Source of the DNA: a virus
Virus record (IMG/VR): IMGVR_UViG_3300042876_000344
DNA length: 64,000 bases
Reading direction: 5' to 3' (one strand)
This document shows, in pieces, positions 1-64,000 of this stretch. Under the pieces are notes generated by a model that saw only the letters and a list, made by a program, of their open reading frames with translations, did not search any database and was not told where the DNA came from. The position numbers were made by a program, and so were the translations under genes. How positions within the stretch are numbered: position 1 is the stretch's first letter; the number at the start of each line of letters is the position of its first letter.

Positions 1-240
1 GCAGTGAACGCCGACACGGTGGTGGAAATCAAAACCGGAGTGCCTCAGTCGTGGGTGAAGTACCAGCTTGCAGCCCAAGCCATGCTTTGCAACGTGCGGC
101 GGCGGGTGTGTGTCGAGTTGCCAGGGAACGGGAGGTACCGCGCGTACGATTTCAAGGCCGCTGATTTACGTCGAGACTTTGACGTTTTTCTGTCGGCACT
201 GACAGTGTATCGAGTGAGGAGAGAGGACAAGAATCTATGA
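1..240 (+). CDS. C-terminal part of a PD-(D/E)XK (Cas4/RecB-like) recombination exonuclease, truncated by the window edge
   Basis: Frame open from nt 1 to TGA 238-240. Peptide VVEIKTG...YQLAAQAM fits the ExK and QxxxY-type motifs of PD-(D/E)XK nucleases. ATGA overlap with the next gene. Sits beside a RecT-like gene. Confidence 0.5.
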   Translation, partial: AVNADTVVEIKTGVPQSWVKYQLAAQAMLCNVRRRVCVELPGNGRYRAYDFKAADLRRDFDVFLSALTVYRVRREDKNL

Positions 241-1031
241 GTCAGGAACTTCAGATGAGGGCGCTTACCCTCGTCGAACAGGCGAAGGCCCTGGTGGTGA
301 ACGACCAACAGAGTTACGCCGCGGCTGTTGAGTTGGCCGAAGGGTGCGGCAAGCTGATCGACACTGCGGAGCAGGCCCTGCGCCCGTCGGTGAAGAAGGC
401 GTACGACGCGTACAAGTCGATGCTGGGCGTTCTCCAGGGGGTGATTGACCCCGCCGGCGAGGCGAAGAAGCTGGCCGGCGGGAAAGCCGCCACGTGGAAA
501 CGGGAGGAGGAGCGCAAGTCCGCAGAGGAACGCCTCCGCAGGGAGGAAGCAGCACGGCAGGAGCACCTGCTACGTCTGCGCGAAGCGGAGGAGGAGCGGC
601 GCCGGATGCAGGCCCTGGCCGACGCTGAGGCAGCCGAGGCGGCGAAAGCAGCCGCGGCGAAGCTGGCGGCTGAGATCTCCTACGCAACGCAGCAGGGCGC
701 CACGCAGGACGAACTGCTGGCCATCGTGGAGACCCCCCTGGATGTCCCGCCGCCGGTCCAGGTTTATGTCCCGCCGCCCCGGTTCGTTCCGCCCCCGCCG
801 CCGCCGAAGCCGGTCAGTGTCGGAGGCGAATCGGGCCGGGTCACCTGGAAGGCCGAAGTGGTGGACGAGTTCGCCCTCATCAAGGCCGTTGCCGCCGGGA
901 CGGTGGACCGGTCGGTATTGTCGGTGAACCTGTCGGCACTGAATAAATTGGTGTCGATCACCAAAGAGCGCACGAATATCCCCGGCGTGCGCGCGTTCGA
1001 AGACATTTCATTCGTGAGAGGAAGGAAGTAA
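237..1031 (+). CDS. coiled-coil phage protein, possibly Mu Gam-like DNA-end-binding protein
   Basis: 264-aa ORF, ATGA-coupled. Helical N-terminus, E/R/A-rich coil and poly-Pro linker. C-terminus VTWKAEV...GVRAFEDISFV resembles the Gam C-terminus as I recall it; unverified. Confidence 0.55.
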   Translation: MSQELQMRALTLVEQAKALVVNDQQSYAAAVELAEGCGKLIDTAEQALRPSVKKAYDAYKSMLGVLQGVIDPAGEAKKLAGGKAATWKREEERKSAEERLRREEAARQEHLLRLREAEEERRRMQALADAEAAEAAKAAAAKLAAEISYATQQGATQDELLAIVETPLDVPPPVQVYVPPPRFVPPPPPPKPVSVGGESGRVTWKAEVVDEFALIKAVAAGTVDRSVLSVNLSALNKLVSITKERTNIPGVRAFEDISFVRGRK

Positions 1032-1033
1032 AC

Positions 1034-1762
1034 ATGGCAGAACCGAAACCAGTCCCGCCACCGCCAGCGCCGGCGCACCCCCAGGTGAATGCCGCGCCGC
1101 CGCCGCCGTCCTTGGTCGACCAGATGCTGGCCGCTGGCGATAACGCGGAAATTAAGCAGTACGTCGCCGACGAGGACCTGAGCCGGAAAATCGCTGGCAG
1201 CGCGTACTACTCGGACCTCACCAACAGCGCGCAAGCGATGGTGAAAATCCAACTGGGCCGCGACCTAGACATCAAGCCGATGGTCGCGATCCAGAGCATC
1301 TCCGTAGCCAACAACAAGGTGTCTATCAGCGCCGAGCTTCAGGCCGCGATGCTGAAGCGCGCCGGCTACTCCTGGAGGTTCATCCAGAACGATCTGGATG
1401 GCACGGAGATTGCGGTGTATTTCCAGGGGAAGCCGATCATGGACCTGAACCCCGATGGCACCGATCGGCCCGCGACGGTGCGCTGGGACCGGACGGATAG
1501 CGAACGGGCGCGGTTGCTGGAGCCCCGCGGCGCGAGCAAGATGCCCAGCGTCCATGAGTTGTATCCGAAGGACATGTGCTACTGGCGCTGCATCACCAGG
1601 TTCATGCGGAAGTATGCGCCGGAAGTGAGCAAGGGCATGACGCTGCTTACGCCTGACGAGATGTACGAGATCTCGACCCAGGACGTCGGCATTGATTACG
1701 AAGCGCGGACAGCCGAACTGCTGGCGGCCGCCGCGGAAAAGGAGAAGGCGAATGCCGGTTGA
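1034..1762 (+). CDS. RecT-like single-strand annealing protein (tentative)
   Basis: 242-aa ORF with AGGAAGGAAG upstream. Core LGRDLDIKPMVAIQSISVANNKVSISAELQAAMLKRAGY resembles the RecT-family core. Lies between the exonuclease and the SSB-tailed protein. Confidence 0.5.
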   Translation: MAEPKPVPPPPAPAHPQVNAAPPPPSLVDQMLAAGDNAEIKQYVADEDLSRKIAGSAYYSDLTNSAQAMVKIQLGRDLDIKPMVAIQSISVANNKVSISAELQAAMLKRAGYSWRFIQNDLDGTEIAVYFQGKPIMDLNPDGTDRPATVRWDRTDSERARLLEPRGASKMPSVHELYPKDMCYWRCITRFMRKYAPEVSKGMTLLTPDEMYEISTQDVGIDYEARTAELLAAAAEKEKANAG

Positions 1763-2222
1763 GGCAGATCGGAAGTACAAGGGAAAAATCGTGGAGGCGT
1801 TCGTCCCCGATGTGGGCAACGGCAAGCCCTGCCTCCACGTCGAAATCGAGACAGCCGTCGGCAACATCACGCATCGCATGTACCTGTCCCCGGCGGCACG
1901 GCAGTACACCGAAAAGGTGCTGCTGGAACTGGGGCTGGAGAACGCCCACCTCTCCAGCGAGGAATTCTGGGAGGACCCGATCCGGTGGATGCGGGACCTG
2001 GAGTGCAATATCGAGACGGAGTTGCACTCATACCAGGACGATAACGGCAACGACAGAGACGTGGTTCGGGTGAAGTGGCTCAACGGCCCGCGGCGCGAGA
2101 TCCTGCGGGCCCCAGTCGCGAAAGCGCGCGGGCTGGCCGGCCTGTTCCAACGGCCGAATTACGAGACGTCGGCAGCGCCACCACCGCCGCCGACGGGAGG
2201 TGATGATGACTTGCCATTTTGA
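1752..2222 (+). CDS. ssDNA-binding-like protein ending in an SSB-type acidic tip (GGDDDLPF)
   Basis: ATG 1752 follows GGAGAAGG and overlaps the RecT-like stop. C-terminus PPPPPTGGDDDLPF mimics the bacterial SSB C-terminal tip (DDDIPF). The N-terminus does not look like a canonical SSB OB-fold sequence. Confidence 0.6.
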   Translation: MPVEADRKYKGKIVEAFVPDVGNGKPCLHVEIETAVGNITHRMYLSPAARQYTEKVLLELGLENAHLSSEEFWEDPIRWMRDLECNIETELHSYQDDNGNDRDVVRVKWLNGPRREILRAPVAKARGLAGLFQRPNYETSAAPPPPPTGGDDDLPF

Positions 2223-2973
2223 GCACCTTGAGGTGAAGTTTACCGACGCCGAGAAGTTGGAGATGGGGCGGGACGTTGCGCGCCTGAACCAGGAGAAACG
2301 GCGCCTGGACCAGAAGCTGACGGAGATCAAGAAACAGTTGACGGGCGAGATCTCCGGGAAAGAAACAGAGATCGACCGGCTGATGGACCTGTTATCGAAC
2401 GGGTACGAGTATCGGCAGGTAGAATGTCGGATCGAATTGGACGTGCCAAGCCAGGGGAAGGCAAGCATTATCCGGATGGACACCAATGAAGTGGTCCGCG
2501 TTCGCCGGATGACCGACGAGGAGATGCAGATCCCCTTGCCGCTGGCCGAAGCCGCGCCTGTCGAGGAGCCCACTGTCGAGGAGCCCGAGCCCGAGCCGGA
2601 ACCGGAGCCGGAGGCCCCGCCCGTGGAGGTCGTCGAGGCGGAAATCGTGTGCGAGGTAGCCGGGCCGCTCCGCGAGTACTCGCACTCGAAAAATGGCGGC
2701 TCATGCTCGCTGATCGTCCACCAGGTCGACGGCGAGATCCGGATGAACTGGGTGGCCGACGCCGAAGGCGAGCATGCCGAGCAGTCCGGAGCCGGGAAAG
2801 CCTATCCTTCTGTCGTCGCCGCGGCGAAAGACGGGATGATCGCGATCTGGAACTGGGCGTATGCCCTCATCAATGCGACGACGAACCCGACGAAGCGGGC
2901 GGCGCTGCTGTCCGTGGTTGGGTTTGCATCGGACGGGGTGACAGCCCTCCGAAAAGAGGAGCCCCCGGAGTGA
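2206..2973 (+). CDS. hypothetical early protein (coiled-coil N-terminus, PEPE acidic linker)
   Basis: ORF 2200-2973. GGGAGG at 2195-2200 favours ATG 2206. Protein-like composition. Confidence 0.6.
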   Translation: MTCHFEHLEVKFTDAEKLEMGRDVARLNQEKRRLDQKLTEIKKQLTGEISGKETEIDRLMDLLSNGYEYRQVECRIELDVPSQGKASIIRMDTNEVVRVRRMTDEEMQIPLPLAEAAPVEEPTVEEPEPEPEPEPEAPPVEVVEAEIVCEVAGPLREYSHSKNGGSCSLIVHQVDGEIRMNWVADAEGEHAEQSGAGKAYPSVVAAAKDGMIAIWNWAYALINATTNPTKRAALLSVVGFASDGVTALRKEEPPE

Positions 2974-3215
2974 CATCGGACCTCACTCGCGGGTTTGCCA
3001 GTGGCGTTCTCGTGGCGATGCTGGTGTTTTCCAGTATCTGGTATCTCGCAGACCGCGCGCGGGGAGGCCAACGCCTCCCCGCTGACTGGCTGATATCGGC
3101 GCTGCATGCCATCGCGATGATGGCGAAAGCCGTGGCTGATGGCTTCGAATCAGCAGTGAAGGATTACCGCTACATGCGGAAACACTTTGGGAAGGAGTCG
3201 GGCCATGCCATGTAA
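2970..3215 (+). CDS. small membrane protein (hypothetical)
   Basis: GTG 2970 overlaps the upstream stop (GTGA), with GAGGAG 8 nt upstream. Hydrophobic segment GVLVAMLVFSSIWYL. Only the 3' third of track ORF 2649-3215 looks coding. Confidence 0.45.
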   Translation: MTSDLTRGFASGVLVAMLVFSSIWYLADRARGGQRLPADWLISALHAIAMMAKAVADGFESAVKDYRYMRKHFGKESGHAM

Positions 3216-3450
3216 CCTAAAGCCGCTACCAGGCGGAGGCCATGCCATCGTTTGCACGCGCGGGCGACGGCCCATCGTGTGCGTTACGTGTCGCCGTCCT
3301 GGCAACATCTTGTGCGACTATCCGGTGACACGCGACGGGAAACCCGGCACGTGTGACCGGCCATGCTGCCGCCAGCATGCGGTATCAGTTGGGCCGAATC
3401 GCGATTACTGCTTGGCGCATGCGAATCTTTCGGAGGCTGCCAATGGCTGA
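3205..3450 (+). CDS. Cys-rich (zinc-finger-like) small protein
   Basis: ATG 3205 lies 7 nt after GAAGGAG. Contains CxxC and multiple Cys/His (CVTCRRPGNILC...CDRPCCRQH). Stop overlaps the next start (ATGGCTGA). Confidence 0.5.
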   Translation: MPCNLKPLPGGGHAIVCTRGRRPIVCVTCRRPGNILCDYPVTRDGKPGTCDRPCCRQHAVSVGPNRDYCLAHANLSEAANG

Positions 3451-4363
3451 CAAGTCCTCTATTGAGTGGACCGACGCGACATGGTCCCCCTTCCGCGGCT
3501 GCACCCGGATCTCCCCTGGCTGCCAGAACTGCTATGCCGAGCGCATGGCAGCGCGCAATTTGCTAGGGCACAGATCACCCACGACGGGCAATCCGTTCGC
3601 CAACATGACGCAGGGTGGGCCGCGCTGGACGGGCAAGGTGGAGTTGATCGAGAGCCAGATGAATGCGCCCCTTCGCTGGCGCAGGCCGCGCCGGATATTT
3701 GTCAATTCGATGAGCGATACGTTCCACGAGCGCGTGTCCGTTGAGTGGATTGAACGCGTTTTCGCGGTGGCGTCAGTGTGCCAGCAGCACACGTTCATTA
3801 TGCTCACGAAAAGGTCAAAGCGCCTGCGCGAGTATCACGCCGAAGATCTCATGGGGCGCGGGGCAAGGCATCGCGTCTATAACCGCGCGTACGCCCTCGG
3901 GGCAATCTGGCAGCGGAGTCCCTCCGTAGGCTGGCCGCTCCGCAATATCCACATGGGCATCTCCGCTGAGGATCAACCGCGCTTCGATGAGCGAGTTGAA
4001 GATCTGCGCGCAACGCCCGCCGCCGTCCGCTGGCTCTCAATGGAGCCGCTACTTGGCCCCATTGATCTGGCTGGCCGGCTGGACGGCATCCACTGGGTTG
4101 TCGTCGGCGGCGAGTCTGGACCGGGCGCGCGGCCAGTCCAAAAGGATTGGGTGCGATCCATCCGGAACGCGTGCGTTGAGGCTGGCGTGCCGTTTTTCTT
4201 CAAGCAGTGGGGAGAATATCTCCCTCCAATGACGGATGGCGCGATCACAGATAACGGGCAGGTCCTGAACTGCTCCGATGTGCCAGTGCGTATCGGAAAG
4301 TCTCGCGCTGGGGCATCGCTTGATGGGCGCGAGTGGCGCGAACTGCCGGAGGCTGCGCGATGA
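3443..4363 (+). CDS. phage Gp37/Gp68 family protein (DUF5131-like)
   Basis: N-terminus MADKSSIEWTDATWSPFRGCTRISPGCQNCYAERMA is the hallmark start of the Gp37/Gp68 family. About 306 aa. Confidence 0.8.
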   Translation: MADKSSIEWTDATWSPFRGCTRISPGCQNCYAERMAARNLLGHRSPTTGNPFANMTQGGPRWTGKVELIESQMNAPLRWRRPRRIFVNSMSDTFHERVSVEWIERVFAVASVCQQHTFIMLTKRSKRLREYHAEDLMGRGARHRVYNRAYALGAIWQRSPSVGWPLRNIHMGISAEDQPRFDERVEDLRATPAAVRWLSMEPLLGPIDLAGRLDGIHWVVVGGESGPGARPVQKDWVRSIRNACVEAGVPFFFKQWGEYLPPMTDGAITDNGQVLNCSDVPVRIGKSRAGASLDGREWRELPEAAR

Positions 4364-5106
4364 GCCCCCGCCAACGTGCCGAGGCCATCATGGCCATCTC
4401 GCCCCGGCCCGCCTGCTTCAATGAGGCGTGGTGGGTGGAGCAGATCACCAGCGCCATCCAGGCGGCCATCAAGGATCTACTCGCCTCCGTAGTCGTGGGG
4501 GCCACCATGGACGGCAATGTGCGCGTGCGGGTGGGCGACTATGAGCAGGTAGTTGAGATCCGAACTGCGCAGCAACAGGCCCTCGCCGCCGCGCTGGAAG
4601 ACCTCGCCGCCGTGACTGCCGAGCGGGACGGGTTAGCCGACGAACTACGCAAGACGCACAAACTCCTGGGCGAGACGCAGGAGCGGTACGAAGCCGCGCT
4701 GGAGGAGAAGCGGGCGGAACTGGCGAAGGTAACCAAAGAGCGCGACGAACTGCGCGCGGAACTCGACACTTGCCCCGACTGCGAGGGCGAGGGGTACATC
4801 GAGAGCATCGGGTCCGACAATTACCCGGAGTCGGTTAGATGCGAGCATAAGGGGCTCAAGGCGGCGGAACTGGCGGCGGTCGCGCGGGAGCGGGACGGGC
4901 TTGCGGCGGCGCTGGCAACAGCTCTCCATCGCATGTCGTGTACCGTAAATCACTGCAAAGAGTGCTATGCCTACAGATTGTACAGCAGGCCGTCTGATGT
5001 CCTCGCCGCCCACGACCGCGCAGTCGCGGCGCGGGTGCTGCGGAGAGAAGCCGAGGGGCATTTTAAGGATGAGGGCTATTCGGATCTGAGTGTAGGTGTT
5101 CGCTAG
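4360..5106 (+). CDS. coiled-coil protein with CPDCEGEG zinc-knuckle-like motif (hypothetical)
   Basis: ATGA overlap with the upstream stop. Long heptad-like E/L/A/R region. Confidence 0.6.
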   Translation: MSPRQRAEAIMAISPRPACFNEAWWVEQITSAIQAAIKDLLASVVVGATMDGNVRVRVGDYEQVVEIRTAQQQALAAALEDLAAVTAERDGLADELRKTHKLLGETQERYEAALEEKRAELAKVTKERDELRAELDTCPDCEGEGYIESIGSDNYPESVRCEHKGLKAAELAAVARERDGLAAALATALHRMSCTVNHCKECYAYRLYSRPSDVLAAHDRAVAARVLRREAEGHFKDEGYSDLSVGVR

Positions 5107-5174
5107 GTGTTCGCTAATGATGCAACAGCGTCAAACTTCGGATTTGAGTGTTGACAACCACACTGGAATCCGAT
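5079..5174. repeat. three copies of a 15-bp motif (ACACNNNAATCCGAA and its reverse complement), two of them forming an imperfect palindrome around a -35 box
   Basis: TTCGGATCTGAGTGT at 5079-5093. TTCGGATTTGAGTGT at 5137-5151. ACACTGGAATCCGA at 5160-5173. Confidence 0.7.
5094..5115. repeat. exact 11-bp tandem duplication AGGTGTTCGCT x2 spanning the stop codon of gene 4360-5106
   Basis: Units at 5094-5104 and 5105-5115, read directly. Confidence 0.8.
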
Positions 5175-5179
5175 ATTGT
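5151..5179 (+). promoter_or_regulatory. sigma70-like promoter TTGACA-17 nt-TATTGT, with ATG 6 nt after the -10 (leaderless candidate)
   Basis: -35 at 5151-5156 and -10 at 5174-5179. ATG 5186 has no room for an SD. Flanked by the palindromic motif copies. Confidence 0.4.
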
Positions 5180-5185
5180 AAAAGC

Positions 5186-5464
5186 ATGACAAGTACAAGG
5201 ATCGACGCCAAAACGATGAAAGGTGAGATCCGAGTTCGCCGTGGCTACGACATTCGGGTTGACTCGAAGACTGGACAGAAGACGGAGGTTTCCCCCGTCG
5301 TTTGTATGTGCTGCCAGAAGGACATCTTTCACGTCTCTGAACTTATCAATGGCGACATCGTTGGACCGGGATGCGACGGACTCATTGCCTGTCCGGTGTA
5401 TCGGATTGGCCGCACGCTCAACAGGAAGCAAGCCGCATACGCTTCATCAAGGGGGTTGCTATGA
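5186..5464 (+). CDS. hypothetical small protein (CxxC-containing), first gene of the lower-GC island
   Basis: In-frame ATG 5186 inside track ORF 5096-5464, directly downstream of the predicted promoter. Stop overlaps the next start. Confidence 0.45.
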   Translation: MTSTRIDAKTMKGEIRVRRGYDIRVDSKTGQKTEVSPVVCMCCQKDIFHVSELINGDIVGPGCDGLIACPVYRIGRTLNRKQAAYASSRGLL

Positions 5465-5628
5465 CCGAGCAGGAAGTCGAGCTGATTATAGACAAATTGC
5501 GGGAAGCCGAGAGCATGGTGATCTCGGCCCTCTTGGACGACAGGAAGCGGGATAGCTGGGGGGCGTTGGACGAGTGTAAAGTTCTGATTTGGAAGGCAAT
5601 GGACCAAGCGGGAGACGCAGCACGATGA
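5461..5628 (+). CDS. hypothetical small protein
   Basis: ATG 5461 overlaps the upstream stop. Peptide MTEQEVELIIDKLREAESMV... is helical and protein-like. Confidence 0.5.
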   Translation: MTEQEVELIIDKLREAESMVISALLDDRKRDSWGALDECKVLIWKAMDQAGDAAR

Positions 5629-5804
5629 GTTGGGAAGCGTGGGGCAGCGGCCCGGAACCATTCGACGTTGACAAACTGTATCGGGAAGGGTGGGATTGCG
5701 ATGAGAGTTGTGTGGTGTGGTTCAAGGAGGAGGAGCCGGAGAAAGTCTACACACTGGATGAGGCAATCCAAATCTATGAGGATTGGCTATCAAATGAGGA
5801 GTAA
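5625..5804 (+). CDS. hypothetical small acidic protein
   Basis: ATGA coupling at 5625. MSWEAWGSGPEPFDVDKLYREGWDCDES... Confidence 0.5.
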   Translation: MSWEAWGSGPEPFDVDKLYREGWDCDESCVVWFKEEEPEKVYTLDEAIQIYEDWLSNEE

Positions 5805-5808
5805 CTCT

Positions 5809-6147
5809 ATGACGAGAGTCGTCGAGGTAAAGCCGGGTATTGAGATGCGGATTCGTGGCCTCCGATGGGATGACGGCTGGAGGTACGGCTCCCCGGTGGC
5901 ACTCATAGACCCCGTTCTGAAAGTGTACGAGGACGGACGGAGCCTAGAAAGGGCAATCGAAGACCTGTGTATTGATGCGTGTGTTTGCGGCGTACTGAAA
6001 GATGAGGAAGCATGGCGATGGGAAGCGGCTCCGGGTGGGTCCTTGGCCTACCTCAGACGCAAGTTTTACCGCACGCATGTCCAGCGAGTTGATTGTAAGG
6101 TGCGGTTCATTGTTGACGACGACGGAGAGTTGTGGTGGGAGGCGTAA
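5809..6147 (+). CDS. hypothetical protein
   Basis: GAGGAG lies 8 nt upstream of ATG 5809. MTRVVEVKPGIEMRIRGLRWDDGW... Confidence 0.55.
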   Translation: MTRVVEVKPGIEMRIRGLRWDDGWRYGSPVALIDPVLKVYEDGRSLERAIEDLCIDACVCGVLKDEEAWRWEAAPGGSLAYLRRKFYRTHVQRVDCKVRFIVDDDGELWWEA

Positions 6148-6551
6148 TGGGTATGTTTGCGCCGGGTAGAAGCGAGACGGTGAACTACCACTATTGGCCG
6201 ATCCGATTCGGCTGGTCTAGTGGGCCATACCAGCAAACACTTTGGCGGTGGGTTAGAAGGGCTATCGACAGCAGGCGGTGGACCCTCGATTACCCACACC
6301 GATACACTTGCCTGTCGTCGCTGGAAATTCACAGGGCTGCTGCCCGTCGAATGTGGCACGGTTGGCCCATCGGGGGCAGTTCAAGGGAGTATGGCTGGAC
6401 GCTTCACCTTGGACGGTTTAAGGTGTACTTCGGAGATCCGGACACCACACGGCAATCCGAAATCAGTACTAATGGTCCATCCACACCGCAATCCGAAGTT
6501 GGTAAACTGGCTTCATGCCAAACAGACTCGGACTCAAGGACTGGAAAGTGA
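6147..6551 (+). CDS. hypothetical protein; its 3' end runs through motif copies and overlaps the transposase start
   Basis: ATG 6147 shares a base with the upstream TAA. Trp-rich. The last ~35 codons are encoded by the repeat-containing segment and may not be native. Confidence 0.4.
   Translation: MGMFAPGRSETVNYHYWPIRFGWSSGPYQQTLWRWVRRAIDSRRWTLDYPHRYTCLSSLEIHRAAARRMWHGWPIGGSSREYGWTLHLGRFKVYFGDPDTTRQSEISTNGPSTPQSEVGKLASCQTDSDSRTGK
6447..6497. repeat. two direct copies of the 15-bp motif upstream of the transposase ATG
   Basis: ACACGGCAATCCGAA at 6447-6461. ACACCGCAATCCGAA at 6483-6497. Confidence 0.7.
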
Positions 6552-7837
6552 CGAACGTCGAAGAAAGCACAACAGACATGAGGGTGACGGCAGAGTACAC
6601 GCCGCCACCCACGGCCTGCCCTCGCTGTGGGTTGGCCGACCAGCCGCTCTACAAGCACGATGTCCGCACTCAGGAGTTCATGGATACCCCGCTCCACGGA
6701 AAGCGGGTCCATTTGATCGTGAGACGCCAGCGGTACGTCTGCCAAGGGTGCGAGAAAACCTTCCAGCAGATCCTTCCTGATATGGAGGAAGACCGCACGA
6801 TGACGAAGCGACTGGTGTCGTACATCAAGCGTCTATCGCTGGAAAAGAAGTTCACTGAGATTGCTGATGAGGTTGGAGTCAACGAGAAGACCGTCCGCAA
6901 CCTATTCAAAGAGCACGTCGAAAGGCTCGATTCCGAGCGGGTCATCACGGCCCCGGAGTGGCTTGGCGTGGATGAGCTTCACATATTGGGTGACTTTCGG
7001 GCGATGCTCACAGCCCCCGGCGAGAAGAAGATTCTTGACCTTCTGGAGAAACGAGACAAGGCTACCGTTCTCAAGTGGATGCTGGCCCTGCCCAACCGGA
7101 AGAACGTCAAGGTGGTGACGATGGACATGCACCGCCCGTACCGGGAAGCTGCGTTGGCAGCGTTTCCGAATGCCGCCTGTGTGGTGGATGTATTCCACGT
7201 CGTCAGGATGGCAAACAAAGCGGCGGATTCGCTCCGCATCGCACTCAAGGATGAACTGGACCCGAAGGTACGCCGGAAGATCAAGCGTGATCGGTGGATC
7301 ATTCAGGCACGTCGCAGGAACCTGAAGGCTGGCGACGTAATCATGCTGCATTCGTGGGATCGGGTAGTTCCGATGCTCTCGGCAGCATACCGGGCAAAGG
7401 AAGACTTCTACGACATCTACGAAAAGGCCAAGGACCGGGCGGAAGCTCTTGAACTGTGGGACTTGTGGCTGGAGATGTTGGAGCCGGAACTGAAGAAGCC
7501 CTTCAGTGAACTGATCCGGGCTGTGACGAACTGGAAGCCCGAAATCTTCAACTTCTTCGACTACCGGGGCAAGACCAACGCCTACACGGAAGCGATCAAT
7601 AGCGTCATTCGAGCCATCAACCGTGCTGGTCGTGGCTATAGCCTCGACGCCATCAGAGCCAAGGTGTTGTACGGCGGCAAGAAGCGGCAGACGGACACCG
7701 AGTACCAGAAGGTCGCCTTGTCGATGAAGATCAAGCGGCCCAAGGTGGACACAACTTATCGGGTGGACCCGGAGACAGTGCTCCATGTGGACAAACCACC
7801 CAAACCAAAGAAGAAGACAAGAAAGTATGAGAAATGA
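6515..7837 (+). CDS. ISL3-family DDE transposase (apparently intact)
   Basis: 440 aa. N-terminal zinc finger CPRCG...CQGCEK. HTH region. DDE-type core blocks VTMDMHRPY, VVDVFH and TNAYTEAINSVIRAINR, typical of ISL3 transposases. Confidence 0.9.
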   Translation: MPNRLGLKDWKVTNVEESTTDMRVTAEYTPPPTACPRCGLADQPLYKHDVRTQEFMDTPLHGKRVHLIVRRQRYVCQGCEKTFQQILPDMEEDRTMTKRLVSYIKRLSLEKKFTEIADEVGVNEKTVRNLFKEHVERLDSERVITAPEWLGVDELHILGDFRAMLTAPGEKKILDLLEKRDKATVLKWMLALPNRKNVKVVTMDMHRPYREAALAAFPNAACVVDVFHVVRMANKAADSLRIALKDELDPKVRRKIKRDRWIIQARRRNLKAGDVIMLHSWDRVVPMLSAAYRAKEDFYDIYEKAKDRAEALELWDLWLEMLEPELKKPFSELIRAVTNWKPEIFNFFDYRGKTNAYTEAINSVIRAINRAGRGYSLDAIRAKVLYGGKKRQTDTEYQKVALSMKIKRPKVDTTYRVDPETVLHVDKPPKPKKKTRKYEK

Positions 7838-7970
7838 ATGTCAACACTACAATCCGAATACCCAGGATGAGGTCTTTGGCTGGCATATCTCATCCGCCAC
7901 AGTTGGAAAAGAGTTGAGACGTCTTGCCGCCCAGTACGAGGCCGGCGAGCGGGAGGTGCCGGGTGAGTAG
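7827..7970 (+). CDS. small hypothetical protein ending in GEREVPGE
   Basis: ATG 7827 overlaps the transposase 3' end. The C-terminus and stop lie in the duplicated 28-bp junction. Confidence 0.35.
   Translation: MRNECQHYNPNTQDEVFGWHISSATVGKELRRLAAQYEAGEREVPGE
7839..7858. repeat. right-hand copy of the 15-bp motif and inverted-repeat partner of 5137-5156
   Basis: ACACTACAATCCGAA at 7844-7858, just after the transposase stop. Confidence 0.65.
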
Positions 7971-7971
7971 T
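7944..7971. repeat. 28-bp gene-junction repeat, copy 1 (GGCGAGCGGGAGGTGCCGGGTGAGTAGT)
   Basis: 27/28 identical to 8158-8185. Contains an RBS (GGGAGG), the GTG start of the next gene and the TAG stop of the previous one. Confidence 0.85.
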
Positions 7972-8184
7972 CCGAATTTCAGGCGGCTACTGGCCGCACA
8001 AATCGAGCCACATCTGATCAGAATCCACGGTTTGCTGGGGAGTGACTACAAGCTGACGCTCATCGCCAGGAACGCAACGATGGAGACCGCCGACGTGATT
8101 CTGACGGCTGACAACCTCGACCTCGCGATTGCGGCGGCGAAGAGGACACGCCAGAACGGCGAGCGGGAGGTACCGGGTGAGTAG
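7963..8184 (+). CDS. hypothetical small protein (GTG start, ends in GEREVPGE)
   Basis: GTG 7963 lies 6 nt after GGGAGG. VSSPNFRRLLAAQIEPHLIRIHG... Confidence 0.5.
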   Translation: MSSPNFRRLLAAQIEPHLIRIHGLLGSDYKLTLIARNATMETADVILTADNLDLAIAAAKRTRQNGEREVPGE

Positions 8185-8185
8185 T
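8158..8185. repeat. 28-bp gene-junction repeat, copy 2
   Basis: GGCGAGCGGGAGGTACCGGGTGAGTAGT. Confidence 0.85.
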
Positions 8186-8947
8186 TTCGAGTCCGAGTTT
8201 TATAGACTACGCGCTACCCTTGTCGACGTGCGGAATGCGGCGATGAGTCAGATTTCGCCGCCAGCGCCGCAGGAGATGGACCGAGAGGCCCTCGTCAATA
8301 TCGCGGAGACGGCCGAGGCAGGCCTCGCTGTGGACGTCCAGGCGCTGCATAAGCATACCGCGATGAGCAAGGCGGCGCAGGAAGATCGACCCTTGGTGCC
8401 AAGCCGAGTGCGCATCTACAGTTATCAGCACGAAGCGTACTGGCGCCCGAATGCGGGTGGCTACACGAGAGAGAAAGAAGAGGCGTGGGTCCTATCGCGA
8501 GCTGAAGCCGAGCGCATAACCAAGCACTGTGGTCCGGAAAAGAGGATCGAGTTAGAACTCGTGCCGAGCAGGTGGAAATCGCGAGCAGAGTTGGAAACTG
8601 AGAATGAGCGGCGCGCGAATGAGGCCCGCAACTGGCAGAGCACCGCAGAGCAGCATTGTCGCAATGAGCAGTATTACCGAGGGATGCTGGCCCAAATTGG
8701 AGAGACCCTCGGGCAGGCGGTCAAAACCTGTGACGACGGAACCACCGTGCCAGATGTTTTGGTGGCCAAGGTGGTGGAGGTCACACTGGCGCGCATCTCG
8801 GGGCTGGAGGCGGAGAACGCCCGGCTGCGGGCGGCGATCTTGGCGGCCCCACACGGGATGCTTTGCCAAGAGTATGCGCACTGGGAGAACGAAAAGTGTG
8901 ACTGCTGGAAGCAGGCCGCGCTGGCCGGGGAGGATTCCAATGGCTGA
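8177..8947 (+). CDS. hypothetical protein (GTG start VSSFESEF...)
   Basis: GTG 8177 sits in the same junction context as 7963. 256 aa with a coiled-coil C-terminal half. Confidence 0.6.
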   Translation: MSSFESEFYRLRATLVDVRNAAMSQISPPAPQEMDREALVNIAETAEAGLAVDVQALHKHTAMSKAAQEDRPLVPSRVRIYSYQHEAYWRPNAGGYTREKEEAWVLSRAEAERITKHCGPEKRIELELVPSRWKSRAELETENERRANEARNWQSTAEQHCRNEQYYRGMLAQIGETLGQAVKTCDDGTTVPDVLVAKVVEVTLARISGLEAENARLRAAILAAPHGMLCQEYAHWENEKCDCWKQAALAGEDSNG

Positions 8948-9284
8948 ATTCTTTACCTCGACCACGGCACTCAAACTCTACGAGGAGCAGATCGCTGTCC
9001 GCGACCGCCACATTGCGGAGTTGGAGGTGGCACTTCTGGGCTTCTACGCCGGCCACCAGGGCGGCAGTGACCCGAAACAGGATGACTGCCAATGCCTGAA
9101 TTGCCGCTCATACCGCGCGTACCGGGCGGGGAATACAATCTTGCTCAACGACATGCTCGCCGGGGCGAAACGGATGGCGCTAGAGGAGGCGGCAAGGCAC
9201 TTCGGCGTTGAGCCAACAGCCTCCTATCAGGGATCGACTGTCGAGGGGTTTCTGCTGAGCAAGGCGCGGGAGCCCCGTCCATGA
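8940..9284 (+). CDS. hypothetical protein
   Basis: ATGGCTGA overlap. MAEFFTSTTALKLYEEQIAVRDRHIAELE... Confidence 0.6.
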   Translation: MAEFFTSTTALKLYEEQIAVRDRHIAELEVALLGFYAGHQGGSDPKQDDCQCLNCRSYRAYRAGNTILLNDMLAGAKRMALEEAARHFGVEPTASYQGSTVEGFLLSKAREPRP

Positions 9285-9649
9285 GCATCCGAGTCGCCTG
9301 CCGCCGCGACCTCCACTACGACTACACCTATCAATGGCGGCCTGGCCTCCACGTGACCGACAGCGGCCCCGCCACCTGCGCCTGGTGCGGCGGCCAGTGG
9401 GCATCCACTCACCGCCTCCAGTACTCGCCCTGCTGCGGCTCTTCGCGCGTGCAGCCGGGCGCCGTGAGCCTGATGCGCCTCTCGCGGCATCCGAAGCTGC
9501 GGCCGATCTTCGGGGATGTCTTCCGGTGGCGGGGGCTGCGCTGTTGTGCGGCCATCGAGGGCGACAGCGTCCTGGTGGACGGCTTCTGGCGCGTTCCGGT
9601 GAAGCTGTGGCTGCGTGAGGCGCGGATAGCACGGAGGGGCGACGTATGA
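9281..9649 (+). CDS. hypothetical Cys-containing protein
   Basis: ATGA coupling at both ends. Confidence 0.55.
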   Translation: MSIRVACRRDLHYDYTYQWRPGLHVTDSGPATCAWCGGQWASTHRLQYSPCCGSSRVQPGAVSLMRLSRHPKLRPIFGDVFRWRGLRCCAAIEGDSVLVDGFWRVPVKLWLREARIARRGDV

Positions 9650-9816
9650 TTGCCATCCGCGCGTTCATGTTGATCGCCGACGATGAGCCGAGCCTGCAGG
9701 ATATTCGGTTCACGCGGGAGGAGATCGAGAACCTCGCTGATGTCGATTGGTGGCTGGCGCACGGTGGCCGGATCGTTGAAGTAGAGATTCGGGAGGTCCG
9801 CGATGGAACCACCTAA
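9646..9816 (+). CDS. small hypothetical protein (56 aa, below the track cutoff)
   Basis: ATG 9646 overlaps the upstream TGA. Hand translation MIAIRAFMLIADDEPSLQDIRFTREEIENLADVDWWLAHGGRIVEVEIREVRDGTT has no internal stops. Confidence 0.45.
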   Translation: MIAIRAFMLIADDEPSLQDIRFTREEIENLADVDWWLAHGGRIVEVEIREVRDGTT

Positions 9817-10072
9817 AGCCGGCGACCAAGTGAGGGTTCGCCGGCGCGTGTTCACTGTCATCTGGGCCGCGGCGAATCACGTGATTTATGTTGTCGACGG
9901 CGGCTACATGGGGCACGTGGTCAGCATGTCAGACTGGCGGAGACTCACTGCTTCGCCCGCATCGGCACCCGGCGACCGTCAGAAAACACCATCCAGTCCC
10001 GGGTCCAAATCCGGCCGTCGTGGTAGACGCCCCGCTCCACCTCAATCCACCAGTCCTGATCGTCCAGCCTAA
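9803..10072 (+). CDS. last small gene of the plus-strand block; only the first ~48 codons look coding
   Basis: MEPPKAGDQVRVRRRVFTVIWAAANHVIYVVDGGYMGHVVSMSDWRRL is protein-like. The tail is S/P/R-rich with low third-position GC and overlaps a better minus-strand ORF. Confidence 0.4.
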   Translation: MEPPKAGDQVRVRRRVFTVIWAAANHVIYVVDGGYMGHVVSMSDWRRLTASPASAPGDRQKTPSSPGSKSGRRGRRPAPPQSTSPDRPA

Positions 10073-10112
10073 CGAACACCTCATCGGCCGTCTCAGTGAT
10101 CGTCCCGTTCAC
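9945..10112 (-). CDS. small hypothetical protein (55 aa, GTG start), last gene of the late operon; absent from the track
   Basis: Hand translation VNGTITETADEVFVRLDDQDWWIEVERGVYHDGRIWTRDWMVFSDGRRVPMRAKQ*. High third-position GC. Starts 10 nt after the upstream stop. Confidence 0.45.
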   Translation of the reverse strand: MNGTITETADEVFVRLDDQDWWIEVERGVYHDGRIWTRDWMVFSDGRRVPMRAKQ

Positions 10113-10121
10113 GACGCGCCC

Positions 10122-10457
10122 CTACCTGACCACGATACTTAGGCCGCTTGGGGCGTCGGTAGGGACCGGTGCGCCGGCCTGATTACTGGGACCTGACTCC
10201 ACGCCGCCGAAGATCGCAGTCACCTGATAACAGTAGGCGCCCGGCTGGACAGTGGTATCGACGTAGGTTTTCACTGCCACCGCGGAAGCAATTTTGGTGA
10301 ACGTCGGGGATGCGCTACAGAGCCCTGAAGCCCGGTAGACGCTGTAAGTGGTGCCGGCGGGGTTGGAGGTATCCGTCCAGGCCAGTGTCGCGCTGTGGGT
10401 GGATGTCTGCGCCAGGGCGGCGACAGCCAAAAACAAAAGGATGATGATGTGTTTCAT
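10122..10457 (-). CDS. secreted fibronectin-type-III-like protein
   Basis: MKHIIILLFLAVAALAQT signal-like N-terminus. ATLAWTD...YSVYRA...YCYQVTA is an FN3-like pattern. Confidence 0.7.
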   Translation of the reverse strand: MKHIIILLFLAVAALAQTSTHSATLAWTDTSNPAGTTYSVYRASGLCSASPTFTKIASAVAVKTYVDTTVQPGAYCYQVTAIFGGVESGPSNQAGAPVPTDAPSGLSIVVR

Positions 10458-10459
10458 GG

Positions 10460-10756
10460 TTATTCCCAATCAGGCAAGTCCACCGTTTGCCCTGCTAATT
10501 CGTGGTGGCAGTCCGACAGGAACTGGATTCGCCCATCAGTGACAAATGAGTGGCAAACGAAATCCGTCCCCTGGTTGCACAGAAGAGACGGGGTGAACGT
10601 CGGACGATCCATTGAGCCATTCCAGGCCCAGCCGCGCTCTTGGCATTCAATCTCAAAAGGGTGCGCATGCCCGCACCCAGGGCAATGGAAGAGATACATC
10701 TTCCCACCGCGCGATCCTCGGTTCGAATCACCTAAATAGTGGAGTTTGTTTGCCAT
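10460..10756 (-). CDS. Zn-binding phage protein, DUF6527-like (from memory)
   Basis: FHCPGCGHAH...WNGSMDRPTFTPSL...CHSFVTDGRIQFLSDCHHELAGQTVDL. Confidence 0.6.
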   Translation of the reverse strand: MANKLHYLGDSNRGSRGGKMYLFHCPGCGHAHPFEIECQERGWAWNGSMDRPTFTPSLLCNQGTDFVCHSFVTDGRIQFLSDCHHELAGQTVDLPDWE

Positions 10757-13700
10757 CTAGTTCACCGTCGCTGTCCCGGACACGCGTGCCGTGCCACACG
10801 TGACTCGGTAGTACACAGTGCCGGCGCTGAGGCCGCTGGCTGAGTAGCTGTGTGCTCGCCCCGCGGCCGAGGAGTTGGGATCCGAAGCATCGTCAGAGGA
10901 TGCCGGCGCGCCGCTGCCAACCAGGACTTTGCAGGCCGCCGGGCTCGGCCCGATCCAACTCAACACTAGAGTTCCCGTTCCAGGGATAGCTCGGAGGTCG
11001 GTGATGCGATCCCGCGGCACGAGGGCATACTCAGGCGCCGTCATGCGCAGATTCAGCCCGCTCAAACTGCCCATTACTCGCTCCCAGGCCCTGCGCCCTG
11101 TCCCGGTACTGGTCGAGTATTCCTCCGCCAGCGCGACCGATGACGCGTAGAGATTCGGGTACGAGTGGCCGTAGCCGACGCCGTTCCACTGGACCCGATC
11201 CCACGTCCATGTTGCGCCCGCCGAATGGCTCGCCGCGGTTGTCCCGTACATTCCGCGCCCGCCAGTGCAGACCGTGAGCGTGGACTGCCCGGCGATGGGT
11301 GAGTCAACGGCGGATGAGCAGATATTGATCCACTCGCTTTCTATCCGCACAATGGTCGGCTCAAACCAGTCAATGCCGATATTGGCGTTGGAGGTACGCT
11401 TGTCAATCACGATGGACGTGGCGCTGTTCGTGATGGTATTCACCAGCGCCGCCGTCCGCGGGAACGTAGAGGCCTGCTCTGCCCACGTCTGCGGAATGAC
11501 ATTGGTTGCCCCAACAACAAACGGAGCGACGTACCAGTCATAGAAATGTGCGTTTGAGTCGGGGTGAATCGCGGAATTGATGAGGTATTTCGAGTATTCC
11601 TCGTGCGTGTAGCGGAACAACGGTTGCCCAGTGGTGGCGTGCAGCCATGCACCGGTCTGCGCCGCCCATCCGATTATGTGGGCGATGTAGTTCAGCATGA
11701 AACTCTGTGTGTAGTTGCCCTCGCTCCAGACCGGCAAGCGCAATGGATTGGACATTCCCTTCATTTGCAGGTGCCTTCCGGAGCACCAGGGCGATACGAC
11801 GGACGTGTAGTGGTAGGAGATGACTACCGTGCTGCCGGCGCCCACTGCCGCCGCTCCGTCGTCCTGGAATACGGTGAATCCACCAGGGTAGTAATACCAG
11901 TCCCTGCCGGTATCCACGCCGCGCACGCCAATCGTCTTTGCCGCTCCGTCAACCGTGATGCCCGTCACCGAATAAAGCGGATGGGCGACACCCAGCACTT
12001 TGGTCGTGCCATTCAGTTTGTAGACAGACCAGCCATTCCAATCATTGGTGCTGCTGGAGGTGTGCGTGACACTATTGCTTCCAAGATCACTCCCACGGCA
12101 GAAATTGGTGGCGGTGGTCACCCCGGCATTCCCGCCGCTGATGCCATACGCGCCCTCCCACATTTCATCGTTTTTCTCTAAAATCCGCCTGAAGTACTCG
12201 CGTTCCGGCCACGCGGAAGGAGCGAGCAGCGCACCGTAGGCGATCTCCCGTAGACTCCATGCCGAACTGCGCCAGTTCCCCCAATCCTGCTTCAATCCCC
12301 AGTCGCCGCATCGCGTGTGGTAGTAGTAGCAGGCGTAATTTGTGCCGCTGGCCATCCACCCAGACAGTGCCATCTGCCCTCGCAAATAGGCGTAGCGCCC
12401 GGTCAGGATGTACGGCATCGCGAATGCGGCGGGCATGTGACTGGTATCGAACACCCAGCCCTTCGTGTAGGCAGCGTCAGCGCCTCTGGCCCCGTCACAA
12501 GGGGTAGCCGTGCAGACCGGGACGACGGCGTCTGCTCCGTCGCTACCCTCGCCGCTCTGCGCCGCCTTCCAGTCAGGCCGCGCCGAAATACTGGCGATGC
12601 GCCCGAATGCGGGCGTCGTCTGCGCGGTGTCGAAGTAATACTTCTGGCCGTCAGCGGGAGAATCGCGCACCGTCGAATTGTCGCTCTCCCATTCCCAGAC
12701 GGGCAGCGTCATCGCGGCGTCTGCGTTGCCCACTAGGAGCTTATCGAAGATCTCTTTTCGCTGCGCGACGGTGAATTGCGAAGTGTCGCCCATGGCAAAA
12801 ATCTGTGTCACATACCAGCGTGGGTGAACACCGATGTCCCCCCTTCCGCCCGTGCCGGGAATGTACTGCTGCCAATTCCCGCAGCGCCCCGCGCCTGGAT
12901 CGCAATCCTGGATGTCGGCCGCCCCTTTGTTTGCGTCGAATTGCGCAACGTCTGTAGCGCCACTCCACTGCTGTGAGTAGCTATAGGGCGGCAGAATGCG
13001 AGAATGCACCATGTAGCGGAGGTTCCAGTCCGTCTGGATTGCAGCGGGCGCGCTGCCATCCCAGAAGTAGCGCGAGAAAGCAGACCGCGCAGGCAGGTCA
13101 AACGCGGTCTTGCTGTACACAGATGCCCCGCTGGTTTTCGTCACCGACAAATCGAACACCTGCCGCTGAAGCCGCGTCGTGGCGCCGTTGATGGCAAGGA
13201 CCTCCACCTCCACGCCAGCCCAGCCCGCGTAGAACGAGGCAACGAAAACAGGATGGACGCTCTTGTAGGTGTCGCTCGACGGCGCCTGCCAACTCCCGCC
13301 GCTGTACTGCCAACCGAAATCATAGAGCGGGTTCGGGCGGGTAACGTCCTCGAACACCGCCTGCGTCACGAAAGGCCCGCGCAGCCTATACGTCCACGCA
13401 CCCGCCGCCAGCATTGTGCGCGCATTTGCAGAATAGGTTATGAAATCAGCCGTGCCCGATAGCACCGCGCCCCAGGCCGCTCCGTTAAAATTGAGCATCT
13501 GCTGCTGAGTCAGTGCGGCGGCCGCGCATGTCGCCAGATTCCCAAGATGACAGGGGTTGCTATCGGGAACGAAATCCACCACTGCTGAACCGTTGGCCGT
13601 GATCGACACGGGGAGGCTGACGAACGCAGCCATCACCGACAGGTCTGGCCAAACGCTCTCAACGTCCACCTGCCAATTGGCGGGGACGCTACCACCCACG

Positions 13701-13864
13701 CGCGGCTTGGGGTAGTAGCCTGATGGGAACTCCCCTTGCGCGAAGTATCTATGGATCGTGCGCGGTTGGCTCGTCTGGGTGCTACCAGAGGCGTCGTAGA
13801 GACGGACGCCATTGTTGAACTGCGCAATCAATGGAAATGCCAGCAAAATCAACAGATATTTCAT
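10757..13864 (-). CDS. large secreted-looking glycan-active or receptor-binding protein with C-terminal FN3 domain
   Basis: ATG 13864 (ATGA coupling) gives MKYLLILLAFPLIAQF. About 1035 aa. C-terminus ITDLRAIPGTGTLVLSW...YYRVTCG is FN3-like. Confidence 0.75.
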   Translation of the reverse strand: MKYLLILLAFPLIAQFNNGVRLYDASGSTQTSQPRTIHRYFAQGEFPSGYYPKPRVGGSVPANWQVDVESVWPDLSVMAAFVSLPVSITANGSAVVDFVPDSNPCHLGNLATCAAAALTQQQMLNFNGAAWGAVLSGTADFITYSANARTMLAAGAWTYRLRGPFVTQAVFEDVTRPNPLYDFGWQYSGGSWQAPSSDTYKSVHPVFVASFYAGWAGVEVEVLAINGATTRLQRQVFDLSVTKTSGASVYSKTAFDLPARSAFSRYFWDGSAPAAIQTDWNLRYMVHSRILPPYSYSQQWSGATDVAQFDANKGAADIQDCDPGAGRCGNWQQYIPGTGGRGDIGVHPRWYVTQIFAMGDTSQFTVAQRKEIFDKLLVGNADAAMTLPVWEWESDNSTVRDSPADGQKYYFDTAQTTPAFGRIASISARPDWKAAQSGEGSDGADAVVPVCTATPCDGARGADAAYTKGWVFDTSHMPAAFAMPYILTGRYAYLRGQMALSGWMASGTNYACYYYHTRCGDWGLKQDWGNWRSSAWSLREIAYGALLAPSAWPEREYFRRILEKNDEMWEGAYGISGGNAGVTTATNFCRGSDLGSNSVTHTSSSTNDWNGWSVYKLNGTTKVLGVAHPLYSVTGITVDGAAKTIGVRGVDTGRDWYYYPGGFTVFQDDGAAAVGAGSTVVISYHYTSVVSPWCSGRHLQMKGMSNPLRLPVWSEGNYTQSFMLNYIAHIIGWAAQTGAWLHATTGQPLFRYTHEEYSKYLINSAIHPDSNAHFYDWYVAPFVVGATNVIPQTWAEQASTFPRTAALVNTITNSATSIVIDKRTSNANIGIDWFEPTIVRIESEWINICSSAVDSPIAGQSTLTVCTGGRGMYGTTAASHSAGATWTWDRVQWNGVGYGHSYPNLYASSVALAEEYSTSTGTGRRAWERVMGSLSGLNLRMTAPEYALVPRDRITDLRAIPGTGTLVLSWIGPSPAACKVLVGSGAPASSDDASDPNSSAAGRAHSYSASGLSAGTVYYRVTCGTARVSGTATVN

Positions 13865-14823
13865 CGGTTCAGCCCCGTCATTTTGAATTTCGCCCAATCT
13901 ACATACAAATTCTTATCCGTTGTGTTGCTAGTGCCGATGATGGCGGCTGGCCCGACCGCGTTGCCCGCTGTAGCAACCAACTGCGTGTTGCTGTCGCAAC
14001 CGCTGGCGCAGATGGTTTTGCTGGTGCCGTCAATCGTGAAGGTGAGTTTGTTGCCGGTGGCTTCGTGCTTGATTGTGAACCGATGCCACGAGAGATCCTG
14101 CCCGACGTTCATCGTCACCGTCGCGCCTCCGGTGTCGCCGCAGTTGTTTTGAGAACCACACCACTGCGCAACCCATGAGCCGGTGGTGTTTTTTGTGTTG
14201 TCTGCGTATGCCGCGTCCTCGTCGTATCGGAGCCAGATGTGAGCCTCTGTGCCATCTCCAGCCACTGTATTTGCACCAGACATACCCAACCGCGCCCGTG
14301 CTCCACTGGTACTCAGTGCGAGCCGCGCGATGTAGGATACGGTCCAATCTTTACCGGTCAAATCCGCGTTGGGGATTTGGTTTCCTGAGTAATTGTTCTT
14401 CAGCGACAGCACCGCTGCGCCGCCAATTGTGGTGTTTGGATAAAGCAACAAAACGCCTGAATGGTTGGAGGGTGGTGACCCGAGCCAGATGAATCCACCA
14501 GAGCCAGCAGTCTCGATCCTCCATCCATGTGTGCCGATGATTCCGCTGTTGTTGTAGCCGGCGATGAAATCCTCAACGATGCAGATCTGCGTAGGGTCGG
14601 ACTGATCGCAGTCCACAGAGGACCCGCCACCCGCCCCAATCTCCGTCTCCGTGCCTGCGGAGGTGAGCGAGTAGAGTTTGTTGTCCGATTTGAAATACAG
14701 TTTGTTCGAGCCGCTGGCCGGGTTTGTAGGCGTAGCGATCTGCAGCATCACCAGGCCGCCGGAGATGATACCAGCCAGCGCCAGAGTGGCAATGCAAAAC
14801 AAAATTGCGAGTGTTCGTTTCAT
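13861..14823 (-). CDS. secreted-looking fibre or lectin-like protein (ConA-like beta-sandwich suspected)
   Basis: AGGAG 5 nt upstream. MKRTLAILFCIATLALAG. Fibre-like N-terminal motif NKLYFKSDNKLYSLTSAGTETEIG. Confidence 0.75.
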   Translation of the reverse strand: MKRTLAILFCIATLALAGIISGGLVMLQIATPTNPASGSNKLYFKSDNKLYSLTSAGTETEIGAGGGSSVDCDQSDPTQICIVEDFIAGYNNSGIIGTHGWRIETAGSGGFIWLGSPPSNHSGVLLLYPNTTIGGAAVLSLKNNYSGNQIPNADLTGKDWTVSYIARLALSTSGARARLGMSGANTVAGDGTEAHIWLRYDEDAAYADNTKNTTGSWVAQWCGSQNNCGDTGGATVTMNVGQDLSWHRFTIKHEATGNKLTFTIDGTSKTICASGCDSNTQLVATAGNAVGPAAIIGTSNTTDKNLYVDWAKFKMTGLNR

Positions 14824-14830
14824 AATTCTC

Positions 14831-16246
14831 CTATCGAACTGTTGCGTTTCCGCTGACGCGGCCAGCGCCGCTGAATGTGGCGGGGGTGGTGTACTGGTAG
14901 GCCCCGATGTCCCAGGGGCCGATGGGCCGAATTACCCCGGATATATCAGTGGTAAACGCGGAGGATAAATCTACGCCTTGGCCACGGGCATATCCGTTAG
15001 ACTTAAGCCTGAAATCGTAGGACGCCGGATCAACGAAAGCGGTTGCCGACCCGTTGACTTGCCCGGTTTCAGCCGAAGGGACGATGCCCGTATTGCCGAA
15101 ATACCCGTTATTTGAAAGCGTAGTACCCACCCCGCCGTTGACCGCCGTAAAATGGCCACTCTCGAAGAGGTTATTTTCCACAATAACGTTGGTAGACCCT
15201 GGGGCATCCATACGTATTTGAGCCAGCACGCCAGGAACAGCGATGCTCCCATAGCCATAAATGGTATTGTTCGCTATTAAAGCATTGGTCATCACCCCAC
15301 TTAACCCACCGCCCGAGCCATCCCGGCTCCAGATGACTCCTGGGCTAATGACGTCGTAGGTTGCAAGGTCCGTGATGTAGAAGATATTGTTGTAAATCAA
15401 AGTATTGGACCACGCACCAGTAGCGCCCAAAAATGAAATGGCTCCGGAGCCTTTGTTGTTTCTGAAGATGCTGTTGCGAATGATCGTATAATTGGACCCG
15501 GTTCCATAGTACATAATGCCTTGTCCGTGCGCCCCGCTTGTGGTCCCGCCAGTTTCGGAGATAACGGAGTTTTCGATCAATGCTCCGTAGTCTGAATAAC
15601 TTGATCCGTTGGCGTCGTCCACCGATAGACCATTTTCACTGGTATCATGTATCCAGCAGTTTGCCAAACGCCATCTGGATGTTCCTGAGAGATGAACGCC
15701 TCGCGAATAACATGCGTAGTTCCCTGAGTCGTTGCAGGTGTCCATGTATCCAGGCCCCTGAATTTCTAGGTGGGATATATCCAGCGAAGCATTTCCCAAA
15801 AAACTCGCATCTATGACGATGACTCTGGCGGATACCGTGGGCTGGTCTGATCGGTAAATCTTGATTCCGTGTCCGCTCATACCCGAACCCGTCACCCCGT
15901 CAATGACAAGATAGGACGTGCTGAGATTTAGAGTCCCATCGATGATCGCCTGCCCTGTCGCATAGGCATCATTCCATCCGGTCTCTGCGCCATGCGCGCC
16001 CGCCGTCGCCTTTTTGATAGTTATCGGCGTCGCCCCACTTGGAGACGTGGATATAGTGACCGTGCCCGCGTATGTCCCGCTGGCGATGTAATAGGTGTCG
16101 CCGCGTACCCATGTCCTGCCAGCAATCGCGGTCCATGCGTTTGTCCAGTCCGATCCGTTGTTTGCGCCCGTCGCTCCCGCGCGGATGTAATGGTCTGCCC
16201 CAAGCGCAAACGAGGATAGGTAGATCAACGCAAGTGCAGGTCTCAT
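14831..16246 (-). CDS. right-handed parallel beta-helix (pectate-lyase-fold) protein, depolymerase or tailspike-like
   Basis: ATG 16246 (ATGA coupling) gives MRPALALIYLSSFALGA. Repeated N/G/I-rich beta-helix coils (NSVISETGG..., IRNSIFRNNKG..., LIYNNIFY..., ANNTIYG..., VENNLF...). Confidence 0.8.
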   Translation of the reverse strand: MRPALALIYLSSFALGADHYIRAGATGANNGSDWTNAWTAIAGRTWVRGDTYYIASGTYAGTVTISTSPSGATPITIKKATAGAHGAETGWNDAYATGQAIIDGTLNLSTSYLVIDGVTGSGMSGHGIKIYRSDQPTVSARVIVIDASFLGNASLDISHLEIQGPGYMDTCNDSGNYACYSRGVHLSGTSRWRLANCWIHDTSENGLSVDDANGSSYSDYGALIENSVISETGGTTSGAHGQGIMYYGTGSNYTIIRNSIFRNNKGSGAISFLGATGAWSNTLIYNNIFYITDLATYDVISPGVIWSRDGSGGGLSGVMTNALIANNTIYGYGSIAVPGVLAQIRMDAPGSTNVIVENNLFESGHFTAVNGGVGTTLSNNGYFGNTGIVPSAETGQVNGSATAFVDPASYDFRLKSNGYARGQGVDLSSAFTTDISGVIRPIGPWDIGAYQYTTPATFSGAGRVSGNATVR

Positions 16247-16920
16247 TTGATCCCCGCGAGCACCGCCGACCAAGGCGATGGCACCGTTGCCGTTTTGTCT
16301 CCGCTAGCGCCGCTGGACACGGGCGCGGTGTACCCGCAGGCAATCCCCTCGTTGGCCCCGCCGTTGATTGTTCCACAGGATGTCCATCCAGCAGGAATAC
16401 CAACGGCCCCGCTTCCATCGGTACTGCCAAAATAGAGCAATATATCTGCTGTTCCGGTGGTTGTGATCGACGTAGCGGTTGCCGTTGTTCCGGTCCCCTT
16501 GTTTACAGTCCCGCAGACATCGGGGGTGGAGGCCGCGCCACTCATCTGCACGATCACGCCAGAGGAGTACTGTGCCCCACCGAACGTAAACGTGTAATTC
16601 CCGCCTTCCGATGAAGCGATCTTGTAGTATGTTGCTACAGATTGCTGGCTGGCTGCTTTCGCGGAACAAACCGACCAGCCAGCGGGGGGCGTCACCGATG
16701 TCGCACTTGAGTTCATCGCTATCCCAGCAAAAAGCATATTCCCGTCTACAATGGAACCCGGTGGGGTTAGAACCAAGGTTGTCGAATTGGCGGAACCAAC
16801 CGGGCTGGAGCTGTTGACGAATGCGGGGCCGCCCGCAGCCGCCCGCCGCCCCACCCGCCGCACCGTCATATCCTGCCCTAGTAGGGTGGGGATAATCGCC
16901 AGAAAAATCAGGAACCTCAC
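16243..16920 (-). CDS. secreted-looking hypothetical protein (GTG start)
   Basis: GTGA coupling. MRFLIFLAIIPTLLGQ. S/T/G-rich beta-type composition. Confidence 0.65.
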   Translation of the reverse strand: MRFLIFLAIIPTLLGQDMTVRRVGRRAAAGGPAFVNSSSPVGSANSTTLVLTPPGSIVDGNMLFAGIAMNSSATSVTPPAGWSVCSAKAASQQSVATYYKIASSEGGNYTFTFGGAQYSSGVIVQMSGAASTPDVCGTVNKGTGTTATATSITTTGTADILLYFGSTDGSGAVGIPAGWTSCGTINGGANEGIACGYTAPVSSGASGDKTATVPSPWSAVLAGIK

Positions 16921-18278
16921 ATTGCCCTCCTCGTTGTAACCTCGACGCCGACCAACGAAACAACGCCAGTGATCGTGTCCGAGGCATGGCCCCTATCTCT
17001 CATGACCTTGAGGTGCATCAGTTCGCCTGCCGCGCATCCGGTCATTGTGATTCCCGTGATGCTGGCCGTGTTGAGTTGCAACGTCGTGCCCTTGGCTGCG
17101 TCGGTAACTGTATTCGCCGTGTTGTACGCTGCGTCGTTGACCTCGGCGTCGGCGCGGCAAGATGTTGCAACCTGCCAAACTACGTCTCCAGTGGTGGCCG
17201 CCGCTTGCCACAGGAATTTCACGTCAACGTTGCCGGCCCAGTCGTCGGGCAGCATGATGATCTGCTGGAGCGAGTAGGTATTGTCGCTGTCCGGGAAATC
17301 AGCAGTCCCCCTCATCATGGTCGTTTCAGTGGACCCCGCCGCGCACGTTGCTGTAGGGGCGTTGGATGCCAGCGTATCCCACATCAGCGTGCCCGTCGTG
17401 CCAGCGCAGCCAGCGGCGGGTAGCCAGATCTTGGAACTGAGCGTGATGACGTTCCCAGTGCCCTCGGCGTCGATGGTCTTGTTGGTGAACGTATCGCTGG
17501 TTGAGGTTGTCACGGCAGCCGTGCAGGACTCAGCCGCGCCGCTCGCATCCACGCCCAACGGGAACGAGCCAGCCGAGCAGTTGGAGCCGTTGGCAGCGAG
17601 CGCCGTGGCTGTCGCCGCGTTGCCCGTCGTGCTCTGATTCAGCGTCGGCACATCCGCAGCCTGAATTGCCGCCGTGGCGGGAATGCCGGTGCTCGGGATG
17701 TGGGTGACAAACTGATTCGCCGTGCGAGTGGCACTCGGAACGACGGTGGTGGATTTCACGCCATTTTCGTTGATCGCATAGAGCGTGAGGCTCGTACTGT
17801 CGAACCACATGCCCATCGTGCTCGCGGCAGGCGTACTCAGCGCCGCGCCCGTCGTGCCCGTGGCGGCAAACTGGCCAGTGCCGGAGGTGGAGAGGACTTT
17901 CTGCCAGCCGGAAGCCGAATCGCAGAACCAGAGGACTTTTGGCGTGGTATCGGTGCGCAACTGCCACTGCTGGCCAGCGGTGCAGGCGCCGGAGGGGTCT
18001 GCGGTCACAGAGGTGACGGCCATGTTGCCGCTACCTGCCGAAGCCTCATCCGCCCAGGTGTTCGTGCCGGTACACAACCGCCCCTTGTGAGTCGTGGTGT
18101 TGTAGTAGCGCATCCCTTCCGTGCAGGTCCCAGGATCGGAGGACTTCTCCGGAACAGGCCGAGAACTGAGAGCCGCGCTCATGTCGATCTTCGTGGCCGC
18201 ATTCGCGGTGTGGCCGTAGGTTTCAGTCTGCGCCCATGCCGCGGACGCCAGAACCAGGAGAGAAATCAGGTATCTCAT
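16917..18278 (-). CDS. secreted-looking fibre-like protein
   Basis: MRYLISLLVLASAAWAQT. Contains a CTEGMRYYNTTTHKGRLCTGTNTW motif like the collagen-like neighbour. T/A/S-rich. Confidence 0.7.
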   Translation of the reverse strand: MRYLISLLVLASAAWAQTETYGHTANAATKIDMSAALSSRPVPEKSSDPGTCTEGMRYYNTTTHKGRLCTGTNTWADEASAGSGNMAVTSVTADPSGACTAGQQWQLRTDTTPKVLWFCDSASGWQKVLSTSGTGQFAATGTTGAALSTPAASTMGMWFDSTSLTLYAINENGVKSTTVVPSATRTANQFVTHIPSTGIPATAAIQAADVPTLNQSTTGNAATATALAANGSNCSAGSFPLGVDASGAAESCTAAVTTSTSDTFTNKTIDAEGTGNVITLSSKIWLPAAGCAGTTGTLMWDTLASNAPTATCAAGSTETTMMRGTADFPDSDNTYSLQQIIMLPDDWAGNVDVKFLWQAAATTGDVVWQVATSCRADAEVNDAAYNTANTVTDAAKGTTLQLNTASITGITMTGCAAGELMHLKVMRDRGHASDTITGVVSLVGVEVTTRRAM

Positions 18279-19516
18279 TAGAATGACCTCACAATCGTGG
18301 CTCGGAACGTTTGGGCGGAAATCGTAGCCGTTCCCGCGATGCGGCAGACCCGCAACGTGACGGTGTTCGCACTGCTGACGTAGGCAGACCAGAGCAGGCC
18401 AGCACCTAGCCCGGTGGGTGCGCCGATCATCACCTCATCGCCGGTTGCCGCGCCGGTGACGGTGATGCTGCCTTCCTCGCAGGAGTTGGTGAATGTGGAC
18501 ATGCTGAGGGAGGCTGTTCCAGTGATCCGCGTTGGCACGATGGCCGGGTCCATCAGGATCAGCGAGCCACTCGGAGGCCCGCCGACGTAGCAGGAGCCCG
18601 TGTACGCGCTGCCCGCCGCCGGGTTGATCGTCACATCGCCGCTGCTGTTCGTGGTGTAGGCCACGCCGCTCGCCCAGACGCCATCTGACGTTCGGCGGCA
18701 GCCTAGGAATACCGGAGTCGTCCCTAGTCCGTGCGTGGCCGCTGTGACCGTCCTGGACGTCTCGCCCGCAAATGCGATCAGGTAGGGCGAGGCGGAGCCC
18801 GTGCCCTCACCCGCAGGTCCAGTCGCTCCGGTAGCACCCGTGGCACCGGTCGCCCCGGCAACTCCCTGGATGCCCTGAGAGCCTGTCGCGCCAGTGGCGC
18901 CGGTTGCGCCTGTCGGGCCAGTCGGCCCCGTGGGCCCAGCCGTTCCAGAGCCGCCGCTGCCGCCGCCGCCCGTGGTGGTCCAGCAGGTGCCCGTCTCGGC
19001 AGGCGAGAATCCCACCGTAACCGAGTTCAGACCGAACACGGGAGCAATCGGCGTGATCTCCGTGTCGTCGCTGGCCCTTCGGCATGTGATCGTGACGGCC
19101 TTGGTATTCCAGTTGTGGGTGACGGTCGCACTGGTAGCGGAGGAGAATGACTGTTCAGCCACTGAGCCAACCGGTCCAGTTGGTCCTGTCGGCCCCGATG
19201 GCCCCGTGCTCCCGGTCGCTCCACTGGGCCCCGTCGGGCCCGTTGGCCCTGCCGGTCCAGTTGCACCCGCGGCTCCGGCTGTTCCTGTTGGTCCTGTCGG
19301 ACCCGTTGGACCGATGCTGCCGGCGCCGGCGGCGACCCAGGTGTCGGGCGGGACGGCGCAGTTATAGAGGCCGGCGCTGGCTCCGGTTTTCTGGAAGAGG
19401 TCGCCAAGGTTGCACTTCGCCGGGAGCGTTCCCCCTTGGGGGGTCACCCGGCGCGCGCCGCCAAATTGGGCCATCAGCGGCAAGGATAAAACCAAAACCG
19501 CCAGAACGTGTTTCAT
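18278..19516 (-). CDS. collagen-like triple-helix-repeat fibre protein with signal-like N-terminus
   Basis: MKHVLAVLVLSLPLMAQ. Two G-x-y tracts (GPTGPTGPTGTAGAAGATGPAGPTGPTGPSG... and GPTGPTGPTGATGATGATGSQGIQG...). Confidence 0.85.
   Translation of the reverse strand: MKHVLAVLVLSLPLMAQFGGARRVTPQGGTLPAKCNLGDLFQKTGASAGLYNCAVPPDTWVAAGAGSIGPTGPTGPTGTAGAAGATGPAGPTGPTGPSGATGSTGPSGPTGPTGPVGSVAEQSFSSATSATVTHNWNTKAVTITCRRASDDTEITPIAPVFGLNSVTVGFSPAETGTCWTTTGGGGSGGSGTAGPTGPTGPTGATGATGATGSQGIQGVAGATGATGATGATGPAGEGTGSASPYLIAFAGETSRTVTAATHGLGTTPVFLGCRRTSDGVWASGVAYTTNSSGDVTINPAAGSAYTGSCYVGGPPSGSLILMDPAIVPTRITGTASLSMSTFTNSCEEGSITVTGAATGDEVMIGAPTGLGAGLLWSAYVSSANTVTLRVCRIAGTATISAQTFRATIVRSF
18803..18946 (-). 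repeat. collagen G-x-y repeat tract 2 (coding)
   Basis: About aa 191-238 of the same protein. Confidence 0.8.
19166..19321 (-). repeat. collagen G-x-y repeat tract 1 (coding)
   Basis: About aa 66-117 of the 18278-19516 protein. Confidence 0.8.
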
Positions 19517-19821
19517 GATGTTCTCCTCGCTGCCGTCTGCTGAACGTGGCCGTCCAGCTTCTTCTCAATTTCGTCGACTCTCTCTGCGATGTTCTCGATC
19601 TTGTCGCCCTGGGCGTCCAACTGGGCGCCGACAGTGGCCGCTCTCATGAATGAGCCGTTTACCCATTCGCGCGTTTCCCTCTGCTGCAGGGCCATCGTGT
19701 CCTTGATTGCGAGTGAGAATTTGGCAAACTCGGCGCGGACTACATACATGACGATCCCTCCGAGAACGCCTGTCCCTGTCACGGTAGCGCCAATGGCTTC
19801 AGCAGTCATAGAAAAATCCAT
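19513..19821 (-). CDS. membrane-anchored coiled-coil protein (lysis-cassette associated; function unknown)
   Basis: TM-like GATVTGTGVLGGIVMYVV followed by a coiled coil. ATGA-coupled to the collagen-like gene. Confidence 0.55.
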   Translation of the reverse strand: MDFSMTAEAIGATVTGTGVLGGIVMYVVRAEFAKFSLAIKDTMALQQRETREWVNGSFMRAATVGAQLDAQGDKIENIAERVDEIEKKLDGHVQQTAARRTS

Positions 19822-19870
19822 TCGTGTGGCTCCAAGTTAATATTTGGGCGGATGACTGCCGCCCGTTATG

Positions 19871-20164
19871 TCACTGCCGCGGCTCAGTCGTAGTCGTCGT
19901 TGACGTTGGCGTGGTGACCGTCGTTGTGGTGACTGCGCCGTCGCCCCATTCGAGGCGGGGCAGTGGAGACTGCTTGACGTAGGTAGCGAAGTGGTAGAGG
20001 CTGGACAACGCCAGCATCTGCAGCATGTGCGGCAACCCCTTCGGGTCGAGGTTGAATTCGCCCGGGGCGATGAGCCATGCGGAGAGCGTGGTGGCGATAC
20101 CTCCGATAAGGGCGCCGACCAACCCATAAATCCAGCCAATCAGCTTTTTCTGGTTGTTTGTCAT
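19871..20164 (-). CDS. holin-like small membrane protein
   Basis: 97 aa. Hydrophobic segments LIGWIYGLVGALIGGIATTLSAWLI and MLQMLALSSLYHF. Thr-rich tail. Lies in the lysis region. Confidence 0.5.
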   Translation of the reverse strand: MTNNQKKLIGWIYGLVGALIGGIATTLSAWLIAPGEFNLDPKGLPHMLQMLALSSLYHFATYVKQSPLPRLEWGDGAVTTTTVTTPTSTTTTTEPRQ

Positions 20165-20173
20165 CGTGTCCTT

Positions 20174-20419
20174 TCAGGTGGGCGGCGCCGTTGCTCTCGC
20201 CGCATTGATCTCCGCGCGGATCTGCGCGCTGATTGCCAGGGCCTCGTCCGACGCCTTGATGGCGTTGTCGTCAATCTCCAGGATGGCAATCGGGAAATCC
20301 GGAGCTTGCTTCTTGATGAGGTTGTAGATCGTGCGCGCGGCCGTCGCTTCAATGGAAATCATCGGGATGCTCTGCCCGATCTGAAACGTCATCTGGAGGA
20401 TTTTGTCGATGGTGCTCAT
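20174..20419 (-). CDS. small hypothetical protein (81 aa)
   Basis: ATG 20419 overlaps the upstream TGA. Only this 3' part of track ORF 20174-20803 is protein-like (MSTIDKILQMTFQIGQSIPMISIE...). Confidence 0.5.
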   Translation of the reverse strand: MSTIDKILQMTFQIGQSIPMISIEATAARTIYNLIKKQAPDFPIAILEIDDNAIKASDEALAISAQIRAEINAARATAPPT

Positions 20420-20826
20420 CGTGCCTCCAGGATCATGGTCAGCGTTGAGGTCACGCCCGCGACCAGCCCCGCAACGGTGGGACTGCTGTACTCGGGGGGG
20501 AGACCCAACGATTTGATAAGCCCTTGGACCGCGGCGATTTTCGTAGTCGGGTCGCCGGAGCGTTGCAGGATGGCGATTGCGGCCTTCTGGGCGGCCGCCA
20601 CGCGGTCGGTCCAGTCCAGGATGCTCAGCACCATGGCATCGCTGATCTGCCCGTCCTTGCGGGCCTGGGCCACGCGCTTGACCGCCGCCAGGTTCACCTC
20701 GGCCAGAATCCCGATTCCCTGGTGGACTCGGAACTCGACGGATTGCGGCGGTGCAGGGGTGCCGGGCGCGGGCTTGTTCCCGCACCCGACAATGAAGAGG
20801 CACAGCGCGACGAGGAGGGTTCGCAT
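20416..20826 (-). CDS. lipoprotein (lipobox LFIVGC), possibly spanin-like
   Basis: MRTLLVALCLFIVGCGNK. Adjacent to the endolysin region. Confidence 0.65.
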   Translation of the reverse strand: MRTLLVALCLFIVGCGNKPAPGTPAPPQSVEFRVHQGIGILAEVNLAAVKRVAQARKDGQISDAMVLSILDWTDRVAAAQKAAIAILQRSGDPTTKIAAVQGLIKSLGLPPEYSSPTVAGLVAGVTSTLTMILEAR

Positions 20827-21506
20827 TACTTCACCACCCTCCAGCCCCAGGCTTCCTTCAGGTGCTTGACTCCCTTGGAGTCGGTGAAGATATCGCCCAC
20901 GGCATAGCCGTCGGGCTGGGTCCTCAGTTCATGCTGCGCGGCGCTGATCCCGGAAACGCGCCCCAAGGGGCCTTCGCCCTCGGGGGTGGGCGCCTGCGTC
21001 GACACGGGGGCGGGGGGTGTGGGCGGGATCTCTGCGGCCGGGACCGGACCGGGGGCGGGGCGGGGAACTTCCAGTTCGTCTATCAGGTCCAGGTCGGACT
21101 CTACCGATACGCCGGCGCCGGCGTGGTAGTAGCGGTCGACGATGCCGGCAGCGTTCAATCGGCGCCCGTTGGGCAGGACCACGGAATAGGTCAGCTTGTC
21201 GGCGTAGTAGATTCCACCTTCGATCCCACGGACAGCCTCAAGGGTGGCGCCGGGAACGAACAATTGGACCAAGCGGAGAGCTTCCTGCGCGCCGGAGGGG
21301 CTCGCGCTCTGTTTCGGGTTGACGTAATGGTTCACTTGCCCGTTCGTCGTGTTGTACACCGCGATGGCGTCAAACAACGCGTAATAGTCTGGGACGAAGG
21401 TGTAATCCGGCTCCGTTCCTTTCGGATGGAAATACGGGTTGTGTGCGGCTGGGCCAGCGTATCCCCAGTCATTGGGGAGGGGTGAGTTTCTGAGGGCGAT
21501 ATTCAT
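20826..21506 (-). CDS. hypothetical protein with Pro-rich linker
   Basis: 226-aa ORF, tightly coupled at both ends. Confidence 0.6.
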   Translation of the reverse strand: MNIALRNSPLPNDWGYAGPAAHNPYFHPKGTEPDYTFVPDYYALFDAIAVYNTTNGQVNHYVNPKQSASPSGAQEALRLVQLFVPGATLEAVRGIEGGIYYADKLTYSVVLPNGRRLNAAGIVDRYYHAGAGVSVESDLDLIDELEVPRPAPGPVPAAEIPPTPPAPVSTQAPTPEGEGPLGRVSGISAAQHELRTQPDGYAVGDIFTDSKGVKHLKEAWGWRVVK

Positions 21507-21985
21507 TCAGGCAATCCTTTCGACTGGGCCCATGCGCGATAATCCGCATCTCTGGGCCACACGAGAGACGGACATTCGGTTGCCCGCACCTGACGGTGCA
21601 GGAGGATTTTCGTAATCGGGTGCCGCGCCATGATCCAGCGGATGACGGCAATCAGGGTTTCATCCTGTTCTTGGGTGAGCCCTTCCTTCTCGCCCTGGGG
21701 CAATGGGCGATAGGCTTCAATTTCAATCCCGATGGAGGAGTGGTTGATGTCGCGGTTGCCAGCATGCCAGGCAGCATCCTTTTCGTCGACGCATTGGATA
21801 ACGGCGCCGCCCCTGGTGATAACGTAGTGCGCGCTGACCTGTGATTTCGCATCCTGGAACCACTTCACCGCGCCCGCTGCCTTGCCAGACGTGTTGTGCA
21901 GCACGATGGCAGAGATCTCTTTTTCGCGCGGCGACCGATTGGGCGACCGCGCGAATGAGATCGCAAAGTGCAGCGCATTATCCAA
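21503..21985 (-). CDS. N-acetylmuramoyl-L-alanine amidase (Amidase_2/PGRP-type endolysin)
   Basis: AIVLHNT...VSAHYVI...AAWHAG...HSSIGIEIE motifs. The start is uncertain: TTG 21985 (GAGG 7 nt upstream, 8-nt overlap) is preferred over ATG 22048 or 22096, which would overlap the upstream gene by 71 nt or more. Confidence 0.8.
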   Translation of the reverse strand: MDNALHFAISFARSPNRSPREKEISAIVLHNTSGKAAGAVKWFQDAKSQVSAHYVITRGGAVIQCVDEKDAAWHAGNRDINHSSIGIEIEAYRPLPQGEKEGLTQEQDETLIAVIRWIMARHPITKILLHRQVRATECPSLVWPRDADYRAWAQSKGLPE

Positions 21986-22382
21986 GGTACGGCCTCGAAA
22001 CGACGAAGAAACTCCGGTCGGCCGTCTGGACAACCGGCGACGTCCCATCGTGCGAGATGAGTTGGATGAACCGGCCGGCGGCGAAATCGCCTCCAACCAG
22101 CGTCATGAAGCTGCTCGCCGGGCCGGCAGTGTACTCGACAGGAGCCCCGCCGACATCGTAGACGGGCGCCCATCCAGCGTCGTTGTAGGCTGGCACGTCG
22201 TTGGGATAGGCGAGCCCGCGGCCGTGGTGGACGTTGAGCCTGATCTTGGTCGCTCCCGCATCCCAGGCGGCGGGCATGAAGATGCCGACCAGCGCCTGCC
22301 CGTGGAGGGGGATCGGCTGGCTCACAGACCGGCCAGAAACGAAGCTGGCCGGAATCTCCTGCTGTTGGTAAAACTCGCTCAT
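21978..22382 (-). CDS. hypothetical protein
   Basis: 134 aa, ATGA-coupled to the giant ORF. Confidence 0.6.
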   Translation of the reverse strand: MSEFYQQQEIPASFVSGRSVSQPIPLHGQALVGIFMPAAWDAGATKIRLNVHHGRGLAYPNDVPAYNDAGWAPVYDVGGAPVEYTAGPASSFMTLVGGDFAAGRFIQLISHDGTSPVVQTADRSFFVVSRPYLG

Positions 22383-25300
22383 TCAGGTAGTCTCCTTAGG
22401 AATTCTTTCATGATTTCGACCTTGCGTTCTGGGGTAGCCGTGCGGATTGACTTTCCGCCCTCAGCCTTGATGACAGATTGGCGTGCCTGGTTTGCCGCGG
22501 AGTTGATGGCCCTCTTCTTCTGCTGCTCATCGAACGCATCAAATGCCGGGTTCGCCCTGATTCGCTTGATAGCCGCCCGCGCTGCCTTTTCCTGCGCCTC
22601 GCGCCGGAGGGTGTAGTAGGAATTCTCCTGCGCACCGCCGGCGGCAGACGTGAATCTCTTCAGCACCGCGGTGGGCAGCGTCTCTCCGCCGATCTCTTCG
22701 GGCTTGATCGCGCCCGCCGCTGCCGCTGCTGTGTCGGCGAGGTTCAGCAGTTGCGGCGTCCAGCCCCCGAGCGTGGATTTCACGAACTGCTCCACCTTGA
22801 TGGGAGGAGCGTTCAGTGCGCCGGCCAGCTTCTTCATCGTCCCGCTGGTATTCGGCGCCACCTGCTCCTCCACCGGCAGGTCCTGCAGCCGCTGGTTCAC
22901 GATGGGCTTCTGGCGGAAGGTGTCGAAGTTCGTTGCGTACTCTGTCGACGGCTTCGCGGCCTGCGGCAGGAGCCCCGCCCACATCCCGCGCGGGCTTGGA
23001 TCGAACGGCAACACGGACCCGGCAATCGGCCGTGCCACGTCCTGCAGCGGGTTCACCTTCTCCCCGCCCATCTGCGCTTCAATGGCGCGCCGAACAGGAG
23101 TGGCGATGGCGCCGATATCCGGAGCCATTTTCATTTTGAACACGCCATCGTACCGGCCGGTCTTTTCGTTCTTCACCGCGCCCGGCGCGATGTAGATCAT
23201 GTACCCCTCTTTTTCGTATTCGGGGATATCCCTGTAGATGGCCCTGCGCTTTTCGTCGTACATATTGGCGACGGTGAGCATCGCCATGGGAGCATACACC
23301 CCCACCATGATCTTCGTTGCGGTCTGGACGGGCCGATCCTGGAATGCTGACACGAACGACCTGGCGCCCTGGACGCGGGCGTTCAGGTAGAGGATGGCAC
23401 CGCCTAGGCCGTTGGTGACATCGCCATGCCGCCGATAGTTTGGGAGCTCATTATTGGCCGCATGGACGCCGGCGGCCTCAGCTTCAGCCGGAGTTGCCCC
23501 CCGCCGGAGATTCGCCCGCTCTGTCCCGAGGAACAGACGCGCCCGGCCAAACTGCTCGCCCCGGTTGTTGAAGTCCTCAATCGCGCGGATCAGACCGGCG
23601 GCGCGCTTTACGGGGATGCCGACAGCCCACTTGACCTTGTTGCCCTTGAACCCTTCGGCGTCGACCAAGTGCTTGGCGTAGTCCTTGGCACTGCGAAACT
23701 TCCGCATGCCGCCGACAGTCTGCGGCATCGTCTCACGGAACAGGTCCAGCGAAGTGAACCCGGCCCCGGTTTTCTCGATTCGGCTCCAGGTCTGGTTATG
23801 GAAGTAGGCCGCGGCGAACGCCTGCCCAAACACCTTCGGGTTTAGGGACGTGTCCCGGTATTCCTTCGAATTCACCAGGGTGGTGAACCAGTCTCCCACC
23901 GGGTTAGCAAAACCGAATGCGATGTTCGCCCCCGTCGTGCCCATCCGCGCCAAGCGCGCCGGCCCGTTCATGATGAGAGCCAGGGTCTTGTTCATCTGCT
24001 GGGCGTTGAGACATTTCGCCGCCGCCGCGATCTCCGGCGTGGTCTGGATGACGACCTTCTTGCCGTCGCGCAGATAGGTGAACGACGTTTTCGAGTCTGC
24101 CTCGCTGACCTCCTGCAGGAGCCCCTGCATTCCCGGCTTGTTGGCGTAGCTGGCCAGGAGCGCCGCCGCCTTGTTTTTCTCGCCCTGCTCGAATGCCTTC
24201 CGGGTCCTATCAAGCATCGTCTCAAGCGGGTTTTCGATGGCGCGCTCACTGCCGACACGCTTCTGGTAGACGCTCTGGGCGGAGAGGGATGCCGTCGCCT
24301 TCGTGCCAGACATGTTGGCGGATGCGTCTTCAATGGCGCCCATAATGCGGCTGAGAGGAACATGCTCTGTGCCGTATTGCTGCCGCCAGACGCCGGCGAT
24401 CTGCTGGCTCACCAGCCCTGACTTGACGCTATAATCCAGGAGCCTGTCACCAGCCAGCCCCACCTCTTTGGCGAGTTGCCCGTAGGTGATGCCGGATTCA
24501 TTGGCCGGCATGTTCACATACTTGTTGTAAATTGCCTTCGCTCCGGCCAGGTCAACGCCGGTAGCCCGGTCTTTGCCCTGCGACTCGCGGATGGCTTCCT
24601 TGGCCACAAGGAAATCGTTGAGGGCCTGGTAGTCGTCCGCGGCCTGAATCGCGCGCATGAGCCCGCCGTCGCGGATCTCGCGCTCTGCAAGCTCACGGCT
24701 GCCGAGCGATCGGTCGGCAGCGTTGCTGAAGTCCCGGCGCGATGAATCGTTGTTCTTCGCGAGCACGTCGAGGATCGGGGAGAGGTTGTCGACGAACTCC
24801 GCCTTCCGCTTGGTGAGTTTCTCTAGGAGCGAGTACTCCTTGCCCTTGCGCGCCGCTTCCCGCTTGGCCGCGAGGGTTGCCCGCGCCTGCTCTGCCGCGT
24901 CCATCGGCGGTGCCGGCTGCTTGCCTGGGATCGTGAGGAAGCCGCCCTGGTCGGCTAGGCGGCGGGGGGAGACTCCAGAGGGGGCGTCGAAGAGTCCGGG
25001 ACCTTCTGACGGACCACTGGCCACTCCTCCGCCAGGCTCCGCAGGAACGCCGCCTTCTCCTCCGCGGACAGCCTTGGATACCTCGGCTCTGACGATTCCG
25101 TAGAGTTGATCTGCGACCTGTTTGCGGGGCTTTCCATCGGCAACCTCTCGGGCTGCCTGGGCGATGGCGTCGGCGATTGGACCGGATTTATCCTGGAGGG
25201 CATCGAATACTCCCAGCGCCTCGCCAGCTTCTCCAGCGATCTGCGCGTTTCGTTCCGCCTCTATTTTATTCCCAGCGCCGGCCAAACGCGAGGCCGCGTT

Positions 25301-28300
25301 TTCGTTGCCGACGACGGAGAACAACCGCTTCTCTTGACCGAGCCGCGCCTTGATGTCGGCGACAAGGTGCGCTTCTTCGTTGAAGAGGCTCTCCTCGTAG
25401 GCATTCGTCCCGAACAGGGATTCCTGCTCAACCTGCTTGGATCCAGCCTTGCCTGCCCGGCGAACGACCTCTTCCAGCGCACCCTCTCGCATATTGGGAT
25501 GGCCAGCCATGAACTTCGCGACAGCGATCTGCGCCGCCTCGCTGAGGTTGCCCTTGCCGATGATGGCGCCCTGTCGGTGGGTGAGCCCGCCTCGCACAAC
25601 GTCGTCGAACAGCACGCCGGTCAACTTCGAGAGAGCGAGGCCGTCTTCGGCCACCTTCCCCTTCATCGAAATTCCGTTCGCGGCGAGTTCTTCCGGGGTG
25701 AGTCCACTGTCCCTGAATACCTTGGCTGCGTCAACAGCCGTGCCCTTGCCATCACCGATGTTGATGAGCGCGCCCTTCAGCCGGGCCTGTGCTGCGTTGG
25801 GGGCATCGACATACCGGACAGACATACTGTCCTCGCCGAGGCGTGCGGCCATCTCGTAGCGGTGGTGACCGTTGACAACGTAGGTCTTGCCGTCGGCAGG
25901 GTCGCGCCAGACCGCGATGGTTCCGGCCTTGTCCCTGTCGAACTTCGTGACGCCTTTGTACTCGTCGGTCACACCACCTTTGAGGTAGGCGTCCATCTTG
26001 TACTGGAACCGCTGCGGGTCGACGTGGAGATCCTCGATCGGAACGCGTATCTCCTTCGGATCGGCAACGACGCGCTGCTGCGCAGGGGCGGCCTGCGCTC
26101 CGCCGAGAGGGATATCCACTTGGCTACCATCTCGCTTGCTAAACGAAATGTGATCCAGTGTAATCTCCTGCCCATCCAGCGCCTTGTTGCCAGCGAACTT
26201 CGTGCCCTCGCCGGGCTTCACGTAGGCCAGCGTTACATGCGGCCGGTATGTCGGATGAGTATCGGTGTGTGGCAGGGCATCCGCGATAGCCTTGTTGATC
26301 CGATGAAGATCAGGTGATTCAACGTCGACCTTCACGACGTCAGATCCGCTGGCGTTCTTGGCGGGGAAGATACTAGTTTCCCCGAGGCGAGCACGAACCG
26401 GATGCTCCCGCGACAACACTTCGCGTATTTTTTCAATTGCTGCCGGAGAGTCATCATGCAGCCCGTACTTCACGGTGACATGCGGCTGGCTCTCCCTGCC
26501 ATCTTCCGCCAGCACGAAATCTGGGATTCTCAGGGATTCCTGCTTTACCTTGTCTGCGACTGGACCAGATAGGTTGGCCTGCGTAGATGCAAATTCGTGC
26601 GCAGGGGCGGCCTGCTCCGCCCCTGCTGGTGCTGCCTTCGGTTGGATCACCTCCTCTCTCGGGGGTTCCGACTTGAGTGCAGGCATGAGATCGTCGACGT
26701 GAATTTGAGCGCTGCCCGGGACGCCTACTGGTTGTAGTCCCTCGCGTCCGGAGGGGGGAATTTCTTGCCGGGATGGTCCTTCTGGAACTGCTCCTTGTTT
26801 TTGAAAAACTGGACCTGCTTCTCCCGGTGCTGCGCTTGGCTCTGCGACTGGTACGTTCCCAGGTTCTTGCCCTTGCCTGATACCAGCCGGAACTTGTTGC
26901 CCACTTTCTCGATCATTGGGGACCTCCAGGTCGTCGACAGTGAATACTTTCGCGGACTTCAGCGGGGTAGCCGGCTCGAATAGTGGCTTCGCTGGGGCAG
27001 GGGGTGCAGGGGCCTCAACAGCAGGCGGCTGTCGGGTTTCGTTATCTATGAACGTCTGGGCCGCATCCTGCGCTGACCGGGGTGCTTCGAACACGGCAGC
27101 GGATTCTGCGGCCGACTTGAACGGTGTGGCCGGCAGCGCTGTGTCTGGCCGCGCCTGCCAGGAATATTCCCATGGCAGCCTGGTGGAATCTTCGGGGTGA
27201 ACGTCGGCATAGCCCTGCTGATACGCGGCATCTTGGGCGGCCTTGGTGCGGTCGCCGTACCGTTCGAGCAACTGCTCTTTCCTGGATTTAGTAGGCTGGG
27301 CTACGGGCTGTTCTGTTTTCGGAACAGACGGCGGCATAATCTCCACCGGCTGCTCATTCGGTGCCGTCTCGCGTGTTCCGAAGTAATCGCCAGGGCGTTT
27401 CGCCTGCGCCGCGTGCTCCCGCCGCAACTGCTCCAGTTCGATGTTCGCGCGCTGCTCGCCGAGCCGGGCACCCTTGAAGGACGTCCCATTCGCACCGGGT
27501 GCAGCCAGCCCAGCGCCTGTCAGGAAAGCGGCTGCGGTGTCTGTGGGAGATCCGCCACCGATGGCGGTCTCCGCGCCCATCGCTGTGCCCATGCCAGCCA
27601 TCCTGGTGGCGGTGCGCGCCGGAGCCATGACGTGCCCTAGGGAGCCGAGCGCGGCACCCTTCGCTCCAGCCAGAGCAGCATGCCCGAATCCCTTGTCGGC
27701 TTCAGATGCGGCGTCGACGGCCGCCATGCCGAGAGGACCACCCAGCACCGCCGTAGCCACGCCATACTTCGCCAGATCGACAGGAGCCTGTCCGATGGCC
27801 TCATACAGGGGCTTCGCCAGCCCCGTGGCCCCCTGCCCTTCGAGTTTGTTCGCCTCTCCCTGGTAGAACTCCTCCACTGGAGTATACGGGTTTGCGTTCT
27901 CCGTGCCGGCTACGTGGTAGGTAGTCGCCCCGCGAAGCCCAAGATTCGCCGCCCGTGATGCGTCGGCGGCGATCTCATCGCGCCACCCCTTGCCAGGCGA
28001 GGCAGGAACAGAGGAGGGGACAGGCAGATCTGGCGCGACGGCGGGCTTCGACATATAGGGGTTGCCCGCCATGTCGGCGCCCATCTGCGCCAAGTTCCCG
28101 CCGAGTTTTGCCGTCTTCGCGACAGCGCGATTGTAGCCCTGCTGAATCGACCGCGCCGGCCGGATGATGCTCTCGCTGATGAGGTTCATCCCGGTTGCGC
28201 CGGGCGTCTCCTCCATCTTCACCTTCGGAGCGGCGATGCCCTTGAGAGGGATACCGGCCGCTTGCGATGCCTGCTCGTTGAGATCTGGAGGGACCAGATC

Positions 28301-28342
28301 GTCGACCGAAACCACGAGATCATCTACAGAGTATTTGGGCAT
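22379..28342 (-). CDS. giant polyvalent virion or ejection-type protein with 2H-phosphoesterase-like and ParB/Srx-like domains
   Basis: 1987-codon open frame. Gly/Ala-rich membrane-like N-terminus. Two HxT motifs (PHVTVKYGL near nt 26482, PHVTLAYV near nt 26239). ParB-like VDPQRFQYK...VVNGHHRYEMA at about 25763-26050. Long alpha-helical C-terminal ~1000 aa. Confidence 0.8.
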   Translation of the reverse strand: MPKYSVDDLVVSVDDLVPPDLNEQASQAAGIPLKGIAAPKVKMEETPGATGMNLISESIIRPARSIQQGYNRAVAKTAKLGGNLAQMGADMAGNPYMSKPAVAPDLPVPSSVPASPGKGWRDEIAADASRAANLGLRGATTYHVAGTENANPYTPVEEFYQGEANKLEGQGATGLAKPLYEAIGQAPVDLAKYGVATAVLGGPLGMAAVDAASEADKGFGHAALAGAKGAALGSLGHVMAPARTATRMAGMGTAMGAETAIGGGSPTDTAAAFLTGAGLAAPGANGTSFKGARLGEQRANIELEQLRREHAAQAKRPGDYFGTRETAPNEQPVEIMPPSVPKTEQPVAQPTKSRKEQLLERYGDRTKAAQDAAYQQGYADVHPEDSTRLPWEYSWQARPDTALPATPFKSAAESAAVFEAPRSAQDAAQTFIDNETRQPPAVEAPAPPAPAKPLFEPATPLKSAKVFTVDDLEVPNDRESGQQVPAGIRQGQEPGNVPVAEPSAAPGEAGPVFQKQGAVPEGPSRQEIPPSGREGLQPVGVPGSAQIHVDDLMPALKSEPPREEVIQPKAAPAGAEQAAPAHEFASTQANLSGPVADKVKQESLRIPDFVLAEDGRESQPHVTVKYGLHDDSPAAIEKIREVLSREHPVRARLGETSIFPAKNASGSDVVKVDVESPDLHRINKAIADALPHTDTHPTYRPHVTLAYVKPGEGTKFAGNKALDGQEITLDHISFSKRDGSQVDIPLGGAQAAPAQQRVVADPKEIRVPIEDLHVDPQRFQYKMDAYLKGGVTDEYKGVTKFDRDKAGTIAVWRDPADGKTYVVNGHHRYEMAARLGEDSMSVRYVDAPNAAQARLKGALINIGDGKGTAVDAAKVFRDSGLTPEELAANGISMKGKVAEDGLALSKLTGVLFDDVVRGGLTHRQGAIIGKGNLSEAAQIAVAKFMAGHPNMREGALEEVVRRAGKAGSKQVEQESLFGTNAYEESLFNEEAHLVADIKARLGQEKRLFSVVGNENAASRLAGAGNKIEAERNAQIAGEAGEALGVFDALQDKSGPIADAIAQAAREVADGKPRKQVADQLYGIVRAEVSKAVRGGEGGVPAEPGGGVASGPSEGPGLFDAPSGVSPRRLADQGGFLTIPGKQPAPPMDAAEQARATLAAKREAARKGKEYSLLEKLTKRKAEFVDNLSPILDVLAKNNDSSRRDFSNAADRSLGSRELAEREIRDGGLMRAIQAADDYQALNDFLVAKEAIRESQGKDRATGVDLAGAKAIYNKYVNMPANESGITYGQLAKEVGLAGDRLLDYSVKSGLVSQQIAGVWRQQYGTEHVPLSRIMGAIEDASANMSGTKATASLSAQSVYQKRVGSERAIENPLETMLDRTRKAFEQGEKNKAAALLASYANKPGMQGLLQEVSEADSKTSFTYLRDGKKVVIQTTPEIAAAAKCLNAQQMNKTLALIMNGPARLARMGTTGANIAFGFANPVGDWFTTLVNSKEYRDTSLNPKVFGQAFAAAYFHNQTWSRIEKTGAGFTSLDLFRETMPQTVGGMRKFRSAKDYAKHLVDAEGFKGNKVKWAVGIPVKRAAGLIRAIEDFNNRGEQFGRARLFLGTERANLRRGATPAEAEAAGVHAANNELPNYRRHGDVTNGLGGAILYLNARVQGARSFVSAFQDRPVQTATKIMVGVYAPMAMLTVANMYDEKRRAIYRDIPEYEKEGYMIYIAPGAVKNEKTGRYDGVFKMKMAPDIGAIATPVRRAIEAQMGGEKVNPLQDVARPIAGSVLPFDPSPRGMWAGLLPQAAKPSTEYATNFDTFRQKPIVNQRLQDLPVEEQVAPNTSGTMKKLAGALNAPPIKVEQFVKSTLGGWTPQLLNLADTAAAAAGAIKPEEIGGETLPTAVLKRFTSAAGGAQENSYYTLRREAQEKAARAAIKRIRANPAFDAFDEQQKKRAINSAANQARQSVIKAEGGKSIRTATPERKVEIMKEFLRRLPE
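26725..26916 (-). CDS. 63-aa gene nested in the +1 frame inside the giant ORF
   Basis: GGAGG at 26923-26927 lies 6 nt before ATG 26916. MIEKVGNKFRLVSGKGKNLGTYQSQSQAQHREKQVQFFKNKEQFQKDHPGKKFPPPDARDYNQ. 53/63 codons end in G/C, versus about one third in the host frame over the same stretch. Confidence 0.6.
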   Translation of the reverse strand: MIEKVGNKFRLVSGKGKNLGTYQSQSQAQHREKQVQFFKNKEQFQKDHPGKKFPPPDARDYNQ

Positions 28343-28349
28343 TTATTGC

Positions 28350-29627
28350 CTACTCGAAAACCACTGAGCCGTCCGGATTGAATCCCTTGATAATCGCCTC
28401 TTTGCCGTCTTTTGTTTTTGCTCGCTGCCCAGCCCTGAACACATGCCCTGAAGAGCTCTTGAATTCAGGGAGCAGCTTCTGCCCGGCTGCTGGCTTCGGC
28501 GGCGCAGGCGGCTTAGGAGGCGCTTGGCCGACTCCCTGTAATACCGGGGCGCGCTCCTGCGTAATGCTCCCTCCCAGGTTCACGATCTCCTGGAGATAGG
28601 ACTCCTGGATCTGCTCCTTCTTTTTGTTGAGCCGGTCCTGGATTTCCTTCTTTGCCGGCTCCAGCAGGGTGTAGTCGATGGCAATTTTCCCGTCAGGGCC
28701 CTTTTTCTGGTAGGGGTTGGTAAGCCCTGCGGTCAACTCTGCTGTCTCCTTTGCGGCCTCTTCTTCTGCCGCCGCCAGTCGGCTCGCCTTGACCCGCTCC
28801 GCCATCTGGAATTGGCCGGGCTTCCCTCTCTCGTCGCCGCTTCCGGCTCCACCAACCTTCGGAGGCCGGATTACATTCTTGCCCGCGATGTAATTGATCC
28901 GGTCTGGCCCCTTCAGCCCCATCTGGTTAGCTTCTTTCATCCGGCGAGCCGTGGCGGCTTCGTCCATCTCTTCCCTCGTGGGAGCCATCGGCTTCATCGG
29001 CCCACCCTCGCCGATCACCCTCCCAGTCAGAGGGTCAATCGCCCGGGCGCCTGGTGACAGGACTGTCGGCGCGGGCTGTTTCGGGTGACGCATCTCATAG
29101 TCAATCTGCGCCTGCTTGCGGTCCTCCGTCTCTCCCTGCCTCGCCCACAATCCGCCCTGCGCCTCGGCCTGCGCCTGCCGCCGCTGCTGCTCTGCCTGGT
29201 TCGCGGCGATCTTCGCGCGGGCTTCCGCAGCACCGACGTCCTGCCCGTACTCATTCATTTGCCGGGTGTACTTCGGATGAATTACCGCCGGATTCAGGAA
29301 CATCTCCCCGACAGTCTGCAGTGCGCCCTTCCAGCCCTTCGCGGGTTGGAGTTGCGGGCGATTCGCGATGGTCTGCTTCAGTTCCTCGTCGGCATTCATG
29401 GCGGCGCGCGTACTCTCGCGAGCATCGTCTGCCGTGCGCCATGCCGGCATCTGCGGGCTGGCTGACTGCGCCGGCATCTGCGGGGGAGCCTCGACCGGCG
29501 GCGGCTCCTGGGCGAGACGCGGAGGCGGCGGAGGGATGTACTTCAGCTTCCGAGGGTCGAGCGGGTCGAGGGCCTCATCGTACTTCGGCTTGTTCGGGTC
29601 ATTGAGATATTCCAAGGGATCGTACAT
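28350..29627 (-). CDS. internal virion protein candidate (Pro/Gln-rich, hypothetical)
   Basis: 425 aa. Position between tail genes and the giant protein. Confidence 0.7.
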   Translation of the reverse strand: MYDPLEYLNDPNKPKYDEALDPLDPRKLKYIPPPPPRLAQEPPPVEAPPQMPAQSASPQMPAWRTADDARESTRAAMNADEELKQTIANRPQLQPAKGWKGALQTVGEMFLNPAVIHPKYTRQMNEYGQDVGAAEARAKIAANQAEQQRRQAQAEAQGGLWARQGETEDRKQAQIDYEMRHPKQPAPTVLSPGARAIDPLTGRVIGEGGPMKPMAPTREEMDEAATARRMKEANQMGLKGPDRINYIAGKNVIRPPKVGGAGSGDERGKPGQFQMAERVKASRLAAAEEEAAKETAELTAGLTNPYQKKGPDGKIAIDYTLLEPAKKEIQDRLNKKKEQIQESYLQEIVNLGGSITQERAPVLQGVGQAPPKPPAPPKPAAGQKLLPEFKSSSGHVFRAGQRAKTKDGKEAIIKGFNPDGSVVFE

Positions 29628-29629
29628 CG

Positions 29630-31384
29630 TTACCCCCCAAATGCTTTTTTCGTGGCGGCGCTGGCAACTCCGCCTACAACGCCCTTGAGGACGCTACCCC
29701 AGCCACTCGCATCCTTCGCCGTCTGGTAGTTCTGGTTGTTCCGGGTCGCGGTGTTCGCCGCCCCCGTCATCGTGCCGTAGTTCTCGATCCGCTGGGCGTT
29801 GGCGGTGTTCACGTTATTGCTGGCTTGGGACTGCTGGCCGGTGAGGAATCCGCGGCCCTCAGCCTCTTCCGCTTTCTTCTGGTTCGCTACCGTCGTCGCG
29901 TTCGCCGTCGACCGATCCGCAACGCCAAATCCCTGGTTGGCCTTCTGCTGCTGGGCGAACTGGGTCGCCCCCTGGCGGTTCGTGGCCACCGTGCCGGCGC
30001 GCTGCGTCCCGGCTGCGTCAATCTGCTGCTGCAGGGCGATGCCGGTATTCTGGTTCGCCTGGTTCGCCGCCTGCTTCCGCGCCGCCAGTTCCAGTTCGGT
30101 CGAAACCCCCACGTCCTGCTTGTTCTTCTCAGCCGCCAGCCGCTGCGCCGCGATGTTTTTCTCGGCATCCGAGAGATATCCCGTGAGGGATTGTTCCGCC
30201 CCGAGGCGGGTTTTCTCGGAACTCAGCGCAGAATTCACGCCGAGGTCGGCAAGCGAGAGTTCCGCGTTGCTGCGGAGGCCGGCGTAGTTGTTGGCGCCCT
30301 GCATCCGGAGCCCTTCGGCGTCCATTAGGGTTTTCCGCTGCGCGGCGTCGGCGCCCACTTCGGCATTCGCCCGGGCGTCGGCACTGTCCACCGCGGATTG
30401 CTGATCGAGGCGCGCGCGAGCTGCGGCAACGGCCAGGGGTGAGGCGTTCCCGGAGGCAGCCGCGCGCATCTGGAGGTCCTGTTGCGCCGCCCGGTACTGG
30501 TTTCCGACCTGGCGCTGGCTCTTGTTGATGATGGCCTCGCGCTGCGCGTCCGTCATCCGCATGCCCGTGGTGTCGGCATGCAGGTCGTTGTAGTTGATGG
30601 CGTCCCGAACGTTCGTGCCGGCCGTCCCCACGGTGCGATTCACACCAGCCGCAACGCCCCTGTCCATCTTCAGGGCTGTCGGGTCGATGGCCCCGCGCTG
30701 GGATGCGGCAACTTCGCCGGTCATGTTCTGGAGCGCATCATTGCCGGCGTCCCGCTCTGCGCGGACGTATCTGCCTGCGTCGTTCTCGATTTGGTCGGTG
30801 GTGGAGGGGTCGTAATAGGCACGGGCCTTCTCGGGGTCGCCGAGCATCGCCGCCTGTTCGTCGCCGGTCAGTTGCAGTTCTTGCGCCTGCTCCGGGGTAT
30901 ATTCCAGACCCTTCAGCCGCTCGTCATTGAGGATTCGCTTGGTGGTGTCGGCGTCGTATCCGCCCTGCCCGGAAAGGATCGGGTTGTACTGGTCGATGGC
31001 CTTCTTCTGGAAATACCCTTCGTCGAGCCCTGCCTGGTTCGCCCGGTTCTGCAAACTGCCGGCAATGGCGCCGCCCTCGGCATAGGCCATCTGCCGGTCC
31101 TGGAGCGCCATCCCGCCGGGGTCCTTGTCGCTCACCGCCGCCGGGTTGTAGGTGCTGGTTGCCGGCGCGCCGCTGCGCGAGTAGTCGCCGAGAACATTCG
31201 GGCCACCGTAGGATTCGTCTCCGCCCGTGCTGTAGATGACGCCGGGGGGAGGACCCCCAGGTGTAGTGGGGCGGTTGACATCGGCAGTTTCCCCCATGCC
31301 GCCATAGGCCGCCAGATCCTGGGGGCTCAGTAGTCTATCCGTAGCCGTCGACCCGAAGCGTTTTTTGGAGTCGGTGAATGTCAT
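29630..31384 (-). CDS. internal virion protein candidate (Q/A/N-rich helical, hypothetical)
   Basis: 584 aa. Low-complexity helical composition typical of ejection or core proteins. Assigned by position. Confidence 0.7.
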   Translation of the reverse strand: MTFTDSKKRFGSTATDRLLSPQDLAAYGGMGETADVNRPTTPGGPPPGVIYSTGGDESYGGPNVLGDYSRSGAPATSTYNPAAVSDKDPGGMALQDRQMAYAEGGAIAGSLQNRANQAGLDEGYFQKKAIDQYNPILSGQGGYDADTTKRILNDERLKGLEYTPEQAQELQLTGDEQAAMLGDPEKARAYYDPSTTDQIENDAGRYVRAERDAGNDALQNMTGEVAASQRGAIDPTALKMDRGVAAGVNRTVGTAGTNVRDAINYNDLHADTTGMRMTDAQREAIINKSQRQVGNQYRAAQQDLQMRAAASGNASPLAVAAARARLDQQSAVDSADARANAEVGADAAQRKTLMDAEGLRMQGANNYAGLRSNAELSLADLGVNSALSSEKTRLGAEQSLTGYLSDAEKNIAAQRLAAEKNKQDVGVSTELELAARKQAANQANQNTGIALQQQIDAAGTQRAGTVATNRQGATQFAQQQKANQGFGVADRSTANATTVANQKKAEEAEGRGFLTGQQSQASNNVNTANAQRIENYGTMTGAANTATRNNQNYQTAKDASGWGSVLKGVVGGVASAATKKAFGG

Positions 31385-31393
31385 GATGCCTCC

Positions 31394-32359
31394 TTAGACT
31401 GGCGGGCTGGTGATGCCCATCGGGATGGTGTGCGTGTGGTTGTCGGCGCCGCCGGGATCTGTCGTCGTGCTGGACCCTGCGTAATAGTGGGCGTGGTTCC
31501 CGGTGGAGAAATAGGCAGCCACCAGCGCGGCCAGCGAGGCGACAGACATGGAAGCGAGGGTGGAACCGTTCCAGTAGAGCACCAGCCCAGAAGTGAGGCC
31601 CGTTCCGGCCACATCCGCCGCCGCGCCCAGGTCGATTTTCGCGGTTTTGAGTTTCTTCGACGCGTCGAGTTTCAGGGGCATCGACGCGGACAAACCAGAC
31701 GCGGAGAACTGGGCGTTCCCGGACTCCAGGACAACCGCCTCGCCGGGGCCGCTGTAAACCTCCAGCCGCCCTGGCGTGGCGCGGGTGTATTTCCCCGTCG
31801 CCGGGTCGTAAACCGTGATGCGCCCGCTGCCTGAGCCGTTCGCCACTTCGGCGATGACGCTGGCCTCGGCATCGTTCCACACATACAGGCCGCTGTCACC
31901 CATCGCCGCCTTGAACCCGCTGACGTCGTTCTTGACCTGGATGCCCATTGTCCCATTGGGGTCGATGTAGTTCCCGAGGGTGGTGGTGGCGCCATCCTTC
32001 TGGACGATGATGATAGCGTTCCGGATGTTCAGCGTACCGGTATTGTCGACGAAGAGGTTCGCGGTGTCAGGGCCAGTACCGCCGATGTAGACCTGCGCGA
32101 AAAACGCGCCGATGTATTTGTCCTGCGCCCCGATCCAGGCGATGAGGTTACCGTCCTGGTCGGTGACGACAATCGGGTCCTGCGCCTCTGGCGTGGACTG
32201 CAGGGTTTTGTAGATGCGCTCGAAATGCTGCTGGACGAGAGAAAGAGCCTGCGCCGTCTCGGGGCTTACCCTTCTGAATGCGTCTGCGAGTTGTAGGAGC
32301 GATGGGGGTGTCTTCTCATCTTTTGAAAGAAGGGGCTTTATGATGCCCGACTGAATCAC
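31394..32359 (-). CDS. tail-associated structural protein (GTG start)
   Basis: GGAGG 6 nt before GTG 32359. 321 aa, beta-rich. Confidence 0.65.
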   Translation of the reverse strand: MIQSGIIKPLLSKDEKTPPSLLQLADAFRRVSPETAQALSLVQQHFERIYKTLQSTPEAQDPIVVTDQDGNLIAWIGAQDKYIGAFFAQVYIGGTGPDTANLFVDNTGTLNIRNAIIIVQKDGATTTLGNYIDPNGTMGIQVKNDVSGFKAAMGDSGLYVWNDAEASVIAEVANGSGSGRITVYDPATGKYTRATPGRLEVYSGPGEAVVLESGNAQFSASGLSASMPLKLDASKKLKTAKIDLGAAADVAGTGLTSGLVLYWNGSTLASMSVASLAALVAAYFSTGNHAHYYAGSSTTTDPGGADNHTHTIPMGITSPPV

Positions 32360-32362
32360 AAT

Positions 32363-34279
32363 CTACCTCCGGGTCAGATGTGCGCTGTAGTAAACGCGAA
32401 CTGCTGACAAGAGGAAATAGCCATTCAGCTCTTCCACTCTGATGCGGAGCGATTCCTGCTCCGAGCTCAAAAACCATTGTCGCAGAGGTTCCTTCCCAGG
32501 GGAAGACTCCAATGCGATTGGCAAAGCAGAAACTTGCTTTACCCGTCCCATCCCGTAGGCTGTCAAATACAGAGATCCCGCCCCCTTCACCCGGAAGTGG
32601 GCGCCGTGGAACTGTCTCACCTGCCCCGGCGTCGTCTTCGGCGGGAGGAGTGAGGTTTCAAACTGTGACCGGATAGCCAGGCCGTCGTCGTTGTACGGCT
32701 GCGCGTCTTGCGCGTTCTTCTGGCGGTAGATCTTCGTGCCGCTGGCCTCCCAGACCTCCTGCAGGCTGGTCGTCGGGTTCGTGCCGATGCAGCCGGCACC
32801 GATGGCCCGGCCGTCGTACCAGGAGTCAGGAGAGAACGCGATCTCTTCGGGGGAGGTGCCGTTCGTGTAGTCGAACGTGAACCGGTAGTTCGCCTGGGTC
32901 GCGCCGTCGAGCGGCACCCACACGCGGACTTTCTGGTTTTTCGCGTCGTCCACCACTACGATTTCAGCGGCCGCGTTCCAGTTGATGCGCGCCCACCAGT
33001 CTGCTACATAATAGCTGACCGGCTTGTCCGGATACGCTCCGCCCTGGAACAGGTAGAGCCCGCCCGTGTGCGCCACCCAGGCGTAACCCTGCGAGGGATT
33101 CGCGGACACGCACCGCGGCGCCAGAACGCCGATCCGGCCGTCTACCAGTTGCATCGTCGGCCACTGAACCGGAACCAGCCCGTTGTCGGAGGTGTAGTAG
33201 GTCCAGTTCGGGCCCAGGATATAGAGCCCGTTCGGCATCATGAACGCCGTGACCATCCGCCGGAATCCGGGCAGGGAAAGAACATGCTGATCGGCGGTGA
33301 TGTGCTGCGGCTTCTCCGGCTCGCTCACCCACATTTGGGAGAGGCCGTTGAGTTCCGCGATGTACCCGATCCGGTTACCGATTTCCACCACCACGCTGGG
33401 ATTGAAGGGGCCATTGCCCGTGATGTCCTGGCTGAACAGAGAGAGGTTCTCTGTGACATCCGTACCCGTGGCCTCCAGGTCTGCGTCGGAGATATCAGCC
33501 AACGCGCCCACCACAAACGAGGACCCGCCGGGGACGGCCGCGCCCAGGCTGGGGACCAAATACCATCGGTTCAGATTCTTGGTGGTGGTGATGACTGGGT
33601 AAACCTTCGTCACCTCAACCGGCCAGGTTGTCGTCGGCGCAATCGAGAACACGAGTTGCTTGTCGCCGGCGGCGGTAAAATCGACAATCCCTGAGATTGT
33701 GCCCTGATACCCGGTCCTGGTTTCGGCGATGAAGCCAAGCCGGTGGAGCCCCGCCGTGATGTTCCCCGTGGAGAGTTCGGACGGCGTGATTGTCGCCGCC
33801 ACACGCCCCAGGAATGCGCGGTCCACCTCCAGCGCCGAGCCGTTGACGTTCACGATGCGGCAGGGGCCAGCGCCGCGGCCGCTGGAATTCTGACAGGCGA
33901 TATAAACCCGGTTGCCGCCAGACACGATGCTGGCCGACACCATGGCCGCCTGAGTGAACAGCGTATACGGCTCAACCCCGCTGGGCGAGCCGATGCTGAA
34001 ATAGCATTTCGCCACTCCGGCAGCGTTCACGTAGAACAGGTAATTGCCCGCGAGGCTGACAGCATCGGGGGTTTTCACCCAATTGAAGAGGCTCCGTACG
34101 GCCTCGTTAGGGTTCAGCAGTTGACCGAATCCGAAACGAGTCCGTACGGCTCCCGGCTGGTATTCCACATTCTCGGCAAACCGGCTCCCCTCCATCGGCA
34201 CGTCGGACTCCTCCATGGCTGTCCAGGGCCCACGGAAAGTCGTGATGTCGACGTAAGGGTAGCCGGAGATCAGCGACAT
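32363..34279 (-). CDS. large tail protein (tail-tube or nozzle-like, by size and position)
   Basis: 638 aa. Located downstream of the capsid and adaptor-like genes, as in T7/P22-like podoviruses. Confidence 0.65.
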   Translation of the reverse strand: MSLISGYPYVDITTFRGPWTAMEESDVPMEGSRFAENVEYQPGAVRTRFGFGQLLNPNEAVRSLFNWVKTPDAVSLAGNYLFYVNAAGVAKCYFSIGSPSGVEPYTLFTQAAMVSASIVSGGNRVYIACQNSSGRGAGPCRIVNVNGSALEVDRAFLGRVAATITPSELSTGNITAGLHRLGFIAETRTGYQGTISGIVDFTAAGDKQLVFSIAPTTTWPVEVTKVYPVITTTKNLNRWYLVPSLGAAVPGGSSFVVGALADISDADLEATGTDVTENLSLFSQDITGNGPFNPSVVVEIGNRIGYIAELNGLSQMWVSEPEKPQHITADQHVLSLPGFRRMVTAFMMPNGLYILGPNWTYYTSDNGLVPVQWPTMQLVDGRIGVLAPRCVSANPSQGYAWVAHTGGLYLFQGGAYPDKPVSYYVADWWARINWNAAAEIVVVDDAKNQKVRVWVPLDGATQANYRFTFDYTNGTSPEEIAFSPDSWYDGRAIGAGCIGTNPTTSLQEVWEASGTKIYRQKNAQDAQPYNDDGLAIRSQFETSLLPPKTTPGQVRQFHGAHFRVKGAGSLYLTAYGMGRVKQVSALPIALESSPGKEPLRQWFLSSEQESLRIRVEELNGYFLLSAVRVYYSAHLTRR

Positions 34280-34284
34280 GACGC

Positions 34285-34809
34285 CTAGCTGACGACCTCA
34301 AACGGAATTTCGATAGTGCCGTTCAGGGCGGCGGAGGCGTGGATGTTCGTGATTTCGATATCCACAGTGCCGGCACCGGGGATCACCTTCGTGACGTAGG
34401 GGATGCCCGTCGTGGCCGCGCCAACGCCGGCCGCTCGCCGCGCGTTACAGACCACCACGGATGCCGCGGTGATTTTGGTATTGGTCAGGGTGACCGTGTG
34501 CGTTCCGGCCGCGGCCGTGGTCAGCGCGGCAGAGGTCAAGAGCCCCGTCTTCTTCGACAGGGTGGCCGTGCCGGTGGCGCCGGTCCCCGTGATGGCAGCC
34601 GTGCCGCTGTCACGCGGGCCGAGTTCGACCTGGTTGGATGCGTTGACAGTGATGCCGGCGATTGTTGCCGTGCCTGCCGCGTTGTCCCAGATGAGGGAGC
34701 GATTGTTCGGGAAAGCGTAGTCAATGCCATCGCCGGCCGTCGACGGAACCCCGCCCTTGCCAGCGAACAACGCCCTCCAAGCTGCTTCGAGATTGAAAAA
34801 ACCAGCCAT
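34285..34809 (-). CDS. structural protein (hypothetical; T/A/G-rich beta protein)
   Basis: 174-aa ORF inside the structural operon. Confidence 0.6.
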   Translation of the reverse strand: MAGFFNLEAAWRALFAGKGGVPSTAGDGIDYAFPNNRSLIWDNAAGTATIAGITVNASNQVELGPRDSGTAAITGTGATGTATLSKKTGLLTSAALTTAAAGTHTVTLTNTKITAASVVVCNARRAAGVGAATTGIPYVTKVIPGAGTVDIEITNIHASAALNGTIEIPFEVVS

Positions 34810-34810
34810 G

Positions 34811-35500
34811 TTAGTAGATCATCCTTTCCATCAGACGGCGCGACCGGAATCTGCCGGGTCGCTTCGGCCTTTTCTGTTTTTCCAGGAGCATGGGATGGAT
34901 TAGGCCACGAAGAAGCCCACCTGACCCATCTGCCTCCATATTCGGCCCCAACGCTTCGCGCTTCAGCCGATCAGCCTCACCCGGCCCCATGTTGCGGCCA
35001 GCCAGCCACGAGGCTGTCCGCGTTGCCAGAAAACTCAAACTGTTGTCGATGCCAACGGGTCCGGACGTAGGGCAGGACCCGCTGGCGATGTAATCGACCT
35101 TCAGGTAACGGATGCTGGTCGAGGGCACGAACAGGAGAGTGTCTCCCTCGTAAGCCCACAGGCCGAGGACGGAGCGCGGGGTCGGGTCGGGCAGGAAATC
35201 CACTGGGCGCATGTGCGCCCATGGTTCAGCCGAGGAGCCTCGCTCCCAGAGATTCTCGGGCTCTCCCCAGTCTGAAACTCCCATCGTTGCCGGGGTGAGC
35301 GATGACGTGTTCGCCGGCAGCGTGTAATACACCGTCCGGTTGACCTTCTGCAGGTCCCACTGCATCATGAGGTCCCAGAATTCCCGATACGCCAACCCGA
35401 TAAACGGTCGCTGGGTGGCCGCGTCGAATACCTCCAGCAGAGGGTCGCCGAGGAGTTGGCCCACCAGGTCGTTGATTTCGGCAATCGTCGTATCGGCCAT
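34811..35500 (-). CDS. head-tail adaptor or tail-tubular-A-like protein (by position)
   Basis: ATG 35500 lies 2 nt after the upstream stop. The upstream part of the track ORF is junk-like. MADTTIAEINDLVGQLLGDPLLEVF... Confidence 0.6.
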   Translation of the reverse strand: MADTTIAEINDLVGQLLGDPLLEVFDAATQRPFIGLAYREFWDLMMQWDLQKVNRTVYYTLPANTSSLTPATMGVSDWGEPENLWERGSSAEPWAHMRPVDFLPDPTPRSVLGLWAYEGDTLLFVPSTSIRYLKVDYIASGSCPTSGPVGIDNSLSFLATRTASWLAGRNMGPGEADRLKREALGPNMEADGSGGLLRGLIHPMLLEKQKRPKRPGRFRSRRLMERMIY

Positions 35501-35502
35501 GG

Positions 35503-36231
35503 TTAACCTTTCTTCGGGGGAGGCGGCGGGGGCGAAGAGAACAAGTCTCCGACCGGCAGGCCCTTCTCCCGCTTCGCCTTGTTCAGCATCTCCTGCAGTT
35601 CCGCCTTCTGGAGGTGGATCTGGACCCAACGGCTGTAGTCCATGACGTTCTCGCAGTAGGGGCAGGACAGCACGGAACTTTCGACCAGCCGACCGCACAT
35701 TGAGCAGGGAACCATTTTCAGGTCCTGCGGCGGCCGCATCCACTCGTAGTTGGTGTCACCCAGCCAAGTGGCGGCGCCGCGGTGCAGGTCGGACACGTCC
35801 AACTTCTGCCCGGCCGCCCAGAGGTCCTGAGCCTCCAGCACCAGCACCCGGGCCCAGCGCGCCTGCCGGGCCTCAGCCGCGGCCAGTTCGGCGCTGGTCG
35901 GTTCCGGTCCCTCGCAGATAAACACGCCAGGCGAGCCAACCTCAGAGTGCAGATGGTTCGTCGTGAACGACTCGACAATGGACTGCGCCCACTCCAACGA
36001 GGAGTACGGCACGTCCATGCTGTTGTCGGCGCTCATGTGCGTGTTCTGGAAGAACGGCGGGACGCGCACCACGCAGTATTCGCCGCGCTTCTGCGCCGGG
36101 AATCTGATCGTGGTACGCCAGCCCCCCTGCCCGATTTGGGGCTTGTAGGGCTGCGTGTTCTCCAGGTCCATGAAATGGATGGAGCACACCGTCGTGAACA
36201 TGGAAGAGATGTCGGGGATGGTAGATGTCAT
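35503..36231 (-). CDS. hypothetical structural-module protein with C-terminal zinc ribbon
   Basis: CSMCGRLVESSVLSCPYCENV. ATGA-coupled. Confidence 0.6.
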   Translation of the reverse strand: MTSTIPDISSMFTTVCSIHFMDLENTQPYKPQIGQGGWRTTIRFPAQKRGEYCVVRVPPFFQNTHMSADNSMDVPYSSLEWAQSIVESFTTNHLHSEVGSPGVFICEGPEPTSAELAAAEARQARWARVLVLEAQDLWAAGQKLDVSDLHRGAATWLGDTNYEWMRPPQDLKMVPCSMCGRLVESSVLSCPYCENVMDYSRWVQIHLQKAELQEMLNKAKREKGLPVGDLFSSPPPPPPKKG

Positions 36232-36761
36232 TGAGTCTTTCCGGGGTAACTGATGTGGCCCTTCGAGCCAGGTACAGTGTTAGTCCATCGGTCGTTCACC
36301 AAGTCCTCAGCCTTGGCGTCGAAATCTCGCTCTTTCTTGTCGCGCGCGACGGAGATTTTCTCCGTCAATTGGGCAAGTGTCTGGGCGTCCGTCTCCCGAA
36401 TCTGGTTAATCACCCAGTAGGTGAGCTCATCCGTGGGGAGTTTCCCCTCAAAAAGGAGGACGTCGGTTGCCCGGTATCGGCCATTTGCCGGGTACGGGAT
36501 CAGCTTCCCGATCTGCGCCTGCCACTCTGACAGCGGGGGTGGCTTGAGCCACTGGGCCAACGTCCAGACGTTCCCATCAACTTGGTTCGCCCTGATCGTG
36601 GGGCCCAGTGGATCCGGTTTCACGAACACGGACAGGTCAGGACCCCAGATCCATTTGAATCGCTGGTCGCCCGATGGGGACGTGCCCAGCGCGTCTCTGA
36701 GTCTTTGGTTGCAGCGGGCCACTACTGCCGCAACGATGGGGTCCTGCCGTGTCTCAATCAT
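36228..36761 (-). CDS. hypothetical head-associated protein
   Basis: 177 aa, immediately downstream of the capsid gene. Confidence 0.6.
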   Translation of the reverse strand: MIETRQDPIVAAVVARCNQRLRDALGTSPSGDQRFKWIWGPDLSVFVKPDPLGPTIRANQVDGNVWTLAQWLKPPPLSEWQAQIGKLIPYPANGRYRATDVLLFEGKLPTDELTYWVINQIRETDAQTLAQLTEKISVARDKKERDFDAKAEDLVNDRWTNTVPGSKGHISYPGKTQ

Positions 36762-36794
36762 GCAAGTCCTTTGTTTTCAGTCAAAAAATAACCG

Positions 36795-38114
36795 TTAGTA
36801 CCCAGCAGGAATGCTCAGCCCGGTGATGAAGCCTTCCCATCCCAGGTCGACGTTGTAGAAGTTCTCGACAACGTACAGGAACATGGACCAGGAAGCCGTC
36901 ACACCGCCGCTGGAGTTGCGACCTTCGAAGAAATACGTCCCGTTGCCGGGGTTCTTCCACCAGTCGAGCTCCTGCGCGTACACGCGGCCCCAATTCTTCA
37001 GAGCCAGCCAGTCGATTTTCGATTTCGACTGATGCACGTCGATCTTGTGTTTGATGCCCCACAGCGTCACTTCGTCCGCAGTGGAGGGCATCAGATCGAC
37101 GAGGCCCTGGGCAGCGCCGGGGGTCCGATCCTGCTTCATGATGGCCATGTTGAGCTTCTTCATCTGGCCGACCTGCGCATCATGCACGATGCCGGTCAGA
37201 TCCGTCGGCAGGGAACCGCGGCGCTGGCGGATGCGCGACTTCAGGATGTCGCCCATCTCCGGCACGAGGTAGCCGCTCTGCGCGTCGTACCAGTTCGGCC
37301 GGATCTCGGCGTAGTTGGCGAGCGACAGGCCCAGCAGGTTGCCAGAAACGGCGGTGGAGTGGAAATACCGCAGGGTATTCATCCAGGCCGGCGCGGTGAA
37401 CACGCTGGTGGAGCTGCCACTGGTCACGCCGGGGAAGGCGAGGTAGTCAGTGGCGGCGGGCGAAACCGAGCCCAGGTTGGTGATGTGGGCGGTGCCGGCC
37501 TGCTTGTTGATGTTGTCGATGTACGGCATCGTGTCACCAACCGCGAGGCCGTAGGTCTTCCAGGTAGCCAGCGTGGAGTCGAAGATCTCGACCGGCTGGC
37601 CGACCTGCAGGTGATTGGCGCCGAACTCCGTATCGAAGGTGAACGTGCCACCGGAGTAGCCCGTCGCCTTCGCTACCAAGCCCTGAGCGCCGCCCTGGTT
37701 CAGGAAGGACGTGTTGCAGTACCGGAGCATGTTCGGCATCGCCTTGGCCGTGTTGCGCTTCAGGACGTTCACCCGGCTCTGCTCGCTGGTCTGCGTGGCC
37801 AGGATGCTGTCCTGATCCATCGACACGGCGAGACGAACAGGGTAGTAGCCCTGGTACTGCTGCTTCATTTTGAAGCCCTGGCCCTGACCGAGAGCGCCGT
37901 TGGCCAGGTTGAAGCCGGCGAAGTTGCCCGTGGGCTGGATCTCCAGCGGGATGCGGAAGTCCTTGCCGTCTTCGGTTTTGGAGATCTTGGTGGCGTCGGT
38001 CTGCTTCTTCAGCAGATTGTAGGTGGTGCCGCCATTCTCGTAGAGTTCGCGCAGTTCCTTGCGCACGACCTGCAGATTTGCCTCGTAGACGTCTGCAATT
38101 GCTTGAACCGACAT
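36795..38114 (-). CDS. major capsid protein (by position, size and composition)
   Basis: 439 aa. Follows the scaffold-like gene. High third-position GC and a clean frame. Confidence 0.7.
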   Translation of the reverse strand: MSVQAIADVYEANLQVVRKELRELYENGGTTYNLLKKQTDATKISKTEDGKDFRIPLEIQPTGNFAGFNLANGALGQGQGFKMKQQYQGYYPVRLAVSMDQDSILATQTSEQSRVNVLKRNTAKAMPNMLRYCNTSFLNQGGAQGLVAKATGYSGGTFTFDTEFGANHLQVGQPVEIFDSTLATWKTYGLAVGDTMPYIDNINKQAGTAHITNLGSVSPAATDYLAFPGVTSGSSTSVFTAPAWMNTLRYFHSTAVSGNLLGLSLANYAEIRPNWYDAQSGYLVPEMGDILKSRIRQRRGSLPTDLTGIVHDAQVGQMKKLNMAIMKQDRTPGAAQGLVDLMPSTADEVTLWGIKHKIDVHQSKSKIDWLALKNWGRVYAQELDWWKNPGNGTYFFEGRNSSGGVTASWSMFLYVVENFYNVDLGWEGFITGLSIPAGY

Positions 38115-38117
38115 TTT

Positions 38118-39338
38118 TTATCCCTCGCTGAATCGCCGCAACTGCTCGTCGAAGGGAACCCCCTCCGCCTTCCATTGCGCGATTCGGTTACTGTTGGGCG
38201 AAGCCGTACCGGACAAGCCGGCTGGTTCGCGCCGTGCCTGCAATTTCGCCTGTGTCTGATGCACTTTGGCGTTGGCTGCAACGGCGGTTGCCGCGAATTT
38301 GTCGATGATGGGCTTCGCCCGTCTCGCTAGAACATCGGCGGCAAACCTGCGCACGGTCGCATCCACGATGCCCCGCGTCTGTTCCGACGGCGAGGTTTTC
38401 GCGTTGCGTAAATCTCTCATCAACTCAGCTCGGCGGATGGGGTTGTTATTCAACGCCCCATCAATCTCAGATTTCAGCAGGAGGTTCAACTGGTTCCATT
38501 CCGGCTTGCCTCGGTAGGCATCGGCGACTTCCTTCGGAATCATCTTCTCGATCTCCGCGGACTTCGCCTGCTCGACCTGCGTATCAATCTGCTGGGCGAG
38601 GGACTGGTAGTGCTGCTGCTGCTGCGCCTGCTCCCTCGCCCGGTAGGCGTTCAACTGTTCCTGTAGTGAATTGTATTGCTGGGCCTGCGGGTCCGGAGCC
38701 TGGAAATCAGTCTCCGTCCGGAACCGGCCGGTCAACGCCAGTTCCATGTTCTGACAAGCCTTGAACAGGTTCGCATCCCCGGTCTGGATGGAATGCTGGT
38801 ACACGCTGTCCAGCATCTGATTCTGGACCTGCCCCGTGATCTGTTGGTACGCTTCCGGCGCCACTTGCGGCAGCATCTCCAGCGCGCGCTCAGCCAAGTG
38901 CGAGATGGTCGCCGGCGGCGCCTTCAGCAGCATGAAGTCCGCGGCGCGCTTCACGCTGTCAGGTTCACCGCTGTTCCAGTCGTCGAGCAACGCCTGCGAG
39001 CCGAGGCTGCGCTTCCAGTGCTCCTGGATCACCTCAACTGACGGGTTCGGGCCCACCGCCTCTTCCAGCGACCGCTTGAACTTGTCGCTGCCCCACATCC
39101 TGTCCCACTTCGTCTTTGAACAGGAGTAGAGTTTCCCATTCTCGTCTACCTTGTCGGGGGTGACGTCTCCGAACGGGTCATCTTCGACAACCTCGGGGGT
39201 CTCCGGCGCGGCCGTCTCTACTGCATCGGGTGCCGGGGTGGCATCAACTGCGGGGGCCGTCTCAACGGCCGGCGTGTCTGCAACTGGAGCGACAGCTTCC
39301 GTCGTCGCGGGAGTGTCGAGAGTGGCGATATCGTCCAT
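38118..39338 (-). CDS. scaffolding protein candidate
   Basis: 406 aa. Acidic A/T/P/E-rich N-terminus then a Q/A/E-rich helical region. Lies between portal and capsid. Confidence 0.6.
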   Translation of the reverse strand: MDDIATLDTPATTEAVAPVADTPAVETAPAVDATPAPDAVETAAPETPEVVEDDPFGDVTPDKVDENGKLYSCSKTKWDRMWGSDKFKRSLEEAVGPNPSVEVIQEHWKRSLGSQALLDDWNSGEPDSVKRAADFMLLKAPPATISHLAERALEMLPQVAPEAYQQITGQVQNQMLDSVYQHSIQTGDANLFKACQNMELALTGRFRTETDFQAPDPQAQQYNSLQEQLNAYRAREQAQQQQHYQSLAQQIDTQVEQAKSAEIEKMIPKEVADAYRGKPEWNQLNLLLKSEIDGALNNNPIRRAELMRDLRNAKTSPSEQTRGIVDATVRRFAADVLARRAKPIIDKFAATAVAANAKVHQTQAKLQARREPAGLSGTASPNSNRIAQWKAEGVPFDEQLRRFSEG

Positions 39339-39345
39339 GGGGCTC

Positions 39346-41598
39346 CTACTGTACTGGAAGTTCCGGCCCTATCCCCTGTTCCGGGGGGTTGGGTGATTCC
39401 GGTTTCGGTTTCTCTGGCTGTCCTTCTTCTGGCGGTGGCATCGGGGGCGGCTGGCCTGCTGCCAATTGCGCCATTCCGTGCGCGACGACATTTGCGAACC
39501 CATTCGGGTTTTCATTTGCCGCCTTTAACCCGCTTTCGTCGTTGCACCATTGCTGAATCAATGAAGCAAAAACAAGATTATCATCAACGAACGGCTGCAC
39601 AGGAATAGTGGGGACCATCGAGCCATCAGGCCCCATCGTGGGCGAGCCCTTCAGCAGCTTCTGAATCCGCTCATTCACCGCGCGCTGATAATTCTCATTC
39701 GAGCTCTTGAAGTCAACCATGCCAGGCAGCAGGTAATCCTGCAGCGCCGCGGCATTGTAGGGCTTGTCCAGATCGAGTGCCGCCGCCACCTCCGGATTCT
39801 GCTTGATGATCGACGAGAGCATGTCCGTCTTTTCGGCCCAGGACATCGGCACGCCGACTTCAGCCTCAAACCGGAACCGGCCACCTTTCAGCTTCGCCAC
39901 ATCGAACATCGGGACCGGCCCATCGGGCGTTTCCTTCACCGGCAGGCCGTCGCCATGTTCGGCCACCAGCTTGACGCACTTGGTCACGATGACGACCCAG
40001 CCCTGCGCCGTCAGTTCACCGATAGGCGCGTTCTGCATGAGCGCCTGCTGGATGCGGAGGCGAGCGCCTTCGGCTGTGGGGTCTTTCTCATTGGCGCCGA
40101 ATACCGGCGGCGTCAGCCCCGTGTGCTGCTGAACCGTGCCGTCGATCTTGTCTATCAGGGGCAGGTATTCAGCCAGCGCGCCTTGCGGCGTCGAGACGGT
40201 ATGGAACCCGTCCTGGAGCCGCTGGCCGGCGGCGGCCTTCGCCTCAATGATCTCCGTCGGCAGCGTCCCGCGATTATTCAACTGCTCCAAATCGAGCCAG
40301 CCGGCCGACACAACCGTCATCGGGAGCTTCCGCTCAGACAACGCAAATAGCAGGTTGTAGAAATCGTTGATGAGGTCCTGTTGACCCAGGATGCCCCAGC
40401 AGAACGGGTCATTGTAGAGGTAGTCCGATGGCTCCACCTGTATGGCGGTCCACACGTCGGAGAGTTTCTCCTCGTCGATCCCGACCAGCCGGCCCGCCAC
40501 GCGGGAAATTCGGATGCCGTTCGGGAATTTCTCCTTCAGGTATTTCCGCTTCTCTTCGGACTGGAACATCTCGTACATCGGCGGCGTGAGCCACACGCGC
40601 GAGTGAATCCAGCGTTGCTTCTCGCCGATGCGCGTCATACCCGAGAGCGACTGTGCCTGCGCCCGGGTGATGGACCCCTGCTGCTGCGCTACCGTCTCGC
40701 CCTGCATGCCGCCCGTCGCCGGGTCCAGATGCTCGCGGAGTTTCTGCCCGTAGAGTTGCAGGAGAATTCCAGGATGCTCATCGTACTCATAGACGAGGAA
40801 GGGGCAATGGTCCAGCGTCTTCGCGTCGAACGGGACAGTGACCTCCATGCCGGTGCAGATCCGAAACATCGGCCCGCTATTGGCGTAGGTCTGCTCTCCC
40901 ACCTGCTGCGGGACAGATACCATCGTCGGCGGCTGCTCGATCATCGGGACGAGGCACTGCGGGCAGACGCCATCGGCGGATTCAGTCTGGCCGCACGTCG
41001 GGCAGACCGGGCCGCCGGTTCCCGGCTGCGGAACCTGCATGGGTTCCAGAATCGGTTCCGTGCGTGAGCCAAACAGATCTTCGTCTGGAGTGAACGGATG
41101 GTAGATGTAGCGGGTGCCGCTCTTGAACGCATGGTAAAACAACTCAACATTGCGGAGCCGTGCGTTCCAGGCCTTCAGGAGCCACTGGTAAACCTTGTCG
41201 GCCTCCTCGCGCGCCATGCGGTCGGCCTCAGAGGCATTGTCCTCAGCCAGACACTTCATGTTGTAATACGCGCGAGTGCCCATGCTGCCGACGAATTTCC
41301 GGCAGTAGCCCTTGATGATGTCGATGTTGTAGTCCAGCAGGCCGGAGGCTTCCACATTCGGATCACCGGACATCCCCGAGGTGTTCTGGCCGACGGCCAT
41401 GTAATCGAGAGAACCGCCCGGCCCCAGAACGGGGGCAAGGTATTGCAGTCCGCGGAGGTACAGGTCACACTTCCGCAGCCGCATGAACTGCCACGTCTTT
41501 TCCTGTTGGATCTCAGCATCGACGTGCCGGGACAGAACGCCGTTCAGTTCATCCTTGAGGAATTCAACCGGGTCAATCTCTGGGAGTTGCGGATTCAC
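39346..41598 (-). CDS. portal protein candidate
   Basis: 750 aa. Upstream of scaffold and capsid. Pro-rich C-terminal tail. Confidence 0.65.
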   Translation of the reverse strand: MNPQLPEIDPVEFLKDELNGVLSRHVDAEIQQEKTWQFMRLRKCDLYLRGLQYLAPVLGPGGSLDYMAVGQNTSGMSGDPNVEASGLLDYNIDIIKGYCRKFVGSMGTRAYYNMKCLAEDNASEADRMAREEADKVYQWLLKAWNARLRNVELFYHAFKSGTRYIYHPFTPDEDLFGSRTEPILEPMQVPQPGTGGPVCPTCGQTESADGVCPQCLVPMIEQPPTMVSVPQQVGEQTYANSGPMFRICTGMEVTVPFDAKTLDHCPFLVYEYDEHPGILLQLYGQKLREHLDPATGGMQGETVAQQQGSITRAQAQSLSGMTRIGEKQRWIHSRVWLTPPMYEMFQSEEKRKYLKEKFPNGIRISRVAGRLVGIDEEKLSDVWTAIQVEPSDYLYNDPFCWGILGQQDLINDFYNLLFALSERKLPMTVVSAGWLDLEQLNNRGTLPTEIIEAKAAAGQRLQDGFHTVSTPQGALAEYLPLIDKIDGTVQQHTGLTPPVFGANEKDPTAEGARLRIQQALMQNAPIGELTAQGWVVIVTKCVKLVAEHGDGLPVKETPDGPVPMFDVAKLKGGRFRFEAEVGVPMSWAEKTDMLSSIIKQNPEVAAALDLDKPYNAAALQDYLLPGMVDFKSSNENYQRAVNERIQKLLKGSPTMGPDGSMVPTIPVQPFVDDNLVFASLIQQWCNDESGLKAANENPNGFANVVAHGMAQLAAGQPPPMPPPEEGQPEKPKPESPNPPEQGIGPELPVQ

Positions 41599-41906
41599 GC
41601 CAAATTCCTCATCGCCTTATTGAACTCTTCGTGCTGCTTGCGGACCAGATCACGGGCGAATACCCGCGAGGGGATCATGGAGGATGGAGCCTCTGCTACC
41701 GGAACCTCTTCCTCGGGAGCGGCGCTGAAAATCCGGCGCCCCGTGGCTCTCATTGCCATGGCGTCTGCGACCCTCTGCAGGTCGTCGATCCGCGCATCCT
41801 TCGTGTCAACTTCCCGCTGTAGCGAATCGCACTCCAGACGCAGGGCTTCCACCCGTGCCTGGAGGACGGCGTACTGCGGGAACATCGACAGGAAAAACTC
41901 GATCAT
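41595..41906 (-). CDS. coiled-coil small protein (hypothetical)
   Basis: ATGA-coupled to the portal gene. Confidence 0.5.
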   Translation of the reverse strand: MIEFFLSMFPQYAVLQARVEALRLECDSLQREVDTKDARIDDLQRVADAMAMRATGRRIFSAAPEEEVPVAEAPSSMIPSRVFARDLVRKQHEEFNKAMRNLA

Positions 41907-42223
41907 TCAGATTCCTTCTCGCCAAATAGAGAGCAGTGGCCCTCGTCATCAACTTGGAATCCCAGCCAAGTACAGCCGTCTTCCGTGTTGTACTCGCAGA
42001 CGCCGCACTTCTCGCTGCCGTCGTGGTATCCAACGGATTCAGGCGGGACGTATTTGCCGTCCATGGAGTGCTCCGCAGCTTCCTGCTTGGGGGACTCCAT
42101 TTTCTCCTCGTCCTCTTCCTCTACTTCCTTCTCGCGCGGACCGCGCACGGCCGGGCCCTGGACAGGCGGGCCGGGCTTTTTCTTGCTGGCCGCGATCATG
42201 ATTGCGAACCCTGACTTCTTCAT
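41903..42223 (-). CDS. small acidic Cys-containing protein (hypothetical)
   Basis: ATG 42223 (MKKSGFAIM...) is preferred over the TTG at 42241. Confidence 0.45.
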   Translation of the reverse strand: MKKSGFAIMIAASKKKPGPPVQGPAVRGPREKEVEEEDEEKMESPKQEAAEHSMDGKYVPPESVGYHDGSEKCGVCEYNTEDGCTWLGFQVDDEGHCSLFGEKESE

Positions 42224-42261
42224 TAGTAGACCCCGTTCCAAGTGTATGCTATGGTTTTCTC

Positions 42262-43137
42262 ATGAGCCTTTGTGAATGCGGATGTGGTGGGCAAACCAAC
42301 AACGGTCGACGGTTTATCAAGCCGCACCAAGTCAAGCTGATGCAGGAAAGAAATACCGGAAGACAATACACGAGAGAGCATCTTGAGAAACTTTGGGCTG
42401 GTCGGCGCGCAAACCCGCCAACCAAAAAACAACGGACCACGGAGACTATAAGCTGCGCGTGTGGATGCGGCGGCAGTCTTACCACCCCCGATGACAGGGG
42501 AAGACAGAGAAAATTTATACAGAATCATCAGACAAAGACGCTTGTCAGCCTCAGAGAAAGGCCGTACCCGCCATCTCCAGTTAAAGGCAGAAAAGCCAGC
42601 GAAGAGACAAGACGCAAGCTGAGCGAATCGCACAAGGGGAAGCAGTCCCAGTCCAAAGGCATAAAGAGGGGCCCATCTCCACTCAAGGGGATTAGCCGCG
42701 GATTTCGCCACTCCCTCGAAACGAAGAAGAAGATATCCGAAGCCAACAAGGGAGACAAAAGCCACCTGTGGAGAGGCGGCTCTCTCCCAGCCAGAGATGA
42801 GAGGACAAAAACGGTGGAATGGAAGCATCTGCGCCGCATAGTATATGAGAGAGACAAGTGGTGTTGCGTAGTATGCAGAGTCCATTGCAGAAATAGCGGA
42901 GGCAAGAACAAGACAATACAATGCCATCATATAGTGCCAGTGAGGTACGGAGGTAGCGACGACATCAGCAACCTCGCCTCTGTTTGCGTTAGTTGCCACA
43001 AAAGGCAGGAGTCGCTTTACGGTAAACCGTCCTACTTTTGGGGCAGCTACCACAGGGTCCTCCAGGAAAAAGAATCCCCCGCGTCTTTCCCGCAGACCTG
43101 CACAGAATCCTTCACTCCGGCCCCGCCGGCCAAATAG
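42262..43137 (+). CDS. HNH homing endonuclease with NUMOD-like repeats
   Basis: Opposite strand and lower GC. Duplicated C(E/A)CGCGG...HQ(V/T)K modules. GRKASEETRRKLSESHKG and GFRHSLETKKKISEANKG are NUMOD3-like. HNH core QCHHIVPVRYGGSDDISNLASVCVSCH. Confidence 0.85.
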   Translation: MSLCECGCGGQTNNGRRFIKPHQVKLMQERNTGRQYTREHLEKLWAGRRANPPTKKQRTTETISCACGCGGSLTTPDDRGRQRKFIQNHQTKTLVSLRERPYPPSPVKGRKASEETRRKLSESHKGKQSQSKGIKRGPSPLKGISRGFRHSLETKKKISEANKGDKSHLWRGGSLPARDERTKTVEWKHLRRIVYERDKWCCVVCRVHCRNSGGKNKTIQCHHIVPVRYGGSDDISNLASVCVSCHKRQESLYGKPSYFWGSYHRVLQEKESPASFPQTCTESFTPAPPAK

Positions 43138-44825
43138 TTAAACGTTCCTCGTGTCGTCGCGTCACACGTCGGCGCCGTTGCAGAGGAAAGCTGGGGCTGG
43201 TTGGCAAAAACAACGCGTGTCCCCGCGGCATTGAACACCGACCCGAGAACAATCTGGTCTGAAGAACTCGCCCCGATAAGAATCATGTCTGAGGAGTTGG
43301 CGGCATTCCTCGTCCCAATGAACGTATTGTTATGAATCCTCAGCGGCATGTACCCAGCGGACACGGCCGCCGCATTGGAGAAATCAATACCTACGCCATA
43401 GTCGATGATAGGAGTCCCCACGAAGTTGATACCGTACTGCTGAGGCTTGGCGAAGCTGAACTTCATCGTGTTCTTCACCTTGTGGTTCCAGATCCCGCCG
43501 AACAGGTCAACGGCGTTGATAATCCCAGGGGTTGCGTATGTCTGATCTCCCCCTGTGGTTTCGATCCAGTTCCATTGAGTGATATGGTTCCACGATTCGG
43601 ACTGGAGATAATTCCTCCACTCGTATAGCCCGGTCGCCGTGAGCAAATACCCAAACCCGTTGTCCCATGCGCAGCCAAGCGCCGAAGCATAGCAGGCAGG
43701 AGTCCCCAACTCCAGCGACGTTGAGGCGACGGTATCGATCGCGTAGGACCCGTTTGCGATCGTGACTGGAATAGTGAACGTGTTCGAGCCGGTGGAGGTC
43801 GCCGGGAAATTCCCGCGCAGCGTGGTGTTCGCGCTGGTGATATAAACGCCTTGCTGCGAACGGAGATTGTGCGCCGTCGGCGTTGTTACCGTGCACACGT
43901 TCGAGGAGCAACTAGTGGACGACGTAGACAAGCTGTTGAGATCGCCGATTGTTGTGTCTGCAAAAGATGAGCTATCCAGGAATTGAGCGTATATGCCATG
44001 GTAGGGGGGCCTTGCATCAAACGAGATGAAGCCCTTGCCTGCCTTGATGGAACAGACGTCCTTGTTGCTGGTTCCCAGTATCATCCCGCCGCCGGCTGTG
44101 CCGCCCCAGATGACATAATTATCCAGCATGATCTGGCCGGAGCCGTCGCCGCACCTGGGCGTCGTGGTGATACCTGAACCTTCAACCACCAGGCCATAGC
44201 CATTGGTGTGGTTGGCGATGGTGAAATAGTTCGCGACGAAGTTGTACGTGTCATACAGCCAAAGCCCGGTAGCGGCCCGGTTGTTGGCGTCGAAGGTGAT
44301 TTTCTCCACGCTGGAGTTGAGTTGCGTGTACCCGCCGCTGCTGGAAAACTTAACGATAAATCCGCCGGCTGTTGCGCCAGAGGGATACTTCAACAGCGTC
44401 GAGCCCGTGTCGGAAGACCATGGAGTGCGGCTTCCCTGCCCGACCAAGTGAATATTGTTCTTCGTGATAACCAAGTTTGCAATCATGGCCGTGCCAGCGG
44501 GGAACATGATCGTTCCGCCTGTCGACGGCAGCGCGCTGATGCAGGAAGACAGGGCCGAAGTGTCATCGGTTGAGCCATTGACAGCAAGCCCGCAATCCGT
44601 AGTGGCCCGCAGGAAGGGAATCGAAAAGGACCCAGGCGCAGCATAGTCTGTGCCGGAAACGGCTGCAGCCAAATGCCCGCTCCCGTCGATCTTCGTGATC
44701 GAGCCAGACGATGGCAATGACCCTCCGTTGATCGTTGTCAGTGTGGGCTTGTTCTTGATCTGGGTGTTGTAGTCAACCTGCTGGGCAGGGAGCAAAAGCG
44801 GCAGGAGAATCAGTAGTTTCTTCAT
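43047..44825 (-). CDS. tailspike or depolymerase with pectate-lyase-type beta-helix and signal-like N-terminus
   Basis: MKKLLILLPLLLPAQQ. GSTDDTSALSSCISALPSTGGTIMFPAGT...NNIHLVGQG is typical of pectate_lyase_3-type tailspikes. Confidence 0.8.
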   Translation of the reverse strand: MKKLLILLPLLLPAQQVDYNTQIKNKPTLTTINGGSLPSSGSITKIDGSGHLAAAVSGTDYAAPGSFSIPFLRATTDCGLAVNGSTDDTSALSSCISALPSTGGTIMFPAGTAMIANLVITKNNIHLVGQGSRTPWSSDTGSTLLKYPSGATAGGFIVKFSSSGGYTQLNSSVEKITFDANNRAATGLWLYDTYNFVANYFTIANHTNGYGLVVEGSGITTTPRCGDGSGQIMLDNYVIWGGTAGGGMILGTSNKDVCSIKAGKGFISFDARPPYHGIYAQFLDSSSFADTTIGDLNSLSTSSTSCSSNVCTVTTPTAHNLRSQQGVYITSANTTLRGNFPATSTGSNTFTIPVTIANGSYAIDTVASTSLELGTPACYASALGCAWDNGFGYLLTATGLYEWRNYLQSESWNHITQWNWIETTGGDQTYATPGIINAVDLFGGIWNHKVKNTMKFSFAKPQQYGINFVGTPIIDYGVGIDFSNAAAVSAGYMPLRIHNNTFIGTRNAANSSDMILIGASSSDQIVLGSVFNAAGTRVVFANQPQLSSATAPTCDATTRGTFNYLAGGAGVKDSVQVCGKDAGDSFSWRTLW

Positions 44826-46759
44826 CAGTAAATCGCCCTCACGTCGGCCCCGCTCTCCGGCGCCGCGGTAAATGTCACATTGGTCCCTGACCGGGTGTAC
44901 CCCAGGCCTTCAAACATCATCACTCCATTCCAGAGGACAACCTTCGGTGTCTGGCTGAAGGCGAACGTGGTGGTGACTCCATTCGGCGACGTCGACGACG
45001 ACACCAGCCTCATGTTCGGCGCCGTGCCGCATGTGATCGAACCATCCGTGTTCACCGATGAAACGAAATCACCCGTGCTGCAGGTCTGCGACAGCACTCC
45101 GCCCTTCACTGTCGAACTGGGGGCCGGCAGCCGGGCGCCGTTCAGCGTGCCGCTGGTGATATTCGTAGCGTTTGTGGTGTCCGTAGTGGCGCTGGGGGCG
45201 AATGACGGCCACGTGGATGGCGCTCCGGTGATGATCGGCTGTTTCGTCGCGTCGACGACCGTGATGTTTGCCGATCCGTCGAACAGGACCCCGTTGATTG
45301 TGCGCGCTGTCTGCAGCACGGTTGCGGATCCAGAGTTCCCAGTGATGGTGACGGCCAGGGTGCCACTCAGCGCGTCGGAGCCCCCTTGAATATGCGTACT
45401 CGCGTGGGCGGTCGGAGCCATGGATGTGGGCGCACCGCTAAGTTGCGAGTACCCGACCTGCGTACAGGTAGGAGATCCGGTTGTCGTTGCGGTTGCGTAC
45501 TGGCCGGCGGTGCAGGCCCCGACTCCGGAGTAGGTTCCAGAGGCCTGTTTCGTAGCCAGTCCTGTATCGACATAGGTTTTGACGGCATTCTGTGTGGGGT
45601 ACAGGGCGTTGCTTGCGCCCAGGGCTGTGTTGGTGGACTTGTTCGCCACATTCTCAGCGGTGAACCCTAGCGTCGGCTCATATGGCAGGGCCGGGATATC
45701 GGCCGCGACCAGAGCCCGAAGGGTGGGGGCGCCAGAAACTCCATTCGGCGTGGCATACACGCGATTAGCCAGACCGGTTCCGATTGCCGCCTGGTAATCC
45801 GTGCCAGCAACTGCGGCCGAGAACCCGCCCGTGCCGTTTCCTTTCAGCAGATCCGCGCCAGATGTGGCTGGTGCATAGTCGGTGCCAGCGGCCGCCGAAG
45901 AAAAGCCTCCGGCTCCATTCCCTTTGAGAAGGGCGGAGCCGGAGGTTGCCGGTGCATAGTCAGTGCCGCTCGCTGCCGCCGAAAAGCCACCTGTACCGTT
46001 GCCTTTGAGAATCGCTGTACCCGAAGTCTGAGGCGCGTAGGAGAGCGCCGGGATGTCGCCTGCAACCAGAAGCCGCCACGCCGGAGCGCCGCCGCCGCTC
46101 GCCGGGCCGGCGAACACGTAGTTCTGAAGCGTCGAAGCCAGGCCAATGCCGCCCCGGGAGACAGCCAGCGTACCGGTCCAGCCGAGGGAGTGCGTTGTGC
46201 CCGTCGACGTCAGGGTCACGTTGGTGTCGTTCACGAACGTCTGGACCGGATCAGTCAAGCCGTTGAGGGAGGTAATGCCGGAACCGCCTGCCCCGGTCTG
46301 ATCGGACCCGCAACTGAAGACGTGAGTAGTTGAGTTGTAGAGGAGTTTATCCGTGGTGCCATTGCTGCAACTTGGGAGGACCGACAGGCTGAACGCGCTT
46401 CCGTCGGCGATGGGGACGCCATTCGCAGTGACGCCCCCAAGGGCCGAACGGGCGCGGGCATCGGTGAAGTAGAGGCGAGTGCCTTCAGCGATATCGGTAG
46501 TCGAAGAGGGGATGGTGGGGAATGTGGCGAGGGATAAGTCTCCACGGAGATACTGGCTGGTGGACCCGGTAACAATGGTGCCCTGTTTTCCAGACAAGGC
46601 GTTATTCAGGTCCGTCTGGGCGGAGAGTGTCCCGGTGATTCCACCCCATGTCGCAGATCCCCCCCCACCACCGCCGCCAGTGACACGGTTGGGACCGTCC
46701 ACCTTGGTTTGCGCGGCGAGACCAAAACAAAAAACTACGACGAGTAGCCACCTCACCAT
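44825..46759 (-). CDS. tail fibre protein with signal-like N-terminus and 28-aa tandem repeats
   Basis: MVRWLLVVVFCFGLAAQT. Poly-Gly, then TDLNNALSGKQ fibre motif. Three GTDYAPATSG..LLKGNG.GGFS repeats. Confidence 0.8.
   Translation of the reverse strand: MVRWLLVVVFCFGLAAQTKVDGPNRVTGGGGGGGSATWGGITGTLSAQTDLNNALSGKQGTIVTGSTSQYLRGDLSLATFPTIPSSTTDIAEGTRLYFTDARARSALGGVTANGVPIADGSAFSLSVLPSCSNGTTDKLLYNSTTHVFSCGSDQTGAGGSGITSLNGLTDPVQTFVNDTNVTLTSTGTTHSLGWTGTLAVSRGGIGLASTLQNYVFAGPASGGGAPAWRLLVAGDIPALSYAPQTSGTAILKGNGTGGFSAAASGTDYAPATSGSALLKGNGAGGFSSAAAGTDYAPATSGADLLKGNGTGGFSAAVAGTDYQAAIGTGLANRVYATPNGVSGAPTLRALVAADIPALPYEPTLGFTAENVANKSTNTALGASNALYPTQNAVKTYVDTGLATKQASGTYSGVGACTAGQYATATTTGSPTCTQVGYSQLSGAPTSMAPTAHASTHIQGGSDALSGTLAVTITGNSGSATVLQTARTINGVLFDGSANITVVDATKQPIITGAPSTWPSFAPSATTDTTNATNITSGTLNGARLPAPSSTVKGGVLSQTCSTGDFVSSVNTDGSITCGTAPNMRLVSSSTSPNGVTTTFAFSQTPKVVLWNGVMMFEGLGYTRSGTNVTFTAAPESGADVRAIY
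45794..46045 (-). repeat. three tandem 84-nt (28-aa) coding repeats in the fibre gene
   Basis: About aa 239-322. Visible at DNA level as recurring GGTGCATAGTC(G/A)GTGCC. Confidence 0.75.
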
Positions 46760-47316
46760 ATCTCAGCCTCCAGCGTATCCCCAATCTGCGGGATGTAGCC
46801 AGGCTGCATGGTGATGAGCCCGCCTGAAAACGTATAGCCCGTGCCCTCCCGGAGCTTCAGGCCGTTCAGGAACAAGGACAGATGAACCGTGGATGCCGTG
46901 ACGCCGAACAGGTTGTTCACGCCGTTGATCGTCCCGCTGGGGACCGTCGTCGTGGGCGTCGTGCGCGCCTCTCCCGTGCCGATGCTTTGGCTGCCCACCA
47001 CTGCGCGGATCACGGCGCCGGCCGGCGGAGCGATGCCGAATGTGATTGTGCCGGCCGTCGCGTCTCGGGTGTAGTCGATGACCTCAGTCATCAACAACCC
47101 GCCATTGAAGATCAGGCACTCAGGCAGGGGGGCGACGATGTAGAAGGTTTTGTTTACGCCGTCGATGGTGCCAGTGACGGAGAGGATCTCAGACGAACCG
47201 CTATTGTCGGCAATCCAGGAGAGGTCGGTGTTTCGCGCGAACATCCCGAATGGAATTAGGTTTCGCTTCCGGCAGGCCGCCATGAAGTTCGCAAACGCAA
47301 TCGGTCCATCAGGCAA
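46753..47316 (-). CDS. structural protein with two Ig-like repeats shared with the fibre C-terminus
   Basis: Two copies of the pattern G(T)I(D/N)GVN..F...(F)NG..L....YT....IT. The same pattern ends the 44825-46759 protein. Confidence 0.6.
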   Translation of the reverse strand: MPDGPIAFANFMAACRKRNLIPFGMFARNTDLSWIADNSGSSEILSVTGTIDGVNKTFYIVAPLPECLIFNGGLLMTEVIDYTRDATAGTITFGIAPPAGAVIRAVVGSQSIGTGEARTTPTTTVPSGTINGVNNLFGVTASTVHLSLFLNGLKLREGTGYTFSGGLITMQPGYIPQIGDTLEAEIW

Positions 47317-47319
47317 GTA

Positions 47320-49305
47320 TCAACTCCTCATCATCAGTAGCCGCTTTGCCTTTGATGCCAGCCTTGGGATATGCGTCACCCGACGGCCGACTTCCCGATC
47401 ACGCGCCGCAGCTTCCGCTGCGCGATTCACCTGCACCATCGTACTCGCATTCGCGCCAGGATGGCAAGCCCTATATGCCTCTACCTTGTTTTGAATGAAC
47501 ACGTCACGAGGGAGGGCCTCTTCCGCGAACGCGAAATTATGGACCAGATGAACTGCACTATCCAGTACGTCATCACCGTCCTGCTTCGCCGCCTCTTCCG
47601 TGTTTCCGTCCTTCTCTACCGCCGCCTGAATCCCCTGGATCAGGTTCACGCACTCAGAGAAAATCTGCAGTACCGGCAGTACTTCCTGTTTTATCTCCTC
47701 GATTGAGCGCTTGTACTCGGCGTAGGCTGTCACCCCTTGGGTGTCGATCAGGTATCGCGCCACATTCTCGTCGTAAACCGGGGCCCCAGTCAGAGGCTGC
47801 CAGCGCATGTACTCCCGCATCAGGGTGTAGCCGTGCTTCCGTTTCGCGCCACCGCCGGCCGGAATCAGCGCCAGGGCCACCCTTGCGGAAACTGCCGCAT
47901 ACCGCGCCTGCAGGCTCTCCCATGCTTCCTTCGGCGTCATCCCCTGTTCATCATCGTTCGGGGCGAACGCGAACACCGTGCCGGAGCCGAGCACCGCCTC
48001 CATCCCACGCTTGATCTGATCCGCCTCTGATTCTCTACCATCCCGATGGAAACAGTCGTGAGACAGGTAGACACTCATCGCATGTGATGGCAACGCCTGG
48101 AGATCCTTGTACGCCAACTCCGCAACGTGCGCGCCGGCCTCCATCGTCGATAGCCCGCGGAATTTAGATTCCTTATAGAACACGAGTTGCTTATTCGGTT
48201 TCCAACATGCCAGCGTTACGCCGGAGTCATGGCTGTAGCCCCAGTCGAACCCGATCGCCCGCGGCCACCACGGCGCCAGATAGCAGGGGTCGATGACGTG
48301 GACGGCGTTCTCCGGCTCGCTAGCGTGCCGTGTCTTCCGGAACGTCCTGAAGAATGAGCCAGCCACCACGTCGAAATCGCCCAAGCCCATGCGCTTGTAC
48401 TCGATCTCGTCGAACGTCTTCATCGACTCCAGGTTCTGGATGTACTGGCTGTTCTCTTCCAGGAAGTATGGATTGTCCCAAGCTGTCGAGTGGATGGCCA
48501 GCCGCTTCGTACCGGTGATTGGGCAAACGTAGGGCTTACCGTACGGCCATGGCTCAGCGCCACCGTGCGCGTAGCGGAACCGCTTGTTGATCCAGGGGAC
48601 GCCCGGGCCGTTCGGGTTCAGTGTCAGCATGACTTGGCAACGCATCTCCCGTCCGTACTTCGTGCGGTTGCGTTGCTTCAGTCGGACGTACAGCAGCTCC
48701 GTCTCGATGTGGCTGGCTTCCTCGATCACGATCCGAACGAACTGCTTGCCCATGTACTTCTGGTAGGAGTTCGGATCTGCCAGGTGGCCGAAGTACACAG
48801 CCGCCCCAGACGGGAACTCCACCATCATTGGGTTCTCTTTGCAGTCGGCGCCGAGCTTCTTCGCGATGTCGCTGAACCGGCGGTAGTAGTCGTCGAGGTC
48901 GGTGGCGTTCTTGCGGAGCACCAGCGCCTCGTACTTCGGATGGGCGCAGTACGACACGTCGGCCGGTGTGTCGCCGACTGGGCGGAGGTTCCCCCTCAAT
49001 AGAAAACCAAAGGTTGCTTCCGTCTTCGCCGACCCAGCTCCGCCGAACAGCGCGATCTCGTCGGCATCCGACGTCAACGCCTGCGCCTGCGGGCCAGGCT
49101 TGCAGCGGCAGGGGATTTTGTGCTGGTGGTGGAAGACCCGCTTGCCATCGGGCCCGATGTCGTATCCGGCGCACTTCACGTACCGCCAGGCGATCAGGTC
49201 CTCGTCCTGCGCGGCAACGTGCTGCGCGTACTCCTCGCCTTTGAGGTTGGCAAAGAGGACCTGCGGGGGCGGTGCCTTCTTGACCTTCGAGGAAATGCGG
49301 GCCAT
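47320..49305 (-). CDS. terL: terminase large subunit
   Basis: 661 aa. Walker A-like LFGGAGSAKTE. Walker B-like RIVIEEASH. RNaseH-fold nuclease-like IGFDWGYSHDSG. First gene of the late operon. Confidence 0.8.
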   Translation of the reverse strand: MARISSKVKKAPPPQVLFANLKGEEYAQHVAAQDEDLIAWRYVKCAGYDIGPDGKRVFHHQHKIPCRCKPGPQAQALTSDADEIALFGGAGSAKTEATFGFLLRGNLRPVGDTPADVSYCAHPKYEALVLRKNATDLDDYYRRFSDIAKKLGADCKENPMMVEFPSGAAVYFGHLADPNSYQKYMGKQFVRIVIEEASHIETELLYVRLKQRNRTKYGREMRCQVMLTLNPNGPGVPWINKRFRYAHGGAEPWPYGKPYVCPITGTKRLAIHSTAWDNPYFLEENSQYIQNLESMKTFDEIEYKRMGLGDFDVVAGSFFRTFRKTRHASEPENAVHVIDPCYLAPWWPRAIGFDWGYSHDSGVTLACWKPNKQLVFYKESKFRGLSTMEAGAHVAELAYKDLQALPSHAMSVYLSHDCFHRDGRESEADQIKRGMEAVLGSGTVFAFAPNDDEQGMTPKEAWESLQARYAAVSARVALALIPAGGGAKRKHGYTLMREYMRWQPLTGAPVYDENVARYLIDTQGVTAYAEYKRSIEEIKQEVLPVLQIFSECVNLIQGIQAAVEKDGNTEEAAKQDGDDVLDSAVHLVHNFAFAEEALPRDVFIQNKVEAYRACHPGANASTMVQVNRAAEAAARDREVGRRVTHIPRLASKAKRLLMMRS

Positions 49306-49338
49306 TGCCTACAGCATACACCCAGATCAAATACTCTC

Positions 49339-49368
49339 TTGACTGTGCATATCATATACGAGTATCAT
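49339..49368 (+). promoter_or_regulatory. sigma70-like promoter TTGACT-18 nt-TATCAT, with ATG 7 nt after the -10
   Basis: Lies in the divergent intergenic region between terL and the replication block. Confidence 0.45.
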
Positions 49369-49375
49369 AGTAGCC

Positions 49376-49525
49376 ATGAAATGCTTACGGTGCGGGCACC
49401 AGTGGGTCAAGCGGGTAAAGAACCCGGTGACCTGCCCGAAATGTCGAACTCCCTACTGGCAAAAGCCAAAAAAAGAGAGTACAGTGGGGACAGTTCTCTC
49501 CTCCTCCAGGGGAGGCGGTAAATGA
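49376..49525 (+). CDS. small zinc-ribbon protein (49 aa, not in the track)
   Basis: MKCLRCGHQWVKRVKNPVTCPKCRTPYWQKPKK... has CxxC...CxxC. Stop overlaps the next ATG (ATGA). Confidence 0.5.
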   Translation: MKCLRCGHQWVKRVKNPVTCPKCRTPYWQKPKKESTVGTVLSSSRGGGK

Positions 49526-49869
49526 GCAGACCGTCTCCCCCTTCCCTCCACACCAGCGAAAACAAAGTCGAACGCGACATCATCTGCTTCCTCCAGCAGC
49601 AGACTCCCAACTGGATCATCGACCGGAACCACGTCGGGCTGTTCTTCAACCGCATGGGTACGCCGGTCAAGATCGGTCGGAAAGGCCAGTGCGATTGGCG
49701 AGCGATGCGCGCTGGGCAGTACTTCGAGTTCGAGGTGAAGGCGCCGGGGGAGAAGCCGAAGCCGGCACAGTACGAGTACATGGCGCTGCGCACCCACCAG
49801 GGGATTTTGGTGACGTGGGCCGATTCGCTGGAGATGTTTGAACGGTGGTATAAGGCGGTGGCACTGTGA
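49522..49869 (+). CDS. VRR-NUC-type nuclease
   Basis: GQCDWRAMRAGQYFEFEVKAPGEKPKPAQYEYMALRTHQGILV fits the D...ExK...Q VRR-NUC pattern. Confidence 0.7.
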   Translation: MSRPSPPSLHTSENKVERDIICFLQQQTPNWIIDRNHVGLFFNRMGTPVKIGRKGQCDWRAMRAGQYFEFEVKAPGEKPKPAQYEYMALRTHQGILVTWADSLEMFERWYKAVAL

Positions 49870-50285
49870 CAAGAAAATGGTTCCTCGGCTTGATAGGCCT
49901 CGGGGCGGCAGGGCAGACGACAGTCACAATCTACGCGCCCAAGGATAGGCTCTCTACAGAAAAACCAGTGGACCTGCCCGGAGCCAGTTTGTTCGAGCGC
50001 AACAACGTGACCATCCCGTATCACACGGTCGAACATCAGCCGTACAAGCCCGCCAACGGCGAGTGCCCGGTCTGCGGGACGATGGCGCCGACGTACAGGC
50101 GGATGATGGTCAGTATGGGATTCATGGCCAAATGCAAGCCAACCCCGGGTTATCGCGCGGACGATGTAAGGACTTGGGTTGTGCAGTGCGAGGAGGTTAA
50201 GGATTGGGACGGGCCGCAGTCTCGCACTGTTCGCTGCGCCCACTGCTCGGCGGCGTTCTGGCAGGACGCGGAGGACGTGAAATGA
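49866..50285 (+). CDS. hypothetical Cys-rich protein (GTG start, hydrophobic N-terminus)
   Basis: GTGA coupling. CPVCG...CAHC. Confidence 0.5.
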   Translation: MTRKWFLGLIGLGAAGQTTVTIYAPKDRLSTEKPVDLPGASLFERNNVTIPYHTVEHQPYKPANGECPVCGTMAPTYRRMMVSMGFMAKCKPTPGYRADDVRTWVVQCEEVKDWDGPQSRTVRCAHCSAAFWQDAEDVK

Positions 50286-50542
50286 GTAATCAGAATGGAG
50301 TGTTCCAGTGGCACCCCGGCACAGAGGATGACGGCGGCCACATCGAATGCCGTTCGTCTAGCGGCACAGTGCTGGGGCGAGTCCGCAAGATCCCTAGCCT
50401 CTGCAAGTGGGAGGATATCCCGCACGTCGGCGAGGCGTGGGTGACGCTCCACAAGCTGCACTGGGCCGAGGAAGAGGCAGTGGAGGCAATGGAGCAGTTC
50501 TGGCGCGATGCCGTTGCGACAGTAAAGGAGATGGGCCTATGA
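50282..50542 (+). CDS. hypothetical small protein
   Basis: ATGA coupling. MSNQNGVFQWHPGTEDDGGHIECR... Confidence 0.5.
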   Translation: MSNQNGVFQWHPGTEDDGGHIECRSSSGTVLGRVRKIPSLCKWEDIPHVGEAWVTLHKLHWAEEEAVEAMEQFWRDAVATVKEMGL

Positions 50543-50748
50543 CGCACCATCTCACCTGCAACTGCGGGCGCGTGCTGCATGTGCGCACCTGCTGCGCTGC
50601 CTGCCCTACGTGCCAGATCGTCTACAGGATAACCATTATTTCCCGCCCAATGACGGCACCCGAGCGAGCCGTCGCCGCCGCACAGTTGCGAGGCGAGCGG
50701 CTGCCGGAGCCGGAGCCGACCGTCACGGCGATGGAGGGGCTGCGGTGA
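50539..50748 (+). CDS. hypothetical Cys-rich small protein
   Basis: ATGA coupling. MTHHLTCNCGRVLHVRTCCAACPTCQ... Confidence 0.5.
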   Translation: MTHHLTCNCGRVLHVRTCCAACPTCQIVYRITIISRPMTAPERAVAAAQLRGERLPEPEPTVTAMEGLR

Positions 50749-50897
50749 CCCGCACACCCCTAGCCCCACTCGATGAACGCCCGATCCGCGTCTGGGCGCT
50801 GGTGCAAGCGATGGTGGACCTGTGCCGGCGCCGGAAGCTGAAGCTGCCGGGGAGGCCGGCGGCGGTAAAGGAGCCATGGAGGGTAGCCAAATGGTAA
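50745..50897 (+). CDS. small hypothetical protein (GTG start, 50 aa)
   Basis: GTGA coupling. VTRTPLAPLDERPIRVWALVQAMVDLCRRRK... Confidence 0.35.
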   Translation: MTRTPLAPLDERPIRVWALVQAMVDLCRRRKLKLPGRPAAVKEPWRVAKW

Positions 50898-52273
50898 CCC
50901 TCCGCCCCTACCAGCAGCAGGCAATCGACGGACTCCGCGCCGCCGTGCGGATCGGGCAGCGCCGACCGATCCTGGTGGCTCCAACCGGCAGCGGCAAGAC
51001 TGTCATCGCTGCATCGCTCATCCAGGGCGCCCAGCAGCGCGGCTCGCAGATCCTGTTCATCGCCCATCGACGCGAACTCATCGCGCAGACGTCGCAGAAA
51101 CTCGACGACATCGGCGCCGATCACGGCATCATCCAGGCGGGGAATACAAGAACCAACACCCTCCCCATCCAGGTAGCATCCGTGCAGACCATGAACCGCC
51201 GGGCATCGTGGTTCACGCCGCAGATCATCATCATAGATGAAGCGCACAGAGCACCCTCGGATAGCTATCAAAAGATAGTCAACGAATTCCCCTCCGCCGT
51301 CGTCATCGGCCTGACCGCCACCCCCTGCCGTACTGACGGCCGCGGCCTGGGGACGTTCTTCAACGCGATCGTCGAGTGCCCCGGTGTCGGCGAGCTCACC
51401 CGTATGGGGTTCCTCGTGCCGGCCGTCACCTACAGCCAGGCGCCGCCGAATCTCAAGGGAGTACACAAGCTGGCCGGCGACTACAACAACGACGAACTCG
51501 CAGCCGTGATGAATGAGCGGAAGCTGGTCGGCAACGTCGTCGACCACTGGCGCAAGTATGCCTTCGGCCAGCCCACTATCGTCTTCGCGGTCAACATCGA
51601 ACACTCCCTCGCCATCACGAAGCAATTCCTAGCCGCCGGAATCTCCTGCGAGCACATCGACGGGGGGACACCGAACGAAATCCGCGACGGGGTATTCTCC
51701 CGCGCGCTGGTCGTCAGCAACGTCGGCGTCTACACAGAGGGCACCGACGTGCCCCGTGTCTCCTGCATCGTCATCGCCCGGCCCACCATGTCCGTCGGGC
51801 TCTACCTGCAGATGGCCGGCCGCGGGCTCCGCCCCTCGCCGGGAAAGACAAACTGCATCATCCTGGACCACGGCGGCTGCGCCCGGATGCACGGGCTGGT
51901 CGGCCAGGAGCGCATCTGGACCCTGACGAACTACGCCGGCATCCGCACTGCCAATGGCCCGGCCATCGACGTGCGCGACACCATCAAGGTCTGTCCGAAG
52001 TGTTTGCTGGTCACTGATCGCGAAGCGAAGAAGTGTGAGTGCGGCTACACGTTCTCCGCCGCATCGCTGAAGTCAGTCAGCGGGGAACTGACTGAAGCGA
52101 GGGCCGTTCACATCCCCACGGAAGATGAGAAGAGAAAGGCATACCAAAGAGCACTATGGATCCAACGAACGAAAACCAAGAAGGACGGGAGCCCATACAG
52201 CCCCCTGTTCGCGAAGATGCGGTTCAAGGCGATGTACGGGACGTGGCCGCCGAAGGAGTGGGACAGGATGTGA
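50891..52273 (+). CDS. SF2 DEAD/DEAH-box (ResIII-type) helicase
   Basis: GGAGGG 7 nt before ATG 50891. Motifs LRPYQQQAI, APTGSGKT, IIIDEAHRA, GLTATP and QMAGRGLR. Confidence 0.85.
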   Translation: MVTLRPYQQQAIDGLRAAVRIGQRRPILVAPTGSGKTVIAASLIQGAQQRGSQILFIAHRRELIAQTSQKLDDIGADHGIIQAGNTRTNTLPIQVASVQTMNRRASWFTPQIIIIDEAHRAPSDSYQKIVNEFPSAVVIGLTATPCRTDGRGLGTFFNAIVECPGVGELTRMGFLVPAVTYSQAPPNLKGVHKLAGDYNNDELAAVMNERKLVGNVVDHWRKYAFGQPTIVFAVNIEHSLAITKQFLAAGISCEHIDGGTPNEIRDGVFSRALVVSNVGVYTEGTDVPRVSCIVIARPTMSVGLYLQMAGRGLRPSPGKTNCIILDHGGCARMHGLVGQERIWTLTNYAGIRTANGPAIDVRDTIKVCPKCLLVTDREAKKCECGYTFSAASLKSVSGELTEARAVHIPTEDEKRKAYQRALWIQRTKTKKDGSPYSPLFAKMRFKAMYGTWPPKEWDRM

Positions 52274-52473
52274 GCCCGTTCTACTGGAGCGGGGACATGC
52301 TGATCCTGAAAGAGACTGAACAGATAGTGGGAGAAATCCTGGACCACAGAGGATTATATGCTGTGCGGGTATGGTCAGGATACGCCGGCAGGTGGACTGA
52401 GGTGACGTTCTGGGCGACCCGACAGGCCGCCATGGCTGCTACGGAGAAGCGGTTCATGGAGTGCAAACGATGA
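52270..52473 (+). CDS. small paralog family member P1 (GTG start)
   Basis: VSPFYWSGDMLILKETEQIVGEI...TFWATRQAAMAATEKRF. Clearly similar to the next gene. Confidence 0.5.
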   Translation: MSPFYWSGDMLILKETEQIVGEILDHRGLYAVRVWSGYAGRWTEVTFWATRQAAMAATEKRFMECKR

Positions 52474-52697
52474 GCGGTAACGAACCAAACAGCGAACCAA
52501 TCTTTTTTTGGAGTGGGGATAACCTCATCCTGAGAGAAACCGGCCAAGTGATTGGCGAAGTCGGAGAAGCCAAGATCTACGGCGCGCAAGCGTGGTCGCC
52601 CAAGACCCAGCGCTGGGATGGGAATCTGACGTTCTGGCCTACACGCGCCTTTGCCATGGCAGATGTAGAGAAGCGAGTTAAAGGAAGTCTACTATGA
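52470..52697 (+). CDS. small paralog family member P2
   Basis: ...FFWSGDNLILRETGQVIGEV...TFWPTRAFAMADVEKRV. ATGA coupling. Confidence 0.55.
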   Translation: MSGNEPNSEPIFFWSGDNLILRETGQVIGEVGEAKIYGAQAWSPKTQRWDGNLTFWPTRAFAMADVEKRVKGSLL

Positions 52698-52885
52698 CCT
52701 GGGACGGCCAATATCTCCTCGACGCCAACCTCAACCGCATCGGCATGGTCTGCATGGTGGGGTATTTCTACGATTCGATCGTCTTCTTCCGGGGGCAGTT
52801 CCACCTTGGGAAGACAGCGACCAACGTTCAGGCCAAGGAAGAGTTGGAGGCGTGGTGGCGGGACGTGCAGGCGGTGAGGCTATGA
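52694..52885 (+). CDS. small protein, short divergent member of the same array (P3)
   Basis: MTWDGQYLLDANLNRIGMV...GKTATNVQAKEELEAWW. ATGA coupling. Confidence 0.5.
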   Translation: MTWDGQYLLDANLNRIGMVCMVGYFYDSIVFFRGQFHLGKTATNVQAKEELEAWWRDVQAVRL

Positions 52886-53091
52886 ACCGCCTTTCATGGA
52901 ACGAAGAAAGCACGGGCAGCCACTTCGACGTCAGCTACGAAGCGCCTCTGCTATTTGCATGGGCGAATGGCATATATCTGGGCACCGCCACAATCGAAGA
53001 CGGGACTGTTGTGCCACCACCCGCACACCCATACGGCGACAACCCGGCTGAATGGGCAGCGGCGATCGCAAAGATGGAAGGGAGACTATGA
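52882..53091 (+). CDS. small hypothetical protein in the array (P4)
   Basis: ATGA coupling at both ends. Confidence 0.45.
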   Translation: MNRLSWNEESTGSHFDVSYEAPLLFAWANGIYLGTATIEDGTVVPPPAHPYGDNPAEWAAAIAKMEGRL

Positions 53092-53288
53092 AGCTCATAC
53101 GTTTCAAGTATCTGTATTTTGAAGATTACATTTTCGTCAACCCTAAGCATGTTCAAGCTGTATATAAATGCAGAAGAGAGGGGGCGGAGAAATTAGACGC
53201 AGCTGAAATGATGATCGGAGGGCAGCCTGTTCCAGTAGCAGAGTGTTTGGAGTCTGTGATTAACCTGCTACAGGAGGTGACACCGTGA
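53088..53288 (+). CDS. small hypothetical protein (AT-richer, unrelated sequence) in the array
   Basis: MKLIRFKYLYFEDYIFVNPKHVQAVYK... Confidence 0.45.
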   Translation: MKLIRFKYLYFEDYIFVNPKHVQAVYKCRREGAEKLDAAEMMIGGQPVPVAECLESVINLLQEVTP

Positions 53289-53494
53289 CCTGGTTCGACA
53301 CCGGCCCACGAATTTTCTCGCTCGACAACAACATGGGCGTAGTCTGGGAAACGCTCTACGACGGATGGCTAGGCTCTGTGACGATCAATGGCATTATTAC
53401 CCGGATGCCTTGCGCCCCCAACGCCGACTCCGCCAAGAAACTCGTCGAAGACTACTGGGAGGCAGCATGGGCACTCAAGCCTCAAAAACCATGA
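53285..53494 (+). CDS. small protein, array member (P6, GTG start)
   Basis: VTWFDTGPRIFSLDNNMGVVWE...NADSAKKLVEDYWEAAW. Confidence 0.5.
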   Translation: MTWFDTGPRIFSLDNNMGVVWETLYDGWLGSVTINGIITRMPCAPNADSAKKLVEDYWEAAWALKPQKP

Positions 53495-53742
53495 GCCCCT
53501 TCAAATGGACCAACGACCCCTGCAAGACCGGCCGCACCTGGCGACTCTCCCTCCGCGCCACCGGCCAGATCGTCGGCCGCGTTCTCACTGAGCCGCTCGA
53601 CGACGGCAGCATGGCGTTCACGGCGCTGATCTTCAAGCGTGGATGGGAATCACTTGGGAGTTATCTCACATGGCAGCAGGCAAAGAAAACAATTCAGAAC
53701 GAAATCTCTGGGCGCCTGGAATCCCCTACGACAAGTGGCTGA
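53491..53742 (+). CDS. small paralog family member (P7)
   Basis: MSPFKWTNDPCKTGRTWRLSLRATGQIVGRVL...LGSYLTWQQAKKTIQNEI. Confidence 0.55.
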   Translation: MSPFKWTNDPCKTGRTWRLSLRATGQIVGRVLTEPLDDGSMAFTALIFKRGWESLGSYLTWQQAKKTIQNEISGRLESPTTSG

Positions 53743-53915
53743 TGATGCAGAAGCATTGCACGCCGGCCGAACTTGAAGAGTATAGGAAGGAGCAAGAACG
53801 TGCCAGAATCACCGAATCTTCTAAACGCGATGTTCGGAAGAAATCAATGCGAGGACGACCAGTCGATCCCCAACTCCCAATACATGGGGCCGACCGCACG
53901 CTGGGTTCTGAATAA
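53742..53915 (+). CDS. small hypothetical protein (57 aa); its 3' half is probably overprinted by the next gene
   Basis: ATG shares a base with the upstream TGA. Third-position GC is high only in the first half. Confidence 0.3.
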   Translation: MMQKHCTPAELEEYRKEQERARITESSKRDVRKKSMRGRPVDPQLPIHGADRTLGSE

Positions 53916-54096
53916 AACACCAACGCCCCGCCGCTTCCCCGTCGCCATCCAGCCGCGGCGGATCATGCAGGTGCAAGCGCAGGTCAGACGGAAGAAGAAA
54001 ATAGAAGAAGACAGGAAAAAGCGCATCGCGGAGTGGTTAGCAATAGAGATGTTCGGAGAGCCCGGCCGGTGCCCCTGGTGGCGGAGGTGGCTATGA
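53830..54096 (+). CDS. small basic protein (hypothetical); start uncertain
   Basis: Frame of track ORF 53773-54096. Third-position GC becomes high after about 53840. Candidate starts are GTG 53800, ATG 53830 and ATG 53886. Confidence 0.4.
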   Translation: MFGRNQCEDDQSIPNSQYMGPTARWVLNKTPTPRRFPVAIQPRRIMQVQAQVRRKKKIEEDRKKRIAEWLAIEMFGEPGRCPWWRRWL

Positions 54097-54323
54097 ATAG
54101 CCCATCCGCACCTCGTTTTACCTGGAAGACGAAAAAAGACACGCGAGTTCTATACTCCACCAGCAAAAAACAGCTTGGTGCCGTATGCCACGATCGCGCC
54201 TCATTCTACTTGATTGCCTATGTCGGGAGGAGAGATCTCTACATCGGGAGTTATCCGACAGAAAATCGAGCCCGAGCCGCACTCATCCGGTGGTGGCTGA
54301 GGATCGTGAGGACTGAACTATGA
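54093..54323 (+). CDS. small paralog family member (P8)
   Basis: ...PRFTWKTKKDTRVLYSTSKKQLGAV...LYIGSYPTENRARAALIRWW. Confidence 0.55.
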   Translation: MNSPSAPRFTWKTKKDTRVLYSTSKKQLGAVCHDRASFYLIAYVGRRDLYIGSYPTENRARAALIRWWLRIVRTEL

Positions 54324-54586
54324 GCGAAAGCATCACCTTCACCATCATCTACGACAGCTTCACCTGCCCGTTCTGCATGGCCAGCGTCAAAACTCCGCAC
54401 AGCGGGAGGCTCCACACATGCTCGCGTTGCGGTGAGGCGTTCTGGCGCGGCGGCGTGCCTGACACCACTCAGCCCCCCGCCTGCGACAACTGCCTCTTCG
54501 CCCGCGGCTACTCCTGCTGCGCGCACCCCACCACCATCCCATTCTCGGAGCGTCGGTGGTGCGGAGAGTGGAGGGCAGCGCGATGA
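54320..54586 (+). CDS. Cys-rich zinc-finger-like protein
   Basis: CPFC...CSRCG...CDNC... Confidence 0.55.
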   Translation: MSESITFTIIYDSFTCPFCMASVKTPHSGRLHTCSRCGEAFWRGGVPDTTQPPACDNCLFARGYSCCAHPTTIPFSERRWCGEWRAAR

Positions 54587-54804
54587 CCCCCTCCTGCACC
54601 TGCGGCCACTGCCGCCGCTGCATCGCCCGCGAGTACCAGAAACGCCGCGGCCGTACCGTCCTGCCCACCACGTTCGAGCAGGCCGTCGAAGCACGCAAAC
54701 ACTCAGCCGGCCTGCTGATGTGGCCGCATATCAGCCAGTCCATCCGGACGCTGGAGGATTCCTTCCCGCATCTGCGCAATACTCAGATAGGGGACCCATG
54801 CTGA
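54583..54804 (+). CDS. small Cys-containing protein (hypothetical)
   Basis: ATGA coupling. MTPSCTCGHCRRCIAREYQKRRG... Confidence 0.5.
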   Translation: MTPSCTCGHCRRCIAREYQKRRGRTVLPTTFEQAVEARKHSAGLLMWPHISQSIRTLEDSFPHLRNTQIGDPC

Positions 54805-54962
54805 AACTCATCATCGAGATCCCAGCCCTCGACCGGCTCCTCGACTACCTCGAAGGCCGGGAAATTTCAACCCTCACTGCGGAGATCATCCGTCTCACCG
54901 CAAAACTCGCAACGTCCGAATCCACTCTCAAGGAGTCTATCTCAAATGGCCAACTTCGCTGA
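54798..54962 (+). CDS. small helical protein (54 aa)
   Basis: MLKLIIEIPALDRLLDYLEGREISTLTAEIIRLTAKL... Confidence 0.4.
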   Translation: MLKLIIEIPALDRLLDYLEGREISTLTAEIIRLTAKLATSESTLKESISNGQLR

Positions 54963-55209
54963 ACTCGCCGCGGCAGTCGCCGCCCTCTCTGAACAGGTCG
55001 CCGCCACCGAAGGCACTGAAGCCTCCGCCGTCGCCCTCATCAACGGCTTCGCAACCCAGGTCACCACCGCCGTCGAAGCCGCCCTCACCGCCGACAACGC
55101 CGCCGATGACGCCTCCATCGCCGCCGCCAAACAGGCCATCGTCGACGTTACCGCCCGCTTCAACGCCTCGGCCGCGGTGCTTGGCGCTGCCGTGGCGAGC
55201 AACCAGTAG
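54946..55209 (+). CDS. Ala-rich helical protein (hypothetical), last gene before the terminator
   Basis: 87-aa ORF followed by a hairpin and T-run. Confidence 0.5.
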   Translation: MANFAELAAAVAALSEQVAATEGTEASAVALINGFATQVTTAVEAALTADNAADDASIAAAKQAIVDVTARFNASAAVLGAAVASNQ

Positions 55210-55228
55210 ATTAAAACCGTATCATCTG

Positions 55229-55259
55229 AAACCGGGGGCTGAAAAGCTCCCGGTTTTTT
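55229..55259 (+). terminator. rho-independent terminator
   Basis: AAACCGGGGG / CTCCCGGTTT stem (9/10 paired), 8-nt loop, then a run of T residues. Confidence 0.7.
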
Positions 55260-55260
55260 G

Positions 55261-55290
55261 TTGACATTGAGTCCTCTATTCTAATAGAGT
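55261..55290 (+). promoter_or_regulatory. sigma70-like promoter TTGACA-18 nt-TAGAGT with an overlapping palindrome CTCTATTctAATAGAG (55274-55289)
   Basis: Immediately after the terminator. ATG 55297 lies 6 nt after the -10 with no SD. Confidence 0.45.
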
Positions 55291-55296
55291 ATCCTC

Positions 55297-55467
55297 ATGA
55301 CTACCAGCCTAGCCTCCCCTCGGCAAGCAGCAGAGCACCTCGCACTCAACAAAAACACTGTCTATAAAATGATCCGCGACAAGCGTATCCCCTCCGTCAA
55401 AATCGGCAAGGCCGTCCGCATTCCCTGGCGTTGGCTCCACGCACAGGCGGAGGCGGCCGGGAAATGA
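55297..55467 (+). CDS. excisionase/AlpA-type helix-turn-helix DNA-binding protein (56 aa, not in the track)
   Basis: MTTSLASPRQAAEHLALNKNTVYKMIRDKRIPSVKIGKAVRIPWRWL matches the excisionase-family HTH pattern. ATGA-coupled to the next gene. Confidence 0.65.
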   Translation: MTTSLASPRQAAEHLALNKNTVYKMIRDKRIPSVKIGKAVRIPWRWLHAQAEAAGK

Positions 55468-55856
55468 AAATCAAACGGCCCGCCTACTACGACCTCGACT
55501 TCGCCAGCGAACTCGAAGCTCGATGGTTCGTTCTCTTCGCGGAGCAGGGCACGAAGATCATCCTGCACCCAGACTCCCCTGAAGGATGGGAGAAATTCCC
55601 AACACAGCCTTCATTCTTGATCGACGACATATGGTGCTACGCTCTCGTCGTGCCGCAAGGCAAGTCTCCATCAAAGAAAGTCCTGGCCGATTTCAAGGAG
55701 TGGGACGGCGAAGGGGCATCGGGCCTCTGGGTCTTTGAGGGCCCTCCGGCCGACAAACTCTACGATGGCGTCCACCCTAGCCTCTACTGGAAGAATATTC
55801 CAACCCCGGAATTCGAACGCGCACTCAAGATCGCCCTTTCCATCCAGTTCGAGTAG
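55464..55856 (+). CDS. hypothetical protein upstream of the primase
   Basis: 130 aa. MKIKRPAYYDLDFASELEARWFVLF... Confidence 0.55.
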   Translation: MKIKRPAYYDLDFASELEARWFVLFAEQGTKIILHPDSPEGWEKFPTQPSFLIDDIWCYALVVPQGKSPSKKVLADFKEWDGEGASGLWVFEGPPADKLYDGVHPSLYWKNIPTPEFERALKIALSIQFE

Positions 55857-55864
55857 TCACCACC

Positions 55865-57856
55865 ATGACAGCCATGCCCTCCCACTCATCCTCCCCCATG
55901 CTCGAATGGGCCCTCCGCTACGCCGCCATGGGCTGGCCCGTCTTCCGGCTTCAGGGGAAAAAACCCGTCAAGGACACCCACGGATTCAAGGACGCCACGA
56001 CCGATCCCGACCAGATCCGCGACTGGTGGCGCGTCAACTACAACATCGGGATCCACTGCAGTCAGTTCTGGGTCCTCGACGTCGATCCCGCGAAGGGTGG
56101 CTTCACATCTCTCCAATCCTTCCCTGAAAAACTCGATACCCTCACCCAGATCACGGGCTCCGGCGGCCGGCACTACCTCTTCCAGAACCCCGGCTTCCAC
56201 GTCAGCAACTCATCCGAATCCATCGCCCCTGGCGTCGACGTTCGAGGATCGGACGGCTACATCGTCGCCTGCCCCTCCATCCACCCGGATACCCGCAAAC
56301 CCTACGAATGGTACGGGACCAAGGACCCCACTCCCCAGGACATCAAACCCGCCCCTCAGTGGCTCCTCGACAAACTGACGAAACCAGCCCCGCCGGCGCC
56401 CATCACCATTTCCGAGAAAATCTCCAAGGGCCAGCGCCACAAAACCCTCACCTCTCTCGCCGGCACCATGCGACGCCGCGGCTGCACTCCCGAGGAAATC
56501 CTCGCAGCTATCCGCGTCACCAACTCCACCCGCTGTGACCCGCCCTACAACGACAAACACCTCCAGCAGATCGCCAACAGCATGGAGAAATACGCACCGG
56601 CTTTATCCCCCGCGGAAACGCCGGTCGAGGTCTCAACCCTCCCCGACTGGACCAAAATGCTCCAGCGCAATGACAAGGGCAAACCCATCCCCAACGTCGT
56701 CAACGCCTCTCTCCCCCTCAACTTCGACCCCGCCTTCGCCGACGCCATCCGCTTCAACCTCCTCCGATCCTCCATCGAAATCTCCCGCAACATCCCCGAG
56801 ATGCTCGTCTACAACGCCCCCTGCGAATGGGCCGACAAACACGACATCGCCTACGCCGCATGGTGCCAAACCAAGGGAATCCAGATCGCCCCCACCACCG
56901 CAGCCCACGCCGCCATCCTTATCTCCAACCTCAGATCCTTTCACCCCGTCCAGGAATACCTGAACTCTCTCGTCTGGGACGGCGTTCCGCGGATCACCAC
57001 CTGGCTCAACGCCTACTGCGGCGTCGAGGACAACCTCTATACCCAGACCGTCGGCCGCAAATGGCTTATCTCCGCCGTCAACCGCGCCCTCCACCCCGGA
57101 TGCAAGGTCGACTCCTGCCTCATCCTCGAAGGCAAACAGAACATCGGCAAATCCCGGGCCCTCAACATCCTCGGCGGAGACTGGTACACCGACCAGATCA
57201 AGGATCTCGACTCCAACGACGCCGCCCTCCAGGCTTCCCGCGTCTGGATCGTCGAAATCGGCGAGCTCGACGCCTTCCGCAAATCCGAAACTACCGCCTT
57301 CAAGGCCTTCCTCTCACGCCAAATCGACCAGTTCCGACCCGCCTACGGCCGCCACGTCCAAACATTCCCCCGCCAGTGCGTCTTCGCCGGCACCACCAAC
57401 CAGGATCAGTACCTCCACGACGAAACAGGGAATAGGCGTTTCTGGCCCGTACGCTGCCACCAGATCCTCCAGGACGCCCTCGCCACCGATAGGGACCAAC
57501 TCTGGGCCGAGGCCGTCGTAGCGGCCAATTCCGGCGAACCCTGCTGGATCGAGGACGCCGACGTCATCACCGCCGCCACCGGCGAAGCCAATATCCGCTT
57601 CATCGACGACGCCTGGGCCGAAAAACTTATCCCTTGGATGGTCGACCGCTTCGCCATGGGCGACAGATTCGTCACCACCTCTCAACTCCTCGAATCCTGC
57701 CTCGACATGCGCACCAAGGACTGGACCCAGCGCGATCAGGACCGCGTGGCTAAAATCCTACGCCAACTCCACTTCGCGCGCCGCAAATTCCGCTCCGGTC
57801 AATCAGTCGTCTGGGGATGGCATCCAACCTCAGACTCCACCTCCCCATTCGACTAG
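55865..57856 (+). CDS. bifunctional Prim-Pol primase fused to a VirE/D5-like P-loop helicase domain
   Basis: Prim-Pol blocks GWPVFRL..GKKP..KDAT, VLDVD and GGRHYLF. PriCT-like GQRHKTLTSLAGTMRRRG. P-loop LEGKQNIGKS. Confidence 0.9.
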   Translation: MTAMPSHSSSPMLEWALRYAAMGWPVFRLQGKKPVKDTHGFKDATTDPDQIRDWWRVNYNIGIHCSQFWVLDVDPAKGGFTSLQSFPEKLDTLTQITGSGGRHYLFQNPGFHVSNSSESIAPGVDVRGSDGYIVACPSIHPDTRKPYEWYGTKDPTPQDIKPAPQWLLDKLTKPAPPAPITISEKISKGQRHKTLTSLAGTMRRRGCTPEEILAAIRVTNSTRCDPPYNDKHLQQIANSMEKYAPALSPAETPVEVSTLPDWTKMLQRNDKGKPIPNVVNASLPLNFDPAFADAIRFNLLRSSIEISRNIPEMLVYNAPCEWADKHDIAYAAWCQTKGIQIAPTTAAHAAILISNLRSFHPVQEYLNSLVWDGVPRITTWLNAYCGVEDNLYTQTVGRKWLISAVNRALHPGCKVDSCLILEGKQNIGKSRALNILGGDWYTDQIKDLDSNDAALQASRVWIVEIGELDAFRKSETTAFKAFLSRQIDQFRPAYGRHVQTFPRQCVFAGTTNQDQYLHDETGNRRFWPVRCHQILQDALATDRDQLWAEAVVAANSGEPCWIEDADVITAATGEANIRFIDDAWAEKLIPWMVDRFAMGDRFVTTSQLLESCLDMRTKDWTQRDQDRVAKILRQLHFARRKFRSGQSVVWGWHPTSDSTSPFD

Positions 57857-57897
57857 AGGCCAAGAGGCCAAGAGGCCAAGAGGAACATGAGGAACAT
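57856..57897. repeat. tandem repeats GAGGCCAA x3 followed by GAGGAACAT x2, starting at the primase stop codon
   Basis: Read directly. Confidence 0.85.
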
Positions 57898-58143
57898 TTG
57901 TTACCCTCCGCAAGTCATTGATTCATTACCTATGTACCCTATGTTCCTCTTGTTCCCCCTATATACTGATACATTATACATATCGTATACCGCCTACGGT
58001 ACACCACCACCCCCCCCCCTGTTCCCCACGCCTCTAGGGAAATGGGTGCAACATAGAGGAACGGAGGAACAAATCTCGCAACCTCCAAAGAATCAATTAG
58101 ATACAGACTGCAGGCAAAGAGGAACATCTGTTCCCCGTTCCTC
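57880..58143. repeat. iteron-like cluster: 10 copies of G(A/G)GGAAC in both orientations, flanking an AT-rich stretch (57961-57990) and a C9 run
   Basis: GAGGAAC on the plus strand at 57880, 57889, 58056, 58064 and 58119. GAGGAAC on the minus strand at 57943-57949 and 58137-58143. GGGGAAC on the minus strand at 57952-57958, 58021-58027 and 58130-58136. Confidence 0.75.
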
Positions 58144-58385
58144 TCAAATAGGGGACCCATCGCCAAAATGGACCAGGCAGTACCCAGTCCGTCGTACCTC
58201 CGCCCAGGCAGGCCTAGCTAAAACGCGCGCAAGGGGACCCGTGCACGCGCGGGGGTAGGGGGAGGGGGTGGTCTCGCGCGCAGGACATTGCCCTAGTCTT
58301 GGACATGTCCTGGACTACAGACAGAGCAGGACTACAGTCAAGACACGAGACAAGACACGAGACCAGTCGGTTCCGATAATGGTGA

Positions 58386-59099
58386 TTATCGGGCAGGTGG
58401 AGGCGGTGGCGGCGGGGCGAAGGGGTCGATGCCCTGGCCGATGAGCCTGATGGCCTGCTTGCGTTCGGCGGCACTCAACTTTTGAAGGAGCTGCATTCGG
58501 CTCGGCGGCTTTGGCGGCTTCGGTTGCCGCTTGACGGGCGGTGGCAGCTCGGCAACCGGTTCAGGGTCAGGCTCAGGTGCCGGCAACGCCTCAACCTCAA
58601 CCACCTGGCCCTGGTCCTGCTCCTGGCCCTCATCCAGGACCTGCGGAGTGTAGACCAGCATCTGAACGGTGGTCTGCGAGTGAACCTGGTTCACCTCGCC
58701 TCGAAGCTGGGCCTGGAGCTGAAGTGCTGCCGTTTCAGCACGATCCACGGACGCCCACCCGGAAACGTCCTTGTCCTTCTCCGCGAGATCCAGTATCCGG
58801 TCATAGCGGGCGAGCTTCTTCGCCACGAGGTCGGCGGTACTGGTTTGAGCGATCAGCGCCGGTAGCACGTTTTTAGTCATTCGTGCTACGCCGGCAGCGT
58901 CCTTGTTAACTTGAGACCGGGTATTGGGATAGTTTCCGAGGGCGGCTGGTCTAACGATACGTTGCTTAAAACGGCTGAGGGTTTGGCAGGTGAGGCCAAA
59001 ATCGGATGCTATCGACCTGAGCGTATCTCCCGCTAAGATTCTGGAAATAATAGCCTTAGACTCCGGGTGCGATGCGATCTTGGAGGAAAAGTTGCTCAC
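58386..59099 (-). CDS. HTH DNA-binding protein; possible small terminase subunit or regulator
   Basis: N-terminal HTH SRILAGDTLRSIASDFGLTCQTLSRF, central coiled coil, acidic and Pro-rich C-terminus. Confidence 0.6.
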   Translation of the reverse strand: MSNFSSKIASHPESKAIISRILAGDTLRSIASDFGLTCQTLSRFKQRIVRPAALGNYPNTRSQVNKDAAGVARMTKNVLPALIAQTSTADLVAKKLARYDRILDLAEKDKDVSGWASVDRAETAALQLQAQLRGEVNQVHSQTTVQMLVYTPQVLDEGQEQDQGQVVEVEALPAPEPDPEPVAELPPPVKRQPKPPKPPSRMQLLQKLSAAERKQAIRLIGQGIDPFAPPPPPPPAR

Positions 59100-59250
59100 A
59101 ATCCGATTTTGGGCGGGTGAAAGTGCGTTTTCGCTCGGCTTGGAGTCGGTTTGAGTCGGTTTTTGGGGGCCGAACGGCGGTAAAGCTGCCCGCTAAAAAG
59201 AATATTTCGTTTATTTTCAGTAGTTTAAGGCGCCATAGGATTCATCCTAG

Positions 59251-59279
59251 TTGTTTCGTACAGAGTTCCGATATCAAAT
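59251..59279 (+). promoter_or_regulatory. weak promoter-like element TTGTTT-17 nt-TCAAAT, with ATG 6 nt after the -10
   Basis: Same geometry as the three stronger promoter and ATG pairs. AT-rich intergenic region. Confidence 0.25.
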
Positions 59280-59285
59280 GAACAC

Positions 59286-59435
59286 ATGACGCCGACACAA
59301 GGAATTTGGAGAGCGAAAACGGCGGCGATAGGTGCGGCGAGCCCGTACCGGGCGGCGTTGCGGTCGTTGTTGGCTGATGGATGCCCGCGCCGGTTGGCGG
59401 GGCAGATAGCGAGGAAAATATGCGCGGGCAGTTAG
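59286..59435 (+). CDS. possible small protein (49 aa)
   Basis: Hand translation MTPTQGIWRAKTAAIGAASPYRAALRSLLADGCPRRLAGQIARKICAGS. High third-position GC. 16-nt overlap with the next gene. Confidence 0.3.
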   Translation: MTPTQGIWRAKTAAIGAASPYRAALRSLLADGCPRRLAGQIARKICAGS

Positions 59436-59641
59436 ATGTTCTGCGGGAAATAGCGCACGCGGCGGGGTTCGTGGCGTATACGGTGGAACTGGACGCGGGC
59501 GAAGTGCTGGAAGTCAGCATGGAACGCGATAACGGCGACCACCTGAAGATTATAGGCCGGTGGTGGTATTACACGCCATGGGGCGCGACACTACCGACGA
59601 TTGGGATGGACCAGGCGACGTTGAAGGCGGTGACGAAATGA
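59420..59641 (+). CDS. small hypothetical protein
   Basis: GAGG 6 nt upstream. MRGQLDVLREIAHAAGF... Confidence 0.5.
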   Translation: MRGQLDVLREIAHAAGFVAYTVELDAGEVLEVSMERDNGDHLKIIGRWWYYTPWGATLPTIGMDQATLKAVTK

Positions 59642-59862
59642 AGGGGCAACTAGAGATTCTTCACGGCCTCTGGGCGATCCGCTGGGAAGGGGGCCGGGTG
59701 GATTTCACCCGGTTCCCGCCGACAGTGAAAGCAGAGCGTGTGCTGCGGGCGGTTCAAGCGGAGTTTAAGGGATTTGAAATAACCGGTCCGGCAGAGCCGG
59801 GCTGGTTATTTGATGAGATGTGGGAAGTAACGCCGTTGTTTGCGGCGGAAGGAGAGAAATGA
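59638..59862 (+). CDS. small hypothetical protein (N-terminus similar to the previous gene)
   Basis: ATGA coupling. MKGQLEILHGLWAIRW... Confidence 0.5.
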   Translation: MKGQLEILHGLWAIRWEGGRVDFTRFPPTVKAERVLRAVQAEFKGFEITGPAEPGWLFDEMWEVTPLFAAEGEK

Positions 59863-60023
59863 GAAACGTAACGTTGTACCGGAGCGCGGGCGGTGTGCTG
59901 GTCACCCGCCGACGCGTGAGAGATGCTCGGGCGGATCTGAGGATTCACCCGGAGCTGTGGATGCCGGTTTATGACCCGACGCCGTTACTGGCAGTGGGGG
60001 AATCACTGGAGGTGCGGCGCTGA
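59859..60023 (+). CDS. small hypothetical protein (54 aa)
   Basis: ATGA coupling. MRNVTLYRSAGGVLVTRRRV... Confidence 0.4.
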   Translation: MRNVTLYRSAGGVLVTRRRVRDARADLRIHPELWMPVYDPTPLLAVGESLEVRR

Positions 60024-60093
60024 GCAACCGATCGTGCCGCCGGTTTGGATCGGCGGCAGTGTCGGGGGTTCAGCCCCGGGAAGGAATGAGGAA

Positions 60094-60282
60094 ATGAGAA
60101 TCAGACCATGGCCGAACGGGCGCGGGTGCGATGTGGGCCTGACAGAGGTCCACTACGGCGAGCACCTGAGCGTATGGCATCACACGGAAGGCGGGCGCGT
60201 GAAACATCTGACGGCGCCGGCGAGTATGGGAGTTTTGGAAGCCGTCCGGCTGTGCCGGGCGAGAGGGGAGAGGGTGAGATGA
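60094..60282 (+). CDS. small hypothetical protein
   Basis: GGAAGGAATGAGGAA lies upstream of ATG 60094. Confidence 0.45.
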   Translation: MRIRPWPNGRGCDVGLTEVHYGEHLSVWHHTEGGRVKHLTAPASMGVLEAVRLCRARGERVR

Positions 60283-60692
60283 CGAAGAAGATGAAAGAAC
60301 GCATGATCGCCATCGGCGAATTGAAAGCACTGCTGAAGCCGGGCGATACCGTGTACACGATTCTGAGGCATTGCAGCCGATCAGGGATGAGCCGGGTTAT
60401 TGATCTCCAGGTGATGGTGAACAATGAGCCGCGATTCATCGGCTGGACTGCGGCGGTTGCCATGGGCGACCGCTACGACGACAAGCGGGGAGGGATCGTC
60501 ATCGGCGGCTGCGGGATGGATATGGGGTTTGCTCTGGTTTATAACCTCGCCTCCGTGGTGTTCGCTGACGGATTCACCTGCCCGGGGCCTGGCTGCCCGT
60601 CTGCCGATCACTCGAACGGCGACCGGAATTATGAACCGCACGAGCACGCGGGCGTTGCTGGCGGGTACGCGCTGCGGCAGAGGTGGCTGTAA
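60279..60692 (+). CDS. hypothetical protein
   Basis: ATGA coupling. MTKKMKERMIAIGELKALLKPGDTVYTILRHCSRSGMSRVIDLQV... Confidence 0.6.
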   Translation: MTKKMKERMIAIGELKALLKPGDTVYTILRHCSRSGMSRVIDLQVMVNNEPRFIGWTAAVAMGDRYDDKRGGIVIGGCGMDMGFALVYNLASVVFADGFTCPGPGCPSADHSNGDRNYEPHEHAGVAGGYALRQRWL

Positions 60693-60817
60693 TGGAACTC
60701 ACCCTATCTCAGTTGGTTTTGATCGCGGGATGCGGGCTCATCCTGCTGGTCTGCGGGATTGTGGACGCGCGGGATTATGCGCGGCGGAAGCGGATTATCC
60801 GGAGGTGCATGGAATGA
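60692..60817 (+). CDS. possible 41-aa single-pass membrane peptide
   Basis: MELTLSQLVLIAGCGLILLVCGIVDARDYARRKRIIRRCME. Start shares a base with the upstream TAA and the stop overlaps the next ATG. Confidence 0.35.
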   Translation: MELTLSQLVLIAGCGLILLVCGIVDARDYARRKRIIRRCME

Positions 60818-61023
60818 AACCCTGCGAGTGCGGCAGTGTTGAGTTTGAAATTGAGGCGGTATATGCGGCGAAGGACCGCATCCGTCTGGATCGGGGAAGC
60901 AATGATTTCGATATCACCGACACCCACTACGGCGATGGCGAGTGGGAAGACTGGGAAGCGGTCACGTGCTGCGAGTGCGGGAAAACGATGACGTATTCGG
61001 AATGGAGCAATCAGGATGAGTAA
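60814..61023 (+). CDS. small zinc-ribbon-like protein
   Basis: MKPCECGS...CCECGKTM. Confidence 0.5.
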   Translation: MKPCECGSVEFEIEAVYAAKDRIRLDRGSNDFDITDTHYGDGEWEDWEAVTCCECGKTMTYSEWSNQDE

Positions 61024-61195
61024 TCACTACGTTGTCACCTGGGAGATGGATATCGACGCGGGCACGCCTGAAGAGGCGGCCCGCCAGGCGTGGGAGGCGA
61101 TGCGACGGCCTGAGAGCACTGCCAACGTGTTCGATGTGCTGGACACTGAGGGCGGGTGTACGAGGGTGGACCTGATGGAGGGGGGAGATAACTAA
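61016..61195 (+). CDS. small acidic protein (59 aa, below the track cutoff)
   Basis: MSNHYVVTWEMDIDAGTPEEAARQAWEAMRRPESTANVFDVLDTEGG... Confidence 0.45.
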   Translation: MSNHYVVTWEMDIDAGTPEEAARQAWEAMRRPESTANVFDVLDTEGGCTRVDLMEGGDN

Positions 61196-61196
61196 A

Positions 61197-61670
61197 ATGT
61201 GTTGCTGCGAGAAACCAAATATCAACGGAGAGATGGGCTACTCATGGGACGGGGAAAGCATAGGCGTGCGTCCAGCTTCCGCCCCGGAGGTAGCCGAACG
61301 GGATGTGATTTTGTTTGATGAGCCCGGCAGATGTGGGGGGATGGATAGCCACTGCCACCACTACAGGCTAGTGAAGAACGTGGGCACTTACCTACTGGTT
61401 CGGAACGGTGGGGGAGACCAGCGCTTGCGCGTTTCTCTTCCTCGCGGATTCTCCCTCGAATTTATGGATTCCAATACTCGGTATTGGATACTGAACGCGA
61501 TCTACCACGCCCATTCAGACGGGATTAGCGAGGCGCGCACTAATACCGCTGCCGAGTTCCGGAAGGCGTTTGCGGAGGGCAGGCTCAAGAAGCGCAAGCT
61601 ACGGGGGAGCAACTCCGTAAAGGTTTGGATTGAGGATCGGCTGAGAACACCAGAGCAACCGGGGGAGTAA
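61197..61670 (+). CDS. hypothetical protein
   Basis: 157-aa ORF. Confidence 0.55.
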   Translation: MCCCEKPNINGEMGYSWDGESIGVRPASAPEVAERDVILFDEPGRCGGMDSHCHHYRLVKNVGTYLLVRNGGGDQRLRVSLPRGFSLEFMDSNTRYWILNAIYHAHSDGISEARTNTAAEFRKAFAEGRLKKRKLRGSNSVKVWIEDRLRTPEQPGE

Positions 61671-61753
61671 TCCCCCATGGCCCGCAGGGTTGACGCCTCC
61701 ACGTGGCGCGGGCTGGATTCGACAGAGAGCAACCGGGAAGGAACAAGGAGAAC

Positions 61754-61987
61754 ATGACACCACTGGAAGCATTGATTCACCGCTACGGAGCGGACCGGTC
61801 AATGGAATACACCGGCGACATCTGGGGGAATCTGGATATCACATTGACGCCTGCCGAAGTGCTGGCACTGCACCAGGCGCAGGGGTGGGATGAGGACGGC
61901 TACGCTGTTCGCAACGGAGACCGGCGCGGGGACGCCACGCTGGTGCACGAGCCGAGCGGAATCACGATTCTGAGGCTCGCGCAATGA
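61754..61987 (+). CDS. small hypothetical protein
   Basis: AAGGAG lies 3 nt before ATG 61754. Confidence 0.5.
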   Translation: MTPLEALIHRYGADRSMEYTGDIWGNLDITLTPAEVLALHQAQGWDEDGYAVRNGDRRGDATLVHEPSGITILRLAQ

Positions 61988-62442
61988 CCCAATCCGCCCT
62001 ATTCGAAATCCCAGTAGCCACTGAGCGGAACTTCTACCGCTGCGGGGACTGCCTGTCGGTAGTGGCCGTCGACGGTCGCCGGCAACGGCTGAGTTGCCAG
62101 TGCGGCGGCACGCTGGAGCACATGGGCCGGGTCGAGGGTGACCGGCTGACGAAAACGCAGTACCTCTGCCCGTGCGACGGCCGGTGCACGGGCGCCCTAG
62201 GGCCGAACTGCGACTGCCAGTGCGGCGGGGCGAACCACGGGAGCGGGCGGGTGGTGGAGGTCCAGGTGGACGCCGGGCGGGCCGTGGTGAAGCCGCAGAA
62301 CTGGGGGCAGGCTCAGCGAATAGCCGAGGAGTACCGACGAGCCGTGAACACTGCCAGGGCGCGGGGCGTGTCGCTGTGGCGACTGAACGCGGCGGCGGCG
62401 CTGAAGACACACGGGAAACGGATGGAGATGCTGACGAAGTAG
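61984..62442 (+). CDS. Cys-rich (multi-CxC) protein
   Basis: ATGA coupling. CGDC...CQCGG...CPCDGRC...CDCQCGG. Confidence 0.55.
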   Translation: MTQSALFEIPVATERNFYRCGDCLSVVAVDGRRQRLSCQCGGTLEHMGRVEGDRLTKTQYLCPCDGRCTGALGPNCDCQCGGANHGSGRVVEVQVDAGRAVVKPQNWGQAQRIAEEYRRAVNTARARGVSLWRLNAAAALKTHGKRMEMLTK

Positions 62443-62508
62443 GGCGCGTCCTGCGCCCCTGCCCTCGCGAGTCGGGGGCAGGGAGGGAGGACGAACCAAA
62501 AGAGAACC

Positions 62509-62742
62509 ATGAACAGAATGAGCGTGAGGGGAATACACACAGGGCGCGTTGTCCTGTCGTGGGACGATCGACAGGTGGCAACCCTGGTCAAAGGGATTGA
62601 CGCCAGTTCAAGGAGGCACCACTGGCACGTTATCTTGCGAAGCGGCCAGTACCCCGTGGGGCCGACTAGCCCATGCCTTCTCATTGCCTGCCGACAGGTG
62701 ATCCGGCACTACTGGACGACATTCCAGGGCGGGGGGATTTAG
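62509..62742 (+). CDS. hypothetical small protein
   Basis: 77-aa ORF after a GC-rich hairpin. Weak RBS. Confidence 0.35.
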   Translation: MNRMSVRGIHTGRVVLSWDDRQVATLVKGIDASSRRHHWHVILRSGQYPVGPTSPCLLIACRQVIRHYWTTFQGGGI

Positions 62743-62750
62743 GAGAGACG

Positions 62751-63062
62751 ATGAAGACACCACCAGCGCCTGCCTGTAAAGGCTCCCTGCGTGATCTGTG
62801 CAACGCGGGGCTTGATGGTTTCGCCATATCAGAACTAGCTGCATCTGAAGAGTTTTTTGTAATTAGGGGGAGTCGGCTGCCGATATTCATCGCCTCGGCT
62901 GACGGTGTGTTTATGGGTGATGACGTAGCCCCCGCCAATGCGTGGGAGCGGGTGTGGTGCCATGTGTGCTGGCAACTCAGCTATACGGATGCCGAAGTTG
63001 AGGAGTACAGGGGTTACTTCGAGTTGATTGAAGCGTGGATTGAGGGAGAAACCAGTGAATGA
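62751..63062 (+). CDS. hypothetical protein upstream of the integrase
   Basis: GGAGAG upstream of ATG 62751. Confidence 0.5.
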   Translation: MKTPPAPACKGSLRDLCNAGLDGFAISELAASEEFFVIRGSRLPIFIASADGVFMGDDVAPANAWERVWCHVCWQLSYTDAEVEEYRGYFELIEAWIEGETSE

Positions 63063-63888
63063 TCTTGCTCTCCATCGCCCTGATTTGGGCGCTATTGCGC
63101 GTCTGGCAGTCGACGCGCAACGAAACGAGAACACTGCACGGGCGTATGCCAGAGCCATCAACCGATACGTCGAGTGGCACGTCCAGCAGCCGGAGCCGTT
63201 CAGCCGGCGAACTGTGATGGCGTGGATGAAAGAGACGGGCGCCGGCAACCAGGAGTTGTCGGCGCTTCGCACGTTGGCGCGGGAAGCCTACCAGAACGGG
63301 CTGATCGACGACGCCACCACGTACGGCATCACGATGATTCCGGGGGTGCGGCACGAGGGCCGGCGGTCGGGGAACTGGCTGGACCGCGCCAACCTGGCGA
63401 AACTGCTGGAGGTCGCCGCGGATCGGCCGCGGGATCTCGCAATGATTCACCTGCTGACGTACGGGGCGTTGAGGAGAGAAGAGGTGGTGGGCTTGGACTG
63501 TGAGCAGCTGGTCCAGCGGTCGGGCCGGTGGGTGCTGCTGGACGTCAAGCGGAAACGGAATCGAATCCAGACGATCCCACTACTGGAGAGCACTGCCTGG
63601 GTGGTGGGGTCCTGGATCAAAGGAAAGACCGGGAAGATGTTCCCAATCACCAGCCGAAGACTGTACGACATCGTGCGGGAACTGGCCGGACTGGCAGGGA
63701 TTGAGGATTTGGGATGCCATGATCTGAGACGGACGGGTGCAGCGCTGATGCGATCTGCGGGCGCGCCGCTGGAGAAGATCCAGAAACACCTGGGACACGC
63801 CAGCATCATGACGACCACGATTTATTTGCAGGATGTGGACGACCTCAGCGATTCCGCTATTGACTATTTACCAAAAAATAGTGGATAA
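63055..63888 (+). CDS. int: tyrosine recombinase (phage integrase)
   Basis: GTG 63055 lies 6 nt after GGGAG. C-terminal HDLRRTGAALM...LGHASIMTTTIYL carries HxxR and the catalytic Tyr. Confidence 0.9.
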   Translation: MNDLALHRPDLGAIARLAVDAQRNENTARAYARAINRYVEWHVQQPEPFSRRTVMAWMKETGAGNQELSALRTLAREAYQNGLIDDATTYGITMIPGVRHEGRRSGNWLDRANLAKLLEVAADRPRDLAMIHLLTYGALRREEVVGLDCEQLVQRSGRWVLLDVKRKRNRIQTIPLLESTAWVVGSWIKGKTGKMFPITSRRLYDIVRELAGLAGIEDLGCHDLRRTGAALMRSAGAPLEKIQKHLGHASIMTTTIYLQDVDDLSDSAIDYLPKNSG

Positions 63889-63895
63889 TACACCA

Positions 63896-64000
63896 GTGAA
63901 GAAGATTCAGACGTTCGTGACCGATAAAGGGTTCGCCAAGCTGAAGGCGCTGGCGAAGCGGCATGGGGTTTCCATGGGGCGGATTATCGACAGGTTGCTG
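63896..64000 (+). CDS. ribbon-helix-helix (CopG/Arc-like) protein, 5' part, truncated by the window end
   Basis: GTG 63896. VKKIQTFVTDKGFAKLKALAKRHGVSMGRIIDRLL is a typical RHH beta-strand plus helix pattern. Confidence 0.45.
   Translation, partial: MKKIQTFVTDKGFAKLKALAKRHGVSMGRIIDRLL

Follow-up and report, generated by a model that had tools for sequence, protein, structure and literature searches.

Insertion sequences of the ISL3 family as defined in ISfinder (ISL3, IS1096, IS31831, IS1411) carry imperfect terminal inverted repeats of 15-39 bp that start with GG, and they are flanked by an 8-bp target duplication; these ranges are reportedly those given by ISfinder and, in 2015, by Siguier and co-workers. 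IS1, IS10/IS50, IS30 and IS911 possess an autoregulated promoter inside the left inverted repeat, and the bound transposase overlaps its own promoter. ISL3-type transposase genes are also present in tailed phages such as Burkholderia phage Bcep22, the Vibrio phages K2xx/Seahorse and Lysinibacillus phage vB_LspM-01 (PHROG 5749; compared by transposase gene alone), and they are rare in isolated phages (50 of 50,697 phage records). Passenger genes have been described for the ISL3 family member ISPpu12 from plasmid pWW0, which combines a czcD gene with imperfect 24-bp inverted repeats and 8-bp duplications (PMC3735179).

The window, that is the whole 64-kb stretch of viral DNA analyzed here, harbors an ISL3-family insertion sequence at positions 5074-7863, with passenger genes that follow the left end and precede the transposase gene. 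The insertion point lies in an early gene of a tailed phage of about 65 kb, at the 3' end of that gene, and the element is co-oriented with the phage genes. The locus comprises the following features:

4333-5073, plus strand: 5' part of phage gene 4333, now terminating within the left repeat as ...HFKDEGYSDLSVGVR and a stop
5066-5073, no strand: left copy of the target-site duplication, AGGATGAG, same letters as 7864-7871
5074-7863, plus strand: ISL3-family transposon with passenger genes, 2,790 bp, edges given by inverted repeats and target duplication
5074-5093, plus strand: site A, left terminal inverted repeat, GGCTATTCGGATCTGAGTGT; the motif copy inside, at the left end, is 5079-5093 (minus strand)
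5094-5115, plus strand: tandem 11-bp repeat, two copies of AGGTGTTCGCT, evident from the sequence
5137-5156, plus strand: site B, TTCGGATTTGAGTGTTGACA, subterminal and second of the left copies, lacking a GG tip; motif copy 5137-5151 (minus strand)
5160-5179, plus strand: site C (motif 5160-5174) with putative -10 hexamer; inverted relative to B and 8 bp from it
5186-5464, plus strand: cargo ORF1, 92 aa, ATG at 5186, frame open from 5096
5461-5628, plus strand: cargo ORF2, 55 aa, start overlapping the ORF1 stop (ATGA)
5625-5804, plus strand: cargo ORF3, 59 aa, start overlapping the ORF2 stop
5809-6147, plus strand: cargo ORF4, 112 aa, supported by homologues
6147-6551, plus strand: cargo ORF5, 134 aa as an ORF, conserved protein at about residues 11-97
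6447-6461, plus strand: site D, the more distal of the two copies ahead of the transposase gene, in right-end orientation
6483-6508, plus strand: site E (motif 6483-6497), followed by GTTGG and the -10-like hexamer TAAACT
6515-7837, plus strand: intact ISL3 transposase gene, 440 aa (Pfam, PHROG)
7844-7863, minus strand: site F, right terminal inverted repeat, reverse complement GGGTATTCGGATTGTAGTGT; motif copy 7844-7858
7864-7871, no strand: right copy of the target-site duplication, AGGATGAG, a perfect 8-bp direct repeat with 5066-5073
7872-7970, plus strand: displaced 3' part of phage gene 4333, VFGWHISSATVGKELRRLAAQYEAGEREVPGE and a stop

The ends are canonical for the ISL3 family. They consist of imperfect 20-bp inverted repeats tipped with GG on both sides (5074-5093 and 7844-7863, 16 of 20 positions identical, a single difference between A and F in the first 12 bases), and they are flanked by a canonical 8-bp duplication. 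The match between the two AGGATGAG copies is an 8-mer only, neither 7 nor 9, and an 8-mer identity at the same spacing occurs by chance at 3 of 61,194 window positions. The left-end tip GGCTATTCGGAT is conserved across related elements, and the TTCG cores of the adjoining AGGTGTTCGCT repeats are invariant in six relatives (alignment A2, columns 26-29 and 36-39). Site F begins 6 bp past the transposase stop codon, and its likeness to site B runs inward as far as 7839. The preliminary description of this DNA had reported the motif instead of canonical IS ends, and had seen no 8-bp target duplication; neither statement is correct, and the normal inverted- and direct-repeat ends that it had itself named as speaking against its reading are found here as well as in six relatives. 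The 18/20 inverted match that it had noted between site B and the right end (5137-5156 versus 7839-7858) is real but is not the outermost pair. It had rightly recognized a foreign mobile island of lower GC, built on an intact ISL3 transposase with five small coupled ORFs, and had rightly tied the 15-mer to the transposase and not to the phage. The GC content of the element amounts to 55.1% versus 61.0% for the rest of the window, about 2.6 sd below, a value as low as that of one other equally long stretch of the window. Removal of the element at the pre-insertion junction 5073/7872 reconstitutes ORF 4333 in frame, which supersedes the formerly suggested in-frame join of 5136 to 7859. In fact, intact homologues (P0122-P0126) end in ...YEAGEREVPGE or similar, and P0122 spans the junction in gene 4333 without a gap at 70% identity.

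The transposase matches the Pfam families DDE_Tnp_ISL3 (3.5e-52), Zn_ribbon_ISL3 (1.3e-12) and HTH_Tnp_ISL3 (5e-6) as well as PHROG 5749 'transposase' (3e-117), and its residues D153, D204 and E359 are unchanged in 22 homologues. The element thus shares with the ISL3 family the DDE_Tnp_ISL3 domain with N-terminal zinc ribbon and helix-turn-helix (HTH), the GG repeats and the 8-bp duplication. The protein is about 40-45% identical to the closest cellular or plasmid ISL3 transposases found and less than 40% identical to those of the isolated phages Bcep22, K2xx/Seahorse and vB_LspM-01. In contrast to a simple ISL3 element, the one studied here is phage-borne, contains the repeat core in four additional copies that lack the tip and, with 2.8 kb, is twice the size because five passenger genes stand between left end and transposase gene. 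ISPpu12, by its published description, and similar elements likewise enclose an ISL3 transposase and several passengers in one pair of inverted repeats, whereas the five tightly coupled cargo genes ahead of the transposase gene in the window are small phage-type genes rather than metal or lipoprotein genes. ORF1, ORF2 and ORF3 are without Pfam, PHROG or PADLOC match, and Pfam and PHROG revealed no recognizable DNA-binding domain in any cargo ORF. By sequence comparison ORF4 is a real protein with nine homologues (57-98% identity), some of which are encoded by phage backbones that lack the transposon (L102, L103); its AlphaFold model (pLDDT 92) matched a fold in neither PDB nor BFVD. ORF5 has just nine relatives among 1.8 billion representatives, aligned over residues 11-97, and is common to the window element and the L002 element. 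Its tail (residues 102-134) is modelled with pLDDT below 50, and the coding sequence runs through sites D and E.

The 15-bp motif ACACNNNAATCCGAA is the core of the terminal repeat. When one mismatch is allowed, six copies are present, all within 5079-7858, and the scan of the rest of the 64-kb window yielded none; shuffling leads to an expectation of 0.26 copies, and none of 100 shuffles attained six. The earlier count is thereby borne out, as is the remark that these are more sites, and in both orientations, than a simple IS needs. Site B has the same orientation as A and begins 58 bp inside the left end, an offset that is identical in L002, L010, L094, L097 and L108. The D/E pair, with the two sites 32-36 bp apart, precedes the transposase gene in most phage-borne relatives. 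The full set of six is not indispensable, since L097 has a degenerate D and the 1.8-kb L005 type a degenerate B.

Relatives with 66-90% identical transposases and the same ends, 1.8-2.75 kb in length, reside in six other phage backgrounds, each with its own 8-bp duplication, the same six-site layout and different cargo. The duplications of these six further insertions are unrelated (CAAAATCC, TTCCAGGG, GGAGGTAG, CATCGAAC, CGTATTCC, CAACCACG), which brings the number of independent insertions to seven, the window included. All six lie on phage-like contigs, and their neighbors include RecT, SSB, DnaB, integrase, terminase and N6_N4_Mtase. The cargo varies between elements and the sites persist. 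The motif is presumably the target of the N-terminal zinc-ribbon and HTH region of the transposase, as this is the sole protein common to all elements that carry it. Individual loci show rearrangements: the transposase was lost via an E/F hybrid site in L106, L010 contains three D/E modules, and the left flank is mismatched in L008.

Cellular ISL3 relatives from Paenibacillus, Burkholderiales and cyanobacteria are 2-4 kb long, have 8-bp duplications and the transposase gene at the right end, and exhibit the same inverted-repeat consensus (GGGTAT(T/C)CGGATTT.AGTGT; GGGTATCCGGATTTGAGTGTGT) plus a second left subterminal copy. The distant cellular elements L015, L019, L027, L035, L045, L052 and L061 have a B-like copy 45-60 bp inward of the left end. 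The phage-borne elements differ from ISPpu12-like cellular elements in having sites C, D and E as well as a putative separate promoter for the transposase; neither turned up in the distant cellular relatives examined, where translation of the transposase gene looks coupled to that of the cargo. Whatever role C, D and E have is therefore not general to ISL3 elements and could have arisen by accident in one clade.

The internal sites coincide with two promoter-like elements, assigned by consensus matching and conservation. A promoter scan located TTGACA-17-TATTGT with a score of 10/12, relative to a consensus that may not be that of the host. The putative -35 hexamer TTGACA (5151-5156) is the inner end of site B, and the -10 hexamer TATTGT (5174-5179) abuts site C. 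The ATG of ORF1 at 5186 follows only 6 nt downstream of this -10 hexamer, which suggests a leaderless cargo mRNA. Site C together with TAT.GT is conserved among related elements. The second -10-like hexamer, TAAACT (6503-6508), is positioned 6 nt ahead of the transposase ATG. In alignment A3, T.CACA...AATCCGA is invariant, and so are T1, A2 and T6 of the hexamer TAnnnT in six relatives, with ATGCC next. The -35 assigned to this promoter, TCCACA, is weak (4/6), and the host's promoter rules may differ. Only the sites and the -10 hexamers are conserved; conservation falls away in the cargo.

Four other explanations have to be weighed. The internal copies might be purely architectural, i.e. they would recruit extra transposase protomers for building or orienting the complex or would act as alternative ends, with no role in expression. 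We consider this the less likely option, albeit one with some appeal: B is kept at a similar offset in very distant ISL3 elements, which suits transposition chemistry, and F is matched better by B (18/20) than by A (16/20). However, D and E are 1.4 kb away from either end and lie right at the transposase gene's conserved -10 and ATG, C abuts its -10 exactly, and no B-to-F insertion with a duplication of its own was present in any locus examined. That the copies have no function and simply record past recombination or nested insertions between related elements is improbable. Recombination at the sites does occur, as the E/F hybrid of L106, the three modules of L010 and the mismatched flank of L008 illustrate, but the sites retain their number, order, orientation and spacing down to 66% transposase identity while the intervening sequence changes, D and E do not point the way that a nested IS would require of its left end, and the internal copies lack tips and duplications. 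Even less probable is the alternative raised in the preliminary description that the copies are operators of a regulator encoded by the phage, or for that matter by the cargo. The part placing internal copies on promoter-like elements holds for B/C and D/E, and B plus C form a palindrome as in many repressor operators. Nevertheless, 61 kb of phage backbone contain no copy, and the sites are part of the transposon and have moved with it into seven phage backgrounds that are unrelated, which rules out operators of a phage regulator; furthermore, both terminal repeats have this very motif as their core, the cargo sets differ (window and L002 share ORF5 only), and the cargo ORFs lack a recognizable DNA-binding domain. 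An ISL3 transposase acting without canonical ends on multiple subterminal sites in the manner of Mu/Tn7, as the preliminary description had proposed from more than two sites in both orientations, is scarcely credible: the same-orientation left-end sites A and B, 58 bp apart, loosely recall Mu L1/L2, yet the GG-tipped inverted repeats and 8-bp (not 5-bp) duplications here and in six other insertions already refute it, only one site is present at the right end, C, D and E are inverted or far from the ends, the transposase family is unrelated, and Pfam matched neither the five cargo ORFs nor the transposase to an accessory ATPase or target selector.

We therefore return to the reading of the locus as an ISL3 transposon with cargo, in which the motif is the terminal-repeat core and the promoter-overlapping sites are probably autoregulatory; taken as a whole, we hold this reading to be very probable. 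Sites A and F, with their GG(G/C)TAT tip, would be the ends that are cut and joined, whereas B, C, D and E, possessing the binding core without the tip, would be bound by the transposase and not cut. As an accessory left-end site, B may aid in building the left end into the transposition complex and in telling left from right. At the same time it would provide the cargo promoter with its -35 TTGACA, with C occupying the spacer and TATTGT serving as the -10. D and E would cover the -35/spacer region of a second promoter, whose -10 would be the TAnnnT before the transposase ATG, and the mRNAs for both cargo and transposase would be leaderless. The proposed logic resembles that of IS1, IS10/IS50, IS30 and IS911 in that a transposase recognition sequence would overlap the promoter of the transposase, but it would employ separate internal copies (B/C and D/E) instead of the terminal repeat and would concern two predicted promoters. 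Autoregulation by the transposase is thus the most likely function of the internal sites: transposase residing on B/C and D/E would block both promoters, and this occlusion would keep the expression of transposase and cargo low.

A phage gene is interrupted at positions 5074-7863 by a 2,790-bp element, a canonical transposon of the ISL3 family that holds passenger genes and carries every family feature tested. Elements of this family, as defined in ISfinder, possess imperfect terminal repeats of 15-39 bp, which usually begin with GG, and are flanked by direct target duplications of 8 bp. An outer inverted-repeat pair (pair I5 of the repeat finder) is located at 5074-5093 and 7844-7863, its arms reading GGCTATTCGGATCTGAGTGT and GGGTATTCGGATTGTAGTGT from the tip to the inside. 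The arms are imperfect repeats in the size range of the family, matching at 16 of 20 positions and at 11 of the first 12, with GG at both tips, and the same ends are present in relatives. Directly outside the arms, 5066-5073 and 7864-7871 both read AGGATGAG, the match being exactly 8 bp long, not 7 or 9; a chance 8-mer match at the spacing of the element occurs at 3 of 61,194 window positions. The preliminary description had reported an ISL3 transposase without canonical insertion sequence ends and without an 8-bp target duplication. Both statements have to be withdrawn: the normal ISL3 ends lie beyond the positions that had been assigned, by 63 bp on the left side and by 5 bp on the right, and a perfect AGGATGAG pair flanks them. 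The lower GC content noted for this region was borne out (55.1% for 5074-7863 versus 61.0% for the remaining window sequence, about 2.6 standard deviations below the mean of equal-sized windows); outside the element, one further stretch of equal size is as GC-poor.

The transposase was also correctly recognized as intact and as preceded by five small coupled ORFs, the stops and starts of which overlap or abut. Its 440-residue reading frame (6515-7837) contains three ISL3 domains according to Pfam: DDE_Tnp_ISL3 (PF01610, E=3.5e-52, covering profile positions 1-237 of 240), a zinc ribbon (PF14690, E=1.3e-12, 48.4 bits with a cut-off of 25.5) and an HTH domain (PF13542, E=5e-6), which at 26.2 bits is slightly below the cut-off of 27.4 and was accepted as part of the N-terminal zinc ribbon-HTH arrangement. 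Residues D153, D204 and E359 are invariant across 22 homologues, and this conservation points to them as the catalytic triad. The five cargo ORFs occupy 5186-6551, flanked by the left repeat on one side and the transposase gene on the other. ISPpu12, an element with imperfect 24-bp repeats and 8-bp duplications, carries czcD as passenger gene (PMC3735179), and the element studied here resembles it in enclosing passenger genes within one repeat pair with the transposase gene at one end. The Pseudomonas putida plasmid pKF715A bears an ISL3 element other than ISPpu12, in which a small ORF and a gene of the AbiEii/AbiGii toxin family precede a distant ISL3 transposase gene (44% identity; 2365-4889 of this locus); it illustrates that cargo adjoining an ISL3 transposase gene can be of a defence or toxin-antitoxin kind.

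Excision of 5074-7871 links ...HFKDE to VFGWHISSATVGKELRRLAAQYEAGEREVPGE and a stop codon, in frame with ORF 4333 upstream. A protein search with the reconstructed gene retrieved uninterrupted homologues (P0122-P0126) that end in ...YEAGEREVPGE or similar, and P0122 aligns through the junction without gaps at 70% identity. Since the frame is restored and the homologues are continuous over the junction, the element is an insertion in the 3' end of a phage gene. An in-frame fusion of 5136 to 7859, proposed earlier, is superseded by this true junction. Downstream, a 29-bp direct repeat (7943-7971 and 8157-8185, 97% identical, CGGCGAGCGGGAGGT(G/A)CCGGGTGAGTAGT) closes two successive phage genes, both ending in the peptide GEREVPGE; P0122-P0126, distant homologues of the disrupted gene, have a similar end on different bodies. 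The repeat looks like a conserved gene junction or a C-terminal tag common to paralogous early genes. The window, part of a 65.8-kb metagenomic contig, is a tailed-phage genome and also encodes beta-helix proteins, collagen-like proteins and a DUF5131 protein.

Large phage genes in the window
47320-49305, minus strand, large terminase subunit
22379-28342, minus strand, polyvalent protein of 1,987 residues with LPD38 and 2'-5' RNA ligase superfamily domains

A DNA search with 4300-9000 against 50,697 phage records gave no match, and the comparison of 4800-8200 with Rfam yielded nothing credible, the single lncRNA match (E=0.36) being below threshold.

Homologues of the transposase are numerous. 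Contigs were looked up for transposase clusters at 90, 81, 80, 77, 70 and 66% identity, and all of these contexts are phage-like, with dense small ORFs on the same strand and genes for RecT, SSB, DnaB, AAA_24, Gp157, ParB, an integrase, an N6_N4 methylase or terminase as neighbours. The relatives have the same tips and each its own 8-bp duplication. Together with the window, the six differing duplications listed below therefore represent seven independent insertions; mobility is evident from these seven distinct target sites and from the intact homologues of the disrupted gene.

Target duplications of related elements
CAAAATCC, element of 2,403 bp
TTCCAGGG, elements of 1,826 and 1,807 bp
GGAGGTAG, element of 2,747 bp
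CATCGAAC, element of 1,872 bp
CGTATTCC, element of 1,896 bp
CAACCACG, element of 1,958 bp

The duplicated 8-mers have no obvious shared consensus and are not AT-rich. Insertions are found among early or replication genes or directly upstream of terminase genes, and the transposon is co-directional with the surrounding phage genes in all seven independent cases. The nearest cellular transposase, from a Bryobacteraceae metagenome-assembled genome, is 51% identical, and others from Paenibacillus, Burkholderiales, cyanobacteria and further groups share 38-45% identity. Many of these distant cellular elements have the repeat consensus GGGTATCCGGATTTGAGTGTGT or GGGTATTCGGATTTTATGGTGG, 8-bp duplications and lengths of 2-4 kb; this length, together with the right-end position of the transposase gene, indicates that they carry passenger genes as well. 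A scan of IMG/VR with the transposase returned a single relative (35% identity), which was used for its ends.

A scan of the whole 64 kb with the pattern ACACNNNAATCCGAA, allowing at most one mismatch, confirmed the six copies of a 15-bp motif described earlier, all of them in the element. The mean over dinucleotide-preserving shuffles was 0.26 matches, and six were reached in none of 100 shuffles. An 18/20 inverted repeat between 5137-5156 and 7839-7858, likewise noted before, is real (pair I2) and lies inside the true ends.

Motif copies, sequences given tip-inward
5079-5093, minus strand, site A, left terminal repeat, GGCTATTCGGATCTGAGTGTAGGTG
5137-5151, minus strand, site B, at the candidate cargo promoter, CAAACTTCGGATTTGAGTGTTGACA
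5160-5174, plus strand, site C, at the candidate cargo promoter, ACAATATCGGATTCCAGTGTGGTTG
6447-6461, plus strand, site D, before the transposase start codon, CTGATTTCGGATTGCCGTGTGGTGT
6483-6497, plus strand, site E, before the transposase start codon, CCAACTTCGGATTGCGGTGTGGATG
7844-7858, plus strand, site F, right terminal repeat, GGGTATTCGGATTGTAGTGTTGACA

The core TCGGAT-NNN(N)-GTGT is common to all six sites, and the tip GG(G/C)TAT occurs at A and F only. In the phage clade the layout is conserved: A forms the left tip, B follows 58 bp inside in the orientation of A, C is inverted and located 8 bp past B, D and E, directly repeated at a distance of 32-36 bp, closely precede the transposase ATG, and F forms the right tip. 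Exceptions are a degenerate B in the 1.8-kb type of element (L005) and a degenerate D in the related locus L097. In alignments of six diverged elements, identical positions cluster at the sites, at two TTCG cores in the A-B interval and at two -10-like hexamers, and identity collapses at the start of the cargo. The TTCG cores, invariant in the six diverged relatives, belong to a tandem 11-bp repeat at 5094-5115 (AGGTGTTCGCT twice), which could be a second type of binding site or consist of half-sites of the main motif. The possibility that a conserved small peptide (MMQQ..TSD..VDNH.GIRY) is encoded over B and C was rejected: the substitutions in relatives fall outside the DNA motifs, and the frame stops after 28 codons in the related element L010. 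The distant cellular elements L015, L019, L027, L035, L045, L052 and L061 have a second, B-like left copy that lies 45-60 bp inward of the left end, and the one in L045 has GTTGACA in common with the right end rather than with the left tip. No counterparts of C, D and E were found in these cellular relatives, whose transposase genes look as if they were coupled to the cargo.

Two other functions had been suggested for the motif. Were it the operator of a phage regulator or repressor, copies would be expected in regulatory regions of the phage backbone and in related phages without the transposase; none lies outside 5074-7863 in the window, and in all loci examined the motif is confined to the transposon or what remains of it. 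In transposons of the Mu/Tn7 type, several transposase sites are arrayed at each end, the target duplication measures 5 bp and an accessory ATPase is involved; this multi-site logic is refuted by the single site at the right end, the 8-bp duplication and the lack of any Pfam match to an ATPase domain in the five cargo ORFs and the transposase. Sites D and E are not the left end of a smaller nested insertion sequence either, as they have right-end orientation, no tips and no duplication.

The transposase itself is the candidate reader of the sites. It is the only protein common to all site-bearing elements, as the cargo differs, with ORF5 alone common to the window and its relative L002; the motif is absent from the phage backbone. 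A candidate cargo promoter (10/12 in the promoter scan) consists of TTGACA at the inner end of B, a 17-bp spacer filled by C, and TATTGT; the first cargo ATG follows 6 nt later, and TAT(T/A)(G/A)T is kept at the same place in relatives. In six elements, E is followed after 5-6 nt by TAAACT, TACAAT, TAATCT, TAAGCT, TACCAT or TATACT, with T1, A2 and T6 invariant, and the ATGCC of the transposase gene begins 6 nt after this -10-like hexamer. Both arrangements predict leaderless mRNAs. A promoter at a circle junction was discarded, because the TTGACA of the right repeat faces inward and not across the tip. In both predicted promoters, transposase-type sites fall over the -35 region and the spacer. 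From these observations we propose that A and F would be the ends that are cleaved and B an accessory site of the left end, and that B/C and D/E may serve as operators via which the transposase would bind and repress the cargo promoter and its own promoter, respectively.

Several derivative elements carry marks of recombination. In L106 (380-500; Logan SRR21143140_407297) an ORF5 of 93% identity precedes site D, behind which lies a hybrid site, GGTCCATACACACTACAATCCGAATACCC, with the left half of E and the right half of F: the transposase gene that separated these two direct repeats has been deleted. What remains is a cargo element without transposase, its right tip intact, adjoining a phage integrase gene. 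L105 (570-1480; Logan SRR6986813_4232) is a decayed element with left repeat, C-like site, ORF4 homologue and D/E pair, its transposase gene being reduced to about the first 45 codons; unrelated genes come next, among them a glycosyltransferase cluster and a methyltransferase gene farther on. L010 (3576-6322) contains three D/E modules (element coordinates 579/614, 1100/1135 and 1358/1393), one closing each cargo block, and the ORF after the first begins with MPN..., as does the transposase. This organization suggests that cargo blocks were stacked via recombination at D/E modules. L008 (293-2134) shares the 1,826-bp element and its right flank with L005; its left flank differs and an 8-bp duplication is lacking, which is what recombination between two copies residing in different phages should produce.

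None of the five cargo ORFs matched Pfam, PHROGs or PADLOC, and ORF4 and ORF5 have real homologues. Nine are known for ORF4 (5809-6147), some of them in phage backbones that lack motif and transposase (L102, L103). Its AlphaFold model is of high quality (pLDDT 92, pTM 0.83) and gave no significant fold match in PDB or BFVD; ORF4 may represent a small phage protein fold so far undescribed. The family of ORF5 is tiny, with 9 relatives found in 1.8 billion representatives, and is conserved over residues 11-97; the ORF5 tail is a mere translation of sites D and E, and the ORF5 model (pLDDT 56) is too poor for a fold search.

A wider reading, which we put forward tentatively and consider rather unlikely, is that the clade with at least 66% transposase identity is a phage-specialised ISL3 lineage shuttling small phage genes from one phage to another, unrelated one, with the tip-less D/E modules acting both as promoter operators and as boundaries at which cargo is gained, stacked or lost. 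The specialisation is suggested by the phage-like nature of every context examined and the common direction of insertions and phage genes; the three modules of L010, the E/F loss that left L106 non-autonomous with its tip kept, and the occurrence of ORF4 in element-free phage backbones also favour this reading.

ISL3 elements with passenger genes, and ISL3-type transposases in a few isolated phages, are already known. Insertion sequences are rare in phage genomes; ISL3-type transposases, which have their own PHROG, are encoded in 50 of 50,697 isolated phage records, all with less than 40% identity to the one studied here. Recognition of a textbook ISL3 insertion removes the false lead of an ISL3 transposase with exotic ends, and the features worth remembering are the six-site layout, the phage restriction of the clade as sampled and its interchangeable phage-type cargo. 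A clade seen only in phages as far as sampled, with small phage genes as exchangeable cargo, is a possible vehicle of gene exchange between phages. The mechanism of ISL3 transposition has been reported as remaining unclear (PMC10886379), and the conserved layout of six sites over two predicted promoters provides a concrete, testable model of how an ISL3 transposase may regulate itself.

Follow-up and report, generated by a model that had tools for sequence, protein, structure and literature searches.

Nine putative sugar-binding and sugar-cutting proteins of a 66-kb phage carry predicted bacterial export signals

Introduction

Phage depolymerases and tailspikes, such as P22 gp9, K1F endosialidase and the depolymerases of Klebsiella phages, are, in the known cases, cytoplasmically produced proteins without signal peptides that are attached to the virion through an N-terminal anchor or released in surplus as soluble proteins. 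Virion proteins with Sec-type leaders occur in filamentous phages (g3p and g8p), which are assembled at or through the membrane. PblA and PblB of Streptococcus mitis SM1 are lysis-dependent phage tail proteins that serve as surface adhesins and are released by holin and lysin, also without signal peptides. Bacteria encode periplasmic or secreted glycanases, including AlgL, BcsZ, PslG and PelA, inside their exopolysaccharide (EPS) operons. In prophages of Porphyromonas gingivalis (temperate Bacteroidota phages), five signal-bearing genes of unknown function follow the Q-rule, and a role of their products in altering the outer membrane of the host was suggested as possible (PMC10367356). A paper on the Q-rule in Bacteroidetes did not mention Acidobacteriota (PMC5837995).

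Here we describe a 66-kb phage, of which a window of 64,000 nucleotides was analyzed, that appears to encode nine sugar-binding or sugar-cutting proteins with bacterial export signals. Like depolymerases and tailspikes, these proteins have beta-helix/pectate-lyase-like and enzyme-like bodies, several genes per genome, late-operon placement and mosaic exchange between phages; in contrast, every member has a Sec-type leader, Cys counts are high and mostly even, and no anchor is shared. Sec-type leaders and predicted assembly outside the cytoplasm recall filamentous phages, whereas this is a tailed phage with terminase and presumed portal genes and a holin-endolysin lysis cassette. As with PblA and PblB, fiber-like phage proteins would be active outside the virion, but here they would already be exported through Sec before the cell lyses. 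Predicted cleavage mostly exposes an N-terminal Gln, as in the P. gingivalis prophage proteins and their host's own export signals; however, no fiber or spike bodies were mentioned for those proteins (PMC10367356), whereas the present ones are nine clustered fiber-, spike- or enzyme-like proteins of an Acidobacteriota phage.

Results

Organization of the gene cluster

The preliminary description of this DNA reported seven consecutive genes. All seven ORFs were present on the minus strand at 10122–19516, with the start residues previously quoted (ORF list and translations), but they are seven of eight consecutive genes. The additional ORF (10460..10756, minus strand) encodes a 98-aa DUF6527/phrog_3362 protein (Pfam E = 1.9e-13, PHROG E = 3.9e-34) without a signal peptide; it was absent from the Logan gene table. 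The count of seven was also too low: two further genes, 43047–44825 and 44825–46759, carry the same type of N-terminus, which gives nine.

The seven genes follow the lysis genes in a single, closely packed chain. Stop and start codons overlap by 4 nt at 13861–13864, 16243–16246, 16917–16920 and 19513–19516, and by 1 nt at 18278. The last of the 4-nt overlaps joins the start of gene 7 to a holin-like membrane protein of 102 aa (19513..19821, minus strand), which has a hydrophobic segment and showed no family match. It is accompanied on the same strand by a second holin-like membrane protein (97 aa, 19871..20164), a predicted lipoprotein of 136 aa (20416..20826; lipobox MRTLLVALCLFIVG before C), also with no family match and possibly a spanin component, and an N-acetylmuramoyl-L-alanine amidase, the endolysin (21503..21985; PHROG amidase/endolysin E ~1e-19, Pfam Amidase_2), which has no signal peptide. 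No promoter-like or terminator-like sites above shuffled expectation were found in 9500–22500. The remaining two signal-bearing genes are located between the large terminase subunit (47320..49305, minus strand; PHROG terminase matches) and a presumed portal gene (39346–41598), assigned by position and size only. The seven genes are placed roughly where T7-like podoviruses have their tail fiber, which follows the giant internal protein and adjoins the holin.

Export signals and cysteine pattern

All nine N-termini have a positive start, a hydrophobic core of 9–15 residues and A or G at position −1, and in seven of them position +1 is Gln (p ~5e-9 against a 4% background). The anatomy previously proposed, with a core of about 12 residues, is retained, but cleavage most likely occurs before Gln and not after it. 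With our own heuristic detector, 8 of 28 late-strand ORFs of at least 200 aa were signal-like, compared with 0 of 178 ORFs in 30 unrelated phage tail-fiber loci (Fisher p = 4e-8). No published account of such signal-bearing tailed-phage fiber proteins was found in the literature searched, and the view that export signals are abnormal for fiber-like proteins of tailed phages was upheld by this control and search. The leaders are short (14–18 residues), a caveat for signal-peptide predictors.

Homologues keep the signal while its sequence drifts. It was retained in 72 of 90 Met-initiated gene-2 homologues (those without it were mostly truncated or had a start called downstream), in 97 of 113 Met-initiated proteins among the top gene-6 matches, in 109 of 144 complete top matches of gene 4, where it directly precedes the conserved HYIRAGA start, and in 12 of 13 homologues of 43047–44825. 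In the gene 2 model, residues 1–13 had pLDDT < 50 and the signal was predicted to be detached from the fold. Judged from sequence, the hydrophobic N-termini are very probably real export signals and, because of them, the proteins are probably matured outside the cytoplasm.

The mature proteins (genes 1 to 7, then 43047–44825 and 44825–46759) contain 2, 14, 6, 3, 4, 10, 8, 10 and 6 Cys, an even number in eight of nine, at a density of 1.5%. Cys is nearly absent from signal-less virion proteins of the phage, numbering 1 in 1987 residues, 0 in 425, 0 in 584, 0 in 321 and 1 in 439. Even counts were also found in 94 of 97 gene-6 homologues, a statistic inflated by the domain these members have in common. 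The even, high counts fit export.

Exported families: genes 1 to 5

Gene 1 (10122..10457, minus strand, as are all genes below; 111 aa; signal MKHIIILLFLAVAALA before QT) encodes a small beta-rich, possibly FN3-like domain with 2 Cys and weakly matched phrog_33719. Gene 2 (10757..13864, 1035 aa, 14 Cys; MKYLLILLAFPLIA before QF) is a globular, multidomain, CAZyme-like protein. Its AF2 model (pLDDT 90.7, pTM 0.92) is a confident monomer, with beta-sandwiches predicted at the N-terminus, followed by a large helical domain and, at the C-terminus, an FN3-like domain; Foldseek matches to PL26 lyase and GH38 were weak (for PL26, TM 0.13–0.15 over ~290 columns). A description of all these bodies as fibers would thus be wrong in detail. 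Gene 3 (13861..14823, 320 aa, 6 Cys) has a long hydrophobic N-terminus (MKRTLAILFCIATLALAG...) that may act as a signal peptide or else as a signal-anchor. Gene 4 (14831..16246, 471 aa; MRPALALIYLSSFALGA before DHYIRAGA) is a right-handed beta-helix (Pfam Beta_helix E = 2.5e-10) from a family of exported proteins of bacteria that is very large (2705 representative clusters); its helix begins immediately behind the cleavage site, so that a virion anchor would have no space. Gene 5 (16243..16920, 225 aa, 4 Cys; MRFLIFLAIIPTLLG before QD) has a Ser/Thr/Gly-rich body and matched phrog_6813 (E = 1e-8).

Genes 2, 3 and 4 fall in bacterial exported-protein families. Homologues of gene 2 with 37–60% identity were found at four chromosomal sites, which represent two syntenic types, next to a gene-3-like protein and a fiber-like signal-bearing protein. 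The surrounding genes encode glycosyltransferases, UDP-glucose dehydrogenase, polysaccharide deacetylase and a Wzx-type flippase, and within 10 kb no phage genes were called. Chromosomal EPS biosynthesis loci thus contain relatives of both gene 2 and gene 3. Gene 3 is the partner of gene 2 in phage and cellular cassettes alike; in L008, L047, L049, L054 and L055, its homologues immediately precede those of gene 2. Genes 2 and 3, at least, appear to be a cassette shared with these loci. The signal-bearing gene-2 homologues inside chromosomal EPS clusters resemble AlgL, BcsZ, PslG and PelA, but gene 2 belongs to none of these by sequence or by confident fold, its enzyme activity is predicted, and it travels with fiber-like partners and has also entered phage genomes.

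Fiber- and spike-like members

Gene 6 (16917..18278, 453 aa, 10 Cys; MRYLISLLVLASAAWA before QT) represents a family of at least 597 proteins. Its model predicts Cys-hairpin repeats, a low-confidence stalk with the fiber motif TFTNKTID, common to ordinary signal-less tail fibers, and a C-terminal jelly-roll (CBM-like) head. The head matched CBM11/6/22 and the ephrin-receptor ligand-binding domain in PDB, and heads of viral collagen-repeat proteins and phage fibers in BFVD. Gene 7 (18278..19516, 412 aa, 8 Cys; MKHVLAVLVLSLPLMA before QF) has two collagen-like G-x-y tracts (Pfam Collagen E = 1.6e-12), through which it matches PHROG tail-fiber families. The body types first suggested were only partly confirmed overall, namely the beta-helix of gene 4, the collagen of gene 7, the FN3-like domain of gene 2 and the CBM-like jelly-roll of gene 6.

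The terminase-proximal protein 43047..44825 (592 aa, 10 Cys; 14-aa signal MKKLLILLPLLLPA before QQVDY) is spike-like, with a conserved mature N-terminal module of ~55 aa followed by a pectate-lyase-like beta-helix (PF12708, E = 1.7e-8). Signal and module are present in 12 of its 13 homologues, P0228 shares the module only, and relative L058 has two paralogues side by side. Its neighbor 44825..46759 (644 aa, 6 Cys; MVRWLLVVVFCFGLAA before QT) is fiber-like, has PHROG tail/tail-fiber matches and is conserved, signal included, in relatives L005 and L058. From their sequences, genes 6 and 7 and these two look like true fibers or spikes.

Occurrence in other phages

Unrelated phages have similar clusters as well. 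One of them is the cultured podovirus Tunturi 1, in which ~12.6 kb of the structural operon consists of signal-bearing genes of this type; two of these have the annotations "tail spike" and "virion structural protein", which come solely from structure-based prediction. Signal-bearing proteins of Tunturi 1 contain 20, 10, 20 and 32 Cys, whereas signal-less tail fibers of Tunturi 3, which has the same host strain, contain 0–7. The gene 3–gene 2 pair also occurs in an unrelated temperate siphovirus prophage, again downstream of lysis genes; it is therefore cargo that can move between phages, and not a component tailored to a single type of tail.

Discussion

From the signal features and their conservation, the cysteine pattern, family relationships and genomic contexts, we infer Sec-exported, disulfide-bonded proteins directed at host EPS, mostly as free enzymes rather than virion-bound, a reading to which we give about an even chance. 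The leaders would be Sec/signal-peptidase-I signals adapted to a Bryobacteraceae-type acidobacterial host. Late in infection, translation of the late operon, in which seven of the nine genes directly follow the lysis genes, would yield the nine proteins. These would pass unfolded across the inner membrane, be cut after A or G at −1 to leave mostly N-terminal Gln, and fold with disulfide bonds in the oxidizing periplasm. The beta-helix proteins (gene 4 and 43047–44825), the enzyme-like gene 2, the jelly-roll-headed fiber gene 6, the collagen-like rod gene 7 and the small beta-domain proteins (genes 1 and 5) would bind or cut glycans, the target being host exopolysaccharide or capsule. The polymer may be attacked from the periplasm, and release at lysis may clear matrix and receptors around the burst. 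Among the roles offered in the preliminary description, enzymes released to strip capsule or EPS gained most, as genes 2–4 belong to exported families and gene 2/3 relatives lie in EPS loci; genes 2, 3 and 4, and most of the seven, probably act as free proteins and not as virion parts. Against this stand the fiber motif and viral-fiber-like head of gene 6, the collagen-like gene 7, and the N-module, swapped bodies and tandem paralogues of 43047–44825 in the structural module, a classic virion-spike pattern. The T7-like tail-fiber position of the seven genes, the weakness of the PL26 match of gene 2 and the unusual shortness of the leaders also speak against it.

These same features raise the possibility, which we consider rather unlikely, that some or all of the proteins, most plausibly 43047–44825, 44825–46759 and genes 6 and 7, are exported virion fibers or spikes. 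They would mature in the periplasm by cleavage, disulfide formation and N-terminal pyroglutamate, and dock to finished particles at holin opening or after lysis, a route that differs from how tailed-phage fibers are known to be made. It is consistent with the collagen tracts, the TFTNKTID and IKNKP motifs, the pectate-lyase beta-helix and fiber-head fold, the exchange of bodies behind a ~55-aa module, the tandem paralogues between terminase and presumed portal genes, tight packing against holin genes, and the share of its structural operon that Tunturi 1 devotes to comparable genes. The in vitro attachment of P22 tailspikes to tailless heads also counts for it. In addition, no signal-less receptor-binding protein was identified in the window, where the tail proteins at 28350–34279 gave no matches. 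On the other hand, the literature searched held no tailed-phage precedent, no common N-terminal docking domain was found among the nine proteins, genes 2, 3 and 4 are homologous to exported proteins of cells and lack an anchor region, the gene 3–gene 2 pair occurs in both podovirus-like and siphovirus genomes, and genes 1 and 5 are too small for fibers. Besides, two other cultured acidobacterial phages lack such clusters, and their tail proteins are of the usual kind without signals, so that this route is not a requirement of the host.

It is improbable that the cluster represents lysogenic-conversion or exclusion morons, expressed from a prophage to remodel or mask surface polysaccharide and so alter phenotype or block superinfection. 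Morons are commonly found where this cluster lies, behind the lysis genes at the far end of the late operon, the integrated siphovirus prophage has its pair in the same position next to its integrase region, the window contains a tyrosine-recombinase-family gene (63028–63888), cellular homologues lie in EPS loci, and P. gingivalis prophages carry Q-rule signal-bearing proteins (PMC10367356). However, separate promoter or terminator signals were not found in 9500–22500, and the overlapping stop and start codons join the cluster to the holin genes, indicating late lytic expression. Two signal-bearing genes are conserved between the terminase and presumed portal genes, and nine large genes of ~12 kb in total are a lot for conversion cargo. 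As a general explanation, lysogenic conversion is further weakened by Tunturi 1, a phage with the same feature whose infection is lytic and in which no integrase or recombinase is annotated.

That the N-termini are not export signals, and the proteins are ordinary cytoplasmic tail fibers with wrong start codons or with a peptide for assembly (buried docking or a membrane-proximal assembly site), is very improbable. In its favor, the leaders are very short and rather alike (M-K/R-x-L-L-I-L-L...), two ORFs have upstream TTG starts and gene callers sometimes choose downstream starts in homologues; however, a docking peptide leaves Gln at +1, small −1 residues and drift with kept hydrophobicity unexplained, the Cys counts, the disordered, detached leader of the gene 2 model and the same leaders on cellular homologues in non-phage loci fit export, and start choices are backed by 4-nt overlaps and independent gene calls.

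The host appears to belong to soil Acidobacteria (Acidobacteriota), close to Bryobacteraceae. The suggestion that AQ-type ends are a clue to host lineage was borne out: gene 2 has 94 homologues, almost all of them signal-bearing, whose named matches come from Bryobacteraceae/Acidobacteriota, and named homologues overall derive from Bryobacteraceae, Acidobacteriota and Acidiferrales metagenome-assembled genomes. Ends with A or G before Gln were also found on cellular exported proteins of the contigs bearing these homologues.

Late operon and its relatives

The late genes are located on the minus strand, from ~51.6 kb down to ~9.9 kb. In the order followed here, the large terminase (47320-49305) comes first, followed by a 187-aa protein and two fibre- or spike-like genes (44825-46759 and 43047-44825, referred to as the terminase-proximal pair). 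Then come a 750-aa protein presumed to be the portal (39346-41598) and scaffold-like and capsid-like genes; none of these had a family match, and we take them to have such roles from position and size only. Four tail-sized proteins, also without a family match (28350-34279), and a polyvalent protein of 1987 aa (22379-28342) precede the lysis cassette, which is composed of an amidase (21503-21985), a lipoprotein with a lipobox (20416-20826) and two small, holin-like membrane proteins (19871-20164 and 19513-19821). Directly after this cassette, the order ends with genes 1-7 (10122-10457, 10757-13864, 13861-14823, 14831-16246, 16243-16920, 16917-18278 and 18278-19516), and overlaps of 4 nt or 1 nt connect the genes with one another as well as with the last holin-like gene. 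Most tail proteins and genes 1, 2, 3 and 5 had no match in PHROGs, Pfam or NCBIfam.

The preliminary description presented genes 1-7 as seven consecutive fibre, depolymerase and collagen-like proteins with Sec-type signals. All seven ORFs and their N-termini were confirmed as written, but they are not consecutive, because a signal-less ORF separates genes 1 and 2. This ORF (10460-10756, minus strand), missed by the Logan gene caller, encodes a small, Cys-rich DUF6527 protein of 98 aa (phrog_3362).

The same proteins were found on a 65.8-kb metagenomic contig (Logan SRR24010765), of which the window is the greater part, and on a 66.3-kb JGI contig. The phage is a tailed one, and no close relative of it was present among cultured phages: its terminase showed <31% identity to INPHARED phages, and in tblastn searches against cultured phages only these distant terminase matches (<31% identity) were obtained, with none for gene 6 or 44825-46759. 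Scanning GTDB genomes with the terminase and the ISL3 transposase revealed no relative, and a scan with the giant 1987-aa protein returned only a truncated one.

Features of the signal-like N-termini

A detector requiring a positive start and an uncharged hydrophobic core, at least 9 residues long and with mean hydropathy of at least 1.8-2.0, was run over the whole window, and the same kind of N-terminus was found in the terminase-proximal pair, giving nine proteins in all. The only other positives among ~60 genes were the lipoprotein, one holin-like protein and a 139-aa ORF (49866-50285, plus strand). Among ORFs of at least 200 aa, detector positives accounted for 8 of 28 on the late strand of the window versus none of 178 controls from 30 unrelated phage tail-fibre loci (p = 4e-8); the detector is thus not promiscuous. 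The 139-aa ORF adjoins the terminase region on the opposite strand; it has the signal-like N-terminus MTRKWFLGLIGLGAAG|QTT and a hint of a C-terminal CxxC zinc ribbon.

All nine proteins have K or R within the first 3 residues and no acidic residue ahead of the hydrophobic core. The cores are uninterrupted over 9-15 residues, with best 10-residue Kyte-Doolittle windows of 1.9-3.6. Position -1 is A or G and position -3 is A or L in every case, and Cys is never found at +1. Signal peptidase I tolerates L at -3, which is less usual. The leaders are 14-18 residues long, at the short end of the signal-peptide range for diderm bacteria, and a trained predictor may therefore rate them as borderline; those of cellular gene-2 homologues are equally short (15-16 residues). 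Because a lipobox occurs only in 20416-20826, a lipoprotein route was rejected for the nine proteins. Similarly, type IX secretion was rejected since no C-terminal sorting domain was found in Pfam or NCBIfam, the sole trace being a match of gene 4 to 'choice-of-anchor Q' that stayed below threshold. Gln is at +1 in 7 of the 9 proteins (p ~5e-9) and in 73 of 97 gene-6 homologues, as placed by a site picker that favours Gln. In signals of the Q-rule type, Gln at +1 is cyclised to pyroglutamate. Gln after the cleavage site is the pattern described as the Q-rule of Bacteroidetes (PMC5837995); Acidobacteria are not mentioned in that paper.

Evidence for export

Five indirect lines of evidence led us to judge the signals very probably real: their anatomy, the conservation of their character, the cysteine content of the mature proteins, the detached leader in the gene-2 model and the cellular homologues. 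Leaders were kept in full-length homologues of every family examined, and it was their character, not their sequence, that was conserved. A survey of signals in homologues showed leaders to be common to the families of gene 2 (72 of 90 Met-initiated homologues), gene 6 (97 of 113 Met-initiated homologues), gene 4 (109 of 144 top hits) and 43047-44825 (12 of 13 homologues). The nine mature proteins contain 2, 14, 6, 3, 4, 10, 8, 10 and 6 cysteines, an even number in 8 of 9. Signal-less virion proteins have 0-1 Cys per hundreds to thousands of residues, and the 1987-aa protein has a single one. The Cys count was also even in 94 of 97 gene-6 homologues; as a four-Cys domain is common to these, they do not count as independent cases. 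The leader of gene 2 was modelled as a helix of low confidence, detached from the rest, and cellular, non-phage homologues carry the same leaders. Judged from these sequence features, the nine proteins are very probably exported through Sec. They would then be cleaved before Gln and would fold oxidatively in the periplasm.

Genes 2, 3 and 4 resemble exported bacterial proteins

Gene 2 gave a confident monomer model (pLDDT 90.7, pTM 0.92) with beta-sandwiches at the N-terminus, an FN3 domain at the C-terminus and a large helical domain; this globular monomer lacks a fibre or beta-helix body. Its best PDB matches, a PL26 rhamnogalacturonan lyase and GH38 mannosidases, were partial only. For example, the PL26 match (5xq3, 5xqo) had E = 3e-4 but TM of 0.13-0.15 over ~290 columns. 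PDB sequence searches with gene-2 and gene-6 family profiles and three single proteins yielded nothing useful.

Four chromosomal loci, which fall into two syntenic types (L047 and L054; L049 and L055), each contain a gene-2 homologue preceded by two other genes, in a cassette located at ~7300-13100. The cassette encodes a gene-3-like protein (332-344 aa), a protein of 470-543 aa that bears a signal and has domains in common with genes 6 and 7, and the gene-2-like protein (1018-1037 aa). In both syntenic contexts it is surrounded by EPS biosynthesis genes on acidobacterial chromosomes, and no phage genes were called within 10 kb. An integrated siphovirus prophage (L051) has the same three-gene arrangement at the end of its late operon, again after the lysis genes. 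Gene 4 belongs to a family of bacterial exported right-handed beta-helix proteins (2705 representative clusters at E <= 1e-3), with full-length homology that includes the mature start. Its top hits aligned from query residues 1-22 to ~450-470, and members typically start with a leader that runs directly into ..HYIRAGA.. Taken together, the cellular exported homologues, the EPS-locus and prophage contexts and the gene-4 family indicate by homology that genes 2, 3 and 4 are bacterial-type exported proteins carried by phages as cargo.

Fibre- or spike-like proteins

Fibre or beta-helix bodies of the tail fibre or spike kind were seen in genes 4, 6 and 7 and in 43047-44825. Gene 6 was modelled as Cys-hairpin repeats with a jelly-roll head and a stalk of low confidence. 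A motif in the stalk also occurs in ordinary signal-less tail fibres, and the head is similar to carbohydrate-binding modules as well as to head domains of phage fibres and viral collagen-repeat proteins. Gene 7 is collagen-like, and 43047-44825 is a pectate-lyase-type beta-helix. A motif, P-x2-C-x2-G-x(10-20)-C-x(3-6)-W, is present in gene 6 (16917-18278, minus strand; residues 40-130) and gene 7 (18278-19516, minus strand; residues 30-65). It forms small beta-hairpin units in the gene-6 model, also occurs in the cellular cassette proteins and matched no Pfam family.

Recurrence in other phages

Clusters of signal-bearing, fibre-like genes were also found in relatives of the window phage. Besides, seven signal-bearing genes are located around a Phage_stabilise gene in a 96-kb phage (L042), a 63.5-kb phage (L045) has six successive ones after lipoprotein and membrane genes, and three are present in locus L011. 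Five signal-bearing proteins in a row were found in the cultured Tunturi 1 (PP887698; 10371-23028), a podovirus of Tunturiibacter. The genes for these proteins (gp12, 13, 14, 16 and 17) have a tail protein gene on one side and the lysis genes on the other, and the leaders end in AQ or NA. Four of the five are Cys-rich (20, 10, 20, 1 and 32 mature Cys). The Tunturi 1 paper mentions Phold for functional categories; signal peptides, 'mass spectrometry' and 'structural proteins' are not mentioned in it. No homology was detectable between the window proteins and Tunturi 1, so the common feature was not inherited through these proteins. The tail proteins of Tunturi 3 (7573-29886), which infects the same host strain as Tunturi 1, and of Tunturi 4 (15159-21285) are leaderless and Cys-poor. 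We therefore rejected the idea that all acidobacterial phages need exported fibres; the feature is a strategy of some phages and not a host requirement.

Possible functions of the signal-bearing proteins

The nine proteins would bind and cut host exopolysaccharide. Action as free enzymes is the best supported reading of genes 2-4 and probably also of genes 1 and 5, based on cellular exported homologues, the EPS-locus context, the lack of an anchor and portability between tail types. The main alternative, that the signal-bearing proteins are exported virion fibres, fits genes 6 and 7 and the terminase-proximal pair about as well as free enzymes do. For example, the mature N-terminus of 43047-44825 is a conserved 55-aa module, which is also found on a different body (P0228, a homologue sharing only this module) and in two tandem paralogues of a relative. 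Such exchange of an N-terminal module between bodies is the usual signature of interchangeable virion spikes. Against this alternative, a docking domain common to the nine proteins was sought and rejected, as none is shared, and the beta-helix body of gene 4 leaves no room for an N-terminal tail anchor. As a reading of the signal-bearing proteins in general, we consider exported fibres rather unlikely. A fuller version, in which some tailed phages, including the window phage and Tunturi 1, would send receptor-binding fibres and spikes through host Sec, with signal cleavage, N-terminal pyroglutamate and disulfides acquired in the periplasm, and would become infectious only once the holin opens the inner membrane and capsids meet fibres, is doubtful. 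If this is true, assembly would proceed in two compartments, a pathway that has not been described in Caudoviricetes. A role in lysogenic conversion, as a moron cassette, is weakened by the tight linkage of the cluster to holin genes through overlapping stop and start codons, by the lytic infection of Tunturi 1, in which no integrase or recombinase is annotated, and by the conserved position of two signal-bearing genes inside the structural module; nor was a promoter or terminator of its own found, no such site in the cluster exceeding shuffled expectation in a consensus scan that is crude for this phylum.

Tailed-phage assembly is wholly cytoplasmic in textbooks, and phage depolymerases are regarded as virion parts that have no leader. 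Known signal-bearing phage proteins, such as spanins, some endolysins and morons, number one or two per genome. Q-rule proteins of unknown function have been noted in P. gingivalis prophages (PMC10367356). No account of Sec leaders on clusters of tailed-phage fibres or spikes turned up in full-text literature searches. A large share of the late genes (~12 kb of 66 kb) encodes fibre-, spike- and enzyme-like proteins that seem made for the extracytoplasmic space, a design that returns in soil phages unrelated to this one and in a cultured isolate. Free enzymes would mean that acidobacterial phages secrete a toolkit against host exopolysaccharide, partly common to host EPS loci; this would have a bearing on the turnover of soil biofilms, and the toolkit could provide glycanases stabilised by disulfides. 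Virion parts would imply a periplasmic branch of phage assembly. With Tunturi 1 and its host in culture, these two outcomes can be tested directly.

Host lineage and other genes of the window

The preliminary description proposed that the AQ-type signal ends were a clue to the host, and this was borne out, pointing to Acidobacteriota and not Bacteroidota. Organism names on homologues were acidobacterial only (Bryobacteraceae, three times; Acidobacteriota/Acidobacteria; Candidatus Acidiferrales), and signals of cellular exported proteins on contigs carrying gene-2 homologues (288-441 kb) also end A/G|Q. GC content is 63-67% in the chromosomal stretches of these contigs versus 54-65% across the window (2-kb steps). 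The pattern of Gln after the cleavage site also provides a cheap host-lineage marker for uncultured phages.

Several other genes were observed. An ISL3-family transposase (Zn_ribbon_ISL3, DDE_Tnp_ISL3; 6515-7837, plus strand) is located in the phage early region, and the GTDB genome scan contained no close copies of it. The 1987-aa protein (22379-28342, minus strand) has a 2'-5' RNA ligase-like domain (617-740), an LPD38 domain (1703-1877) and a phrog_21 region; the unrelated phage L042 encodes a 3574-aa analogue with the same ligase domain. A tyrosine-recombinase-family gene (63028-63888, plus strand) would be compatible with a temperate lifestyle. The plus strand also carries a PrimPol-VapE primase/helicase-type gene (55865-57856) and a DUF5131 gene (3353-4363).

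Follow-up and report, generated by a model that had tools for sequence, protein, structure and literature searches.

We found that a soil phage encodes a 1987-residue polyvalent protein in its virion module, in which a 2H phosphoesterase forms an in-frame cassette that comes and goes between close relatives. The gene lies within a 64,000-nucleotide stretch of viral DNA (the window). The protein unites unrelated 2H, ParB-fold, and LPD38 domains in a single chain, which places it among the phage-type polyvalent proteins. Taking the evidence as a whole, we think it rather probable that the protein is packed in the phage head and carries an Acb1-like 2H payload directed against immune signals.

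Domain architecture of the giant protein

The features of the gene are as follows.

22379..28342, minus strand: giant ORF (P0001), 1987 residues, ATG start, stop codon at 22379-22381
27443..27775, minus strand: Gly/Ala-rich segment, residues ~190-300, weakly hydrophobic and lineage-specific
26606..27352, minus strand: Pro/Ala-rich variable linker, residues 331-579
26598..26615, minus strand: left copy of the perfect 18-nt direct repeat GCAGGCCGCCCCTGCGCA, bounding the 2H cassette
26087..26605, minus strand: 2H phosphoesterase cassette, 519 nt, residues 580-752 (Pfam PF13563 match at residues 617-740)
26474-26482, minus strand: catalytic H621/T623 (PHVTVKYGL)
26231-26239, minus strand: catalytic H702/T704 (PHVTLAYV)
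26079..26096, minus strand: right copy of GCAGGCCGCCCCTGCGCA, offset by 519 nt from the left one
25043..26065, minus strand: conserved ParB-fold core, residues ~760-1100
25859-25873, minus strand: NGHHR motif of the ParB core
24491..25042, minus strand: low-complexity and helical linker, residues 1101-1284, a second payload slot
22382..24490, minus strand: conserved C-terminal module, residues 1285-1987, mostly helical
22712-23236, minus strand: Pfam LPD38, residues 1703-1877 (62.9 bits against a cut-off of 27)

The span and length of the ORF agree exactly with the first-pass annotation. A chance ORF was ruled out by the wide occurrence of homologous protein clusters and by the syntenic relatives. 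Residues 590-1100 matched at least 359 database protein clusters, and the C-terminal 700 residues matched 39. The syntenic relatives showed 90% identity over the C-terminal module and ~97% over residues 590-1100.

Polyvalent proteins have been known since 2017 (Iyer, Burroughs, Anand, de Souza & Aravind, J Bacteriol; PMC5512222), and 2H, ParB, and LPD38 are listed there as domains specific to the phage-type class. LPD38 is a hallmark of that class according to the same authors, and the Pfam match supports the "polyvalent" label that had been attached to the protein. The polyvalent reading of the ORF was already anticipated by Iyer et al. (PMC5512222). As in the proteins of that survey, a giant multidomain polypeptide is encoded in a late virion gene context, and the relatives display shuffled architectures with other payloads (GGDEF, RelA/SpoT, ART, SLT, MuF). 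In contrast to many polyvalent proteins, where a zincin metallopeptidase (MPTase) is common, no MPTase/zincin processing domain was found in the giant protein. The host lineage also differs from that of the described proteins, being Acidobacteriota here.

The N-terminus had been called membrane-like, which our analysis did not support. Residues 201-300 consist of 21% Gly and 27% Ala, and no convincing transmembrane helix was found in the N-terminus; the best 19-residue Kyte-Doolittle window reached 1.34 (residues 194-213). Only 3-5 of 119 homologues aligned with the Gly/Ala-rich segment. The following Pro/Ala-rich linker contains a ~100-residue module (residues 348-447) of varying copy number and two VDDL motifs. 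The region beyond the ParB block had been described as ~1000 helical residues. Several distinct parts can be told apart in it, namely the end of the ParB core, which is helical, the low-complexity linker, and the conserved ~700-residue LPD38-containing module, which also has some beta hairpins. In the relative P0006, the position equivalent to residues 1101-1284 is occupied by DUF7178. For the C-terminal module, neither the PDB profile search nor the fold search with a low-confidence model (pLDDT 64.9) returned a solved structure or an ejection protein.

The 2H phosphoesterase cassette

Pfam PF13563 (2_5_RNA_ligase2) matched the whole protein with 55.8 bits and the excised domain with 61.7 bits, above the curated gathering cut-off of 27. 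The two HxT motifs were located as proposed, at H621-V-T623 and H702-V-T704, with a spacing of 81 residues. All four catalytic residues are invariant in the aligned relatives (22/22). The AlphaFold (AF2) model of the domain had a pLDDT of ~90. Foldseek matched it to CPDase, LigT-like, Usb1, and BCSR5 Acb1 folds (1jh6 with a TM-target of 0.65, 5h7e, 2fyh, Usb1, and 9q2y).

By sequence, the nearest solved structures are Acb1 entries. 9q2g and 9q2y were the top PDB matches and 7t26 was among the first five, with E values for Acb1 of 1.6e-5 for the domain and 4.5e-6 for the family profile. A poxvirus cGAMP phosphodiesterase ranked close behind, and no LigT/ThpR entry appeared at E<10 in this PDB sequence-profile search. 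The HxT/HxT catalytic tetrad of Acb1, defined in PMC9117128, is present in the 2H domain. Acb1 also stacks aromatic side chains on the bases of its ligand, which a C-terminal lid covers. Among such aromatic residues, the W/F and Y of the BCSR5 and FBB1 Acb1 proteins aligned with F659 and Y699 in an alignment made without coordinates, which gave no assignment for the N-terminal Tyr or for the Trp of the lid. Pfam Acb1 (PF23474) scored 25.8 bits on the excised domain, just below its cut-off of 27, and 17.4 bits on the complete protein; it matched 22 of the 22 relatives at E<=0.01 (best 3.3e-9). The 2H fold and the tetrad are common to this domain and Acb1 (T4 57B; Erwinia phage FBB1, 7T26/7T27; Burkholderia phage BCSR5, 9Q2G/9Q2Y). 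Acb1 is a standalone protein of ~150-165 residues, whereas the domain described here is embedded as a cassette within a late protein of 1987 residues.

The substrate cannot be read from homology, because the Acb1 Pfam match is sub-threshold and generic 2H folds (plant CPDase, LigT-like, Usb1) match equally well. The earlier suggestion that cyclic-nucleotide signals are the target was strengthened, since the nearest solved sequences are those of Acb1. Judged by these sequence affinities, the 2H domain may degrade such signals.

The cassette is bounded by the 18-nt repeat, an observation that is new in the present analysis. Precisely the 2H cassette is missing in P0004 and P0005, and a 90%-identical syntenic relative without the cassette retains a single copy of the repeat. 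Among the relatives, GGDEF, histidine phosphatase, zeta toxin, RelA/SpoT, ART, or SLT domains occur, either replacing 2H or alongside it. A profile built from the cassette matched at least 1909 clusters (50% identity) at E<=1e-30; among the 150 best matches, 74% have a length of 1000 residues or more.

The ParB-fold core

The core consists of a ParB/Srx-type N-domain followed by a helix-turn-helix (residues ~765-960), then a beta hairpin and long helices. VDPQRFQYK lies at residues ~775-782 and VVNGHHRYEMAARLG at ~821-835. Residues F779, Q780, K782, W812, D814, P815, N824, G825, H826, and R828 are invariant. The ParB/Srx assignment was supported by both profile and structure searches. Profile searches refuted neither the 2H nor the ParB call. 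PHROG profiles phrog_1033 (E=1.6e-6) and phrog_620 (0.018) matched the core. Foldseek with the AlphaFold model (pLDDT 83.7; residues ~765-960) returned ParB/Noc/KorB/Spo0J structures over ~200-220 columns (best E=7.6e-7), including 7nfu, 6t1f, 7bnr, 6sdk, 8qa9, and 1vz0 with a probability of 1.00. Pfam ParBc (PF02195) did not match at E<=1, nor did any other Pfam model match the core, and the sequence profile of the core found no PDB entry.

Two predicted domains, an N-terminal nucleotide-binding domain and the following helix-turn-helix, resemble those of the CTP-dependent clamps ParB, Noc, and KorB. With these clamps and the ParB-like nucleases, the core shares three conserved boxes in the same order, and the active-site Arg of its G-x-x-R motif (R828) is invariant. 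In contrast to the clamps, the motif here is N-G-H-H-R, of the nuclease/Srx-like type, instead of GERRxRA, and the giant protein has no ParA partner, parS context, or ParB C-terminal dimerization domain. The core also differs from the DdrB-like ParB of PMC5512222, as homology to phage P1 DdrB was not detectable (hhalign probability 0.25%; no Pfam ddrB-ParB match).

Genomic and virion context

The giant gene is flanked upstream by a terminase-led late operon and downstream by the endolysin; fiber genes are also located downstream on the same strand. Two features were annotated just downstream.

21978..22382, minus strand: 134-residue gene downstream of the giant gene; its ATG overlaps the giant stop (ATGA), AAGGAG lies 8 nt upstream, and it is syntenic in relatives
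21503..22096, minus strand: Amidase_2 endolysin; the lysis genes begin here, just past the giant gene

The true start of the endolysin is probably internal to the ORF 21503..22096. The neighborhood of the giant gene is kept in the relatives L005, L006, and L010.

The first-pass annotation placed the gene where podoviruses encode ejected internal proteins, which relatives support. The same ParB core occurs in a 2563-residue protein in the gp16 slot of the T7-like Prochlorococcus phage P-SCSP1g. In P0076 it is joined to Portal_Mu, while P0011 and P0116 carry it as a fusion with MuF. In the cultured phages PTXU04, Page, and CF418P1, at least two of which are podoviruses, an LPD38 giant is the final virion gene before the lysis genes. 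Both the fusions of the ParB core to head proteins and the LPD38 giants ahead of lysis are new in the present analysis. Like the podovirus ejection proteins (T7 gp14-gp16, P22 gp7/gp16/gp20), the giant exceeds every other virion-module protein in size and follows the head and tail genes, and a relative that shares the ParB core occupies the gp16 slot of an Autographiviridae phage. Unlike T7 gp16-type core proteins, the giant has no SLT/lytic transglycosylase domain by Pfam, although some relatives do. Gene position, together with the fusions seen in other proteins, is indirect evidence that the giant may be packaged and ejected. Prototypes of the polyvalent class (P1 DarA, DarB, and DdrB; T4 Alt) are carried in the virion and enter the host by injection (PMC5512222); the annotation of DarA reads "released from the phage upon host infection".

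Discussion

The results are best accommodated by a beads-on-a-string polypeptide that would be made late, with the virion genes. It would most likely be packed into the head and then expelled into the cell alongside the DNA. Two parts of the protein are invariant. The ~700-residue LPD38-containing module could serve as a structural or ejection anchor, and the central ParB-fold core could bind or nick DNA in a nucleotide-dependent manner and hold the protein with the genome. The core is preceded by an exchangeable payload slot, occupied here by an intact 2H phosphoesterase of the Acb1-nearest clade. Using its HxT/HxT tetrad, this enzyme would most likely hydrolyze host cyclic oligonucleotide immune signals in a metal-independent manner from the onset of infection.

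An RNA substrate has to be weighed against this assignment. The domain could act as an RNase, in Usb1-like 3'-end trimming, or as a 2',3'-cyclic phosphodiesterase, and it would then heal or alter RNA ends (e.g., those of tRNAs cut by host anticodon nucleases) or degrade host transcripts at entry. Such an activity is consistent with the best Pfam family being the generic PF13563, with LigT_PEase matches in 17 of the 22 relatives, and with LigT-like, CPDase, and Usb1 fold E values similar to those of Acb1. An RNase role for polyvalent 2H domains was also favored by Iyer et al. in 2017, in parallel to the PBECR RNase-MuF/portal fusions (PMC5512222). However, the leading PDB profile matches are viral enzymes degrading cyclic dinucleotides, with LigT/ThpR absent, and the ~30 larger ORFs scanned in the window include no RNA ligase or kinase-phosphatase partner. 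We consider an RNA-directed function unlikely.

The other alternative concerns the place of action. The protein or its enzymatic domains might work in the producing cell instead of after ejection, the giant being mainly an assembly or structural protein. Co-expression with the late virion genes would supply the 2H domain at the very moment at which cyclic-nucleotide defenses are set off by capsid and assembly proteins. The position of the gene inside a late operon with tight junctions fits this timing, and a preprint reportedly ties virion assembly proteins to type I CBASS evasion (10.1101/2023.05.21.541620). Moreover, on another 66-kb phage contig the same pre-lysin late slot is taken by a 2H homologue (53% identical) that stands alone, so late expression needs no fusion to an ejected carrier. 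The portal and MuF fusions of the ParB core and the gp16-slot relative point inside the head instead, and the prototypes from P1 and T4 enter the cell with the phage. Action confined to the producing cell appears improbable to us.

Returning to the head-packed, Acb1-like protein, a broader proposal can be made. Acb1-type enzymes might mainly be swappable in-frame cassettes, exchanged through linker repeats, of virion-delivered giants that arrive premade, with the ParB-fold core as a DNA-riding carrier for the packaging and ejection of such payloads, as opposed to products of small early genes. We offer this tentatively and lean against it as a general rule. In the literature searched, no paper linked Acb1 to packaged polyvalent proteins.

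The family of the giant protein is large and almost wholly metagenomic. Its most conserved piece is the ParB-fold core, which occurs in at least 359 protein clusters and lacks a Pfam model. Cultured relatives (E. coli phage PTXU04 gp25, Bacillus phage Page gp20, and Prochlorococcus phage P-SCSP1) make packaging tests tractable. The presence/absence polymorphism bounded by the 18-nt repeat provides a concrete case of in-frame payload-domain exchange. If the 2H cassette is an active, virion-carried Acb1-like enzyme, it would act against cyclic-nucleotide immunity, meaning CBASS and perhaps also type III CRISPR, ahead of any phage gene expression.

Domain architecture of the giant protein

The first-pass annotation had reported a 1987-aa ORF at 22379-28342. 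ORF listing and translation returned this ORF as a single open frame of 1987 codons on the minus strand with an ATG start, and all the peptides quoted for it were found (PHVTVKYGL with H621-V-T623, PHVTLAYV with H702-V-T704, RFQYK at 778-782, and NGHHR at 824-828). Sequence comparisons show it to be a real gene, not an open frame that arose by chance in GC-rich sequence, because homologous clusters and syntenic relatives exist. Residues 590-1100 matched at least 359 protein clusters, and the last 700 residues matched 39. The homologues P0002, P0003, and P0004 are each 90% identical to the giant protein in the C-terminal module and have the gene order of the window on other metagenomic contigs; over residues 590-1100, P0002 and P0003 are about 97% identical to it. 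A megablast search of the giant gene against 50,697 phage records gave no match.

Pfam yielded two matches above the threshold (27 bits for both models): PF13563 (2_5_RNA_ligase2) at residues 617-740 (55.8 bits) and, nearer the C-terminus, PF18857 (LPD38) at 1703-1877 (62.9 bits). The former supports the 2H call of the first-pass annotation, and the latter its assignment to the polyvalent class. NCBIfam gave 2',3'-cyclic phosphodiesterase matches only, all sub-threshold, and PADLOC returned no defence-system model matches. In PHROG, the 'portal protein' family phrog_21 (1362 positions) aligned through its C-terminal extension, positions 1000-1333, with residues 748-1075 (E=1e-64); residues 761-888 matched the ParB-like phrog_1033 (E=1.6e-6), and residues 1290-1921 matched phrog_9854. 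Mapping 119 homologues onto the protein with BLAST showed that residues ~760-1100 are common to 118 of them, the 2H region to ~36, the C-terminal module to ~19, and the N-terminal 550 residues to just 3-7. From the Pfam, PHROG, and BLAST-map boundaries, the protein begins with a lineage-specific N-terminal region (Gly/Ala-rich at 190-300). A linker rich in Pro and Ala leads into the 2H cassette, which the ParB-fold core follows, and another linker joins the core to the LPD38 module. We are highly confident of these domain assignments and of membership in the polyvalent class. The 'membrane-like' character ascribed to the N-terminus was not supported, as the best Kyte-Doolittle window in the Gly/Ala-rich stretch reached only 1.34; a transmembrane N-terminus was dropped.

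Two features of the linker and N-terminal regions vary among the relatives. A ~100-aa linker module at 27002-27301 (-), residues 348-447 (…AYQQGYADVHPEDSTRLPWEYSWQARP…PFKSAAESAAVFE…), is present once in the giant protein, twice in P0002, P0005, and P0006, and is missing from P0003 and P0004. VDDL motifs at residues 6, 13, 469, and 549 are confined to the giant protein, P0003, and P0004 among the proteins compared.

Genome neighbourhood

The longest contig bearing the giant protein measures 66,309 bp, so the window is close to a whole phage genome. The names of the homologues' sources (Candidatus Angelobacter, Bryobacteraceae, Sulfotelmatobacter, and Vicinamibacterales) suggest Acidobacteriota. 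The following features were recognized:

3353-4363 (+), DUF5131 match
18278-19516, collagen-like fibres
21503-22096, Amidase_2 endolysin
43047-44825 (-), 592-aa protein with a pectate-lyase-like fold (PF12708, 34.9 bits)
47320-49305, large terminase
50822-52273 (+), ResIII/SNF2-type helicase
55865-57856 (+), Prim-Pol/PriCT/VapE primase-helicase
63028-63888 (+), tyrosine integrase

A temperate lifestyle is probable. The 592-aa protein, whose gene separates the terminase from the head genes, is probably a tailspike or a depolymerase. PHROG and Pfam scans of the neighbouring virion proteins were mostly empty, so portal, capsid, and tail assignments are positional guesses. The sole hint on head-to-tail genes was a weak, sub-threshold match to the SU10 adaptor protein at 34811-35743 (-) (PF24175, E=0.009). 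The terminase shares at most ~30% identity with its nearest cultured relatives, which include several known or named podoviruses. Among the cultured Acidobacteria phages compared, the sole match came from the jumbo myovirus Tunturi 5, through its 2H domain, and a relation of the window phage to this group was not retained.

At 22379-22382 (-), the stop codon of the giant gene overlaps the ATG of the next gene (ATGA), with AAGGAG 8 nt upstream of that ATG. At 28343-28352 (-), the TAG of the upstream gene is followed after 7 nt by the giant ATG, with no clear Shine-Dalgarno sequence. The ATGA overlap and the close TAG-ATG junction suggest translational coupling along the operon.

The 2H cassette is polymorphic

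In an alignment of the five closest proteins, P0004 and P0005 (90% and 58% identical to the giant protein in the C-terminal module) lack exactly residues 580-752, and their flanks join seamlessly. The corresponding DNA is:

26087-26605 (-), 2H cassette, 519 nt

A perfect 18-nt direct repeat, GCAGGCCGCCCCTGCGCA, flanks the cassette, with copies at 26079-26096 and 26598-26615. By chance, 0.01 matches would be expected, and this is the sole perfect repeat of such length in the giant gene. The cassette-less contig L005 contains one repeat copy, and both its flanks match the window; contig L010, where the cassette is present, has the left copy only. Precise deletion from one repeat to the other would produce this cassette-less, one-repeat state; the event may have been a loss or a gain.

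Other relatives differ in the placement and kind of their domains. The 2H domain precedes the core in P0007-P0010 and follows it in P0012 and P0016. Further homologues contain GGDEF, histidine phosphatase, zeta toxin, RelA/SpoT, ART, cytidylyltransferase-like, or SLT domains. In P0006, a close relative, residues 1258-1405 form a DUF7178 domain (PF23802) that separates the ParB core from the LPD38 C-module. As P0006 carries DUF7178 there, the comparison shows a second payload slot at residues ~1119-1124 of the giant protein.

Relation of the 2H domain to Acb1

The H, T, H, and T residues of both HxT motifs are invariant across 22 relatives. PDB sequence searches ranked Acb1, the anti-CBASS phosphodiesterase, of Burkholderia phage BCSR5 (9q2g, 9q2y) at the top, with E values of 5e-4 for the whole protein, 1.6e-5 for the excised domain, and 4.5e-6 for the family profile. 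It was followed by plant CPDase, B. subtilis YjcG, Erwinia phage FBB1 Acb1 (7t26), and the penguinpox cGAMP phosphodiesterase. The Pfam Acb1 model (PF23474) was matched by 22/22 relatives (best E=3e-9); the giant protein's own domain scored 25.8 bits, slightly below the cut-off of 27. In the predicted model (pLDDT ~90), Foldseek matches to generic 2H enzymes were about equal to those with Acb1. Because the Acb1 score is below the cut-off and the fold matches are not Acb1-specific, we place the domain in the 2H superfamily; it is Acb1-like in sequence, yet is no demonstrated Acb1 member.

Acb1 is defined by an HxT/HxT tetrad, by four aromatic residues that stack on the bases, and by a lid at the C-terminus (Hobbs et al. 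2022, PMC9117128); the published residue numbering includes Y12, W74, F107, and W147. The giant protein has the tetrad, and F659 and Y699, two of its aromatic residues, fall at aromatic positions of Acb1 in the alignment.

Searching 1.84 billion representatives with the 2H family profile returned 7084 proteins at E<=1e-3, at least 1909 of them at E<=1e-30. Among the best 150 matches, 111 are 1000 aa or longer (median 2185 aa) and just 3 are shorter than 250 aa. Standalone 2H homologues exist (45-57% identical), about half with a precomputed Acb1 Pfam match. One of 173 aa (53% identical) is encoded at 8001-8522 of the 66-kb contig L007. Its gene is preceded by those of three ~900-aa proteins and followed by that of a Hydrolase_2 lysin, a late slot equal to that of the giant gene in the window.

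The ParB-fold core and the LPD38 module

AlphaFold2 was run on residues 590-1110 with a 20-sequence alignment, and gave a mean pLDDT of 83.7. From one of the alignments for structure prediction, a segment of P0145 was left out. Foldseek against the PDB matched the core to Noc, ParB (Caulobacter, Myxococcus, Bacillus), KorB, and Spo0J over ~200-220 columns (E to 7.6e-7, probability 1.00), which, with phrog_1033, upholds the earlier ParB-like call. Since the ParB/Noc/KorB matches have this span, the model indicates that the core contains the helix-turn-helix domain of ParB as well as its nucleotide-binding N-domain. Three conserved blocks, DPxRFQ(Y/F)K, VVNGHHR, and GALINIxEGRGT, are ordered like ParB boxes I-III; F779, Q780, K782, W812, D814, P815, N824, G825, H826, and R828 are among the invariant residues. 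The G-H-H-R form is of the nuclease/Srx-like type, not the GERRxRA of CTP clamps.

Neither Pfam ParBc nor any other Pfam model matched the core, and its sequence profile found nothing in the PDB at E<=1. Membership in the 'DdrB-like ParB' of polyvalent proteins was rejected, as hhalign against the prototype, P1 DdrB, gave a probability of 0.25%. In a viral structure library, the best core matches were annotated 'Large polyvalent protein associated domain-containing protein' of uncultured phages.

The profile of the C-terminal module returned only noise from the PDB. Its AlphaFold model was poor (pLDDT 64.9, pTM 0.29), and Foldseek with this model found nothing significant. A link to T7 gp16-type proteins, having neither PDB profile nor Foldseek support, was rejected. 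The LPD38 C-module ends the largest structural-module protein in three cultured phages:

E. coli podovirus PTXU04 gp25, 2197 aa
Bacillus phage Page gp20, 1679 aa
Achromobacter phage CF418P1, 2684 aa

In these phages the LPD38 giant directly precedes the lysis genes or the module end. The window has the same order: the giant gene, a 134-aa gene with the ATGA overlap, and the amidase.

Proposed role of the giant protein

Several homologues connect the core with the virion. P0076 is a Portal_Mu domain (318 bits, residues 45-406) fused to the core (557-876), and in P0011 and P0116 the core is fused to a MuF head protein. P0011 (2352 aa) has two tandem ParB-fold cores (1618-1955, 1994-2348) after its MuF domain. 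A 2563-aa protein of Prochlorococcus phage P-SCSP1g (Autographiviridae) also contains the core; it occupies the gp16 slot, since gp11, gp12, and another three genes come before it and a 1079-aa protein comes after it. P1 Dar/Ddr proteins and T4 Alt were cited as packaged prototypes by Iyer et al. 2017 (PMC5512222). On this indirect evidence, together with the place of the LPD38 giants in the cultured phages and the podovirus relatives of the terminase, packaging of the giant protein in the virion is probable.

We propose that the giant protein would be packed in the head and co-ejected as a polyvalent protein. The C-terminal module and the ParB-fold core would form a constant chassis, and the 2H cassette would serve as an Acb1-like phosphodiesterase, hydrolysing host cyclic-oligonucleotide signals on arrival. 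We hold this overall reading with slightly less assurance than packaging itself, and our assignment of host cyclic oligonucleotides as the 2H substrate is tentative. That the 2H domain acts on RNA instead seems unlikely. LigT/ThpR entries were absent from the PDB sequence-search matches of the domain.

The giant protein might also act in the producing cell during late expression and not after ejection; we consider this alternative less probable still. For the co-ejected phosphodiesterase that we favour, the T7-type ejection protein Gp15 offers a precedent as an ejected anti-CBASS protein, because it can block a CBASS effector non-enzymatically (2025 preprint, 10.1101/2025.07.23.666291). No ejected Acb1-type enzyme was reported in the literature searched.

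The polyvalent class, its domains, and the idea of 2H domains degrading defence nucleotides were published in 2017 (Iyer et al., PMC5512222). New here are the sequence link between the polyvalent 2H domain and Acb1 and the finding of how large that clade is, together with the in-frame, repeat-bounded cassette and a widespread ParB-fold core that lacks a Pfam model.
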